Shown here one piece after another: positions 1 through 38,987 of a DNA stretch of 38,987 nucleotides. The stretch lies in contig CAMJTE010000003.1 in assembly GCA_946408655.1 (NCBI GenBank), positions 1 through 38,987 on the forward strand, written 5' to 3'. Position 1 is the first letter of the stretch. The number at the start of each line of letters is the position of its first letter. This DNA is from an uncultured Bacillales bacterium (lineage in GTDB: Bacteria > Bacillota_I > Bacilli_A > RF39 > UBA660). The notes below the pieces were generated by a model. The model made no database searches. It was given only the letters and a program-made list of their open reading frames with translations, and was not told the origin of the DNA. A program made the translations under genes and the position numbers.

Positions 1-13
1 GTTTGCGGTTTTG

Positions 14-727
14 TTATGTGGATTTTATAATTTTAATGCCGTTTAATTCTAGTTTTCGAACAACTCTATTACTAATTTGTCTTACATTAGTACCTTCTAA
101 TTCAAACTGTAAACCTATCATATAAGGAGCAGTTCTATATTCAAATTGTAACAAATTCATCTCACTAAACTTTGCAATATAATAGTAAGGGACAAAACTT
201 TTATCATAAAAATACATTTTACGCATTTCTTCTAAACTTTTAATATCTATTTGATATAACCAAGATAAATAATCGTCATCTTTATAAGCCATATATGTAT
301 TATCAAGCGCCAGATAAGGAAGAAGTTCATTTAGTCGCCAATAGTATTGTTTTAAAAGACAAATTAATGAATCATAATTATCATCTAAACATTCAGTGAT
401 AGATGGGCTTATTTTAAAAATTTCAAGAATATCTCCTTTTTTTATATTATCAATGCTAAACGCACAATTTGGTCTACAAAATTCTTGGAAACTGGAGCTA
501 TCATCAAGAATTTTATACATGCCTGCATAATTTTCTAAAGTCTCTTTATAATTGTCATTATTTAAATATATAAATTCATGTGAATATTTTTCTTTCTCTA
601 AATCTCCAAAACATCTAACAACTATATTCACATTGCTATCGATATTATAATTCCCATTTTTAATTCTATTTTTTACATATCTTTTCTTAAATTCATCTAA
701 ATCTCTAAGTATATATAATCTATCCAT
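14..727 (-). CDS. Hypothetical protein, 237 aa
   Basis: ORF with AGGAGG RBS; no family recognised. Confidence 0.7.
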   Translation of the reverse strand: MDRLYILRDLDEFKKRYVKNRIKNGNYNIDSNVNIVVRCFGDLEKEKYSHEFIYLNNDNYKETLENYAGMYKILDDSSSFQEFCRPNCAFSIDNIKKGDILEIFKISPSITECLDDNYDSLICLLKQYYWRLNELLPYLALDNTYMAYKDDDYLSWLYQIDIKSLEEMRKMYFYDKSFVPYYYIAKFSEMNLLQFEYRTAPYMIGLQFELEGTNVRQISNRVVRKLELNGIKIIKST

Positions 728-774
728 AATAACCTCCTAGTCAAATAATAACACAAAAAAAATCTTATATCAAT

Positions 775-798
775 AAAAAAAAGAGAGCACTCTCTTTT
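775..798 (-). terminator. Intrinsic terminator after the YjcZ-like small ORFs
   Basis: AAAAGAGA-gcac-TCTCTTTT stem followed on the minus strand by a T run. Confidence 0.6.
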
Positions 799-928
799 AA
801 AATAAACAAGAACCAAGTATAATCGCAAGTAAGATGTATAAAACAATAATTATAATATAACTATTATTTCCACAACATCTATTAGTTGTTCCGCAATTGT
901 TGTTGGTGTTTTGATTGTTTGCACACAT
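797..928 (-). CDS. YjcZ/SscA-like sporulation small membrane protein, 43 aa (not in ORF track)
   Basis: MCANNQNTNNNCGTTNRCCGNNSYIIIIVLYILLAIILGSCLF; AAGGAGG RBS; C-terminal IIVLYILLAIILG matches the YjcZ VLFILLIIVG motif. Confidence 0.8.
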   Translation of the reverse strand: MCANNQNTNNNCGTTNRCCGNNSYIIIIVLYILLAIILGSCLF

Positions 929-940
929 AATTACACCTCC

Positions 941-1027
941 TTAAATATATGCTCCTAGTATAATTATTAATAAAATAAATAATACTAATACGATAGCTGC
1001 GCCAGACACGCCATGATTACAACACAT
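941..1027 (-). CDS. YjcZ/SscA-like sporulation small membrane protein, 28 aa (not in ORF track)
   Basis: MCCNHGVSGAAIVLVLFILLIIILGAYI; AGGAGGAG RBS at 1033-1040; canonical VLFILLIII-G motif. Confidence 0.85.
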   Translation of the reverse strand: MCCNHGVSGAAIVLVLFILLIIILGAYI

Positions 1028-1048
1028 ATTCACTCCTCCTTTATCTAT

Positions 1049-1083
1049 TTTCATAGTATTCTATGAAATTTTTTTAAAATTGT
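1049..1083 (-). promoter_or_regulatory. Candidate mother-cell sigma (SigK/SigE-like) promoter overlapped by an 8-bp inverted repeat
   Basis: Minus strand AC-N16-CATAGAAT; inverted repeat TTTCATAG-tatt-CTATGAAA at 1049-1068. Confidence 0.4.
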
Positions 1084-1171
1084 GATATAAATGTTGTTTT
1101 TTCTTTTGTTTTCTGCTATGATTAATTCGTATGGTGCATATTACATCGTATTAGGAGAGGAGATTTTTTAT

Positions 1172-2536
1172 ATGGCAAAGACTAATAATAGTCAAAAGAA
1201 AAGTACTAAAAATAGTACAAGAAAAGCTACAGCAAAAAACACTAAAAGAGTTGCAACTGCAAAGAAATCAGCTAATACTAAAAGTGTAAAAAAGCCGGTA
1301 GTAAAAAAAGTAGAAAAGGAATTTGTTCCTGAAGTAAAGGTTGAAGAGGTTAAACCAGAGGTTATTAAGACTTCAAGAACTAAATCTACTAAAAATGATG
1401 GTTTTGTTTCTAAAACTAAAAATAATATTCTAAAGAACTGGGAAGAAAGAAGAGAGTTTGTTATTGCATGTATTATAATTGCAATACTTGCAATTATAAT
1501 TGTATTACTTGCAGTATGTAAACGTATTCCAAAAACTAAGAATGGCGAAGAAGTTCTAGCTAGTGTAGATGGTCTTACAGTTACAAGTGATAAACTATAT
1601 CAAGATTTAAAAAATCAATATGGTACTACTAATGTAATTAATATGATTGATGAGTATATTGCAAATGACTATGTTAAGAAGTTAACTAAAGATGATGAAA
1701 AATATGTTAATCAAGTAGTTGATTATTATAAACAATATGCAGAATACTATGGTGCAAGCTTTGAGGATTTCTTAAGTCAATATGTAGGAATTCAAGGAGT
1801 AACTAATGAAAAAGAATTTAGAGCTTATGTTACTAAAGATTATAAAAAAACACTTGCAGTTAAAAAATATATTGGTTCTACTATAAGTGAAGAAGAATTA
1901 AAGAAGGAATTTAATGAAAACTATAAAGAAAAATTAACTGTAAGACATATTTTAATTGAAGTAAATGACGAAACTTCTGAAGAAGATGCTAAAAAGAAAG
2001 CTGAAGATTTAATTAATCAATTAAATGAAGTTAAAGATGATGCTGATAAATTAGAGAAGAAATTTAAAGATTTAGCTTATGATAATTCTGATGATAAAGC
2101 TTCTTATGAAGATGGTGGATTATTCAAAGATTTCTCTAAGAGTGGTGTTGATGAAGCATTCTATAACGCTTCTAAAAAACTTAAAAAAGGAGAATATACT
2201 GCTGAACCTGTTAAGAGTCAATATGGATATCATGTTATCTTAAAAGTTTCAAGTAAAACTAATAAATATAAAGATGTTAAAGAAACTATTAAGAAAGATT
2301 TAGCAGAAAAGAAATTAAATGAAGATTCTACTTTACAAGTTAAATCTTGGGATAAATTAAGAAAGAAATATAAATTAAAAATTAATGATACTGATGTAGA
2401 AAAAGCATACAAGAAAACAGTAAGTGATGGTTCTAAGAAAGAAGAAACTAAAAAAGATAGTTCTTCTGAAACAAATGAAACTACTGAAAATAATGAATCA
2501 TCTGAAACAAAAGAAGAAACTAGTTCTGAAGAATAA
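1172..2536 (+). CDS. prsA: PrsA-like parvulin peptidyl-prolyl isomerase (foldase) with basic N-terminal extension and TM anchor
   Basis: VRHILI, FKDLA..NSDD, GGL, F..A..LKKGE..PVKSQYGYHVI motifs; start moved to ATG 1172 after a GGAG RBS. Confidence 0.85.
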   Translation: MAKTNNSQKKSTKNSTRKATAKNTKRVATAKKSANTKSVKKPVVKKVEKEFVPEVKVEEVKPEVIKTSRTKSTKNDGFVSKTKNNILKNWEERREFVIACIIIAILAIIIVLLAVCKRIPKTKNGEEVLASVDGLTVTSDKLYQDLKNQYGTTNVINMIDEYIANDYVKKLTKDDEKYVNQVVDYYKQYAEYYGASFEDFLSQYVGIQGVTNEKEFRAYVTKDYKKTLAVKKYIGSTISEEELKKEFNENYKEKLTVRHILIEVNDETSEEDAKKKAEDLINQLNEVKDDADKLEKKFKDLAYDNSDDKASYEDGGLFKDFSKSGVDEAFYNASKKLKKGEYTAEPVKSQYGYHVILKVSSKTNKYKDVKETIKKDLAEKKLNEDSTLQVKSWDKLRKKYKLKINDTDVEKAYKKTVSDGSKKEETKKDSSSETNETTENNESSETKEETSSEE

Positions 2537-2566
2537 AAAGAAGATTAATGCAAATCTTCTTTTTTT
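2536..2566. terminator. Bidirectional terminator between convergent prsA and recX
   Basis: AAAAGAAGATT/AATCTTCTTTT inverted repeat with T tail. Confidence 0.55.
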
Positions 2567-3303
2567 ATGTCATCATAATTAAAACCTTTTAAATATAATT
2601 TATTTTTTATAACATATTCTAACTCGTTATCTTGATATTTTTTAGAAAACTTATTATATAGTTTATTGTACTCTTTTATAAGAACAGAATAATTATTGAT
2701 AGAATTTCTATCATATATATCTACTATATCATAGTAATTATAGCCTAAATTCATCATATCAGTTATAATCTTATTTTTAAGAATAAAATTAGAGTATTTA
2801 TGATTACTATTAATTCTCTTTATAATCATTTTTTCTAACTTTTCTTGCTCATTATATTCTACTTTACTTATTTCATCTTCTATAATATTAACATCAATAT
2901 TACTATCTATTAAATCTTTTTTTACCTTTTTTATACTATCTTTAGTTAAATATAGTTTATCATTTATGTAACTCTTAACATATACTCTATCATTAATTAG
3001 ATTAATACTTTTTAGTTTATCAATAATACTATCTTTATCAATATCATTTATTTCTAGTTTATCTAAATACTTTCTAACTTCTATTTCAGCTCTAACCTTT
3101 TTCATACAATAATTTAAAGTTTTATTATACGATTCATAATAAACAGTTTCTAAACTTAACACATTTAATAATTCTTCATCTATCTTTTTACTATATAGAA
3201 GATTATGATTTAAAATAATATCATCATAAGTAATAAATTCATAACTATCTAACTTTACTTTATATTTGCCATTCTTTAACTTAGTAATTTTTTTAATCTC
3301 CAT
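2545..3303 (-). CDS. recX: RecX family regulatory protein
   Basis: Firmicute long RecX pattern (IKKI..KNGKY, R.E.EVR.YL, IIDKL..NLIND..Y, KLY.KGF); likely ATG at 3303. Confidence 0.8.
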   Translation of the reverse strand: MEIKKITKLKNGKYKVKLDSYEFITYDDIILNHNLLYSKKIDEELLNVLSLETVYYESYNKTLNYCMKKVRAEIEVRKYLDKLEINDIDKDSIIDKLKSINLINDRVYVKSYINDKLYLTKDSIKKVKKDLIDSNIDVNIIEDEISKVEYNEQEKLEKMIIKRINSNHKYSNFILKNKIITDMMNLGYNYYDIVDIYDRNSINNYSVLIKEYNKLYNKFSKKYQDNELEYVIKNKLYLKGFNYDDIKKEDLH

Positions 3304-3386
3304 AAACTCACCAACAAAATCATATAACTTCATTAAAATTTAGTCAAGAAAAAAGTAGATTAGATCTACCTTTTTGTTATAAATAA

Positions 3387-4115
3387 TTACTTAATCTCTT
3401 TATGATTACTTATAATAATGCCAACTATAAATGATAAAACTATATAAACTATACCTATTATAATAGCAAACATAGTCTCATTGTTAAAAGCATTAGTAAT
3501 CCAAAACTTAGATATTGTTAAACCTTTTTTTAATTTTAATAATACATCAACTAATGTTAATATTCCTGGAGCTAGAAAACTAGTTAAAAGACAAGCTACT
3601 AAGGCACCACTAGATTTAGATGTAATAGTTGAAATAAGACTATAAAACGATGTAAGTCCAATAATAGTAACATAGTATACCGCAACTTTAGAAAGTGTAT
3701 TACTATCTAATGCAACAAAATTGCTACCTACAATAATACACGTTAAATAAGAAAATATAAATGATACAGCAAACATAATTGTTGCTCCTACAATTGTTGT
3801 CATATATTTCGATATAAAGACTTGTTTTCTAGAAAAGCCACGTGCAATAATATTTTTCATTGTTCCATTTGAGATATCTAAAGTAAAGAATAATGCCACA
3901 TATATAGTTAAAAATATGTCAAATTGCCCTGGATTAATAAACGATAAAAGAATACTATTAGAATCCATTTTACCTATTTCAATAGATGTTAGATTTGATA
4001 ATAAATTATTTGATATAGTCATTAAAGAAGCAAGTCCAACTGCAACTATCATGCAAATATAAAATGACTTTTGTTTAAATAAATTACGAAATTGAAAACT
4101 AATTAATCTTTCCAT
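3387..4115 (-). CDS. ABC-2 type exporter permease
   Basis: About 6 TM segments, D.SNGTMKNIIARGFSR.Q.F.SK motif; adjacent to ATPase; start ATG 4115 or GTG 4124. Confidence 0.85.
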   Translation of the reverse strand: MERLISFQFRNLFKQKSFYICMIVAVGLASLMTISNNLLSNLTSIEIGKMDSNSILLSFINPGQFDIFLTIYVALFFTLDISNGTMKNIIARGFSRKQVFISKYMTTIVGATIMFAVSFIFSYLTCIIVGSNFVALDSNTLSKVAVYYVTIIGLTSFYSLISTITSKSSGALVACLLTSFLAPGILTLVDVLLKLKKGLTISKFWITNAFNNETMFAIIIGIVYIVLSFIVGIIISNHKEIK

Positions 4116-4116
4116 C

Positions 4117-5010
4117 TTACTCACCTATCTTTCTAATAAAGTATTCTTCTAAGCTATCAACCTTAGTATAAATTTCACTTACTTTTATTCCCTTATCAAT
4201 TAAAAGCTTATTTATTTCTGCACTATTATCTAAATTAGAATATAAAACAAGGGTATTATCATTAATCTCTATATCTTTAACACTATACTCATTTTCAATT
4301 AACTTTTTCGCTTTTTCATTATTATTAGTTTTAATAATTAACTTATTTTTACAATTTTCAATTAATTCTTCTGCCGAAATTTCTTCCAATAAAACACCAT
4401 TATCAATAATACCATATCTAGTAACTACTTTAGCAAGTTCATCAAGTAAATGACTAGATATTAGAAACGTGATACCTTTTTCTTTATTAAGTTTTAATAT
4501 AACATCTCTTATTTCCTTGATTCCTTTTGGATCAAGTCCATTAATTGGCTCATCTAAAACTAAGAATTCAGGCTCCCCTAATAAAGCAATAGCTATCCCT
4601 AATCTTTGCCTCATACCTAAAGAAAAATCTTTAGCTTTTTTCTTACCTGTTTTATGAAGATTAACAAATTTCAATATTTCATTTATTTTAGATTCATCTG
4701 CTCCATAAAGTATAGAAAAACGCTTTAAATTTTCGTAAGCTGTGGCATTCTTATATAAACCAGGTGCTTCAATTAATGAACCAATCTTGCACCCAACTTC
4801 TTCAATTCTTTTACCACCAAATAATTCAACTTTACCTTTAGTTATACTAGTCAATGATAGAATCATACGCATAAACGTTGTTTTTCCTGCACCATTTTTT
4901 CCAATAAATCCATATATCTCCCCTTTTTTTATTGTCATGTTCACACCATCGACAACCTTCCTTACTCCATATACTTTAGTAAGATTATTTGTTTTTAAAA
5001 TTACTTCCAT
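4117..5010 (-). CDS. ABC exporter ATP-binding protein (BcrA/lantibiotic-immunity-like)
   Basis: Walker A GKNGAGKT, FSLGMRQRLG signature, LDEPINGLD, SSH. Confidence 0.92.
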   Translation of the reverse strand: MEVILKTNNLTKVYGVRKVVDGVNMTIKKGEIYGFIGKNGAGKTTFMRMILSLTSITKGKVELFGGKRIEEVGCKIGSLIEAPGLYKNATAYENLKRFSILYGADESKINEILKFVNLHKTGKKKAKDFSLGMRQRLGIAIALLGEPEFLVLDEPINGLDPKGIKEIRDVILKLNKEKGITFLISSHLLDELAKVVTRYGIIDNGVLLEEISAEELIENCKNKLIIKTNNNEKAKKLIENEYSVKDIEINDNTLVLYSNLDNSAEINKLLIDKGIKVSEIYTKVDSLEEYFIRKIGE

Positions 5011-5098
5011 AAATACTCCTTTCAATTTTACTCATATTCCCCTTTATTTCTTATTTTAACTATATTAGTTATCACCTCATTTATATTATTATACATAA

Positions 5099-5770
5099 CT
5101 ATTTAGTCTTGTTTACGATATCTTCAGAACTATAATTGTCAGCATATGAATTTAAATAGCTCAAAAACTTATTATTAAGATCACTACAAGCCAAAGCATG
5201 ATATTTTAATTCTCTTTCAATAAACTTTTGATATTGGATTTTATAAAATAATTCTGGGTTATTAAGTTTTTGATAATCATTAATATAAATTAGTTCTCCA
5301 AAATCTATTAAATATACTTGTCCATTCTCATCTTTTCCAAAATTTTCAAGTTTTTTTGCATCATTAAATAAATAACCATCCATTCTAAGTTTAACGTAAC
5401 AAGCATCGCGTTCATCCTCTGAAACATTACCAATCTGCAATGTTTTAAGCCCTATAATTGTCGGATAATTTACATCACCAGTATCTACTTTATGTTCAAA
5501 TAATGGTTGCAGTATAGCGCTGCTATGACTTAAATAATCACTTAAAGTTTCATAACCCTTATATCTTACATAAGTTAACCTAATCACAATATCATCTTTT
5601 ATAAAATTTATCGATGTTTCACCGCTTTCAACATGCAAATTATTCAAATCAAAATTACTAGAAACTAAATAATTCAATAAATCTTTAATAACAATATCAA
5701 TACTCTTTTCTACAGCAAATGAAGAATTATTTAATATATATTCCTTTAATTCATTAACATTTATAGTCAT
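5099..5770 (-). CDS. Hypothetical protein with protein-kinase-like C-lobe motifs
   Basis: FNDAKKLENFG...VYLIDFGEL resembles the catalytic loop and DFG motif. Confidence 0.55.
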   Translation of the reverse strand: MTINVNELKEYILNNSSFAVEKSIDIVIKDLLNYLVSSNFDLNNLHVESGETSINFIKDDIVIRLTYVRYKGYETLSDYLSHSSAILQPLFEHKVDTGDVNYPTIIGLKTLQIGNVSEDERDACYVKLRMDGYLFNDAKKLENFGKDENGQVYLIDFGELIYINDYQKLNNPELFYKIQYQKFIERELKYHALACSDLNNKFLSYLNSYADNYSSEDIVNKTK

Positions 5771-5929
5771 CTTCTCAACACCTATAACAATTATACTATT
5801 ATTTATAAAGAAAAACTAGGTTAATATCACTAAATATTTTCAACTACATCAGCATATACTAAATAATTGGTTTTAGATAAAATACGATTAAAATACCATT
5901 CTTTTTTTTCTAATATACTTCATTTTTTT

Positions 5930-5957
5930 AAAATAAAACTCAAGAAAATTCTTGAGT
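5930..5957 (-). terminator. Terminator after the tRNA-Ile/tRNA-Glu pair
   Basis: ACTCAAGA-aaat-TCTTGAGT stem plus T-rich tail on the minus strand. Confidence 0.65.
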
Positions 5958-5968
5958 AAAATTCAATT

Positions 5969-6045
5969 TGGTGACCCGTACGGGATTTGAACCCATGAAT
6001 GCATGCGTGAAAGGCATGTGTGTTAAGCCACTTCACCAACGGGCC
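5969..6045 (-). tRNA. tRNA-Glu(UUC)
   Basis: Cloverleaf GGCCCGT...TTC anticodon...GTTCAAATC...ACCA. Confidence 0.96.
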
Positions 6046-6053
6046 ATAATTAA

Positions 6054-6130
6054 TGGTGGGCCTGGATGGACTTGAACCATCGACCTCCCGCTTATCAGAC
6101 GGACGCTCTAACCAGCTGAGCTACAAGCCC
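6054..6130 (-). tRNA. tRNA-Ile(GAU)
   Basis: GGGCTTGTAGCTCAGCTGG...CT GAT AA...GTTCAAGTC...ACCA. Confidence 0.96.
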
Positions 6131-6150
6131 AATTAATCAATGACTATTCA

Positions 6151-6179
6151 AGTATACATTATTTTTTTAATGTCGTCAA
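6151..6179 (-). promoter_or_regulatory. SigA promoter for the tRNA pair
   Basis: TTGACG-N17-TATACT. Confidence 0.7.
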
Positions 6180-6246
6180 TAGATTTTTCATAAATTTTAA
6201 GCATTTTTTTAACTTTTTAGTAAAATAGTGAGTAATAAGAAGCATT

Positions 6247-6711
6247 TTACTTCTTATTACTCTCATATATAATTGCTTCATATATTAAATCTACTAAATG
6301 ATTACTTGGTTCTAAATTATACTTATCAATTATTTTATCAAACACATCGTAACTATGTTCTAATCCTAAATAAGGATATACTAATTCTTTCTTGTTATTA
6401 ATTTCTTTTAAATAATTGCTTGTGTAATCATTTTCAATTAGTATAAGCGGATAATCTTCAACCCAATTTTTAAAATCATTTAAAATTGTATTATCATCAT
6501 ATACATAACTGAACATATCATTATCATAATTGGTAGCTTTTTTGATTGCAATATTATCTATCTTACTACTATCAAGTCTATAATCAAATCTATCTATTAA
6601 TGTAAGACCATTTAATTTGAGCGCCTGTAATTGACAAATATTGCCAACATCTGGATTTGAATTATCAGGAATAATTTCTACAATAATATATTTATCTTTA
6701 TCTAACTTCAT
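6247..6711 (-). CDS. Degenerate DnaQ/DEDDh exonuclease-like protein
   Basis: YIIVEIIP...ICQLQALK...IDRF and ILNDFKNWVEDYPLILIEN parallel the ExoI/ExoII regions, but canonical acidic residues are altered. Confidence 0.5.
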   Translation of the reverse strand: MKLDKDKYIIVEIIPDNSNPDVGNICQLQALKLNGLTLIDRFDYRLDSSKIDNIAIKKATNYDNDMFSYVYDDNTILNDFKNWVEDYPLILIENDYTSNYLKEINNKKELVYPYLGLEHSYDVFDKIIDKYNLEPSNHLVDLIYEAIIYESNKK

Positions 6712-6714
6712 ATA

Positions 6715-8454
6715 TTATCTTAACTTAATATGTGCCTCTCTAAGTTGTAATTCAGTTACTTCAGATGGAGCATTCATCATCATATCTGCACCTGATACAC
6801 TCATTGGGAATGCTTGAACCTCTCTTAGATTAGACTCACCTCTAAGTAACATAATCATTCTATCAATTCCTGGGGCCATACCAGCATGAGGAGGTGCACC
6901 AAACTTAAACGCATTATATAAAGATGTAAATTTTTCTTTTACAATACTCTTATTATATCCAACAAGTTCAAATGCTTTCTCTAATGCTTCAACGCTATGA
7001 TTACGAACTGCTCCTGAAGCCATTTCATTACCATTACATACAAAATCAAATTGACTGGCTATAATATCATCGATATTCTCTTTATCAAATGCTTCTATAC
7101 CATTCTTAGGCATTGAAAATGCATTATGACAGAAATCATATTTTTTTTCATCTTCATTATATTCAAACATTGGAAAATCGTTAATAATACAGAATTCAAA
7201 TACATTCTCATCTATTAATTCAAGACGACGCCCTAATTCTATTCTAATCATACCTGCTTGTTTAGTTGCAACTTTCTCTTTTCTATCAGCAATAAAGAAT
7301 AATACAGCATTTTCTTTTAAATTAGCTCTTTCAATTAAATTTTTTCTATCTTCATCTGTTAAGAACTTATCAATAGGTCCTTTAAAAGATAAATCATCAT
7401 TTACAGTAATATATCCAATACCAGGCATGCCAATAGTTTTAGCATAAGCTACTATTTCATTAAACCAACTATTTGATTTAGTACCTATACCATCTACTTT
7501 AATACCTCTAACTACACTACCTCTAAATGGCTTAAAATCACTATTTTCAAATATATCAGATAAATCAATAATTTCAAGAGGATTTCTTAAATCTGGTTTA
7601 TCTGTTCCATATTTTAACATAGCATCCTTATAACTAATACGTTTGAAAGGCGCCTTTGATACTTTTTTATCACTAAACTTAGTAAATGTATCATAGAATA
7701 CTTTCTCGCCTATTTTATATACATCTTCTTCATCAACAAAAGCCATTTCAAAGTCTAATTGATAAAATTCTAATGTTCTATCACTACGACAATCCTCATC
7801 TCTAAAACATGGCGCAATTTGATAATATTTATCAAAACCACTTACCATAAGTATTTCCTTAAAAATTTGAGGTGCTTGAGGCAATGCATAAAACTTACCT
7901 TTAAACTTACGCGATGGAATAATAAAATCTCTTGCTCCTTCTGGAGAAGATGCCGTAATTATTGGAGTTTGTACCTCCGTAAAATCCATAGAATCCATTT
8001 CGTTTCTTAAAAACTTTAAAAGCTCACTACGCATACGAATAGTATTTCCAACCTTCTCATTACGTAAATCTAAATAACGATATTTTAATCTAACATCCTC
8101 AGATACTTCTTTACTTTTAAGTATTTCAAAAGGCAACTCATTAGGTGCAATACCTAATACATCCAACTTTTCTACTAATAACTCAACAGTACCAGTAGAA
8201 ATATGATCATTATAATCATCCTCATTTCTTTTTCTAATAGTACCAGTTACTGTTACTGCTGATTCTTTAGTAAGTCCTTTAAATATAGAATCGTCGTTAC
8301 TTACTACTTGAATAATACCTGTATAATCTCTTACATCAACAAATATTACTCCTCCATGGTCTCTGATATTTGCAATCCATCCTGCAACTGTAACTTTATT
8401 ATCTACATCTAACTCGTTTATTTTACCACAATAACGATTACGATATTTACTCAT
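6715..8454 (-). CDS. aspS: Aspartate--tRNA ligase, probably non-discriminating
   Basis: RDHGG, RLKYRYLDLR, PEGARDF, YQIAPCFRDED, GAPPHAGMAPGIDR. Confidence 0.96.
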   Translation of the reverse strand: MSKYRNRYCGKINELDVDNKVTVAGWIANIRDHGGVIFVDVRDYTGIIQVVSNDDSIFKGLTKESAVTVTGTIRKRNEDDYNDHISTGTVELLVEKLDVLGIAPNELPFEILKSKEVSEDVRLKYRYLDLRNEKVGNTIRMRSELLKFLRNEMDSMDFTEVQTPIITASSPEGARDFIIPSRKFKGKFYALPQAPQIFKEILMVSGFDKYYQIAPCFRDEDCRSDRTLEFYQLDFEMAFVDEEDVYKIGEKVFYDTFTKFSDKKVSKAPFKRISYKDAMLKYGTDKPDLRNPLEIIDLSDIFENSDFKPFRGSVVRGIKVDGIGTKSNSWFNEIVAYAKTIGMPGIGYITVNDDLSFKGPIDKFLTDEDRKNLIERANLKENAVLFFIADRKEKVATKQAGMIRIELGRRLELIDENVFEFCIINDFPMFEYNEDEKKYDFCHNAFSMPKNGIEAFDKENIDDIIASQFDFVCNGNEMASGAVRNHSVEALEKAFELVGYNKSIVKEKFTSLYNAFKFGAPPHAGMAPGIDRMIMLLRGESNLREVQAFPMSVSGADMMMNAPSEVTELQLREAHIKLR

Positions 8455-8469
8455 AATATCTCCTTTCTT

Positions 8470-8988
8470 TTACATAAATAATCTCTTTTTTCTATAAGTT
8501 TTATATTCATCGTAGAACTCTTCTTCATTATCATTATAATAATCAACAAGTATTTTATCCTCTAAATTACAAGGAGTAGATATAATATAATACTTATTAT
8601 CTCTTAATACTTTTATATATCTATCTAATCCAGCATCTTTCTTAATCGTTTCAAAAGAAGCTACAATAATCTTTTTATCTAATTCAATATTCTTTAATTC
8701 ATCATTATAAAAATAATTAAGTTTACAAAGCGGATCAGCATTTATATAAGTATCTCCTGTATTTAATTTATCATTAGCAAATCTAAACTCTTTACCAGTA
8801 TTAATATCAATTAACATATCATCTAATTCTATTCCTAATTTAAATCCATCTATCTGAGAATAAATAAGTTCAAAATACTCACCATAATCATAATCATAAT
8901 AATAATCCTTAAATACTACTTTATATGAATAATAAATATTTATATCATCAACATTATATATTTTTTTCATAAAACTCACCATATTCAA
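8470..8988 (-). CDS. Hypothetical Tyr/Asp-rich protein inserted between gatB and aspS
   Basis: 172-aa ORF tightly packed in the operon; no family recognised. Confidence 0.55.
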   Translation of the reverse strand: MNMVSFMKKIYNVDDINIYYSYKVVFKDYYYDYDYGEYFELIYSQIDGFKLGIELDDMLIDINTGKEFRFANDKLNTGDTYINADPLCKLNYFYNDELKNIELDKKIIVASFETIKKDAGLDRYIKVLRDNKYYIISTPCNLEDKILVDYYNDNEEEFYDEYKTYRKKRLFM

Positions 8989-8991
8989 AAA

Positions 8992-10449
8992 TTATCTTTT
9001 ATCTATTTCTTCTTTAATTATTTTTGCAGTTAAACTAGGATTTGCTTGACCACGAGTAGCTTTCATAACTTGACCTACAAAGAAATCAAATACATTTCTA
9101 CCTTTACGATATTCTTCAATTAAATCTAAATGAGCATCTAGTATTTCAATTACTAATGGTCTTATTGTATCTTCATCCCCTACTTGTTTTAATCCAAGCT
9201 CATCTACTATTACTTGAGGTTCCTTTTCATCTGATAAACATTTATATAAAACATCTTTACTTTGTTTAGATGATATTTTACCGGTTTCAACCATATTCAT
9301 AATATCAAATAACATTTTTGGAGTTAAATAAATTTCATTAATACCAATATCATATTTATTTAAATGTCCTAATATTACTGATGTTAACCAGTTAGATGCT
9401 TTTTTAGGATTTCCCCCTAATTTAATTACTTCTTCATAGTAATCAGATACTTTTTTATCCTTAACTATAATTGTTGCATCATAATCAGAAAGCCCATATT
9501 TTTCAATATATTTTTCTTTTCTCTCACTTGCAAGTTCAGGAATATCTTTTCTAATTTCTTCTAACCATTCCTTAGAAATTTTATACTTAGGAATATTTGG
9601 TTCAACAAAATATTTATAGTCAATAGCATCAACTTTACTACGCATGTAAATAGTAGAAAGACTATCTTCATCCCAACGTCTAGTTTGTTGTTCCATCTTA
9701 TCGTATTCACCATTCTCTTTTAGTTCAGTTTGTCTATCTATTTCATAATTAATAGCATCTCTAACGCCACCAAAAGAGTTAACATTTTTAATCTCAATTT
9801 TAGTACCCCAGTTATTCATATCAGACTCATCTAAACTATCATCCATAATAGATACGTTTACATCACATCTAATTTGACCTTTTCTAGAATCTGCTTCTGA
9901 AATACCAGCATATTGATAAATACTTCTCATGGTTTCCAAGAAAGATACTGCTTCATCAGCTGAATGGAAACATGGTTCAGTAACTAATTCAAGAAGAGGT
10001 ACTCCGGCACGGTTATAATCTATTGTTGAATATGATGAATAATGATCAGTAGATGCAGCATCTTCTTCTAAGTGAAGATTGTTTATAACAGCTATTTTCT
10101 TCTCACCTTTACATTCATATTCTAAGGAACCATAAATACCAACTGGAGCTGGTTTAGTTTCTTGTGTAATTTGATAACCCTTAGGTAAATCAGGATAATA
10201 ATAGTTCTTTCTTTCAAAATACATATATTCTGGCTGTTTACAATTTAAAATCATTGACGCTTTTAAAGCCATTTTAACTGCTTCCTTATTTACAACTGGA
10301 AGTGTACCTGGAAAAGCCATATCTACTGGTCTAATATTTGAGTTTGGAATATCTTTATAAGAGTTTTCAGCGCTAGAAAATACTTTTGTATTAGTTTCAC
10401 TTATTTCACAGTGCATCTCTAAACCAATTAAAGCTTTATATTTACTCAT
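8992..10449 (-). CDS. gatB: Asp/Glu-tRNA amidotransferase subunit B
   Basis: IGLEMHCE, RKNYYYPDLPKGYQITQ, HLEEDA, RCDVNVS, FFVGQVMKATRG; ATG 10449 after GGAGG. Confidence 0.97.
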   Translation of the reverse strand: MSKYKALIGLEMHCEISETNTKVFSSAENSYKDIPNSNIRPVDMAFPGTLPVVNKEAVKMALKASMILNCKQPEYMYFERKNYYYPDLPKGYQITQETKPAPVGIYGSLEYECKGEKKIAVINNLHLEEDAASTDHYSSYSTIDYNRAGVPLLELVTEPCFHSADEAVSFLETMRSIYQYAGISEADSRKGQIRCDVNVSIMDDSLDESDMNNWGTKIEIKNVNSFGGVRDAINYEIDRQTELKENGEYDKMEQQTRRWDEDSLSTIYMRSKVDAIDYKYFVEPNIPKYKISKEWLEEIRKDIPELASERKEKYIEKYGLSDYDATIIVKDKKVSDYYEEVIKLGGNPKKASNWLTSVILGHLNKYDIGINEIYLTPKMLFDIMNMVETGKISSKQSKDVLYKCLSDEKEPQVIVDELGLKQVGDEDTIRPLVIEILDAHLDLIEEYRKGRNVFDFFVGQVMKATRGQANPSLTAKIIKEEIDKR

Positions 10450-11905
10450 AGCGTGCCTCCTTTGCAATTTGTCCTTTATAAGGCATAGTAGATTCTATTG
10501 CATAAGCAATATTTAATACGTTTGCATCATCATAACAATTACCAGTAATATTTAAACCAACTGGAAGATTATCTATAAATCCATCTGGAATAGTAATTGA
10601 AGGAAATCCTCCAAAGTTTCCAATTTGTAAATGTTCTTCTAATGCCTTAGTATTTTCATCAAGTATATCTTTTGAACCATCTAACTTTTTAGCTGGACCA
10701 GAACCTACTGGAAGTATTACTGCATCATAATCTTTAAATAATTCTTTCCATCTATCAACTAGTAGTCTTCTAACTCTTTGTGCATTATGGAAATATCTAT
10801 CTTTATTTTGCGCTTGTAATACATAAGAACCTATTACAAATCTTCTTTTAATAAGTGGTGAGAATCCTTTAGTACGATGATCCTTCATCATTTCAATATA
10901 ATTCTTTCCTTCTCCTCTAGGTCCAAAGATAAATCCAGTAAGGTTAGACATATTACTAGTTGCCTCCGCACATGATATAACTACATAAACTGATGCAAGT
11001 GCATCAAGTAACTTCTTATCTACACTAACCTCTTCTACTTCAATACCAATGCTTTTACATTTTTCAAGTACATCCATAAAATTAGATAAATGTGCTTTTA
11101 GTTCATCACTAGCATTAGGATACTCATTTATATCACATAACTCTTTTATATAACAAATTTTTTTACCTTTAACTTCTCCGGTAATAGATTTATATAGATT
11201 AATGTTACTAGAATCCCAACTAGTCATATCATTTTTATCTATACCTTTCATACCATCTACTACGATTGCAGCATCCTTAACAGACCTTGTTAAACAACCA
11301 CAGTGATCTAAACTTGATGCAAATGGAAATAATCCATAACGAGAAATCATACCATATGTAGGTTTATATCCAACAATTCCACAGTATGCAGCTGGTTTAC
11401 GAATTGAATCTCCGGTATCAGAACCTGTTGCATATGGATATACTCCTGCAGCAACTGACGCAGCGGAACCAGCAGATGATCCAGCACACATTCTAGATTT
11501 ATCCCATGGATTTAAAACAGTACCAGTATGACACGTAGTACCAGTACCACCCATACCAAATTCATCCATCGCACACTTTGTAACTCCAACTGCCCCCTTA
11601 GATTCTAGATTACTAATTGCAGTAGCAGTAAAAAATGGTACATAGTCTTTTAATGTATTAGATGAACCTGTAGATAGTATTCCTTTAGTTGAATAATTAT
11701 CTTTTATTCCATAAGGAATTCCTGATAATAACTCATCAGTTACCTTAGTTCCTTTTACATCATCCATAATTGTTACAAAACTATTACATTCATCTTGATT
11801 TTTATGAGCTTTATCTAATGATTCTTTAACAAGAGCTTCACTAGTAACATCACCACTAATTAACACTTCATGTATTTCTTCAATACTTTTACTCATGTAT
11901 TCCAT
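10442..11905 (-). CDS. gatA: Asp/Glu-tRNA amidotransferase subunit A
   Basis: Amidase signature GIKDN, GSSAGSAA, GSDTGDSIRKPA. Confidence 0.97.
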   Translation of the reverse strand: MEYMSKSIEEIHEVLISGDVTSEALVKESLDKAHKNQDECNSFVTIMDDVKGTKVTDELLSGIPYGIKDNYSTKGILSTGSSNTLKDYVPFFTATAISNLESKGAVGVTKCAMDEFGMGGTGTTCHTGTVLNPWDKSRMCAGSSAGSAASVAAGVYPYATGSDTGDSIRKPAAYCGIVGYKPTYGMISRYGLFPFASSLDHCGCLTRSVKDAAIVVDGMKGIDKNDMTSWDSSNINLYKSITGEVKGKKICYIKELCDINEYPNASDELKAHLSNFMDVLEKCKSIGIEVEEVSVDKKLLDALASVYVVISCAEATSNMSNLTGFIFGPRGEGKNYIEMMKDHRTKGFSPLIKRRFVIGSYVLQAQNKDRYFHNAQRVRRLLVDRWKELFKDYDAVILPVGSGPAKKLDGSKDILDENTKALEEHLQIGNFGGFPSITIPDGFIDNLPVGLNITGNCYDDANVLNIAYAIESTMPYKGQIAKEARYE

Positions 11906-12201
11906 TATTCCACCACCTTTGGTACTCTAACCTCATCATTAATATAATCATCACAGTTAGCTAGTAAATCGTCAATATCTACTGATTCTTCAACAACATC
12001 TTCTCTTAACTCATACACAAAGCCATCTAATGTATGTGTCATAGGTTCTACTGATTCAATATTATCAATCTCCATTACCTTCGCAATATCTGCATCAATA
12101 ATATTAAATTCATCTAAAACCATCTTGTTCTCTTCATCAGTTAAACCAATTAACAACTTATCTGCATAATCATCAACCATCTCTTTTGTAAACTTCTCCA
12201 T
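11905..12201 (-). CDS. gatC: Asp/Glu-tRNA amidotransferase subunit C
   Basis: 98 aa with LREDVV and VPKVV motifs; TAATG-coupled to gatA. Confidence 0.92.
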   Translation of the reverse strand: MEKFTKEMVDDYADKLLIGLTDEENKMVLDEFNIIDADIAKVMEIDNIESVEPMTHTLDGFVYELREDVVEESVDIDDLLANCDDYINDEVRVPKVVE

Positions 12202-12223
12202 AATATTCCTCCCTTTATAATAT

Positions 12224-12248
12224 AAAAAAACAAGTCCAACGGACTTGT
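12224..12248 (-). terminator. Intrinsic terminator between the tRNA-Asn pair and gatC
   Basis: Minus strand ACAAGTCC-gtt-GGACTTGT-TTTTTT. Confidence 0.85.
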
Positions 12249-12258
12249 AATTATCAAA

Positions 12259-12334
12259 TGGCGCCTAATGTAGGACTCGAACCTACGACCTATCGGTTAA
12301 CAGCCGAGTGCTCTACCAACTGAGCTAATTAGGC
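12259..12334 (-). tRNA. tRNA-Asn(GUU), downstream copy
   Basis: GCCTAAT...CT GTT AA...ATTAGGC GCCA, 76 nt. Confidence 0.97.
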
Positions 12335-12337
12335 ATC

Positions 12338-12413
12338 TGGCGCTTAATGTAGGACTCGAACCTACGACCTATCGGTTAACAGCCGAGTGCTCTACCAACT
12401 GAGCTAATTAAGC
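12338..12413 (-). tRNA. tRNA-Asn(GUU), upstream copy
   Basis: GCTTAAT...CT GTT AA...ATTAAGC GCCA, 76 nt. Confidence 0.97.
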
Positions 12414-12420
12414 ATTTCCT

Positions 12421-12622
12421 GTCCGCTATTTTGGGACGATAATACCATCTATTTATCGCGGTGCCACCCAAATTGCCATATAATGACCTCTCATTAGTTA
12501 TAACGGGCTTCCCCGACTCACGTACCAAATGGTTGTTATTCATAATATGCTTAATTGTTAGCTTCCACCATACCTAACTCGCTTTAATCAGTTTATATTA
12601 CTACTTCTCCATTTATAGTTTT
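12421..12622 (-). promoter_or_regulatory. T-box riboswitch, probable Asn (AAC) specifier
   Basis: Stem I with AGAAGUA / GAA-U-AAC-A specifier loop, GCGAG bulge and GGUGGAAG loop; T-box AAUUUGGGUGGCACCGCG with antiterminator closing on UUAUCGUCCCAA. Confidence 0.92.
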
Positions 12623-12649
12623 AATCCCCTAAAAAACAGCTACGAATTA

Positions 12650-12678
12650 ATTATAGAAGAAATGCCACACTTTGTCAA
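12650..12678 (-). promoter_or_regulatory. SigA promoter of the T-box/tRNA-Asn/gatCAB-aspS unit
   Basis: Perfect TTGACA-N17-TATAAT. Confidence 0.85.
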
Positions 12679-12765
12679 TAGTATTTTTCAATTTTTCTAA
12701 AAAAGCACCATAGCTAATATTATATGTAAAAAGAAAAAATCGTACTACTAAAGCATTAATATTTA

Positions 12766-12936
12766 CTATCTAGCCTTAACATACGATAATTTTTCTTCAG
12801 TTAACATAGTTTCTAATTCTTCTTTTAATAATTCATAAGTTGGTATAACTCCTAATGCGCATATTTTCATATATGCTCTACCATAAGCAATCTTACCATA
12901 ATCTAATAATAATTCTACCAATCTTCTATCGTTCAT
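12766..12936 (-). CDS. Small hypothetical protein, about 56 aa
   Basis: AAAGGAG RBS before ATG 12936; upstream TTGCAT-N16-TATAAT with TG extension. Confidence 0.6.
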   Translation of the reverse strand: MNDRRLVELLLDYGKIAYGRAYMKICALGVIPTYELLKEELETMLTEEKLSYVKAR

Positions 12937-13025
12937 ATTATCTCCTTTCACACACGAGATAGTATTATAACAGAATTTAAATAAAATGCAAATCCAATTA
13001 TATAATTAATTACAACTTATAATTT

Positions 13026-13289
13026 TTAAAATATATCGTTATAAAATGTTTTCTTTTTAATCTTTTCATCTTTACTTATTTTTGCTTGATTATACATTTT
13101 AGCAAACTTTTCGTCTCTTTTTGGTCTAGTAGCACCAAATCTATCAATAAATTCTTCTGCTTTTATTGAATATATTTTACTATTTTTAGCAAGATAAAGC
13201 ATTGAACAAATTCTAACATTATTGATTACTTCTTTAATATCTTGATAACTATATTTTCTTGACATGTAAATTATCCCTTCATAGGTCAT
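13026..13289 (-). CDS. Hypothetical protein or gene remnant, 87 aa
   Basis: ORF only; no good RBS. Confidence 0.35.
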   Translation of the reverse strand: MTYEGIIYMSRKYSYQDIKEVINNVRICSMLYLAKNSKIYSIKAEEFIDRFGATRPKRDEKFAKMYNQAKISKDEKIKKKTFYNDIF

Positions 13290-13340
13290 TTATTCTAACA
13301 ACAAAATTAAAATAATGCAACACTATTTCAATAAATCATT

Positions 13341-13457
13341 CTATATCAACTCATATTTTCGTACAGTAATTCTAGGATCACTACAATAACTCATTACAAA
13401 CTCATTGTCTTCTCTTGCAATAATAATGCCAATGGTTTTATCTTGATTAATTGACTT
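13341..13457 (-). pseudogene. C-terminal remnant of a DUF1016/YhcG-type PD-(D/E)XK protein
   Basis: Translates KSINQDKTIGIIIAREDNEFVMSYCSDPRITVRKYELI*, resembling the YhcG C-terminus; no start codon or N-terminal part. Confidence 0.6.
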
Positions 13458-13491
13458 TGCTTGTGACCAAATAATCTTTACAATTATATTA

Positions 13492-14769
13492 TTAATTTTT
13501 TAGTGAAGTTATAGGTAAAACAATTACTCCATCTTCCCTTGTATATACTGCATTAGATAAGCCACATATAACACATAATGATTTTGGAGGTTTTACACCT
13601 TTTTCTATCATGCTATTTTTTATACGAACAAGATTATTTGCAGCTTCTTCTATTTGATTTGCTCCTAATTTAATTTCAAATGCCGCATAATCTCCATCAG
13701 AGAACTCAATAACAGCATCAAATTCATTACCATCGTAGTCTTGATAATGAAAAATGTTCCAATCATTGGCCTCAGCATATATTCTAAGATCACGAATAAC
13801 CATCGCTTCAAAATAAAAGCCAAATGCATTTAAATCATTAACACACATATCAACTGTCATATTTAGAATAGAAGTTGCAATTGATGGATCAACAAAATGC
13901 CTTTTCTCCATTTGTTTTACACGCATTCTGCTTCTTAGATTTGAATTAAATGGCAATTGATTTTCTATTAAAAAAAGTTTATTTAAATCTCCCAAATATT
14001 CTGTTATAGTTTTAACATCAATATCTTCGCTATCCACTTCTTCGATATCTGATTTTAATTTTGCAACTGATACTGTTGTAGATTCATTTCTTGCAAGAGA
14101 TCTCAACAACAGCATAACTTTATGTAGATCTCTTTTTACATCACTAATTCTATCAATATCCATATCAATTATCTCTTGAATATATTCTTTTGGTAATTTT
14201 ATTGCTTCATCAAAAGGTACATTAATACTTCCAGGAAATCCTCCCCTTAAAACTAATTTTATAATATCTTTTAACCCAATCTCACCAGTTAATTTCCCTT
14301 TTACTTTATTATTATAAATATCTTTTAATGATACATCACCAGTAGAGTCACCTGATTCATATAAACTCATTGGATACATTTTTATCTTCTTAATTCTTCC
14401 TGCACCTGAATGTTTGATTTTCTTCTTTTGTTTATCAGATAGAACAGTTGAACCTGTTAATATATATTTTCCTTTAACTCCATCTTCATCACACTTATAT
14501 CTAGTTGCATCCCAAATTTCAGGTACTTCTTGCCATTCATCAATCAACCTTGGTGTTTCACCTTCAAATATCAAAGATACATCAGTTTCAGCAAGACGTC
14601 TATTTTGATAATTACCTTTAGGGTCCATTAGTAAAAATTCACTATTTGTTTGATTTCTTCCAGCCCAAGTTTTACCAATCCATTTCGCTCCAACAATATT
14701 AATTGCCCCATATGCTTTCATACTATTTTCAATTTCTTTATCAATCAATCTTTTTCTATATTTCTCCAT
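13492..14769 (-). CDS. AAA_14 ATPase with DUF4143 C-terminal domain
   Basis: GAKWIGKT, LIDEWQ, YILTGS, HSGAGRI, KRHFVDPS, E.DAV...FEIKLG. Confidence 0.88.
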   Translation of the reverse strand: MEKYRKRLIDKEIENSMKAYGAINIVGAKWIGKTWAGRNQTNSEFLLMDPKGNYQNRRLAETDVSLIFEGETPRLIDEWQEVPEIWDATRYKCDEDGVKGKYILTGSTVLSDKQKKKIKHSGAGRIKKIKMYPMSLYESGDSTGDVSLKDIYNNKVKGKLTGEIGLKDIIKLVLRGGFPGSINVPFDEAIKLPKEYIQEIIDMDIDRISDVKRDLHKVMLLLRSLARNESTTVSVAKLKSDIEEVDSEDIDVKTITEYLGDLNKLFLIENQLPFNSNLRSRMRVKQMEKRHFVDPSIATSILNMTVDMCVNDLNAFGFYFEAMVIRDLRIYAEANDWNIFHYQDYDGNEFDAVIEFSDGDYAAFEIKLGANQIEEAANNLVRIKNSMIEKGVKPPKSLCVICGLSNAVYTREDGVIVLPITSLKN

Positions 14770-15077
14770 ATAAATTCCTCCAAACACATAATTATTATAT
14801 TACGTAGATATAATTTTTTCAATATTTATCGGATTATTTTTTTAAATTTTATTGGATGACTTTTTCTAAATTTAATGGTATATATTTTTTAGTTTTAACA
14901 TTAGCTTACTCATGACAAACTAAATAATCATCATTTTCTTTTCCTAATAATGACAATAATTTTATTCTAATCATTAATTGGAAATAGTATCTATGCGATA
15001 TTCCAGTTTAAATTGGTCCCTAATGTAGACTAATCCTTATAATTACTAAACAAAACTTATCAATGCAAATTGCAAGA

Positions 15078-18000
15078 TTATTTTATCCCCATAATAAACT
15101 TAGTATTTCCAGATACATCATCACTCTTACCACCATAAGATTGATAATTATTACTTAACTTAATTAAATTATTAATAGTATCAACCTTACCAGTTAGATT
15201 AACATTAATAAATGTTGTTAGTCTCTTTATTCCAGTTTCATTAAATGTATTAAGTCCACTAGAAAGCCCGTTTGTTCCATTTTTAAGAGCATCAATACCA
15301 CTAACTAATTCAATTGAGCCTTTATTTAACTTATCTAATCCTAAAGATAATGTTTCTAAATTAATGCTTAATAAATTTAGGGAATCAATAGTCTTTTTAG
15401 TTGCTTCTGTCTTAACCTTATTGGCAACATTACTTGCAACCATACCTGATACTTCACCAGCTACTTTACTAGATATAGCTTGAGCAGTATTTTTTGCAAC
15501 CCCGTATGCAGTTTCTTCTAATGCAGTAACAACAGGTTTATATGTATTATAAGCTACACATTTTTCTTTATAAATATCTGGAACATCTACTCCACTAGTA
15601 CATAAAGTTACTAGCTGTTCATGTTCTTCTACTTGTTCAACTACACCTTTCATCTTATTATAATTCTCATTAGTCTTTAATCCAAGAATTGCTTGATTAC
15701 CAATTGCATCTAATTGTTCATCACTTAGTGTCGCACCACTTACCGCTTGTTCTTTTATCATATTAATTGTATCTTCATCTAAAGCATCAGTAGTATCATT
15801 ATTAAGTTTATTAATCGAATCATCAACTGCACTTTTAATCTTATTAGTACCATCTAATGCACTATTAATACCAGTAGATAATTCTTGCGCTCCATTTCTT
15901 AACTTATCTACACCGCTAGATAATTCTTGCGCACCGCTAACTAACATATTAGTCGCACTACCAAGTTTATTAATATCTGCTTGAATATTAGATACACTAC
16001 CTAAATTTATTAAATCATTATTATCTAATAGTTTTGAAGTTGCAACTGCATAAATACTTTCCTTACTAAACTTAGTTGTATCATATTCAACTGTAACTGT
16101 ATCAAGATTAATAGAATCAATTCCTAGCGAACTAGCAAGTCCAGGTGATGATATAGCTACTACCATATTAGTTGTACCATTACTAATAACTTTACCATTA
16201 GTAACTTTGATATTAGTATTATATTTAGAATTTAAATTTAATTCACTTACTACTACAAAAGGAGTATATAATGTTTTACCATTAATAATACTACTTAAAT
16301 TATTTGTATAGTTAATAGTAATTTCTACATGTCCTTTCTTTTCTTTGATATCTTTGGCTTTTACACTCTTACCATCTAACTTATAAGTAATATTAACCCC
16401 AATTGGTAAAGACTCATCACTACTTCCTTGATAATATATATCAGATCCATTAGATTTCCAATTAATACTTTTACCATCTAAACTATATTTTTCAGTACCA
16501 TTTAAGTTTTTAATATCAGTTAAATTAGTAATATCATTAATAGTATCAATCTTATCATCATTTATTAAATGTTCAGTTACTAATATGCTTTTAATTTTAC
16601 CACTACTACTTAATTTAGTATATACAGTTTCATCTTTACTTAGTGCATTTATACTAAATGGATTTATAAGTAATAAACTAATAATAATTAATAATGCTTT
16701 CTTCATTTTCTTTCCTCCAAATCCTAAACTAGTTTTTATAACTAACTTGTCAAATATTAGTAATATAGATGGTAATACACAGATTACTACTATCATACTA
16801 ATAATTGCACCTCTTGATATTAATGTACATAAAGTACCAATCATATCTATCTTAGATACTACACCAACACCAATAGTTGCCGCAAAGAAACACATGCCAC
16901 TTACAAATATTGATGAAACACTACTATCTAAAGCACTTCTTACAGAAACTTTACTGTTAACCCCACTCTTCCGTTCTTCTAAATATTTAGTTGTCATAAG
17001 TATTGCATAATCTATAGTCGCACCAAGTTGTATTGTACCAATAACTACACTTGCAATAAATGGAATTTTACTATTCATTAAGTAAGGAACACCCATGTTT
17101 ACAAAGATTGCAAACTCTATTGCCATAACTAATAATACTGGCAAGCTAATTGATTTAGTTACAATAAGCATTAAGATAAATATAACTATTATTGAGGTAT
17201 AATTTACATTATGAAAATCTATATCAGTAATAGATACTAAATCTTTCATTAAAGGTCCTTCTCCAGCTACTATTGCTTTCTTATCATATTTATCTACTAT
17301 TTTATTTATCTTAGATATTTGCTTATTTAGTTTAGCGGTTGCAATATCGTAACTAGAGTTAACAAGTACTAATTTATAATCTTTACTTTTATATATCTTC
17401 TTAATGTTATCATCTAAGAAGTCTTCACTAATACCAAGACTATTTAATTTACTTGGACTAAGTACTAAATCGACTCCATCTAATGATTCAATCTCATTAA
17501 CCATATTATTAAGTTTATAATTTTCTATATCAGATGATACAAGTATCATAGTTTGTGAAACTATTCCATAATCGTCATGCAGTATCTTTGATGCTTTCTT
17601 ATATCCATAACTATCTGGTATCGACTCATCTAGTTTGTAATAAACATTAGTTTTAGTTTGAAAAATGTAAAAAGGAACAAATAATACTACAAATATTATA
17701 AATATAATTGCATAATGCTTCATAACAAAGTTTTTAACTAAATTAAATTTAGGTGTAATTACTTTATGTGTAGTTTTCTCTACATATTTATCAAAGACAA
17801 GTAACAAAGCAGGAAATAAAGTTACTACACATATTAATCCGAATAACACTCCCTTAGCCATTACTAAACCAATATCATAACCTAGAGTAAGTTTCATTGT
17901 ACAAAGAGCAAGAAATCCCGCAATTGTTGTTAATGAACTACCAAATACCGATGTTAGTGTATCAATAACGGCATTACTCATCGCCTTATTTTTATCACTA

Positions 18001-18770
18001 TATTTTTTCTTTGCTGCTTCATACTTATGATATAAGAATATAGAAAAATCTGTTGTTACTCCAAGTTGTAATACCGAAGCTATGGCTTTAGTAATATAAC
18101 TAATATCTCCTAAAAATATATTAGTACCCATGTTAAATAGTATCGCAACACCTATATTGGCAATAAGTATAAATGGTACTAAATATGAATCTAGGAATAC
18201 CATTAATACTATAATGCACAGTACAACTGCAACTAAAACATATAAAGCCATCTCACTATTAAATAATTCTTGCGTATCAAGTACCATCGCACTCATACCA
18301 CCAACTTCTACTTTATCTTTAGTAATCTTTCTAATCTCGCTTACTGCTTTTAAAGTAGTATCATCACTAGTGGAATCTTTAAATGTAATAAGCATTAAAC
18401 TAGAATCTTTATGAGCTACTTTACTAACTATATCACTAGGTAAAAAATCTAGCGGAATAGTAGTACCAGCTATATCACTAACACTTACTACCTTATCTAC
18501 TCCTTTAACTTTCTTAATACTACTTTCTAATTTTAATAAATCTTTTGCCGACATATTATCTACCACAGTAACAGAAAAAGCTCCCATATTAAAATCATCA
18601 GTTAATATGTGCTGTCCTTTTAAAGTCTCAATATCATCAGGTAGATATACAAGTATATCATAGTTAACTTTAGTCTTATACATTCCAATTGCAGCTGGAA
18701 TTAATAATACTAGCGTAAGTATAACTATAAATACTTTATTCCTACATATAATATCTGCAAATTTCTTCAC
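15078..18770 (-). CDS. MMPL/RND family transporter fused in frame to a secreted heptad-repeat (YhgE/Pip-like) protein
   Basis: Two MMPL halves (LQLGVTTDFSIFL, IQLGATIDYAIL), then signal peptide + KDETVY and L..G heptads; likely GTG start at 18770. Confidence 0.85.
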   Translation of the reverse strand: MKKFADIICRNKVFIVILTLVLLIPAAIGMYKTKVNYDILVYLPDDIETLKGQHILTDDFNMGAFSVTVVDNMSAKDLLKLESSIKKVKGVDKVVSVSDIAGTTIPLDFLPSDIVSKVAHKDSSLMLITFKDSTSDDTTLKAVSEIRKITKDKVEVGGMSAMVLDTQELFNSEMALYVLVAVVLCIIVLMVFLDSYLVPFILIANIGVAILFNMGTNIFLGDISYITKAIASVLQLGVTTDFSIFLYHKYEAAKKKYSDKNKAMSNAVIDTLTSVFGSSLTTIAGFLALCTMKLTLGYDIGLVMAKGVLFGLICVVTLFPALLLVFDKYVEKTTHKVITPKFNLVKNFVMKHYAIIFIIFVVLFVPFYIFQTKTNVYYKLDESIPDSYGYKKASKILHDDYGIVSQTMILVSSDIENYKLNNMVNEIESLDGVDLVLSPSKLNSLGISEDFLDDNIKKIYKSKDYKLVLVNSSYDIATAKLNKQISKINKIVDKYDKKAIVAGEGPLMKDLVSITDIDFHNVNYTSIIVIFILMLIVTKSISLPVLLVMAIEFAIFVNMGVPYLMNSKIPFIASVVIGTIQLGATIDYAILMTTKYLEERKSGVNSKVSVRSALDSSVSSIFVSGMCFFAATIGVGVVSKIDMIGTLCTLISRGAIISMIVVICVLPSILLIFDKLVIKTSLGFGGKKMKKALLIIISLLLINPFSINALSKDETVYTKLSSSGKIKSILVTEHLINDDKIDTINDITNLTDIKNLNGTEKYSLDGKSINWKSNGSDIYYQGSSDESLPIGVNITYKLDGKSVKAKDIKEKKGHVEITINYTNNLSSIINGKTLYTPFVVVSELNLNSKYNTNIKVTNGKVISNGTTNMVVAISSPGLASSLGIDSINLDTVTVEYDTTKFSKESIYAVATSKLLDNNDLINLGSVSNIQADINKLGSATNMLVSGAQELSSGVDKLRNGAQELSTGINSALDGTNKIKSAVDDSINKLNNDTTDALDEDTINMIKEQAVSGATLSDEQLDAIGNQAILGLKTNENYNKMKGVVEQVEEHEQLVTLCTSGVDVPDIYKEKCVAYNTYKPVVTALEETAYGVAKNTAQAISSKVAGEVSGMVASNVANKVKTEATKKTIDSLNLLSINLETLSLGLDKLNKGSIELVSGIDALKNGTNGLSSGLNTFNETGIKRLTTFINVNLTGKVDTINNLIKLSNNYQSYGGKSDDVSGNTKFIMGIK

Positions 18771-18789
18771 TTTATCACCTCTGGAAACA

Positions 18790-18818
18790 ATATTATCACA
18801 AAACTGACCGTTAGTCAA
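18790..18818 (-). promoter_or_regulatory. Promoter with overlapping TGAC-N5-GTCA palindrome (TetR-like operator candidate) before the MMPL gene
   Basis: TTGACT-N17-TAATAT with TG; palindrome overlaps the -35. Confidence 0.45.
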
Positions 18819-18858
18819 TAATATTATATTCAAACATAGAAAAAATAGTGACAAAACA

Positions 18859-20433
18859 CTATTTCATAATTAAATTATCAGTACTTATATCATCTTTAGT
18901 AATAGTTATTAGTATTTTCTTTTGTTTATTGTTTTTTACTCTAGATGCGTGCTTTATTATAGTTTTCTCATAAATATTTCTAACAAATCTTGCATTACCA
19001 AAATTCTTAACATTTCTATTTTCGCCTATAATAGTTTTTAGGTATTCAATCGCACTATCCTCTACAATAAATCCACTCTTAGTTGCCATATTTTTAAATA
19101 TCTTAATTAATTCATCAGTTGTATAATCTTCAAATTCTAGTGTATAGCCAATTCTAGATACAATACCTGAATTAGAATCTAAAAACGCTTGCATCTCTTT
19201 AGTGTATCCAGCAAATATTACAACTAACTTATCACGATAGTTTTCCATTGCTTGAATTAAAGTAGCAATAGCTTCATCATTATATGAATTACTATTATCT
19301 ACGGCAAGAGTATATGCTTCGTCTATAAACAAAACTCCATTTAGACTTTTTTCTATAACTGATGCGGTCTTACTAGATGTCTGTCCTACATATTCTGCAA
19401 CCAAATCTTTACTACTTACCTCAATTAATTTATTTTCTTTTATATAACCTAAGTTATAAAGAATACTTGCAACCATTCTTGCAATTGTAGTCTTACCTGT
19501 ACCCGGATTACCTAAAAATACCATATGTAAATTAACATTACTTATATTTAATTTATCTTTAGTTTTATCTTTCAAACTAATTAAATCAACTAATTCTCTT
19601 AATACTTTCTTAACTTTATCAAGGCCTACTAATTCATCAAGTTCACTAAACACCTCATCAATACTTTTATTAGTCTTAATAATAGGTAGTTCATTATTAA
19701 ATGATATATATTTAATTAACTCATTTTGATAGTTATTAAAATCAATTTCTTCAGTATAAGTTTTAGTAATATAATCAAGTAATTCTACTTTCATAGCATC
19801 ACTAATATTTATTTTATTAATTATACTATTATAAATATCTTGAATACTAGGTGATATTCCATCAATACTAAAATTAAAACTATTATTCTTTATATCATCA
19901 TATCCTAAAAAGAAATTAGTAATCTCATCATTATTACCAGATATAACAATAATAGACTCATGATCATTACAAAGTTCTATATTATGCATAAGTAATTTAT
20001 GTGTCTTATCATCTTCTAGATTAATACCACTTAGCTTATTAATATTAATAATACCATACTTTGTAAAATCAATATCTTTGTTCATTTTATACAAAGAATA
20101 GTCTAGATAATCATTATTCTTTGTATAAGAACAATTCTTAATACATAAAGATAATATTTCTATAACATCCTTTATCGTTTTATCACTATTAGAATTAATT
20201 ATCAGTCTAATCGGAATATAAATATCAGTATCATTACATTTATACTTATTCATATAATCAATAATCTTTTTTAATAACTGTTTAGATTCATCTGTTATAT
20301 ATAATGCATCTATTTTAGAAAGTAAGGAAGCATCATCTTCCTTACTTTCATTAGAATTACTAGTTTTCATCTTAGCTACATAATCACCGAAAAAATCACT
20401 ATATATACTATCTAAATAATCCATTTTATTCAT
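18859..20433 (-). CDS. AAA+ ATPase, SpoVK/CbbX-like, with degenerate N-terminal domain
   Basis: LVGLDKVK, HMVFLGNPGTGKTT, LFIDEAY, FAGY, FGNARFVRN. Confidence 0.88.
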   Translation of the reverse strand: MNKMDYLDSIYSDFFGDYVAKMKTSNSNESKEDDASLLSKIDALYITDESKQLLKKIIDYMNKYKCNDTDIYIPIRLIINSNSDKTIKDVIEILSLCIKNCSYTKNNDYLDYSLYKMNKDIDFTKYGIININKLSGINLEDDKTHKLLMHNIELCNDHESIIVISGNNDEITNFFLGYDDIKNNSFNFSIDGISPSIQDIYNSIINKINISDAMKVELLDYITKTYTEEIDFNNYQNELIKYISFNNELPIIKTNKSIDEVFSELDELVGLDKVKKVLRELVDLISLKDKTKDKLNISNVNLHMVFLGNPGTGKTTIARMVASILYNLGYIKENKLIEVSSKDLVAEYVGQTSSKTASVIEKSLNGVLFIDEAYTLAVDNSNSYNDEAIATLIQAMENYRDKLVVIFAGYTKEMQAFLDSNSGIVSRIGYTLEFEDYTTDELIKIFKNMATKSGFIVEDSAIEYLKTIIGENRNVKNFGNARFVRNIYEKTIIKHASRVKNNKQKKILITITKDDISTDNLIMK

Positions 20434-20440
20434 AGCATCA

Positions 20441-21589
20441 CTACTTTTCTACATGTATTTCTAACATTTTATCTTTTAATTCTTTTTCAATACTCTCTAA
20501 AGTCTTTTCAGCCTCAGCCCTCTTAATACGACCATTCTCATGAATTTCAATAACTTTATCTAATGTTTCAATTAAATTCTGATTAGTTTTCTGTAATGTT
20601 TCAATATTAACAATCGCTTTTTCAGACTCTTCAGCTATATCAATTGAACCTTGTTTTAAAGTCTCACTATTCTTAACTAACATTTCATTAGTAAGCTTAG
20701 ATACTTCTTGTTGTGTTTTCAAAGCCTTCTTTGCATTGTTAATCCCTAAAGCAAGAACCATTTGATTCTTCCATAAAGGAATAGTATTAGTAATAGAACT
20801 TTGAATCTTCTCAACTAACTCAGCTTCATTATTTTGTAACAATCTAATTTGTGGAGCCATTTGAATAGATATAATTCTAGTTGTCTTTAAATCATAAATT
20901 TTCTTCTCAAATCTATTAATTAGATTATCCATATCATTTACTTTCTGAATATCTAATTGTTCCCCACTTTTTTCTGCTTTAGCTTTTAATTCAGGTAATA
21001 CTTTATTTCTTAACTCATCAAGTTTTCTATCTCCTGCAATTATATATAAAGATATCTCTTTAAAATATTCTAAGTTCTTATCATACATAGTATCAAAGAT
21101 ACTAATATCTTTAAGCATTTGTAATTTATCTTTTTCTAAACTACCTTCAATAGTATCAATATTTTTCTCAATCTTACTATATCTAGCAATTATATAATCA
21201 ACTTCTTTTTTAGCATTACTAAATAATTTAGCAAAAAATCCCTTTTTCTTAGTACCAGCTATATCTGCATCATAAGATTTAATTTGACTAACTAGATCAG
21301 CAAGTAAATCTCCTACCTCTCCAGTATTCTTAGTCTTAACATCTTCAAGAATACTATCAGAAAACTTAGATATTTTATCTTGCGCAGCCGCACCAAATTG
21401 TAATACCTGAGTAGCATCCTCAATATCTATTTTACTATTAAATTCATCAACTGCTTTCTTCTCTTCTGCACTTAATAAATCATAATTTAAAGATTCCTCA
21501 ATCTTTTCTTCGGTAACATTCTCATTAACTAACTCTTTAACCTCTTTTTCATCTAAACTCTTTTCTACTTTTAATTCTAATCCATTCAT
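20441..21589 (-). CDS. Toxic anion resistance protein (TelA/YaaN family)
   Basis: QFGAAAQ, QMAPQIRLLQNN, TIPLWKNQMVLALG. Confidence 0.93.
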   Translation of the reverse strand: MNGLELKVEKSLDEKEVKELVNENVTEEKIEESLNYDLLSAEEKKAVDEFNSKIDIEDATQVLQFGAAAQDKISKFSDSILEDVKTKNTGEVGDLLADLVSQIKSYDADIAGTKKKGFFAKLFSNAKKEVDYIIARYSKIEKNIDTIEGSLEKDKLQMLKDISIFDTMYDKNLEYFKEISLYIIAGDRKLDELRNKVLPELKAKAEKSGEQLDIQKVNDMDNLINRFEKKIYDLKTTRIISIQMAPQIRLLQNNEAELVEKIQSSITNTIPLWKNQMVLALGINNAKKALKTQQEVSKLTNEMLVKNSETLKQGSIDIAEESEKAIVNIETLQKTNQNLIETLDKVIEIHENGRIKRAEAEKTLESIEKELKDKMLEIHVEK

Positions 21590-21622
21590 AAATTCTCCTT
21601 CTTTCTTTAACTCTAATTAAAA

Positions 21623-22816
21623 CTATTGTTTCAAATAATCAATTAACTGATTATATACATCCATCTTTAAACTTGTAACAGTACTAGTTATACTTTTAGG
21701 AATACCTATACCAATATCTTTAACATCATAATTTCCACCTGTAATACCAGTTCTAAAACCATATTTTTCAAAAGCTATTTGCTGAATCTTTTTATCTTCT
21801 AATGCTTTATATAACTTAAAACCATTCTCACTAAATACGGTAAAACAATGTGAATTCCAGATTGTAGGTGTTGGATAAAGTACTCTAATTTCATCTTTTA
21901 CCTGATTAAAAGCATCAGGAGAAGAATTCGCAAAATCTATCATACTTTTTTCATAATCTACAATCATAGGTTCTCCACCCATACCAGTTTTTAAATATCT
22001 TTCAAATAAATCAGCAGGAGTGTTATTCATATAGCCCGATTTAATATAAAATTCTTTTAGTTTAGGTAAATTTGCATCTATATTATCACTAGTGACTTGT
22101 CCACCACTTAATATTGATAATAATAATCCATAATAAGTAGCTCCAGGAGATGATGATACTGGATCTGTGGATGCAATATTAATAGTTCCATATAAATCAG
22201 TAAGTCCTATATCAGACCAACTCTTACCTTCTAGAATATAACTAATTAGTTTATTCATATCAGTTATATAATATATTCCCTCATTATTAGTAACTATACC
22301 CTCATTAATTAAAGCATCAACTACTTTACTCCAACTATATATTACTATTGGAGTATTAAGCGTAAGTCCACCATCTAATACAGTATATCTATCAGCTTCA
22401 CCTGCTTCTTTATTAGGAGTAAGTTTATAATAATCATAAAATCTTTGATCTGATGTAAAGAGAGCATCGTACTTAGATACACCATCAGATAAAACCGAAT
22501 ACTCTTTACCACTGGCAATATTATTTATTATATTACTATTTCCAAGACCAACAGTTTCTCTAATAAGTGGTAGGTTTATAGTTTTACCATTACTCCAAGT
22601 ATCAAACACCGGATTAATATGATATTTATTTTTAAGTATTTTAATTACCTCTTCATCTGATAAGAAATCTTCTTTACCTCCACCAGTTGCCACATACACA
22701 TCAACCATTTTTTTACCACCTATATTGCCACTATCTCCAATATTCTTAATAACAATAATAAGTATTATAAGTACAATAAATATTCCAATTCCTATAAATA
22801 ACTTCTTATTTTTCAT
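21623..22816 (-). CDS. Membrane-anchored solute-binding-fold (PBP-II-like) protein
   Basis: N-terminal TM; NTPIVIYSW, STDPVSSSPG, YPTPTIWNSH. Confidence 0.65.
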   Translation of the reverse strand: MKNKKLFIGIGIFIVLIILIIVIKNIGDSGNIGGKKMVDVYVATGGGKEDFLSDEEVIKILKNKYHINPVFDTWSNGKTINLPLIRETVGLGNSNIINNIASGKEYSVLSDGVSKYDALFTSDQRFYDYYKLTPNKEAGEADRYTVLDGGLTLNTPIVIYSWSKVVDALINEGIVTNNEGIYYITDMNKLISYILEGKSWSDIGLTDLYGTINIASTDPVSSSPGATYYGLLLSILSGGQVTSDNIDANLPKLKEFYIKSGYMNNTPADLFERYLKTGMGGEPMIVDYEKSMIDFANSSPDAFNQVKDEIRVLYPTPTIWNSHCFTVFSENGFKLYKALEDKKIQQIAFEKYGFRTGITGGNYDVKDIGIGIPKSITSTVTSLKMDVYNQLIDYLKQ

Positions 22817-23435
22817 TCTTTACTCCCTTCATAATTGAATCACCCGAAGTAATACCATCTGCATTCATCATCATATCATATATTTTCATTTCAGCATCAG
22901 CATCCATAATATCTTTTTGATATAAAGACGCAAGTATTGTATCAAAAGCATCTTTAGTATTCTTAATCATTAGATTTGCCTTCTTCATAAAACTCTTCCC
23001 TTCACTTGATACAAGGCGTTGATTTTCAATCTCATCATACCTATCAGTAATTTTAACTAATACTGGCAGGTAATACTCAAAGAAATTTTTAATATTTTTT
23101 TCTTTTCTAGGATTTTTCTCAATTTCTTTAATTATCTTATCAACTGTATCGTGGATGTGGTTTAAACAATCTCTAATTTCCATACTATCTATCTTAGGTA
23201 TTAAATTAATAATTTGTTTATTTTCTCTTTTGGCTTTAGTTAATTTTTCATATAAAGTAATATTAGTAGTTTTTAAAGTCTCTTTAGGTTTAAAACTAGA
23301 AAACACTAGTTCACTAGCTGTAAATGCTGCCGCACCTATCGCAACTGCAGGAATAATTGGGGTTGCAAGAGCGACATAAGGGACCGCAAAGAAGGCACTT
23401 CCGAGTGCAGCTGAAACTAAATCTTTACCCTTCAT
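22806..23435 (-). CDS. XpaC (5-bromo-4-chloroindolyl phosphate hydrolysis) family protein
   Basis: N-terminal TMs, FFEYYLPVLVKITDRY, DADAEM motif; TelA neighbour. Confidence 0.8.
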   Translation of the reverse strand: MKGKDLVSAALGSAFFAVPYVALATPIIPAVAIGAAAFTASELVFSSFKPKETLKTTNITLYEKLTKAKRENKQIINLIPKIDSMEIRDCLNHIHDTVDKIIKEIEKNPRKEKNIKNFFEYYLPVLVKITDRYDEIENQRLVSSEGKSFMKKANLMIKNTKDAFDTILASLYQKDIMDADAEMKIYDMMMNADGITSGDSIMKGVKNEK

Positions 23436-25024
23436 TAGTTATAACTCCTAACTTCCATGAATGCTTCTTTTAATCCCGATTTCCCATCAAACACTTTTCC
23501 GTTAGTAAGTCTAGCCACTTTATTAAGTTCATATTCCGAAGAATCGCCAAAAGTAATACTATATATTGGAATCGAAGATTTACTACTCTTATAATACCTT
23601 TCTAAATCACGGTAAGTACCAACATTAGACATACCATCAGTCATTAATATTACAGTTTTAGTGTACTCATTTGAATCATCTTTATTTAATATCTTCAATG
23701 CTTCAACACTTGTATCATAGATATTAGTAGCACCACCTGCATCAAGACTATTAATAATACTTATAACGGAATCTGTATCATCACCCATCTTAGTATCATA
23801 TACCTTATATTTATCATCAAATGCAATAATAGTTATTTTATCAAGAGATGAAAACTGTAATTTATCCTTAGATGCAGTTTCATAATTAAGAATATAATTC
23901 ATTGCTTCTTTTAAAGTATCAAGTCCTGTTCCATACATACTACCAGATATATCTAAACAAAATACAACGTGAGTTGGCTTTCTTAATTTTTCAATATATA
24001 AATTAATAGCCTCACTCATAACTTTCTTGCTAGGATACTTCATATCCTTTAAATACTTAGTAGTGTCAATTCCCCAATCAGGATTAAATATACTCTTATC
24101 CGTACTCTCTTTAACACCACCATACCAAGAACGATAACCTAACTTCTCCATTTTAGAAATTGCTTCATCACTTCTTAAATACTCTTGAATTTTAATAAAT
24201 TTATCTTTCTTATCTTTATCATTTAAATCATTATTTATATAAGCTAGTGGCATATCATTAATCGCAACACCATCTTTAGGATAAATTAAATATAACGGTT
24301 CTTTTCCTTTGCTTACTCTTTTTTTATTTAAGTTAATTAATGTGCTTTCATAGTTAAACATGGCATTATAGTCACCATTTTCATACATCTTAAGTAAATA
24401 ATCTTCATCACCAGATACTCTTTCAACGCCTTTAAATAAATCCTTTAAATCATTAACTAAAGTATCGTTAGAAAGGTGCTGGCTAGTTAATACCTCAGGA
24501 GAACCTGCTAAACTATTTAAGAAACTTAAATAAGTAGTAGCACCGGTATTAGTCTTAGTAACAGAAGACATAACATATTTTAGATTGCCATTTCTAACAC
24601 TATCTAAAATATCTTTATTATATACATCCTTACCAACAAACCCTAATTCTTCAGCTTTACTCTTTTCAATTCCAAGAACAACAGGATCAATAAAAGTAGA
24701 CTTACTATCAGTTATAATACTACTATTATCAAGATTATATAACCATATAGAATTAGAAATCCACACTGCATCATACTTACTTGCATCATCATTTAATATA
24801 TCTACAATCTCTAAATCTCCATAGTAATCAATAGATACATTAAAACCTTCCTTCTTCGCACACTTCTTAATATAACTTTCCATCCCTCTAGTTGAACTAG
24901 AAGCAATAATTTTAAAATTATTCTTACTCTTACCACCATTAAAACAACTATTAATAATAACAAAAATAACTACAAAGAAAATCATAATCCTTATAAAACT
25001 CTTCAAAGACTTATAATCAGTCAC
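23435..25024 (-). CDS. Solute-binding domain + C-terminal vWA domain protein
   Basis: TM anchor, DAVWISNSIW; MIDAS DISGS...T...MTDG. Confidence 0.88.
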   Translation of the reverse strand: MTDYKSLKSFIRIMIFFVVIFVIINSCFNGGKSKNNFKIIASSSTRGMESYIKKCAKKEGFNVSIDYYGDLEIVDILNDDASKYDAVWISNSIWLYNLDNSSIITDSKSTFIDPVVLGIEKSKAEELGFVGKDVYNKDILDSVRNGNLKYVMSSVTKTNTGATTYLSFLNSLAGSPEVLTSQHLSNDTLVNDLKDLFKGVERVSGDEDYLLKMYENGDYNAMFNYESTLINLNKKRVSKGKEPLYLIYPKDGVAINDMPLAYINNDLNDKDKKDKFIKIQEYLRSDEAISKMEKLGYRSWYGGVKESTDKSIFNPDWGIDTTKYLKDMKYPSKKVMSEAINLYIEKLRKPTHVVFCLDISGSMYGTGLDTLKEAMNYILNYETASKDKLQFSSLDKITIIAFDDKYKVYDTKMGDDTDSVISIINSLDAGGATNIYDTSVEALKILNKDDSNEYTKTVILMTDGMSNVGTYRDLERYYKSSKSSIPIYSITFGDSSEYELNKVARLTNGKVFDGKSGLKEAFMEVRSYN

Positions 25025-25090
25025 ATACTCACCTTCTATCTACTTATTATAATACCATAAATACTAAATAATGACAATCACTCCAAAAGA

Positions 25091-25113
25091 AAAAATCAAG
25101 CATATGCTTGAAT
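25091..25113 (-). terminator. Terminator after tig
   Basis: TCAAGCA-ta-TGCTTGA stem with T tail on the minus strand. Confidence 0.55.
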
Positions 25114-25115
25114 TT

Positions 25116-26375
25116 TTATTCACCTTTAATTATATCAAATACTCTTGTTACCTTTAGATCATAACTGATATAATCTAAGTTATTATCATATTGTTTTTTT
25201 ACTTCTTCTTTAGTCATATTGTATTTATTTGCAAGTTCTTCTACTTTAGCTTCAACTTCTTCATCAGTTACTTCTATTTTTTCAACTTCTATTATTTTTT
25301 CAATAATTAATCTATTTTTAATTCTCTTTAAAGCTTCATCTTTATATTCTTCTCTTATTTTGTCTTCTGATGAATTTGTTATTTGATAGAATTGTTCAAT
25401 AGTAATACCTTGCATCATAATATGTTCTTTGAAGTGTTCTAACATATGAGTAACCTCATCATCAACCATAGTATATGGAATATCTACTTCTGAATTTTCA
25501 GCAATCTTCACAAGTAATTCATCTATATATTTATCATCTGCCCTAGCTTCTTTACGAGTTTTAATATTCTCTTTTACTTGTGCTTCTAGCTTTTCTTTAG
25601 AATCTATTCCTTCCATATTTAAATCATCAAAGAAATCTTGATCTAATTCAGGTAGCACTGTTTGTTTTACTTCATGAATTTTAACTTTAAATACCACAGG
25701 TTCTCCTGCTAAATCTTCTGCATGATAATCCTCAGGGAAGGATACATTAACATCTACCTCATCCCCTGATTTATGTCCAATAAGTTGATCTTCAAATCCT
25801 GGAATAAATGTATTAGAACCAATTGTAAGTGAGTAGTTTTCACTTTTTCCGCCTTCAAAAGCCACACCATCTTTAAATCCTTCAAAATCAATTACTGCAA
25901 TATCTCCAGACTCTATCTTACCATCTTTAATAACGATTTCTTTATAGTCTTCCCTCATATGTTTAATTTCATGTTCAACTTCTTCTTTAGTTACTTTTAC
26001 TTCATCCTTCTTAACATCTAGTTTTTTATATTTACCAAGTTTAACTTCAGGTTTTAAAGTTAAAGTAAATACATATTCAATAAACTTCTCATCTGAAGTT
26101 CTAATATCTAATATAGGTTGAGATACAATTTGTAAATCTTTATTTTCTTCTATCATTTTATTATAAGCTTTATCTACACATATATTAGCTGCTTCATAGA
26201 ATAATGATTCTACACCAAAATGTTTTAAAAATATATTTTTAGGTGCTTTACCTTTTCTAAATCCATCAATAGTCTTAGTAGCATTAATTTTCTTAAATGC
26301 TTTATCTAATGCATCGCTCCAATCCTTACCTTCTATTTTTACTATAACTTCTTTTAAATTCTTACTTTTTTCCAT
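25116..26375 (-). CDS. tig: Trigger factor
   Basis: GFRKGKAP signature; FKBP domain FIPGFEDQLIG. Confidence 0.97.
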   Translation of the reverse strand: MEKSKNLKEVIVKIEGKDWSDALDKAFKKINATKTIDGFRKGKAPKNIFLKHFGVESLFYEAANICVDKAYNKMIEENKDLQIVSQPILDIRTSDEKFIEYVFTLTLKPEVKLGKYKKLDVKKDEVKVTKEEVEHEIKHMREDYKEIVIKDGKIESGDIAVIDFEGFKDGVAFEGGKSENYSLTIGSNTFIPGFEDQLIGHKSGDEVDVNVSFPEDYHAEDLAGEPVVFKVKIHEVKQTVLPELDQDFFDDLNMEGIDSKEKLEAQVKENIKTRKEARADDKYIDELLVKIAENSEVDIPYTMVDDEVTHMLEHFKEHIMMQGITIEQFYQITNSSEDKIREEYKDEALKRIKNRLIIEKIIEVEKIEVTDEEVEAKVEELANKYNMTKEEVKKQYDNNLDYISYDLKVTRVFDIIKGE

Positions 26376-26417
26376 AATTACCTCCAACGTCTATATAGTA
26401 TATAATAAATATTTATT

Positions 26418-27056
26418 TTAATCAAGCGTTTTTTTTATCTTTTGTATCTGTTCCTCATAATCATCACTGCTAGTTATAAAACTACCTACAACTAATATAT
26501 CAGCATTAATACATAGTTTTGATGTAATATCATTAACTCCACCATCTACTTCTATTAAGTATGAATAATTCTTCTCTTTTCTAATTTTATCTAATTCATT
26601 AATTTTAACTGGACTATCGTAAATAAACTCCTGACCACCTTTACCAGGTTTCACACTCATAACAAGCACTAAATCCAAGTATGGTAGTAAATCTACAATC
26701 TCCTCTACTTTAGTATCTGGTTTAATAGACATACCTACCTTAATACCACAAGACTTAATAAAATCTATAACATCTCTATGATTATCCACTGCTTCATAGT
26801 GAAATGTAATAATTACTGGTTTTAACTCTCTATATAAATCAATATATTTTTTAACATCACTTACCATCAAATGTACATCAAGCGGAGTATTACAAGCACT
26901 AAGCAATTCTTCATACACATCATAGCTAACAGAATTATTATCAACAAAAATTCCATCCATAACATCAACATGCATAAAATCAGTGGATGTTAAATCTAAT
27001 TTTTTTAAGCTATTTTCTAAATCATCTTTAATAGATAATATAGATGTTGAAATCAT
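26418..27056 (-). CDS. rpe: Ribulose-phosphate 3-epimerase
   Basis: HVDVMDG, DVHLMV, VMSVKPG.GGQ, EVDGG. Confidence 0.95.
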   Translation of the reverse strand: MISTSILSIKDDLENSLKKLDLTSTDFMHVDVMDGIFVDNNSVSYDVYEELLSACNTPLDVHLMVSDVKKYIDLYRELKPVIITFHYEAVDNHRDVIDFIKSCGIKVGMSIKPDTKVEEIVDLLPYLDLVLVMSVKPGKGGQEFIYDSPVKINELDKIRKEKNYSYLIEVDGGVNDITSKLCINADILVVGSFITSSDDYEEQIQKIKKTLD

Positions 27057-27057
27057 A

Positions 27058-27894
27058 TTACACACCTCTAGTTTCTACTTCTTTAATAAACTTAATATAA
27101 TTATCATATCTTGCTTTCAATATATTCTTATCAATTTGTTTTTTTATTTCACATTCATCTTCTTTATTATGCATACAATCTTTATAACGACACAATTCGC
27201 GATATTTATTAAACTCAATAAAATTATCTCTAATATCTTCCTTAGTCATTCCGATAAATGATATTTTAGAAAAACCTGGAGTATCAGCTATAAGTCCATC
27301 TAATGTTTCAATCAATTCTACATGACGCGTTGTATGTCTACCTCTACCAAGTGCTTCTGATACCTCTCCAGTTATCAAAGATAAATTACTATCTAATTTG
27401 TTTAACAACGTAGATTTACCAGCCCCACTTTGTCCGACAAAGACTGTTACTTTATCTTTAAATACTTCTTTAATTGTAAGATCAGTATATACTTTATATC
27501 CGATACTACGATAATAATCTAAAATTTTATTTAAATTATTTATTTCTATATCAGTTAATAAATCTATCTTTGATACATAAATAATTGGTTTAATATTATT
27601 ATATTCAATAATACATAATAATTTATCAAGCAACTCTAAAGAGAATTCCGGTATCTTATTACTCGCAACAATAACTGCTTGATCTACATTAGAAATACTA
27701 GGTCTAACAAGTTCATTACATCTTGGTAAAATTTCTAGCAATAATTTATTATCAGGGTCAATTAAGGCATTATCACCAACAAGTGGTGTAATGCCATCAT
27801 GCTTAAATTTACCTCTCGCTTTACAAATATATAAATTATTATCTACCTTAACTGTATAATCATTACTTATTTGTTTAACTATCTTTCCAATCAT
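27058..27894 (-). CDS. rsgA: Ribosome small subunit-dependent GTPase A
   Basis: GQSGAGKS, GRHTTRH, DTPGFS, C-terminal Zn finger. Confidence 0.96.
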   Translation of the reverse strand: MIGKIVKQISNDYTVKVDNNLYICKARGKFKHDGITPLVGDNALIDPDNKLLLEILPRCNELVRPSISNVDQAVIVASNKIPEFSLELLDKLLCIIEYNNIKPIIYVSKIDLLTDIEINNLNKILDYYRSIGYKVYTDLTIKEVFKDKVTVFVGQSGAGKSTLLNKLDSNLSLITGEVSEALGRGRHTTRHVELIETLDGLIADTPGFSKISFIGMTKEDIRDNFIEFNKYRELCRYKDCMHNKEDECEIKKQIDKNILKARYDNYIKFIKEVETRGV

Positions 27895-27903
27895 AAACTC
27901 TAT

Positions 27904-29844
27904 TTAACTATTTTCCTTTTCTGTATCATCTGTAGTTGGATTAGTAGGCTTTGTATCATCACTCTTACAACTCCATTTAGCAACCAATGTAGTATCACTA
28001 GTAATCTTAGTATCAAAGTAAAATCTATTACCATTAAGCATCCAATATTCAAACTCACAATTTTTCTTAGTTGGATTACTTCTTGGTTCAGATGCAGTTT
28101 TATTATATTCAACAGTTTGACTAGCAATATTTCCAGTGCCACCATCTAAACTAAATGATACAGTTAAACTTTTAGCCTTAGCAGTAGTTATTTTTAATGT
28201 ATCATTACTATTAACCTCACTACCAGCAGTTTTACTTTGTTCAATTATTGAACCTGGTTCTTTAGAAGTTGATTCTTTCTCATCAAAAGTACAATTAATC
28301 TTATTATCACTACAGAATGTATTTACATCATCTTTAGTATATTTACCATTAGTAAAATCAGGATATACAGTAATAAGTGTTGCATATGTTAACTCAATTG
28401 CATCTCCCTTAGTTAACTTCTCTCCTGCTTTAATACTTTGTTCAATAATAGTATTTTCTTTATAATTACCACTCTTATCAACCTTTTTAGCAGTAACTAC
28501 AACACTAACACCAGCATCTTCTAATTTTTTCTTTACAGTATCGATATTCATACCTGTATAATCTTCAACAGTAATTTGTTTTTTTCCTTTAGATACCGTA
28601 ATAGTAACAGTACTTCCCTTTTTAGCTTTACTCTTTTCTTTAGGATCAACCTTAGTTACAATATTCTTTTTGTATTTATCACTATATTCACTTTTCTCTT
28701 TAACTTTAAATCCTAAATCTTCAAGGACTTCTTTAGCATCAGATTTCTTTTCACCTACAATATCATTTGGAATAGTAATTTGTTTACTTGATAACTTACC
28801 AGCTATAACTGCAATTATAATACCTAACACTAGTACACCAGCAACTATTCCTAGTATTATCATAATCTTTTTAAAATTCTTATTCTCTTTAGCCTCATCT
28901 ATAGATTCATCATCAGTATCTTCTTTAATATTCTTAAGTCTACTTAAATTAGGCATAACTTTAGTTTCATCTAAATCATTTTCTGGATACTGATAAGTAA
29001 TTCTCTTCTCATCACTTCGAACTGGATCTAGACAAGTTTTAATATCTTCAAACATTTCACGAGCATTTTCATATCTATTTTTAGGATTTTTAGCGCATGC
29101 TCTAAGTACTACATTCTCAACGCTCTGTGGAATATCTGGAGAAATACTTCTTACCGAAGGGATTTGCTCACGCATTTGCTTAATAGCTATCTCAACAGCA
29201 TTTTCCCCTTTAAAAGGAAGCTTTCCTGTAAGAAGTTCAAACATTAAAATACCAAGTGAATATATATCACTTTTTATAGTAGAACCGCTGCCACTAGCTT
29301 GTTCTGGAGGCAAATAATGTACTGAGCCCATTACGGAATTGGTTTGTGTAAGTTCATTATTATTAAGGGCCATTGCAATACCAAAATCAGTAATCTTAAC
29401 TCGACCATCTTCTAAAATCATAACATTTTGTGGCTTAATATCACGATGAATAATATAACTATCATGAGCACACGATACAGCCGATGTTAATTGTAACATT
29501 ATATCTATTACTTCTTCTAAAGTAAGAATACCACGTTTTTTTATTAAACTTTTTAATGTCTTACCATTTATATATTCCATTACTATAAAGTATTTACCGT
29601 CATCTTCGCCAACATCATATACCTCAACGATATTTGGATGCTTTAGTGAACTAGCTGAATTCGCTTCACGTTGAAATCTACGAACAAATTTCTCATCTTC
29701 TGCAAGATCACCTCTTAATATTTTTACTGCTACTTCACGTTCTAAAATTGTGTCAAACGCTAAATATACATTAGCCATTCCACCTTCGCCAATTGATTTA
29801 ATTATCTTATAGCGATTATCGATTAATTGTCCCTTAATTATCAT
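27904..29844 (-). CDS. pknB: PASTA-domain Ser/Thr kinase (PrkC/Stk1) with C-terminal InlB B-repeat-like domain
   Basis: GEGGMANVY, HRDIKPQN, DFG; TM; about 3 PASTA repeats. Confidence 0.95.
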   Translation of the reverse strand: MIIKGQLIDNRYKIIKSIGEGGMANVYLAFDTILEREVAVKILRGDLAEDEKFVRRFQREANSASSLKHPNIVEVYDVGEDDGKYFIVMEYINGKTLKSLIKKRGILTLEEVIDIMLQLTSAVSCAHDSYIIHRDIKPQNVMILEDGRVKITDFGIAMALNNNELTQTNSVMGSVHYLPPEQASGSGSTIKSDIYSLGILMFELLTGKLPFKGENAVEIAIKQMREQIPSVRSISPDIPQSVENVVLRACAKNPKNRYENAREMFEDIKTCLDPVRSDEKRITYQYPENDLDETKVMPNLSRLKNIKEDTDDESIDEAKENKNFKKIMIILGIVAGVLVLGIIIAVIAGKLSSKQITIPNDIVGEKKSDAKEVLEDLGFKVKEKSEYSDKYKKNIVTKVDPKEKSKAKKGSTVTITVSKGKKQITVEDYTGMNIDTVKKKLEDAGVSVVVTAKKVDKSGNYKENTIIEQSIKAGEKLTKGDAIELTYATLITVYPDFTNGKYTKDDVNTFCSDNKINCTFDEKESTSKEPGSIIEQSKTAGSEVNSNDTLKITTAKAKSLTVSFSLDGGTGNIASQTVEYNKTASEPRSNPTKKNCEFEYWMLNGNRFYFDTKITSDTTLVAKWSCKSDDTKPTNPTTDDTEKENS

Positions 29845-30580
29845 AATTATCCTCCTTATTCAAATATGCAATCGATATATTGTCGCTACCCCCTCTATTA
29901 TTTGCTTTAAATATTAGTTTATCTAATTTCTCATCAATATCTAAATCTTTATTATTAAGTACTTTCATAATAGTATCATCATCAAGCATATTAGTTAATC
30001 CATCACTACATAAAAGTATTCCGTCAACTCCAAGTTCTACATTAAAGATATCCATTTCAACATCAGGAGATGCCCCGAGAGCACGCATAAGCACATTTTT
30101 CTTAGGATGATTTTTTGCATCTTCCTCACTTATTTCTCCTGATTTAACAAGTAAATTTACAAGTGTATGATCAACTGTTACTTTATGTAACTTTTTATTT
30201 TTGATAACATATCCAGATGAATCACCAATGTTTCCCATAAGCAAGAATTCTTTAGTAAGTATTGCAAGTACCATCGTTGTACCCATACCTGTACTCTCTT
30301 TGTGTTCAGCTACATATTTATATATAAGTGCATTAGCTTCTTTTACTATCTCACCAATCCAATTAATTGCATCTTTCTTGTTTCCTACACTACTAATACT
30401 TTTAAATCTAGTCGCAATATGGTTTAAAGCAATACTGCTGGCTACCTCACCATCTTTATGGCCACCCATACCATCAGCTACCGCCATTAAAACCTCACCA
30501 CTAGCGTTTGTAACAATATTTACTGAATCTTCATTACGTTCTCTAACCTTACCTGGGTCAGTTATATAAGAATATCTCAT
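29834..30580 (-). CDS. stp: PP2C-type Ser/Thr phosphatase (Stp1/PrpC)
   Basis: R.RNED, ADGMGGH, CSDGL, GGSDNIS. Confidence 0.95.
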   Translation of the reverse strand: MRYSYITDPGKVRERNEDSVNIVTNASGEVLMAVADGMGGHKDGEVASSIALNHIATRFKSISSVGNKKDAINWIGEIVKEANALIYKYVAEHKESTGMGTTMVLAILTKEFLLMGNIGDSSGYVIKNKKLHKVTVDHTLVNLLVKSGEISEEDAKNHPKKNVLMRALGASPDVEMDIFNVELGVDGILLCSDGLTNMLDDDTIMKVLNNKDLDIDEKLDKLIFKANNRGGSDNISIAYLNKEDNYDN

Positions 30581-31602
30581 AATCCCTCCTCAAAGTTAGC
30601 TCGAAGTTGTCCACATGCTGCAGATACCTTACTACCAAACTCTCGTCTTATTGTAACATTTATATTATTTTTTTTCAATATATCATAAAACTCTAATAAA
30701 GTTTTTTGACTACTTTTTTTAAATTCTATATGACTAGTCTCATTATACGGAATTAAATTTACATAGCAATTCATTCCTTTTAATAAATTACTTAATTCTA
30801 TCGCACAATCTTTAGTATCATTAATCCCCTTAAGCATTATATATTCAAATGTAATCCGTCTATTAGTTACTTTTATGTAATCCTTGATAGAGTCCATTAA
30901 CTCTTCTATTTTATAAGCCTTATTAATATTCATTAATCTACTTCTAATTTCATTATTAGGTGCATGCAAAGAAATAGCTAAATTAACTTGTTTATCATAA
31001 TTAGTAAACTCTTTAATTTTAGGAATAATACCACATGTAGATACAGTTATATGACGACTTCCTAATGCTATACCATTGTTATCGTTAATTATATCAATAA
31101 AATTTATTACGTTATCATAGTTATCAAATGGTTCTCCTATCCCCATTAAAACTACATGTGATATTCTATCTTTAATATTCTCTTCTATTTTAAGTATTTG
31201 CAATACCATTTCATAGCTTTCTAAATTGCGAACTTTTTTAAGCCTTCCAGACTCACAAAATGCACATCCCATGTTACATCCTACTTGTGTAGAGATACAT
31301 AGACTATTCCCATAATCATGGTACATTAATACTGCCTCTACTTTGTTGTTATCATATAGTCCAAACAAATACTTTTTAACATCTACATCTTCATTTTTCG
31401 CAAGTATCTCTAAATCATTAAAGCAAAAGTTTTCTTCAAGCAACTCTATTACACTCTTACTAACATTATGCATTTCATTAAAACTTTTAACTCTTTTATT
31501 ATATAACCAATCATATACTTGTTTTGCTTTAAATTTTTTATATCCATTATCTACAAAAAACTCTTCTAAATCTTTTAAACTTATACCATAAATACTGCGC
31601 AT
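30577..31602 (-). CDS. rlmN: 23S rRNA m2A2503 methyltransferase RlmN
   Basis: CNMGCAFC radical SAM motif, MGIGEP, AACGQL. Confidence 0.96.
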   Translation of the reverse strand: MRSIYGISLKDLEEFFVDNGYKKFKAKQVYDWLYNKRVKSFNEMHNVSKSVIELLEENFCFNDLEILAKNEDVDVKKYLFGLYDNNKVEAVLMYHDYGNSLCISTQVGCNMGCAFCESGRLKKVRNLESYEMVLQILKIEENIKDRISHVVLMGIGEPFDNYDNVINFIDIINDNNGIALGSRHITVSTCGIIPKIKEFTNYDKQVNLAISLHAPNNEIRSRLMNINKAYKIEELMDSIKDYIKVTNRRITFEYIMLKGINDTKDCAIELSNLLKGMNCYVNLIPYNETSHIEFKKSSQKTLLEFYDILKKNNINVTIRREFGSKVSAACGQLRANFEEGL

Positions 31603-31660
31603 AAATCACCTTTTCTATGTATATTTTATCATAAATAACAAACTAATGAAATACAAATAG

Positions 31661-31687
31661 AAAAAAATGATATAGAAATCTATATCA
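31661..31687 (-). terminator. Terminator after the dockerin gene
   Basis: TGATATAG-aaat-CTATATCA stem plus T run on the minus strand. Confidence 0.55.
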
Positions 31688-32692
31688 CTTAATATATGGT
31701 AATTTTGTTATTGAACCATTTATATATTGTTGCATAATAGTCTGATCTGTTGCATCAACTAATCCATCTAAGTTAAGATCAGCAACATGTTTTTGTGCAT
31801 CAGATAAATTATTTTTTGTACTATTACCTACATATAAATCTAACAATGTTTGATCAGTTACATCAACCAAGCCATCAAAGTTAATATCACCAAATAATTG
31901 TGATGGATGTGGCAATTCAGTAATTTCGCCTTCAAAATATCCTTCTAAAATAGTGTAATCAGAAATATTAACTTTTCCATCTAAATTCAAATCAGCTGCT
32001 TTTAACTCTGCCTCATTTAGTTCATAGCCTGCAATATCTGATATATATCCTGAAAGAATAGTTTTATCAGTAACATTAACTATTCCATCTGAATTAACAT
32101 CCCCATAAATAATCTTTCCATTATTTTCATTTGAAATATTGTTACTATTTTTTTTCTTTGCTGCAATTATATCATCTTTCTTACAGTATGAACGGAATTT
32201 CTTATATCCTGCACGACAAATATAATTTCCAATTTTATTTATAGGTGCCGAAGAACCAGCACGATATTCGACTGCATAGTTATTTAACAAACTAAAATCA
32301 GTAATAGTAGTAGCTCCATCGCCATCAACATCACCTAATAAAATTTGATAATCATCAAGTAATTTTATACCACTAACATATTCTCTAACCAACGTTGCAT
32401 CACTTGTAGTAATTTTATTATCTCGATCAACATCCCCAATACGATAAGCTTTTTCAGTTAATTCTCTATAACACTCATAACCATTACTTTTTTTTCTTAA
32501 TGTATACCCTGAATCACAAGTATACTCAGAATCATTTGCAACAGAATTTCCCATCAAATTTGAAAAATTACCAATTTCAAATACTCCAACAACTGCAAGA
32601 ATAGCAACAATAATAATCCCAACTATTAAAATCTTTTTATTTTTTTCAGACCTAATTTCTTCATTACTAGGTCTACCTACATGTTTTTTCAT
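31685..32692 (-). CDS. Membrane-anchored protein with three dockerin type I domains
   Basis: Paired GDVDRDNKI/GDVDGDG, GDVNSDG/ADLNLDG and GDINFDG/ADLNLDG Ca-binding repeats; ATG 32692 after GGAGGAG. Confidence 0.82.
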   Translation of the reverse strand: MKKHVGRPSNEEIRSEKNKKILIVGIIIVAILAVVGVFEIGNFSNLMGNSVANDSEYTCDSGYTLRKKSNGYECYRELTEKAYRIGDVDRDNKITTSDATLVREYVSGIKLLDDYQILLGDVDGDGATTITDFSLLNNYAVEYRAGSSAPINKIGNYICRAGYKKFRSYCKKDDIIAAKKKNSNNISNENNGKIIYGDVNSDGIVNVTDKTILSGYISDIAGYELNEAELKAADLNLDGKVNISDYTILEGYFEGEITELPHPSQLFGDINFDGLVDVTDQTLLDLYVGNSTKNNLSDAQKHVADLNLDGLVDATDQTIMQQYINGSITKLPYIK

Positions 32693-32711
32693 ATTTATCT
32701 CTCCTCCATAT

Positions 32712-34313
32712 TTATACATTTTCTTTCTTCTTATACATAACAAGCACTGTAGTTCCCGCAACAACTAAAGTTAATCCAAATACTATTAATGCTACTGATA
32801 TTGTTTTCTTTGTATCTGGCGTTGGAACAACTTCTTTTGGTATTGGAACAATAACTTCTACTTTATTTGTTACTTTATTAGTAACGCCACCATTATCTTT
32901 TACACTAATATTTGCAACATTAGGAATAATGTAACCAGTTTTAGTTGCATTAATATAATTAGATAAATCATAATTATCTTTTACCATAGTTGTAATCATA
33001 AATTCATATTCGTGACCATAGAAATCATCTGTTGCAAGATAATCTGCTTTCGCAATTGCATCAATAACAAGAGAACCATCTTTCTCAGTCATAGTTACAG
33101 TAAATTTATTAGTTACATCTACACCTTCATCATTTTTAATAACAATCTTAGATTTATCTTTAACAGTAAGACATGGTTCTAAAATATCATTAAATTTATA
33201 TTCAGTATATTTATTATCACTTCCATCTAAGTTAATATAAGGAACACGATGAGAAGTTGTATAAACATATTCTTCTAAACGTTTAACTTCTTTTTTATTT
33301 ACACTCTTTACAGGATCTTCAACGCTAAATGGAATTAGTGAATCAGGTGAAAAATTAAACATTCCTCCCCCAAAGCCTTCATATGTTCCACCATTTCTAT
33401 CCCACCAAGATTTTAAGAAATCAGGCTCGCCTAGATAGTAAGTTAGATTAAAACTTCCTCCACTAAATAAAATAGTTGACCAAGCATATTTATACTCTCT
33501 ATCACTATAAGTTTCTAAGTTGGATGACTGAATTGCATTTTCCATACTAACTAATTGTTCATAATCAGTTTCACTAGTTAATTTGTCTTTAAACAAGTGT
33601 TGTCTAGCTTCTTTTGTAGTACAATTACCTTCATTATCAAACGCTGTACAAACTTGACTATAGTTTTCATAAATATATGCTTTATCAACACCAGTTCCCA
33701 TTTTAAAAGCTTGAGAAAAATCTAAATCTTTAAATGTTCCATAACCTTTTAAATCAAGTTTATTCCCATCTTTATCTAAAAAGTCATACTGTAAATTAAC
33801 TGAACGTAATCCATCAAGAATAACACGCATATCATTAGCATAAAAATTAATACTTGCTTTTTCTGATTGATAATAATTACCATCAGTGTATTTAAACTTT
33901 TTAAATAGTGTTCCACCTTGACCATTTGTACCAATCTTACAGTTTTTAACAGTTATTTTTAAATTAACTTGTTTCCCTTGATACATTCCAACATTGTTAT
34001 ATAGTATATACATTTTTCCACTAGAACAATCTGATTCACTATCTACATAGAAAACTTTACTTACCGTATAATCTACATCTGAATCATAAAATACTTTTTT
34101 AGCAAATACTTCATTAGCTGATGATAATAAATGATAATTACTAGCAGTTGCCTTAGTGTTTTTCGTATTAAATGTCCAACCATAATTAGCATCTATCTTA
34201 TAACTACTTTCACTTCCTTCCGTAATCACATTAATAACACTCTTTGCTTTAATTACCAAAGGCATTATAAGCATTACTATAATTAGTAACAATAATTTTC
34301 CAAGTTTCTTCAT
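32712..34313 (-). CDS. Secreted, C-terminally anchored surface protein with isopeptide-forming fimbrial-like domain
   Basis: Signal peptide; P.KSV...Y...D.L...IPNVA...TNKVEV pattern; TPDT + TM + KKK tail. Confidence 0.7.
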   Translation of the reverse strand: MKKLGKLLLLIIVMLIMPLVIKAKSVINVITEGSESSYKIDANYGWTFNTKNTKATASNYHLLSSANEVFAKKVFYDSDVDYTVSKVFYVDSESDCSSGKMYILYNNVGMYQGKQVNLKITVKNCKIGTNGQGGTLFKKFKYTDGNYYQSEKASINFYANDMRVILDGLRSVNLQYDFLDKDGNKLDLKGYGTFKDLDFSQAFKMGTGVDKAYIYENYSQVCTAFDNEGNCTTKEARQHLFKDKLTSETDYEQLVSMENAIQSSNLETYSDREYKYAWSTILFSGGSFNLTYYLGEPDFLKSWWDRNGGTYEGFGGGMFNFSPDSLIPFSVEDPVKSVNKKEVKRLEEYVYTTSHRVPYINLDGSDNKYTEYKFNDILEPCLTVKDKSKIVIKNDEGVDVTNKFTVTMTEKDGSLVIDAIAKADYLATDDFYGHEYEFMITTMVKDNYDLSNYINATKTGYIIPNVANISVKDNGGVTNKVTNKVEVIVPIPKEVVPTPDTKKTISVALIVFGLTLVVAGTTVLVMYKKKENV

Positions 34314-34369
34314 GACTCCTCCTCTACTTTAGATAAATAATACCAAATAAAAGAGATAATGTCAATGCA

Positions 34370-36928
34370 TCATCTCTTAACTTTACACTTTTTTACACCA
34401 TAAATTATCAAAATTACAATTGATATAAATGATATAAAAATTCCTTTACCTAATCCTTCGGAATAATAAACTAATTTTATCTTATGATTACCTTTATCTA
34501 AGTTTATACTCATAAAGTCTCCAACACTCTTATTAATTTTTACTCTTTTACCGTTATCGTAAGCTATCCAGCCCTTATCATAAGGGATTGCTAGAAAAAG
34601 ATTTGATTTAGTATCAGTAGTAATATTGCCTTCAACTTTATTATTTTTAACTTTAACATCTTTTAGCTGATTATTCTTTAATTTATTATAAACTTTCTTA
34701 AATACTTCTTCATCAAAATAATATAAATATGCTTTATCCTTCCTTTTTATCATCGAATTATCAAGGCGCATCAGAATAGTTGAATTCTCATATTTATTAT
34801 CTAATACTACTGTACCTACATTCTCACTATCAAGAGACTCTACATACTCATCATTTATATATATTGTTTCATAAACTGACCAGTTAATAGCTACATCATA
34901 ATCGACTGTTAAGTATAGTTTTTTATTACTAGTATTGATATCAAATTCATATGTTCCATCACTAATATATCTTTTAGATAGAGGTTTTAATATTTTATCA
35001 TTAATACCACTTATCATACTTACAAATTTATTAATATTTTCAAAACTATTTTTATTATTTATCTTATATTCTTTAGCGCTCTTATTAATTATATATCCTA
35101 GTGATAACGCATAAGGGTTTTCATAGATATATACATTTTTCTTCTCATACTTTTTCTTAAACGAATTATATTTAGTAATAACAAATTTAGATTTATAATT
35201 ATAATATGTATCTTCTAGTTTATCTTTGCTATTAATATATTTAAATCCAAGTAATGAATCATAAATAGGTAATTTATTTAAGTCATAGATGAGTGTTGTA
35301 TAAGTAAGTGAACCACCATGTTTATGAAAGAATCTATAAAGATCACCATCATTAGTAGATAGCGCAGTTGTAAAGCCATGCGTACCACAAGTATGACTAT
35401 CTAAATAACTATAATAATGATTACCATCAATTCGATAGAAATTATTATCAATACCATTTAAATTATGACATGATTCATTATAAAATGTTGCATAGCTATT
35501 AACTACTCTTAATGATTTTACTGTAACTAATGTATCTATATAATTAAATGTTAACTCACCAAGAACAAGTATAAGCATAATAATACTTACAATTACTTTT
35601 TTATTTATTCTTGTATAGATAAAGAAAAGTATCAGATATATAATAGCAAACACCACACTAATTATAATATCAGTTTTAGATAAAAATACCAAATAAATAT
35701 TACTTACTTTATGACTCACAAATATATATAAAATAATTAGTATAATAAAATATCTTACTTTAATCTTATCACAGTTATAAAAACATTTAGCAGCTAAATA
35801 TATCGTAAAGAATGTATAAAAATAAGTAAACCTTGATATATATCCATTAGGGAATGAAAATGCTTGCCAAAACAATTGTAATTGGGGAATAACTAAACTA
35901 GCTATAAAGAATAATACAACAATTAAACTAAGGATCTTTTCCTTTCTTTTAATCTTCTTATTAAAGAAATATAATATTGATAACGCAAAACAAAATAATG
36001 ATACATATATTACCGGTCTATTTCTACCAAGTACTGATGCAGTATTATGTGTACCAATATAAGTTTTAGAAAAGACATTCCCTAAAAATGTTTTATAAAT
36101 ACTAGATATTTTAAAGTCAAGTAAACTTTTATCTAGTTCAAAACGCATAACATGACTTATATTAATAATACTTGGAATTAAAATTATTGAAGCAATTCCA
36201 CCAGCAAGTAAACTAAAGCAAGCAAATCTAATCATTATCTTTCCATACTCTTTAATCTGTTTAAACTTATATAAGCAAAATAATTCATACAAGAAATAAA
36301 TAACACAAAATATACATAACATATATGCCATATAAAAGTTAAACATGATTGCAAGCGATAATGTAATTGTATAAAATATTGGTTTTCCTCTAATTAATCT
36401 ATTTATTCCAATCATTACAAGTGGCATCATATATATTACATCAAACCACATATTATTAAAGTAATATACCGTTGTAAATCCCATTAAAGCATAACTAGTA
36501 GAAAAGATTAAATTAGTAAACTTAGTTCCATATTTATAATTTAGGAACATATTCATAAATAAGCCACATAAACCAAACTTAATCATTAGAATAATAAAAG
36601 TCATAAATGGTGTATCTACTTTTGATACAAACATATATAAAATATTAAATGGACTAGCAAGATAGTACCCAAATGTACTTGCCATGTTTCCACCTAATCC
36701 TTTAGAGAAAGAATAAAAAATTGAATCATTTCCAACAAATACATCATGAATATAATTATAAAGTGAATTATACTGACTAGCCATATCCGCAAGCAAATAA
36801 TTCTCTCCATTTTTAAAATTAGTACCATGACTTATTATTTCTAATCCAACAGTTACCCCTACTATTATTACAATAGGAATAATAAATGCACATATATTAA
36901 TTAATATTTTTTTTCTATCTAACTTCAT
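34370..36928 (-). CDS. YfhO family membrane protein (GT-C glycosyltransferase-like)
   Basis: D...QY, GLGGNM...YYLASPFN, NFYMAYM, F.NG...RF, IPYDKGW. Confidence 0.9.
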   Translation of the reverse strand: MKLDRKKILINICAFIIPIVIIVGVTVGLEIISHGTNFKNGENYLLADMASQYNSLYNYIHDVFVGNDSIFYSFSKGLGGNMASTFGYYLASPFNILYMFVSKVDTPFMTFIILMIKFGLCGLFMNMFLNYKYGTKFTNLIFSTSYALMGFTTVYYFNNMWFDVIYMMPLVMIGINRLIRGKPIFYTITLSLAIMFNFYMAYMLCIFCVIYFLYELFCLYKFKQIKEYGKIMIRFACFSLLAGGIASIILIPSIINISHVMRFELDKSLLDFKISSIYKTFLGNVFSKTYIGTHNTASVLGRNRPVIYVSLFCFALSILYFFNKKIKRKEKILSLIVVLFFIASLVIPQLQLFWQAFSFPNGYISRFTYFYTFFTIYLAAKCFYNCDKIKVRYFIILIILYIFVSHKVSNIYLVFLSKTDIIISVVFAIIYLILFFIYTRINKKVIVSIIMLILVLGELTFNYIDTLVTVKSLRVVNSYATFYNESCHNLNGIDNNFYRIDGNHYYSYLDSHTCGTHGFTTALSTNDGDLYRFFHKHGGSLTYTTLIYDLNKLPIYDSLLGFKYINSKDKLEDTYYNYKSKFVITKYNSFKKKYEKKNVYIYENPYALSLGYIINKSAKEYKINNKNSFENINKFVSMISGINDKILKPLSKRYISDGTYEFDINTSNKKLYLTVDYDVAINWSVYETIYINDEYVESLDSENVGTVVLDNKYENSTILMRLDNSMIKRKDKAYLYYFDEEVFKKVYNKLKNNQLKDVKVKNNKVEGNITTDTKSNLFLAIPYDKGWIAYDNGKRVKINKSVGDFMSINLDKGNHKIKLVYYSEGLGKGIFISFISIVILIIYGVKKCKVKR

Positions 36929-37145
36929 ATTTTTACCTCAAAATAATTATATATAATTTTTTTATTTTTAGCGCTAACACATAATACATGGTAAACAAGA
37001 TTGCTTACATTATGTGATGAATATAGATATTACTATCATTCATTTACAGACTCGCTACGTATAATTATACTCCTTTCAGCCATGCCGTTCAAGCAGTGGG
37101 AATTTCCCAAGAGTTAGGATTATACTGTGTATGTTTCTAGCTTAT

Positions 37146-37186
37146 TAAAAATGTTCATTATAAAAGTCTATTTTATAATGAACATT
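37146..37186 (-). terminator. Perfect 16-bp inverted repeat with T tail; probable end of the pilin transcript
   Basis: AATGTTCATTATAAAA-gtcta-TTTTATAATGAACATT. Confidence 0.55.
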
Positions 37187-37222
37187 CATTACATTCAAAA
37201 CTAAATTATCCACATAACTTAC

Positions 37223-37370
37223 CGGCTCCACTCACGTGACTTCGTCACAATCGTTCCGCACCTAACGGCAAATTACGCTCCGCTATTTGCCTATTACAAA
37301 TCCTTGTTTCACAAGGATTTGCACTCGCATCTAGTTTCTTACCCCGTCCTTACTTTACTCCTCCATAAGG
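37223..37370 (-). repeat. Cluster of hairpins with GNA loops downstream of the pilin-like gene
   Basis: Stems at 37236-37248, 37267-37291, 37297-37321 and 37348-37370. Confidence 0.7.
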
Positions 37371-37393
37371 TTTTAGTCTCACATTCACTCAGA

Positions 37394-38323
37394 TTAGAGT
37401 TCAGATTTTGAGAGAACTATAACTGGGCGAACAGCGCCGCGGTTGCTGCTGACGCTAATGCCGACAAGTCCGACGGACCCAACGACGTCCCAAACATAAG
37501 ACGACGAATCGCTGTATGGACTACTTGTCCAATACCAATAATTACTATTGTATACCCAACTTGGTGTATCATCTGTTTTTAGACCAACTTGATAACAACT
37601 TTCTGTACATTCTTGTTGGACTTGATATCCCAACCCATTTCTTAACTCATCTATAGTAATCAATCTTACTTCTGTTGCTGCTGGGGCTTTTGCTGCTTTC
37701 CATGCATCAACTGCAGTTTTTATATATGACCCTTCGTATGAATTACTACTTGAATGATATTGCATTCCTGTATAACCATTACTACTATAAGTTTTTGCAT
37801 CTGAAGGTTTATAATCTGATATTTCTTGAGCACTTAATGGTTCTGCTTTTAATAATTTAACTGTAGCCTGTGTAGTATCACTATTCTCTATTACATAGTA
37901 GTTTACATTATTATATGTTACTTGATTACCTACAGTATATGCTGTGTATGTTGGTGCAGGTGGAGTTTTATCACTTCCATATGCGTAATCTACTGTTCTT
38001 CCTGCAACTGTGCATCCTGTTAGATATACACTAGAATCACTATTCAATTGGGTTGTTGAACATACTACTTCATTTCCACTATATTCAATGGTTAACTCTG
38101 ATACATCTGTTGGAAATTTTCCTGTATCTAGTAGATATCCTGCTATCGCAAGTTCAATACTACGTCCATATGCATCAATACTTCTCTTATCTGCTGATAC
38201 TCGTGCCTTTCTTATTATGTTCATTACTAAAGGTGTAACAATTAGGGCAATTATTGCCATGATAACTAATACTGCAATTAACTCTATTAAAGTAAATGCA
38301 GATTTTCTACTTTTCATTTTCAT
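37394..38323 (-). CDS. Type IV pilin-like (prepilin N-methylation) protein with C-terminal CLec/DUF6273-like domain; putative DGR target
   Basis: KSA|FTLIELIAVLVIMAII class III signal; C-terminal YWTSSP...VW.V...GAVRPVI; ATG 38323 after AAGGAGG. Confidence 0.85.
   Translation of the reverse strand: MKMKSRKSAFTLIELIAVLVIMAIIALIVTPLVMNIIRKARVSADKRSIDAYGRSIELAIAGYLLDTGKFPTDVSELTIEYSGNEVVCSTTQLNSDSSVYLTGCTVAGRTVDYAYGSDKTPPAPTYTAYTVGNQVTYNNVNYYVIENSDTTQATVKLLKAEPLSAQEISDYKPSDAKTYSSNGYTGMQYHSSSNSYEGSYIKTAVDAWKAAKAPAATEVRLITIDELRNGLGYQVQQECTESCYQVGLKTDDTPSWVYNSNYWYWTSSPYSDSSSYVWDVVGSVGLVGISVSSNRGAVRPVIVLSKSEL
37427..37513 (-). other. Putative DGR variable region
   Basis: 60% GC over 37421-37500; 15 of 29 codons are NNC; invariant codons are A-free. 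Confidence 0.72.
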
Positions 38324-38425
38324 AATTATTTCCTCCTTCATTAAATTTTCATTTCATTTTACATGTAAAAATACATAAATATTTAAGATAGTGTATGAAA
38401 CATTACCTTTCCTATTTACACATCA

Positions 38426-38454
38426 AGTTTATCATGATTTTTCTACTAGGTCAA
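38426..38454 (-). promoter_or_regulatory. SigA-like promoter of the pilin-like gene
   Basis: TTGACC-N17-TAAACT with TG extension. Confidence 0.55.
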
Positions 38455-38568
38455 TACTTTTTACAAAAAAATGCAGTTCTAGATTATGCCCAAAACTTAC
38501 CACCTGCTCTCTAAGAAAATAATATCAAAAAACAGAATAAGAGTAAAGAAAAATATTTTTTCCATTAA

Positions 38569-38597
38569 TTTACATCTAATAGTATACGTGCTATAAT
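38569..38597 (+). promoter_or_regulatory. SigA-like promoter of the AAA ATPase gene
   Basis: TTTACA-N17-TATAAT with TG extension. Confidence 0.55.
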
Positions 38598-38621
38598 ATA
38601 AGCACAAAGGGGATGATATTT

Positions 38622-38987
38622 ATGAAAATGTTACCAATAGGAAGAGATAATTTTAAAGATCTTATGGATAATGATTTATATTATGTAGACAAGACTGATA
38701 TAATTGAACAGTTATTATATAATAAGAATTATGTATCTTTGTTTCCTAGACCTAGAAGATTTGGAAAAAGTTTATTTATATCAATGGTAGATCAATTTTT
38801 TAATATTGAGTATAAAGATAGAAATAAGAATTTATTTGATGGTTTAAAGATAAGTAAGAGCAATTATTATAACAGATTGTCATCTAATCCAGTTATAAAA
38901 CTAGATTTTAAAAATTTAAAACAAAATAATTTTGAAATTATGTATAATTCTTATAAAGAAATGATTAGAAAATTATACTCACGAAAA
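38622..38987 (+). CDS. AAA-ATPase-like protein (family usually fused to a PD-(D/E)XK nuclease), truncated by the window end; not in ORF track
   Basis: MKMLPIGRDNFKDL...YYVDKT...FPRPRRFGKSL. Confidence 0.88.
   Translation, partial: MKMLPIGRDNFKDLMDNDLYYVDKTDIIEQLLYNKNYVSLFPRPRRFGKSLFISMVDQFFNIEYKDRNKNLFDGLKISKSNYYNRLSSNPVIKLDFKNLKQNNFEIMYNSYKEMIRKLYSRK

Follow-up and report, generated by a model that had tools for sequence, protein, structure and literature searches.

In an uncultured Bacillales bacterium, an Asn T-box is followed on the same strand by two tRNA-Asn genes, by an intrinsic terminator and by the gatCAB and aspS genes. We consider it fairly probable that this arrangement works as a relay T-box, in which tRNA-Asn would be made constitutively and gatCAB-aspS would be regulated by uncharged tRNA-Asn. 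The observations that bear on this reading are the anatomy of the locus, its conservation in related bacteria, the covariation of a long-range helix and the thermodynamic coherence of the relay. A broader proposal, to which we give even chances, concerns a whole family of uncultured gut Bacilli, where all tRNA-Asn genes would lie in an Asn T-box transcript existing in two forms: either the tRNA autoregulates its own synthesis through a proximal terminator or, as in the window, the U-tract has moved past the tRNA genes, a five-strand relay is used and the folded ligand genes are part of the expression platform.

Anatomy of the locus and of its operon

The window, i.e. the whole stretch of DNA that was analysed, comprises 38,987 nt from an uncultured Bacillales bacterium (GCA_946408655.1, contig CAMJTE010000003.1, positions 1..38,987 of the forward strand). 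On its minus strand, a promoter, the Asn T-box, a gap, two tRNA-Asn genes, a terminator (hairpin plus U-run) and gatCAB-orf-aspS follow each other in this order. The features are as follows.

12650..12678, minus strand: putative sigma-70-type promoter TTGACA-17-TATAAT, called from its consensus match alone (12/12 positions)
12429..12625, minus strand: T-box leader with Stem I, specifier loop and antiterminator (RF00230, 88.3 bits, E 8e-20)
12535..12537, minus strand: AAC specifier codon for Asn, context GAA-U-AAC-A (Rfam alignment and sequence)
12432..12470, minus strand: antiterminator helix with bulge UGGCACC, its UGGC at 12463-12466 (Rfam alignment)
12433-12440, minus strand: strand a, the antiterminator 3' strand AUCGUCCC (Rfam alignment)
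12421..12428, minus strand: candidate relay strand a' (UAGCGGAC), able to pair with the GUCC of strand a or, alternatively, with the distal terminator (5' arm and loop)
12338..12413, minus strand: tRNA-Asn (GTT) copy 1, CCA encoded (ARAGORN; Rfam tRNA 73.5 bits)
12259..12334, minus strand: tRNA-Asn (GTT) copy 2, CCA encoded (ARAGORN; Rfam tRNA 73.6 bits)
12237..12244, minus strand: strand b plus loop (GUCCGUUG), predicted to form the relay helix (helix 1) with a' (duplex energy, ON-state MFE structure)
12224..12248, minus strand: distal intrinsic terminator ACAAGUCC-GUU-GGACUUGU plus U-run (terminator-like site scan)
11905..12201, minus strand: gatC (Pfam GatC 33.2 bits, above cut-off; TIGR00135 40 bits, below cut-off)
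10442..11905, minus strand: gatA (TIGR00132 425.7 bits, E 2e-127; curated cut-off 481, not reached)
8992..10467, minus strand: gatB (NF004012 556.8 bits, above cut-off)
8470..8988, minus strand: family-less ORF of 172 aa between gatB and aspS
6715..8454, minus strand: aspS, bacterial-type aspartyl-tRNA synthetase (NF001750 723.6 bits)

The T-box is a full-length match to RF00230 (model positions 1-219), which a default Rfam scan missed because its 88.3 bits lie below the gathering score of 93. Orthologous leaders reach 92.9-144.3 bits on the same model; the window has the lowest score in the set, and the base of its Stem I (K-turn region) looks degenerate by eye. The specifier context of the window, GAAUAACAA, holds one extra A relative to that of most relatives, GAAUAACAC (GAA-U-AAC-A). 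The AAC specifier fits the tRNA-Asn(GTT) present in the organism, and the UGGC of the bulge (12466..12463) can pair with the GCCA, discriminator G included, in which both tRNA-Asn genes end. A discriminator G together with a UGGC or UGGU bulge is found in all 67 of the 67 tabulated loci. A second AAC overlaps the specifier region of the window at 12532-12534, and the GAA that precedes AAC in its specifier loop belongs to the usual conserved loop motif. Low-scoring YrlA and Plastid-ycf2 matches over the tRNAs were taken as by-products of tandem tRNAs.

The hairpin of the distal terminator (12248..12230) has 8 pairs, four of them G-C, a loop of 3 nt and an energy of -8.1 kcal/mol, and it stands directly before a U-run, as is expected of an intrinsic terminator. 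It is the sole terminator-like site in 11500-13500, a region whose shuffled versions average 0.3 such sites. The gap between the antiterminator and tRNA 1 (UAGCGGACAGGAAAU) has no U-run, and no terminator-like site was found in it: only a GUCC/GGAC hairpin of 4-5 bp is present, followed by AGGAAAU. The window has no U-tailed terminator directly adjoining the antiterminator and sharing its 3' strand. Judged from its sequence, the element is a T-box-like aptamer with a non-canonical platform, and it is in the Rfam threshold and in the adjacent terminator that it departs from other T-boxes. An independent promoter of gatC was also considered: a consensus scan of 12201-12430 returned only one weak 9/12 match, inside the antiterminator, which suggests that gatC has no promoter of its own there.

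Much of this anatomy had been described in an initial annotation of the same DNA, with which our searches agree as regards a SigA promoter (12/12 consensus positions at 12678..12650), an AAC specifier and a UGGC bulge complementary to GCCA (RF00230 alignment; both tRNAs end in GCCA), two tRNA-Asn genes (12413..12338 and 12334..12259), the lack of a terminator directly after the antiterminator, a single U-tailed terminator further on and the genes gatCAB-orf-aspS downstream (gatC starts at 12201). It had also placed a spacer of 17 nt between the T-box and the first tRNA; the spacer exists, but its length is 15 nt when counted from the end of the Rfam T-box.

The indirect pathway loads tRNA-Asn by means of a non-discriminating AspRS and of GatCAB. 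The assembly to which the window belongs (1.44 Mb, 84% complete) yielded no asnS match above cut-off, the matches obtained being a lysS-like gene and two aspS genes, and the gatCAB-orf172-aspS operon would be the one that loads tRNA-Asn. On contig C53, the second aspS is equipped with a T-box of its own, whose specifier is GAC (Asp); the aspS of the operon (6715..8454) is presumably the copy that charges tRNA-Asn. As a T-box senses only acylation of the 3' end, the element would report the AspRS step, not amidation. The two tRNA genes embedded in the leader are the only tRNA-Asn genes among the 31 tRNAs found in the 84%-complete assembly, which carries 11 T-box matches. No NCBIfam or Pfam match was obtained for the 172-aa ORF, and an ORF of 154 aa comes next after aspS in the operon. 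An asparagine synthetase of the AsnB type is present, and AsnA was not found in the assembly.

Two forms of the layout among relatives

A search of 200 other genera of the same family with a 501-nt query provided 14 fetched loci, on which Rfam was run. A T-box was detected in 13 of them: in 11 it immediately precedes a tRNA-Asn array, and in two it comes after the tRNAs. In locus L020, which has the conventional order, the two tRNA-Asn genes stand first, with a promoter and a terminator of their own, and gatC comes after a separate unit made up of another promoter and an Asn T-box with its canonical terminator. Pattern scans gave at least 119 stretches from species-representative genomes (with many chance matches in GC-rich phyla) and 51 stretches from metagenome contigs. 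At least 122 matches join a T-box core to a tRNA; among the matches listed, 98 non-identical loci were retained, the 122 having been reduced by 11 with fewer than 60 nt past the array, one with a non-Asn tRNA in the array and 12 exact duplicates. The succession of a T-box, one to six tRNA-Asn genes and gatC recurs in at least 98 non-identical loci, drawn from metagenomes and from MAGs of related gut bacteria. Where a record is named, it is a gut MAG with the label Bacilli, Tenericutes, Mollicutes or Erysipelotrichaceae; one is a Candidatus Coprosoma.

These loci fall into two forms. Form 1, with a proximal U-run, accounts for 37 of the 98 loci among the matches listed and has a canonical T-box terminator before the tRNA array, the antiterminator 3' strand being part of a long hairpin followed by a U-run. 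Beyond the array, one finds directly the ribosome-binding site of gatC, an unrelated distal hairpin plus U-run (15 loci) or a second T-box. As the terminator precedes the tRNAs, the tRNA genes themselves would be under T-box control in this form. Form 2, or U-less, accounts for 61 of the 98 among the matches listed, including the window; its proximal hairpin has 4-10 bp and no U-run, and a hairpin plus U-run stands between the last tRNA and gatC in 55 of the 61 loci among the matches listed. Intermediates exist: the proximal hairpin is followed by UUUUU in L102 and by U-rich tails in L097 and L052. Form 1 was not mentioned in the initial annotation.

In the five relatives that were checked, every full-length tRNA-Asn match lies inside a T-box-linked array; one of these relatives is a single-contig chromosome of 1.5 Mb carrying form 1. 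Metatranscriptome contigs from four runs, a type of sequence that cannot show transcript ends, were mostly tRNA pieces of other organisms, together with a few leader contigs of 90-95% identity, and none of them bridges tRNA 2 to gatC.

Long-range pairing, covariation and predicted switching

In the window, strands a' and b (UAGCGGAC/GUCCGUUG) can form 8 bp, two of them G-U, with a duplex energy of -10.5 kcal/mol against -5.3 for shuffled sequences (p 0.005), and this helix 1 is present in the ON-state MFE structure. A pairing between AGCGGAC (12427..12421) and GUCCGUU (12244..12238) had been proposed before; its coordinates are exact and the pairing stands, but it extends over 8 bp and not 7. 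The region between antiterminator and tRNA 1 was compared in the same way (RNAduplex), for each locus, with the region between the last tRNA and the loop of the distal terminator. In U-less loci, the mean duplex energy is -12.27 kcal/mol against -5.41 for shuffled sequences, with 48 loci out of 55 at p<=0.05; in the control loci, which have a proximal U-run, it is -8.44 against -7.52 kcal/mol, with only one locus out of 15 at that level. At the level of predicted duplexes, the relay complementarity is a specific trait of the loci without a proximal U-tract.

Two helices are involved. In helix 1, a' (the proximal 3' arm) pairs with b, made of the distal terminator's 5' arm and loop, and helix 2, the flank helix, closes the tRNA array; the latter is usual in U-less relatives, weak in the window and absent from the initial annotation. 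With little of this helix and a proximal hairpin of 4-5 bp, the window ranks among the weaker loci of its form. Pairing is specific to cognate partners: in 14 de-replicated loci, the mean is -11.52 for cognate pairs against -7.11 (sd 0.68) when partners are deranged, and 0 of 10000 derangements reach the cognate value. For 12 representatives (the run left out L017, L021, L104 and L151), the corresponding numbers are 0/7435 with helix 1 alone and 103/7449 with the flank helix alone. As MAFFT places the flank helix outside common columns, this helix is covered by the duplex and derangement test only. Two loci follow the same overlap logic with unrelated sequences, namely L194 (AGUUACUAU/AUAGUAACU, with distal arms CUAGUUA/UAACUAG) and L021 (AACUGUUUA/UAAACAGU).

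Covariation between the segments 12421-12427 and 12238-12244, which the initial annotation had suggested looking for in orthologous leaders, was indeed found in a MAFFT alignment (A1) comprising 26 two-tRNA loci of the U-less form. There, the core of helix 1 (5 bp, columns 47-51 with 253-257) is paired in 91.5% of 130 cells, a value that 0 of 500 shuffles reach (the sequences being related, such counts are not probabilities), compared with 81.4 +/- 1.5% after shuffling and 21-51% in slid registers. Changes on both sides affect three of the five pairs, with 17 cells against 6.0 expected, and the covariation score is 0.433 against 0.230 (0/500 shuffles); compensatory events are few and follow sub-clades. 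Most unpaired cells come from the sub-clade of the window (four sequences), which is shifted by a few columns in A1. Column 48 (13 sequences with G, 11-13 with A) separates the two possible partners of a': its relay partner, column 256, covaries with it (GC 13, AU 11), whereas the alternative partner C37, fixed by the T-box, gives CG in 13 sequences and the pair is lost in 13 of the 26. In L055 and L148, a' has changed to GGC and b to GCC, and a is still GUC.

We folded the loci with the tRNAs forced into cloverleaves and read out the probability of the distal terminator stem, either with the antiterminator enforced and its bulge blocked (ON state) or with only the antiterminator pairs forbidden (apo state). 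The window gives 0.04 in the ON state against 0.64 in the apo state, so that the switch by alternative pairing proposed in the initial annotation is reproduced in this model, and the two states are nearly isoenergetic (-63.3 and -63.2 kcal/mol). An OFF variant of the window with the whole antiterminator 5' strand blocked gives 0.82. Across 53 U-less loci (two others were left out, either because their tRNAs are not 76 nt long or because of the locus edge), the mean is 0.46 ON against 0.82 apo, with a drop of at least 0.3 in 24 of the 53 and a drop from >0.75 to <0.25 in 18. The 15 loci with both a proximal U-run and a distal hairpin average 0.83 against 0.88, and one of the 15 drops by at least 0.3 and none from >0.75 to <0.25. 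There is no equilibrium switch in 29 of the 53 U-less loci, where distal hairpins tend to be stronger (-8.9 against -7.0 kcal/mol), and two loci go the wrong way, L179 (0.95 ON, 0.00 apo) and L170 (0.49 and 0.17).

Other explanations of the layout can be weighed against these data. The long-range helices might be an element of processing or stability comparable to the stems that flank rRNAs, with the distal terminator a leaky terminator of a tRNA operon. Pairing of the flanks would then direct nucleases to cut the tRNAs free or to trim the gatCAB mRNA. We hold this explanation to be improbable. A processing stem would agree with a flank helix that encloses the tRNA array exactly, and also with proximal-U-run loci, which often carry an unconditional distal terminator before gatC as well, partial read-through being evidently enough there. 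It needs, however, no complementarity of a' to both the antiterminator 3' strand and the terminator 5' arm, and the core of helix 1 covaries even where the a-a' pair breaks. Moreover, the complementarity is missing where a proximal U-tract exists (1/15), and segments of 5-12 bp with an internal loop are short for RNase III.

We attach a slightly lower probability still to the view that the T-box of the window is a decaying relic, constitutive after loss of its U-tract, with an a'/b complementarity that was inherited from a duplicated terminator and not selected. Its score is the lowest in the set, its Stem I base degenerate and its proximal hairpin 4-5 bp long, and b resembles a (GUCC) just as b' resembles a' (GGAC). 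In addition, when the antiterminator is left unconstrained, the ensemble of the window already disfavours the terminator (probability 0.13), so that the locus could be mostly ON. Against this, specifier, bulge and antiterminator are intact across the 61 U-less loci, where aptamers of 120-144 bits have the AAC specifier, a UGGN bulge and the discriminator G; the concerted changes of b and a' in L055 and L148, with a unchanged, argue against a simple homogenisation of repeats, and L194 and L021 use unrelated sequences. The U-less proximal hairpin might otherwise still stop or pause the polymerase, through a factor or a U-rich tail, in which case the T-box would control the tRNAs and gatCAB together, on the model of form 1. 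This seems to us the least probable of these explanations and quite unlikely: the intermediates (L102, L097, L052) and a proximal hairpin conserved to the point of being paired in 82% of the cells of A1 would fit it, but the window has a 4-bp stem followed by AGGAAAU, without a terminator-like site, and the covarying a'-b helix would be left unexplained.

Proposed relay and known regulators

Under the relay reading, five strands would take part: the antiterminator 5' strand, a (CGUCCC), a' (UAGCGGAC), b and b', the last two being the arms of the sole U-tailed terminator, which lies about 175 nt past a', on the far side of both tRNA genes. With charged tRNA-Asn, a would pair with a', and the polymerase would go on through both tRNAs because this hairpin has no U-tract; b would then pair with b' and transcription would stop before gatC. 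Uncharged tRNA-Asn would bind through the AAC specifier and the UGGC bulge, hold the antiterminator and free a'. The two folded tRNAs would bring a' near b (in most relatives, the flank helix would also close the array), a' would capture b as it emerges, b' could not form the terminator and the polymerase would read through into gatCAB-orf172-aspS. The predicted helices would be mutually exclusive, i.e. the antiterminator, or a:a', or a':b, or b:b', and the outcome would be a constitutive synthesis of tRNA-Asn with a charging-dependent synthesis of its loading enzymes. The relay would act before the RNase P cut; b' could quickly displace a', and RNase P could cut off a' before b is made. We also considered that a nascent tRNA-Asn might bind in cis to the T-box of its own transcript, an idea discarded in view of the known mechanism, since the 3' end of the unprocessed tRNA is not free.

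Canonical transcriptional T-boxes (RF00230), of which those of Bacillus tyrS and glyQS are the type, share several traits with the window: a Stem I specifier, a UGGN bulge facing NCCA, control of aminoacylation genes and an antiterminator 3' strand with an alternative partner. In such leaders, the standard example of tRNA-sensing riboswitches, the expression platform is described as compact, with a terminator that overlaps the antiterminator. In the window, by contrast, the alternative hairpin has no U-tract and is followed by two genes of the ligand tRNA, and the U-tailed terminator is located about 175 nt downstream, where a third alternative helix would reach it. The sister layout of form 1 has the same aptamer, tRNA-Asn array and downstream operon, but its terminator precedes the tRNAs and the relay complementarity is found in 1/15 loci. 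A chain of exclusive helices relaying a signal to a terminator is also known from the trp leader, a multi-segment attenuator with mutually exclusive helices 1:2, 2:3 and 3:4; there, the sensor is a translating ribosome, whereas that of the window would be a tRNA-binding aptamer, and one link would span two folded tRNAs. Finally, the thrU-tyrU-glyT-thrT-tufB operon of E. coli, where tRNA genes precede a gene of the translation machinery, resembles the window in having tRNAs and an mRNA on one transcript, to be parted by processing, but is not known to have a riboswitch or a conditional terminator between the two.

An Asn-reading T-box on a transamidation operon is not without precedent. According to a review (PMC4052509), the NT-box that Saad et al. 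(2013) described in Clostridium acetobutylicum is a T-box with two overlapping codons (Asn and Glu), and it controls an operon for tRNA-dependent transamidation, as the T-box of the window would do; the passage mentions no tRNA genes in the leader. The accessible part of Wels et al. 2008 (PMC2494555) reports T-boxes as absent upstream of amidotransferase genes, and that of the TBDB paper (PMC7778990) mentions tRNA genes only as sources of ligands. In the full-text literature searched, mostly outside subscription journals, we found neither a T-box described as preceding tRNA genes nor any mention of a terminator placed at a distance and reached by a relay.

If the relay operates as proposed, it would be a natural riboswitch whose decision is sent about 175 nt downstream across folded RNAs, and the transcript would be the first T-box transcript encoding its own ligand in the literature searched. 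Five short strands and their natural compensatory variants would make it a system for co-transcriptional strand exchange, suited to the study of how folding, RNase P processing and termination compete in time. Form 1 raises a puzzle of its own, namely the supply of a tRNA whose only genes would lie behind a terminator opened by the same uncharged tRNA. The example of the window also indicates that, in gut lineages with reduced genomes, functional-looking T-boxes escape the default thresholds of Rfam.

Possible intermediates and a possible origin of distal hairpins

Three loci from relatives or metagenomes, L102, L097 and L052, are possible intermediates between the two layouts. All of them retain a UUUUU or U-rich tail after the proximal hairpin, which lies between the antiterminator and the first tRNA-Asn gene, and the relay complementarity, by which the proximal 3' arm can pair with the 5' arm and loop of the distal terminator, is already present. 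Under constrained folding, the distal-terminator probability at L102 is 0.32 in the ON state (antiterminator formed) versus 0.97 in the OFF state.

At loci with a canonical proximal terminator, inspection by eye shows that distal hairpins preceding gatC are often of the form ...AGGUCGUAGGU...CCUAC... (L018, L022, L056, L078, L111, L121, L122, L147 and L211, in the region 3' of the tRNA array). This AGGUCGUAGGU...CCUAC sequence matches, again by eye, tRNA-Asn in its variable loop and T-arm, and such hairpins look as if they were terminators derived from a decayed tRNA copy.

T-boxes in series and neighbouring tRNA genes

Two Asn T-boxes occur in series on the same strand at L029 (1044-1973), L061, L088, L168 and L208. 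There, T-box 1 and its canonical terminator are followed by one to five tRNA-Asn genes and then directly by the second T-box, with no evident promoter in between.

In some relatives, tRNA-Ile and tRNA-Glu genes adjoin the T-box on its upstream side (e.g. L018:2112-2272, and around position 316142 of contig C1 in genome G201). As these genes lie immediately upstream, with a spacing of ~20 nt, the T-box of such relatives appears to be lodged within a larger tRNA operon. The window differs, as its tRNA-Ile and tRNA-Glu genes are located at 5969-6130, downstream of the gatCAB-aspS operon. At locus L114, a scan of the 300 nt preceding the T-box revealed no promoter-like site.

Other features of the window and its genome

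Additional features (window coordinates unless stated)
6247-6711 (-): 154-aa ORF 3' of aspS, weak similarity
8470-8988 (-): 172-aa ORF between gatB and aspS, no family
12439-12467 (-): weak promoter-like match, GTGGCA-17-TATTAT (9/12, with TG)
13492-14787 (-): upstream neighbour of the leader, a protein of 431 aa (domains AAA_14 and DUF4143)
Locus L005, contig C53 of the same genome: second aspS (~582 aa) with its own T-box

The 172-aa ORF has no match in Pfam or NCBIfam. A pair of short ORFs, of 61 and 87 aa, separates the AAA_14/DUF4143 gene from the leader, and neither matches any family. The 154-aa ORF shows only weak 3'-5' exonuclease/PolC-exonuclease similarity (E ~7e-4). The promoter-like match sits within the antiterminator; if active, it would allow the tRNAs to be transcribed without the T-box aptamer.

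The T-box ahead of the second aspS (L005:1501-1676, minus strand) scores 100.4 bits. Its specifier loop reads GAA-GAC-A, i.e. Asp, and this genome thus carries one aspS under an Asp T-box and the other, with gatCAB, under an Asn T-box.

Follow-up and report, generated by a model that had tools for sequence, protein, structure and literature searches.

DGRs are, to our knowledge, the only bacterial system of targeted protein hypermutation: the adenines of a template repeat are randomised on reverse transcription, and the resulting cDNA replaces a variable region. Cellular DGR targets are mostly uncharacterised surface proteins. An example is LdtA of Legionella pneumophila, a lipoprotein of category ‘d’ (DUF1566 / DUF823 / Fib_succ_major, CLec2; Wu et al. 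2018, PMC5758913), in which the variable region ends a DUF1566-like domain of a surface-exposed protein, just 5' of the stop codon. The same paper describes a DGR of Treponema denticola that serves as many as seven non-adjacent targets, such targets being assigned by adenine-only differences (PMC5758913). In the Bordetella phage BPP-1, target recognition involves an IMH together with a GC-rich hairpin/cruciform that lies 4–34 bp past the end of the variable region and has a GRNA loop (Guo et al. 2011, PMC3240598). Among phage targets containing DUF6273 (tentaclins and Faecalibacterium prophage targets), C-type-lectin-like AlphaFold models have been reported in two articles (PMC10743442, PMC11792537). 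Pilus proteins also appear in this literature: one report describes a gut bacterium with a DGR variable region on a type V pilus subunit, where activity differs between elements, being high in some and under tight control in others; a GspG-type pilin domain is listed among rare variable-region holders in PMC11661182; and putative pilin structures are mentioned, citing earlier work, in PMC6642488. Our search of the full-text literature for a dedicated study of type IV pilins as DGR carriers found in-passing mentions only.

Here we describe a pilin-like gene in a 38,987-nucleotide stretch of DNA from an uncultured Bacillales bacterium (contig CAMJTE010000003.1, assembly GCA_946408655.1), the whole of which we call the window. 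Like LdtA (PMC5758913), the gene has its variable region at the end of a DUF1566-like domain just 5' of the stop codon, with weak, mixed Pfam matches and with W-x-V-type and VRP-type scaffold residues; unlike LdtA, it encodes a predicted type IV prepilin that bears a class III signal peptide, its better Pfam match is DUF6273, and its host belongs to an AT-rich, small-genome, ruminant-gut Erysipelotrichaceae-like lineage. The scattering of several targets over the genome, away from the reverse transcriptase (RT), recalls the T. denticola DGR, from which the present system differs in having at least three template types in the genus, a template beside a paralogue that has lost its RT, and a target that departs from the adenine-only pattern against every available template. 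It shares with the gut type V system a variable region on a pilus subunit, and the range of activity described there fits the mixed stability of variable regions seen here; the pilus is in this case of type IV, with a prepilin peptidase, in another phylum, and known from sequence alone. As in the phage DUF6273 targets, the variable region closes the DUF6273-like domain, in contrast on a cellular pilin, and a tblastn search with the C-terminal 158 aa against 50,697 phage records gave no match.

The pilin-like gene and its GC-rich 3' end

Contigs of this genome, a MAG of 108 contigs (84% complete, 3.7% contamination), carry C numbers, with C3 bearing the gene under study; G002, G003 and G004 are congener genomes, L059 is a metagenome contig and L078 a positional orthologue locus. 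The full ORF spans 37394..38341 on the minus strand, and the ATG at 38323 was taken as the start, as a GGAGG-type ribosome-binding site lies close upstream and the equivalent residue begins the homologues. The prepilin N-terminus (KSAFTLIELIAVLVIMAIIALI) scored 27.9 bits against N_methyl PF07963 (cut-off 21.2; Pfam E 1.6e-6) and 24.8 against TIGR02532 (cut-off 16.3), while the ComGC and GspG equivalog models scored the protein under their cut-offs. Judged by these matches, the gene product is a type IV pilin-like subunit in which a class III signal peptide precedes the pilin N-terminal helix, in agreement with the assignment made in an earlier note on this DNA from its letters and ORFs. That note had also suggested a gut lineage for the organism, whose relatives are indeed rumen MAGs, classed as uncultured Erysipelotrichaceae or Bacillales. 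The 1.4-Mb genome holds 25 N_methyl matches (prepilin genes), a single prepilin peptidase (Peptidase_A24 at C10:16325-16651, 52.2 bits) and three T2SSE matches to the assembly ATPase, on C4, C104 and C1; 1805 homologues of the 309-aa protein were found at E <= 1e-30. We infer that the variable domain is displayed on the pilus as a ligand-binding head.

The protein ends in ...YWTSSPYSDSSSYVWDVVGSVGLVGISVSSNRGAVRPVIVLSKSEL, and the codons for this end depart sharply in composition from the rest of the gene. In the 29 codons at 37427-37513 (minus strand), 15 end in C, compared with 15 of 270 in the remainder (Fisher p = 8e-10); their GC content is 59.8% versus 33.3% for the rest of the gene (27.7% in the window, 26.3% in the genome), and their A content 12.6% versus 40%. 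The 100-nt GC profile has its maximum, 0.53, at 37400-37499. These codons, read from 37513 to 37427, match exactly the listing on which the earlier note had based its claim of a GC-rich, C-ending 3' end. The same note had proposed looking for other prepilin genes with this 3' end, and such genes are present: GC-rich variable ends occur on at least five of the 25. The end of the C10 paralogue is out of frame through a frameshift.

A common boundary closes these ends. The motif GTTCGCCCAG terminates the variable ends on C3, C74 and C10 as well as the templates on C74 and L059, and the flanks diverge straight after it. Its 8-base core occurs six times in the genome, of which four are accounted for by these three variable ends and by the template on C74. 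Contigs from public sequencing runs stop precisely at 37432 in three of the four runs compared.

The domain that carries the variable region is only weakly related to curated families: DUF6273 matched residues 251-304 at 20.1 bits (cut-off 23.5), and Lcl_C residues 211-301 at 19.6-19.7 bits (cut-off 34.9). Among 92 homologues, 63 matched DUF6273 and 11 matched Lcl_C at E <= 0.01. Profile searches of the PDB returned pilin N-termini only for the whole protein and no match below E = 4.9 for the C-terminal domain, and PHROGs gave no match outside the pilin N-terminus. The features of the locus are collected in Table 1.

Table 1. Features of the pilin-like gene and its flanks; positions are those of the window.
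Feature	Position	Strand	Basis
Pilin-like gene, 309 aa, stop codon included, variable C-terminus	37394..38323	-	ORF call
N-terminal cleavage/methylation motif of prepilin type (KSAFTLIE..., with Glu at +5), plus hydrophobic helix	38237..38311	-	PF07963
C-terminal region, weakly similar to DUF6273 / Lcl_C (DUF1566); variable region at its end	37412..37693	-	Pfam
Variable-region-like stretch, 28 codons + 1 base, homologous to DGR template repeats	37423..37507	-	C74/L059 template alignments, composition, codon table
Invariant 3' boundary motif GTTCGCCCAG, IMH-like, common to variable regions and template repeats	37423..37432	-	Motif count, run contigs
Structured 3' element, hairpins with GAA/GAG loops	37226..37321	-	Covariation; begins 72 nt past the stop, 101 nt past template homology
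Terminator-like AT-rich inverted repeat with a T run after it, putative end of the pilin transcript	37145..37186	-	Inverted self-match 37150-37186
Upstream region, 83% homologous to the C74 stretch between template module and pilin start	38356..38491	-	Alignment
Promoter-like TTGACC-17-TAAACT	38454..38426	-	Within the upstream homology region

Template repeats and cassettes in the genome and its relatives

At about positions 283-372 of C74 lies a template repeat rich in AAC codons, with the remnant of a DGR-type RT on its 5' side and a ~90% paralogue of the pilin gene on its 3' side. Over its first 19 codons it differs from the adjacent variable region solely at template adenines; the full alignment has 15 adenine mismatches, one non-adenine mismatch and 14 gap columns. 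Aligned with gaps to the variable region on C3, the same template shows 11 non-adenine mismatches and a one-codon gap; on these mismatches and the difference in length we rejected it, as assembled, as the donor. The best template among all those found is that of L059, which aligns without gaps over 72 nt and has 19 of its 30 mismatches at template adenines and 11 elsewhere (binomial p = 0.0036). The collinearity with template repeats, the adenine-biased mismatches and the shared invariant 3' motif bear out the earlier claim that the gene end is built like a DGR variable region.

Elsewhere in the genus, template and target can agree more closely. The variable region on contig 17 of G002, a sister species, has the same length as the one on C3 and differs from the L059 template at 19 adenine and no non-adenine positions, and on two separate contigs of one genome (G004:C19 variable region, G004:C3 template) there are 10 adenine and no non-adenine mismatches. 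Templates with at most three non-adenine mismatches were found for 9 of 53 variable-region cores among the fetched loci, and at least three template types exist across the genus. For the variable region on C3, no cognate template was found among 41 relatives or in a 301-genome family search that yielded 11 further template loci, and when the whole assembly was scanned for five variable ends, without gaps and with tolerance at A, only A-rich noise came up, the best non-self match having at least 13 non-adenine mismatches. The earlier statement that no template is visible thus holds within the window, and the related copy on C74 shows that it does not extend to the genome; likewise, the genome search that the note had suggested produced a related template beside an RT remnant, and none differing only at adenines. 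We propose that the donor of this variable region belongs to a sub-lineage of templates with the scaffold DSSS...SG.L...AVRP, absent from the 84%-complete assembly.

Only the last ~63 residues (about 339-400) of the RT on C74 remain. An identical truncation is present on the independent contig L059, which argues against a mere break in the assembly as its cause. No intact DGR RT or avd gene was found in the assembly; given its 84% completeness, the organism itself may still have one. RVT_1 was otherwise matched only by a 596-aa ORF (C14) and by the RT of C36; the latter was considered as a DGR enzyme and set aside as retron St85-like (208 bits). Intact bAvd-RT-template cassettes are present in G002, G003 and G004, the full congener cassette comprising a pilin, the 3' element, a MutS_I-like ORF, bAvd, RT and the template repeat; a search of viral contigs gave no close relative of the RT. 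The claim that the gene is diversified in trans by a DGR elsewhere is therefore not supported by this assembly, where the remnant and template on C74 are all that was recovered of such a system, the cassettes themselves being found in the congeners. A repeat at C74:1-55 has a copy in G002:C7.

The locus on C3 has no cassette of its own, which would make it a non-adjacent target. Taking the alignments, the boundary motif and the composition together, we consider it very probable that the C-terminal end of the pilin-like gene is a DGR variable region on such a target, and we infer that the copy on C3 was written by retrohoming.

Variation among relatives and the structured element downstream

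Among the 92 homologues, residue entropy averages 2.98 bits at the 16 adenine-bearing template codons and 0.57 bits at the eight A-free codons (Mann-Whitney p = 1.6e-4), compared with 0.65 bits over the N-terminal 220 residues and 1.74 bits in a middle block, residues 221-252. At the locus itself, two positional orthologues are available. The gene of G002:C17 is collinear with window positions 34391-38383 at 89%, and the corresponding value for L078 is 89.6%, its 3' UTR being 98.6% identical. L078 has the same scaffold bases by which the C3 variable region mismatches the known templates; in the codons that can be aligned (14 at the 5' and four at the 3' end), the two differ at eight sites, and a template adenine would be compatible with every one of them. 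Assembled contigs of four public runs were also compared (19 rows from 11 studies matched; 40 of 382 differing places listed), and the two variable-region differences among those listed, at 37482 and 37469, fall on two of the eight sites, each of which then shows three different bases across the copies. Codons 5, 8, 10, 13, 14 and 26 of the 29 are among those in which the C3 copy, L078 and the run contigs differ. In run X2, a contig covering 37413-37541 differs at 19 letters with no gaps, and an overlapping contig covering 37509-37691 at two. A goat-gut contig spans 37403-37919 with 18 differing letters in total, pointing to nearly the same variable region in another sample. Within 90% protein clusters, 16 of 21 pairs have identical variable regions, with 1-16 residue differences over the rest of the protein. 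The expectation that variation is confined to adenine codons is consequently supported by the family entropies and, in part, at the locus by the L078 and listed run sites; the near-identical pairs that share one variable region count against it. The C3 copy has GTC (Val) at a scaffold position that encodes Gly in most relatives.

Behind the stop codon lies a structured element (Table 1). In a fold alignment of 12 sequences, 11 of 30 pairs covary and 97.3% of cells are paired, versus 31-40% when the structure is slid along the alignment, a score matched by none of 500 shuffles; the z-score of the fold is -5.6 for DNA and -4.06 for RNA. Using nhmmer, we found two copies in the genome, behind the C3 and C74 pilins, and none behind the C74 template. 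The motif of hairpin 1 follows all four in-frame GC-rich variable-region genes (C3, C74, C6, C65) and none of four AT-rich paralogues, nor the frameshifted gene on C10. Rfam gave no match at E <= 1 over 36800-38700, so the element is not a curated family. It may act in target recognition. As in the BPP-1 arrangement set out in PMC3240598, an invariant GC-rich 3' boundary is shared with the template, an inverted-repeat element stands behind the variable region and not behind the template, and stems covary while loops are conserved; here, unlike in BPP-1, the element has three to four hairpins rather than a single one, the GAA/GAG loops are closed by a covarying pair, the distance from the homology end is 101 nt, and the function is putative. 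Further downstream, a G+C-demanding terminator scan made no call at the terminator-like repeat.

Proposed origin and possible present activity of the variable region

By analogy with known DGRs, the template repeat would be transcribed and copied by a DGR RT with bAvd, adenines being randomised, and the cDNA would take the place of 37423-37507, with the invariant GTTCGCCCAG as its 3' limit. About 16 codons, of AAY type in the template, would then vary around constant A-free scaffold codons, and the three-hairpin element, 101 nt downstream, would mark the gene as a target in the manner of the Bordetella phage hairpin/cruciform. A bolder reading, which we regard as speculative and rather unlikely, is that the variable region and the GAA-capped 3' element form a portable target module for several co-resident DGR types, which would rewrite a family of type IV pilin tips, including from orphan templates served in trans, as a many-donor, many-target adhesin network in which recognition at ~100 nt relies on a structure that differs from the lone GRNA hairpin described so far. 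If so, a reduced-genome ruminant-gut bacterium would run many-donor, many-target adhesin diversification. The locus bears, through its covarying 3' element, on how non-adjacent DGR targets are recognised, and also on whether templates without an RT of their own stay in use. The number of prepilin genes in so small a genome, together with the variety of template types in the genus, suggests that, in the rumen, attachment specificity is an important variable trait.

Whether the region is still being rewritten is a separate matter. An explanation of the same origin, which departs from ours only on present activity, holds that an ancestral DGR wrote the region and that it has since been frozen, the RT lost, the remaining template non-cognate and the sequence drifting; we place this close to an even prospect, slightly on the doubtful side. 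It would account for the RT cut short identically on C74 and L059, for an assembly in which neither an intact DGR RT or avd nor the cognate template was found, and for the Val codon at a mostly-Gly scaffold position; the identical variable regions in most near-identical protein pairs, the nearly unchanged copy from the goat gut and the paralogues on C8, C21, C23 and C35, whose AT-rich, hairpin-less C-termini look decayed, also fit it. A drifting sequence is harder to reconcile with a region that is still GC-rich in a genome of 26.3% GC and in frame, with its 3' motif and 3' element intact, and the abrupt change in run X2, from 19 differences to two between overlapping contigs, speaks for activity. 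The non-adenine mismatches, being shared with L078, point to a different, unseen template and not to drift, and the ~16% of the genome missing from the assembly leaves room for the absent genes. Continued rewriting in the present strain is, in our view, possible, and we lean against it.

Two further explanations deny that reverse transcription shaped this gene end. That it is an assembly chimera or compositional accident without function seems hardly credible: the fragmentation of the MAG, its contamination, the liability of repeated pilin ends to misassembly and the out-of-frame end on C10 give some grounds for suspicion, which are largely answered by an intact frame, an end that matches the family of 1805 proteins, a composition contrast with p = 8e-10, coverage of parts of the locus by contigs of the four public runs, and the collinearity of the gene, the 3' element and the downstream YfhO gene in two independent assemblies at 89-90%. 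Gene conversion among pilin paralogues, with the GC-rich stretch as a shuffled cassette and no reverse transcription at the locus, is less far-fetched and still improbable. In favour of recombination, paralogues are mosaic (the 5' end of the G002:C17 gene is C74-like and its 3' end C3-like), the C74 pilin falls into one 90% cluster with a protein of the other variable-region type, variable regions differ in length, and the middle block, residues 221-252, is itself variable. Shuffling alone leaves unexplained why differences from templates can be restricted to adenines (0 versus 19 in the orthologue, and at most three non-adenine mismatches in 9 of 53 cores), why entropy tracks the template adenines, and why AAC-rich non-coding template copies stand beside RT and bAvd genes.

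A DGR-format tip on a type IV pilin

The codons that the earlier note had listed for positions 37427–37513 (minus strand) matched the sequence exactly on checking: 15 of these 29 codons end in C, compared with 15 of the remaining 270 (Fisher p = 8e-10). This part of the gene has a GC content of 59.8% and an A content of 12.6%, compared with 33.3% and 40% in the remainder; genome GC is 26.3%. The encoded protein, whose start at 38323 fits a ribosome-binding site and the N-termini of homologues, starts with a prepilin cleavage/methylation motif (Glu at +5), behind which comes a hydrophobic helix. Profile searches placed it above the cut-offs for PF07963, matched by 92/92 aligned homologues, and TIGR02532, and the type IV pilins and GspG returned by a PDB profile search aligned only to its first ~75 residues. 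The C-terminal part matched DUF6273 and Lcl_C (DUF1566), both below threshold; at E ≤ 0.01, these are matched by 63/92 and 11/92 homologues, respectively. Two papers (PMC10743442, PMC11792537) describe DUF6273 as a domain of phage DGR targets in which the variable region is C-terminal and whose models are C-type-lectin-like.

Judged by its sequence, we take the stretch to be a variable region of DGR format, borne by a type IV pilin that is a non-adjacent target. This upholds in part the earlier claim of a remote DGR target on a prepilin, but the cognate template and an intact reverse transcriptase (RT) were not found in the assembly. Earlier examples exist of DGR targets of the DUF1566 type, of remote targets and of pilus-borne ones (type V); one report (PMC11661182) also names a GspG-type pilin domain among rare variable-region holders. 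A full-text literature search turned up no work dedicated to type IV pilins as DGR targets.

The genome (1.44 Mb, an 84%-complete metagenome-assembled genome of 108 contigs) encodes a prepilin peptidase, three T2SSE ATPase matches and 25 N_methyl prepilin-type matches. Other prepilin genes do share this 3′ end, and nine in all carry the C-terminal domain of the window pilin, five of them GC-rich and four AT-rich (see table). In the C10 paralogue (C10:7166–8085, L004), the GC-rich variable end is out of frame (77 nt versus 75 nt) and the 3′ hairpin is lacking; the alternatives are a pseudogene and a misassembly of the variable stretch. Divergent from the window pilin lies an AAA-ATPase_like (PF09820) gene (38613–38987, plus strand), homologues of which also adjoin pilin paralogues on C23, C31 and C35, so that pilin and ATPase look like a repeated module.

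Locations of the features discussed
Feature	Location	Strand	Remarks
Pilin ORF	37394..38341	minus	ORF call; start placed at 38323
3′ hairpin element	37226–37321	minus	GAA or GAG loops; fold and covariation; three to four hairpins
Second 3′ hairpin element of the genome	C74:1678–1802		3′ UTR of C74 pilin
GC-rich variable-end pilins of the genome	C3 (window), C74, C10, C6, C65		
AT-rich pilin paralogues of the genome	C8, C21, C23, C35		
End of multi-copy repeat	C74:1–55 (L002:1–55)		55 nt
DGR-type RT remnant	C74:45–251		about last 60–63 residues
AAC-rich template repeat	C74 about 283–372		
MutS_I-like ORFs of intact congener cassettes	L129:4326–4739; L096:4316–4744		

Template repeats and a proposed unseen sub-lineage

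Contig C74 carries, in order, the 55-nt repeat end, the RT remnant, the template repeat, a conserved spacer and a pilin ~90% identical to that of the window. Against its neighbouring variable region, the C74 template shows 15 adenine and 1 non-adenine mismatches with 14 gap columns; against the window variable region, 17 mismatches fall at adenines and 11 elsewhere, with 6 gap columns. The template repeat foreseen in the earlier note has a relative on C74, but one with these 11 non-adenine mismatches, beside an RT remnant only and without avd; across the 84%-complete assembly, we found no further DGR RT fragment and no avd. The RT of L059, an independent metagenome contig, is cut at the same point (L059:1–650) and fused to a truncated AAA-ATPase_like gene; this shared truncation shows the template repeat to be an orphan and not simply the product of a broken assembly. 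Two other RT genes were encountered: a 339-aa RT on C36 (4289–5308, L010), which is retron St85-like (NF038233, 208 bits, just below cut-off) and not DGR-related, and a 596-aa ORF on C14 (2907–3542, L009) that matches RVT_1 strongly (133 bits) and probably encodes a group II intron protein.

For 53 variable cores, all DNA gathered was scanned ungapped and with tolerance for adenines, and a template at ≤ 3 non-adenine mismatches was found for 9 of them. In one of these pairs, core and template sit on separate contigs of a single congener genome (G004:C19 against G004:C3; 0 non-adenine and 10 adenine mismatches), so that non-adjacent targeting is documented for this genus. The best template for the window came from L059; over a collinear 72 nt, 19 mismatches fall at adenines and 11 elsewhere, which is biased towards adenines (p = 0.0036) but not a cognate match, and adding further loci to the scan gave no better one.

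The positional orthologue in a sister species (G002:C17) is collinear with window positions 34391–38383 at 89%, including the pilin, 3′ element and YfhO. Its variable region, of the same length, differs from the L059 template by 0 non-adenine and 19 adenine mismatches, and its identity to the window is 0.58–0.67 around the variable region and 0.95–0.98 just downstream. A second positional orthologue, L078 (89.6% identical; 3′ UTR 98.6%), has the same letters as the window at the scaffold bases where the window departs from known templates. Over 18 alignable codons the two differ at 8 sites, each of them consistent with an adenine in the template. The protein scaffold DSSS...SG.L...AVRP recurs in homologues P0002, P0003, P0015, P0029, P0032 and P0038. 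The shared bases and the recurring scaffold lead us to infer that this sub-lineage has a template not yet seen; the window variable region would have been written from a template sub-lineage absent from the 84%-complete assembly.

In congeners, the full cassette consists of pilin, 3′ element, MutS_I-like ORF, bAvd, RT (~409 aa) and template repeat, with at least three template types across the genus; the template-plus-spacer module is present in 16/41 relatives and 12/301 sampled family genomes. Between target pilin and bAvd, the intact congener cassettes have an ORF of 137–142 aa that matches MutS domain I (E 2.3e-8), a candidate for an accessory gene of the DGR. The repeat end ...TTTGAGTTTACCC adjoining the truncated DGR RT on C74 occurs at ≥ 10 other contig ends, and a solitary intergenic copy lies on G002:C7 (L176:2863–2914). 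In another congener, a template-repeat remnant (G003:C14, L054:2081–2139) has lost an internal segment between two short-repeat copies. Over 59 nt it matches the C74 template, which is from a different species, at 100% identity, and this points to the module having spread horizontally in recent times.

Variation in the family and in public runs

Among pilin homologues (1805 at E ≤ 1e-30), mean entropy across 92 aligned sequences was 0.65 bits at residues 1–220 and 2.37 bits at residues 276–297; residues whose codon in the L059 template bears an adenine (16 codons) averaged 2.98 bits, and those at the 8 A-free codons 0.57 (p = 1.6e-4). Residues 221–252 (window 37570–37665), upstream of the YNSNYWYWT motif, form another variable block, milder than the first (mean entropy 1.74 bits). 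In this block the pilin paralogues look mosaic: the 5′ end of G002:C17 resembles C74 and its 3′ end resembles C3.

A comparison was made of 21 protein pairs, each from one 90% cluster. In 16 pairs the variable region was identical and the other parts of the protein differed by 1–16 residues; change was concentrated in the variable region in 4/21 pairs (for example, 12/24 residues versus 1/283 elsewhere), and the pair totals were 48/453 variable-region positions changed versus 133/5113 elsewhere. This comparison gives some evidence against constant activity. Public data for the window comprised contigs from 4 runs, out of 19 rows in 11 studies, a comparison from which within-sample frequencies cannot be read. 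In three of the four (X1, X4 and X5), 3′-UTR contigs stop exactly at 37432, and X2 gave a contig (37413–37541) with 19 differing letters, ungapped, and an overlapping one (37509–37691) with 2. The differences listed inside the variable region, GTT to GAT (37482) and GGA to GGG (37469), fall at sites that differ in L078 as well. An X5 contig spanning 37403–37919 with just 18 differing letters counts against hypervariation. That the window strain is still rewriting its variable region seems to us possible but the less probable case.

The 3′ hairpin element

An nhmmer search found two copies of the 3′ element in the genome, behind the C3 and C74 pilins, and Rfam held no matching family. Its fold scored z = -5.6 as DNA and z = -4.06 as RNA. 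Across 12 sequences (10 distinct), 97.3% of cells paired versus 31–40% when slid, with double changes at 11/30 pairs and a covariation score reached by 0/500 shuffles. Within this genome, the hairpin-1 motif occurs behind 4/4 in-frame GC-rich variable-end genes, 0/4 AT-rich paralogues and not behind the frameshifted C10 gene, counts that are descriptive because the motif was drawn up from those same sequences. By position, the element corresponds to the BPP-1 hairpin/cruciform, which sits behind the variable region of that phage and is a single GC-rich stem with a GRNA loop, 4–34 bp away (PMC3240598); the window element begins 101 nt past the end of homology. Type B targets have an analogous three-hairpin element in 7/8 distinct downstream regions, with covariation at 8/27 pairs.
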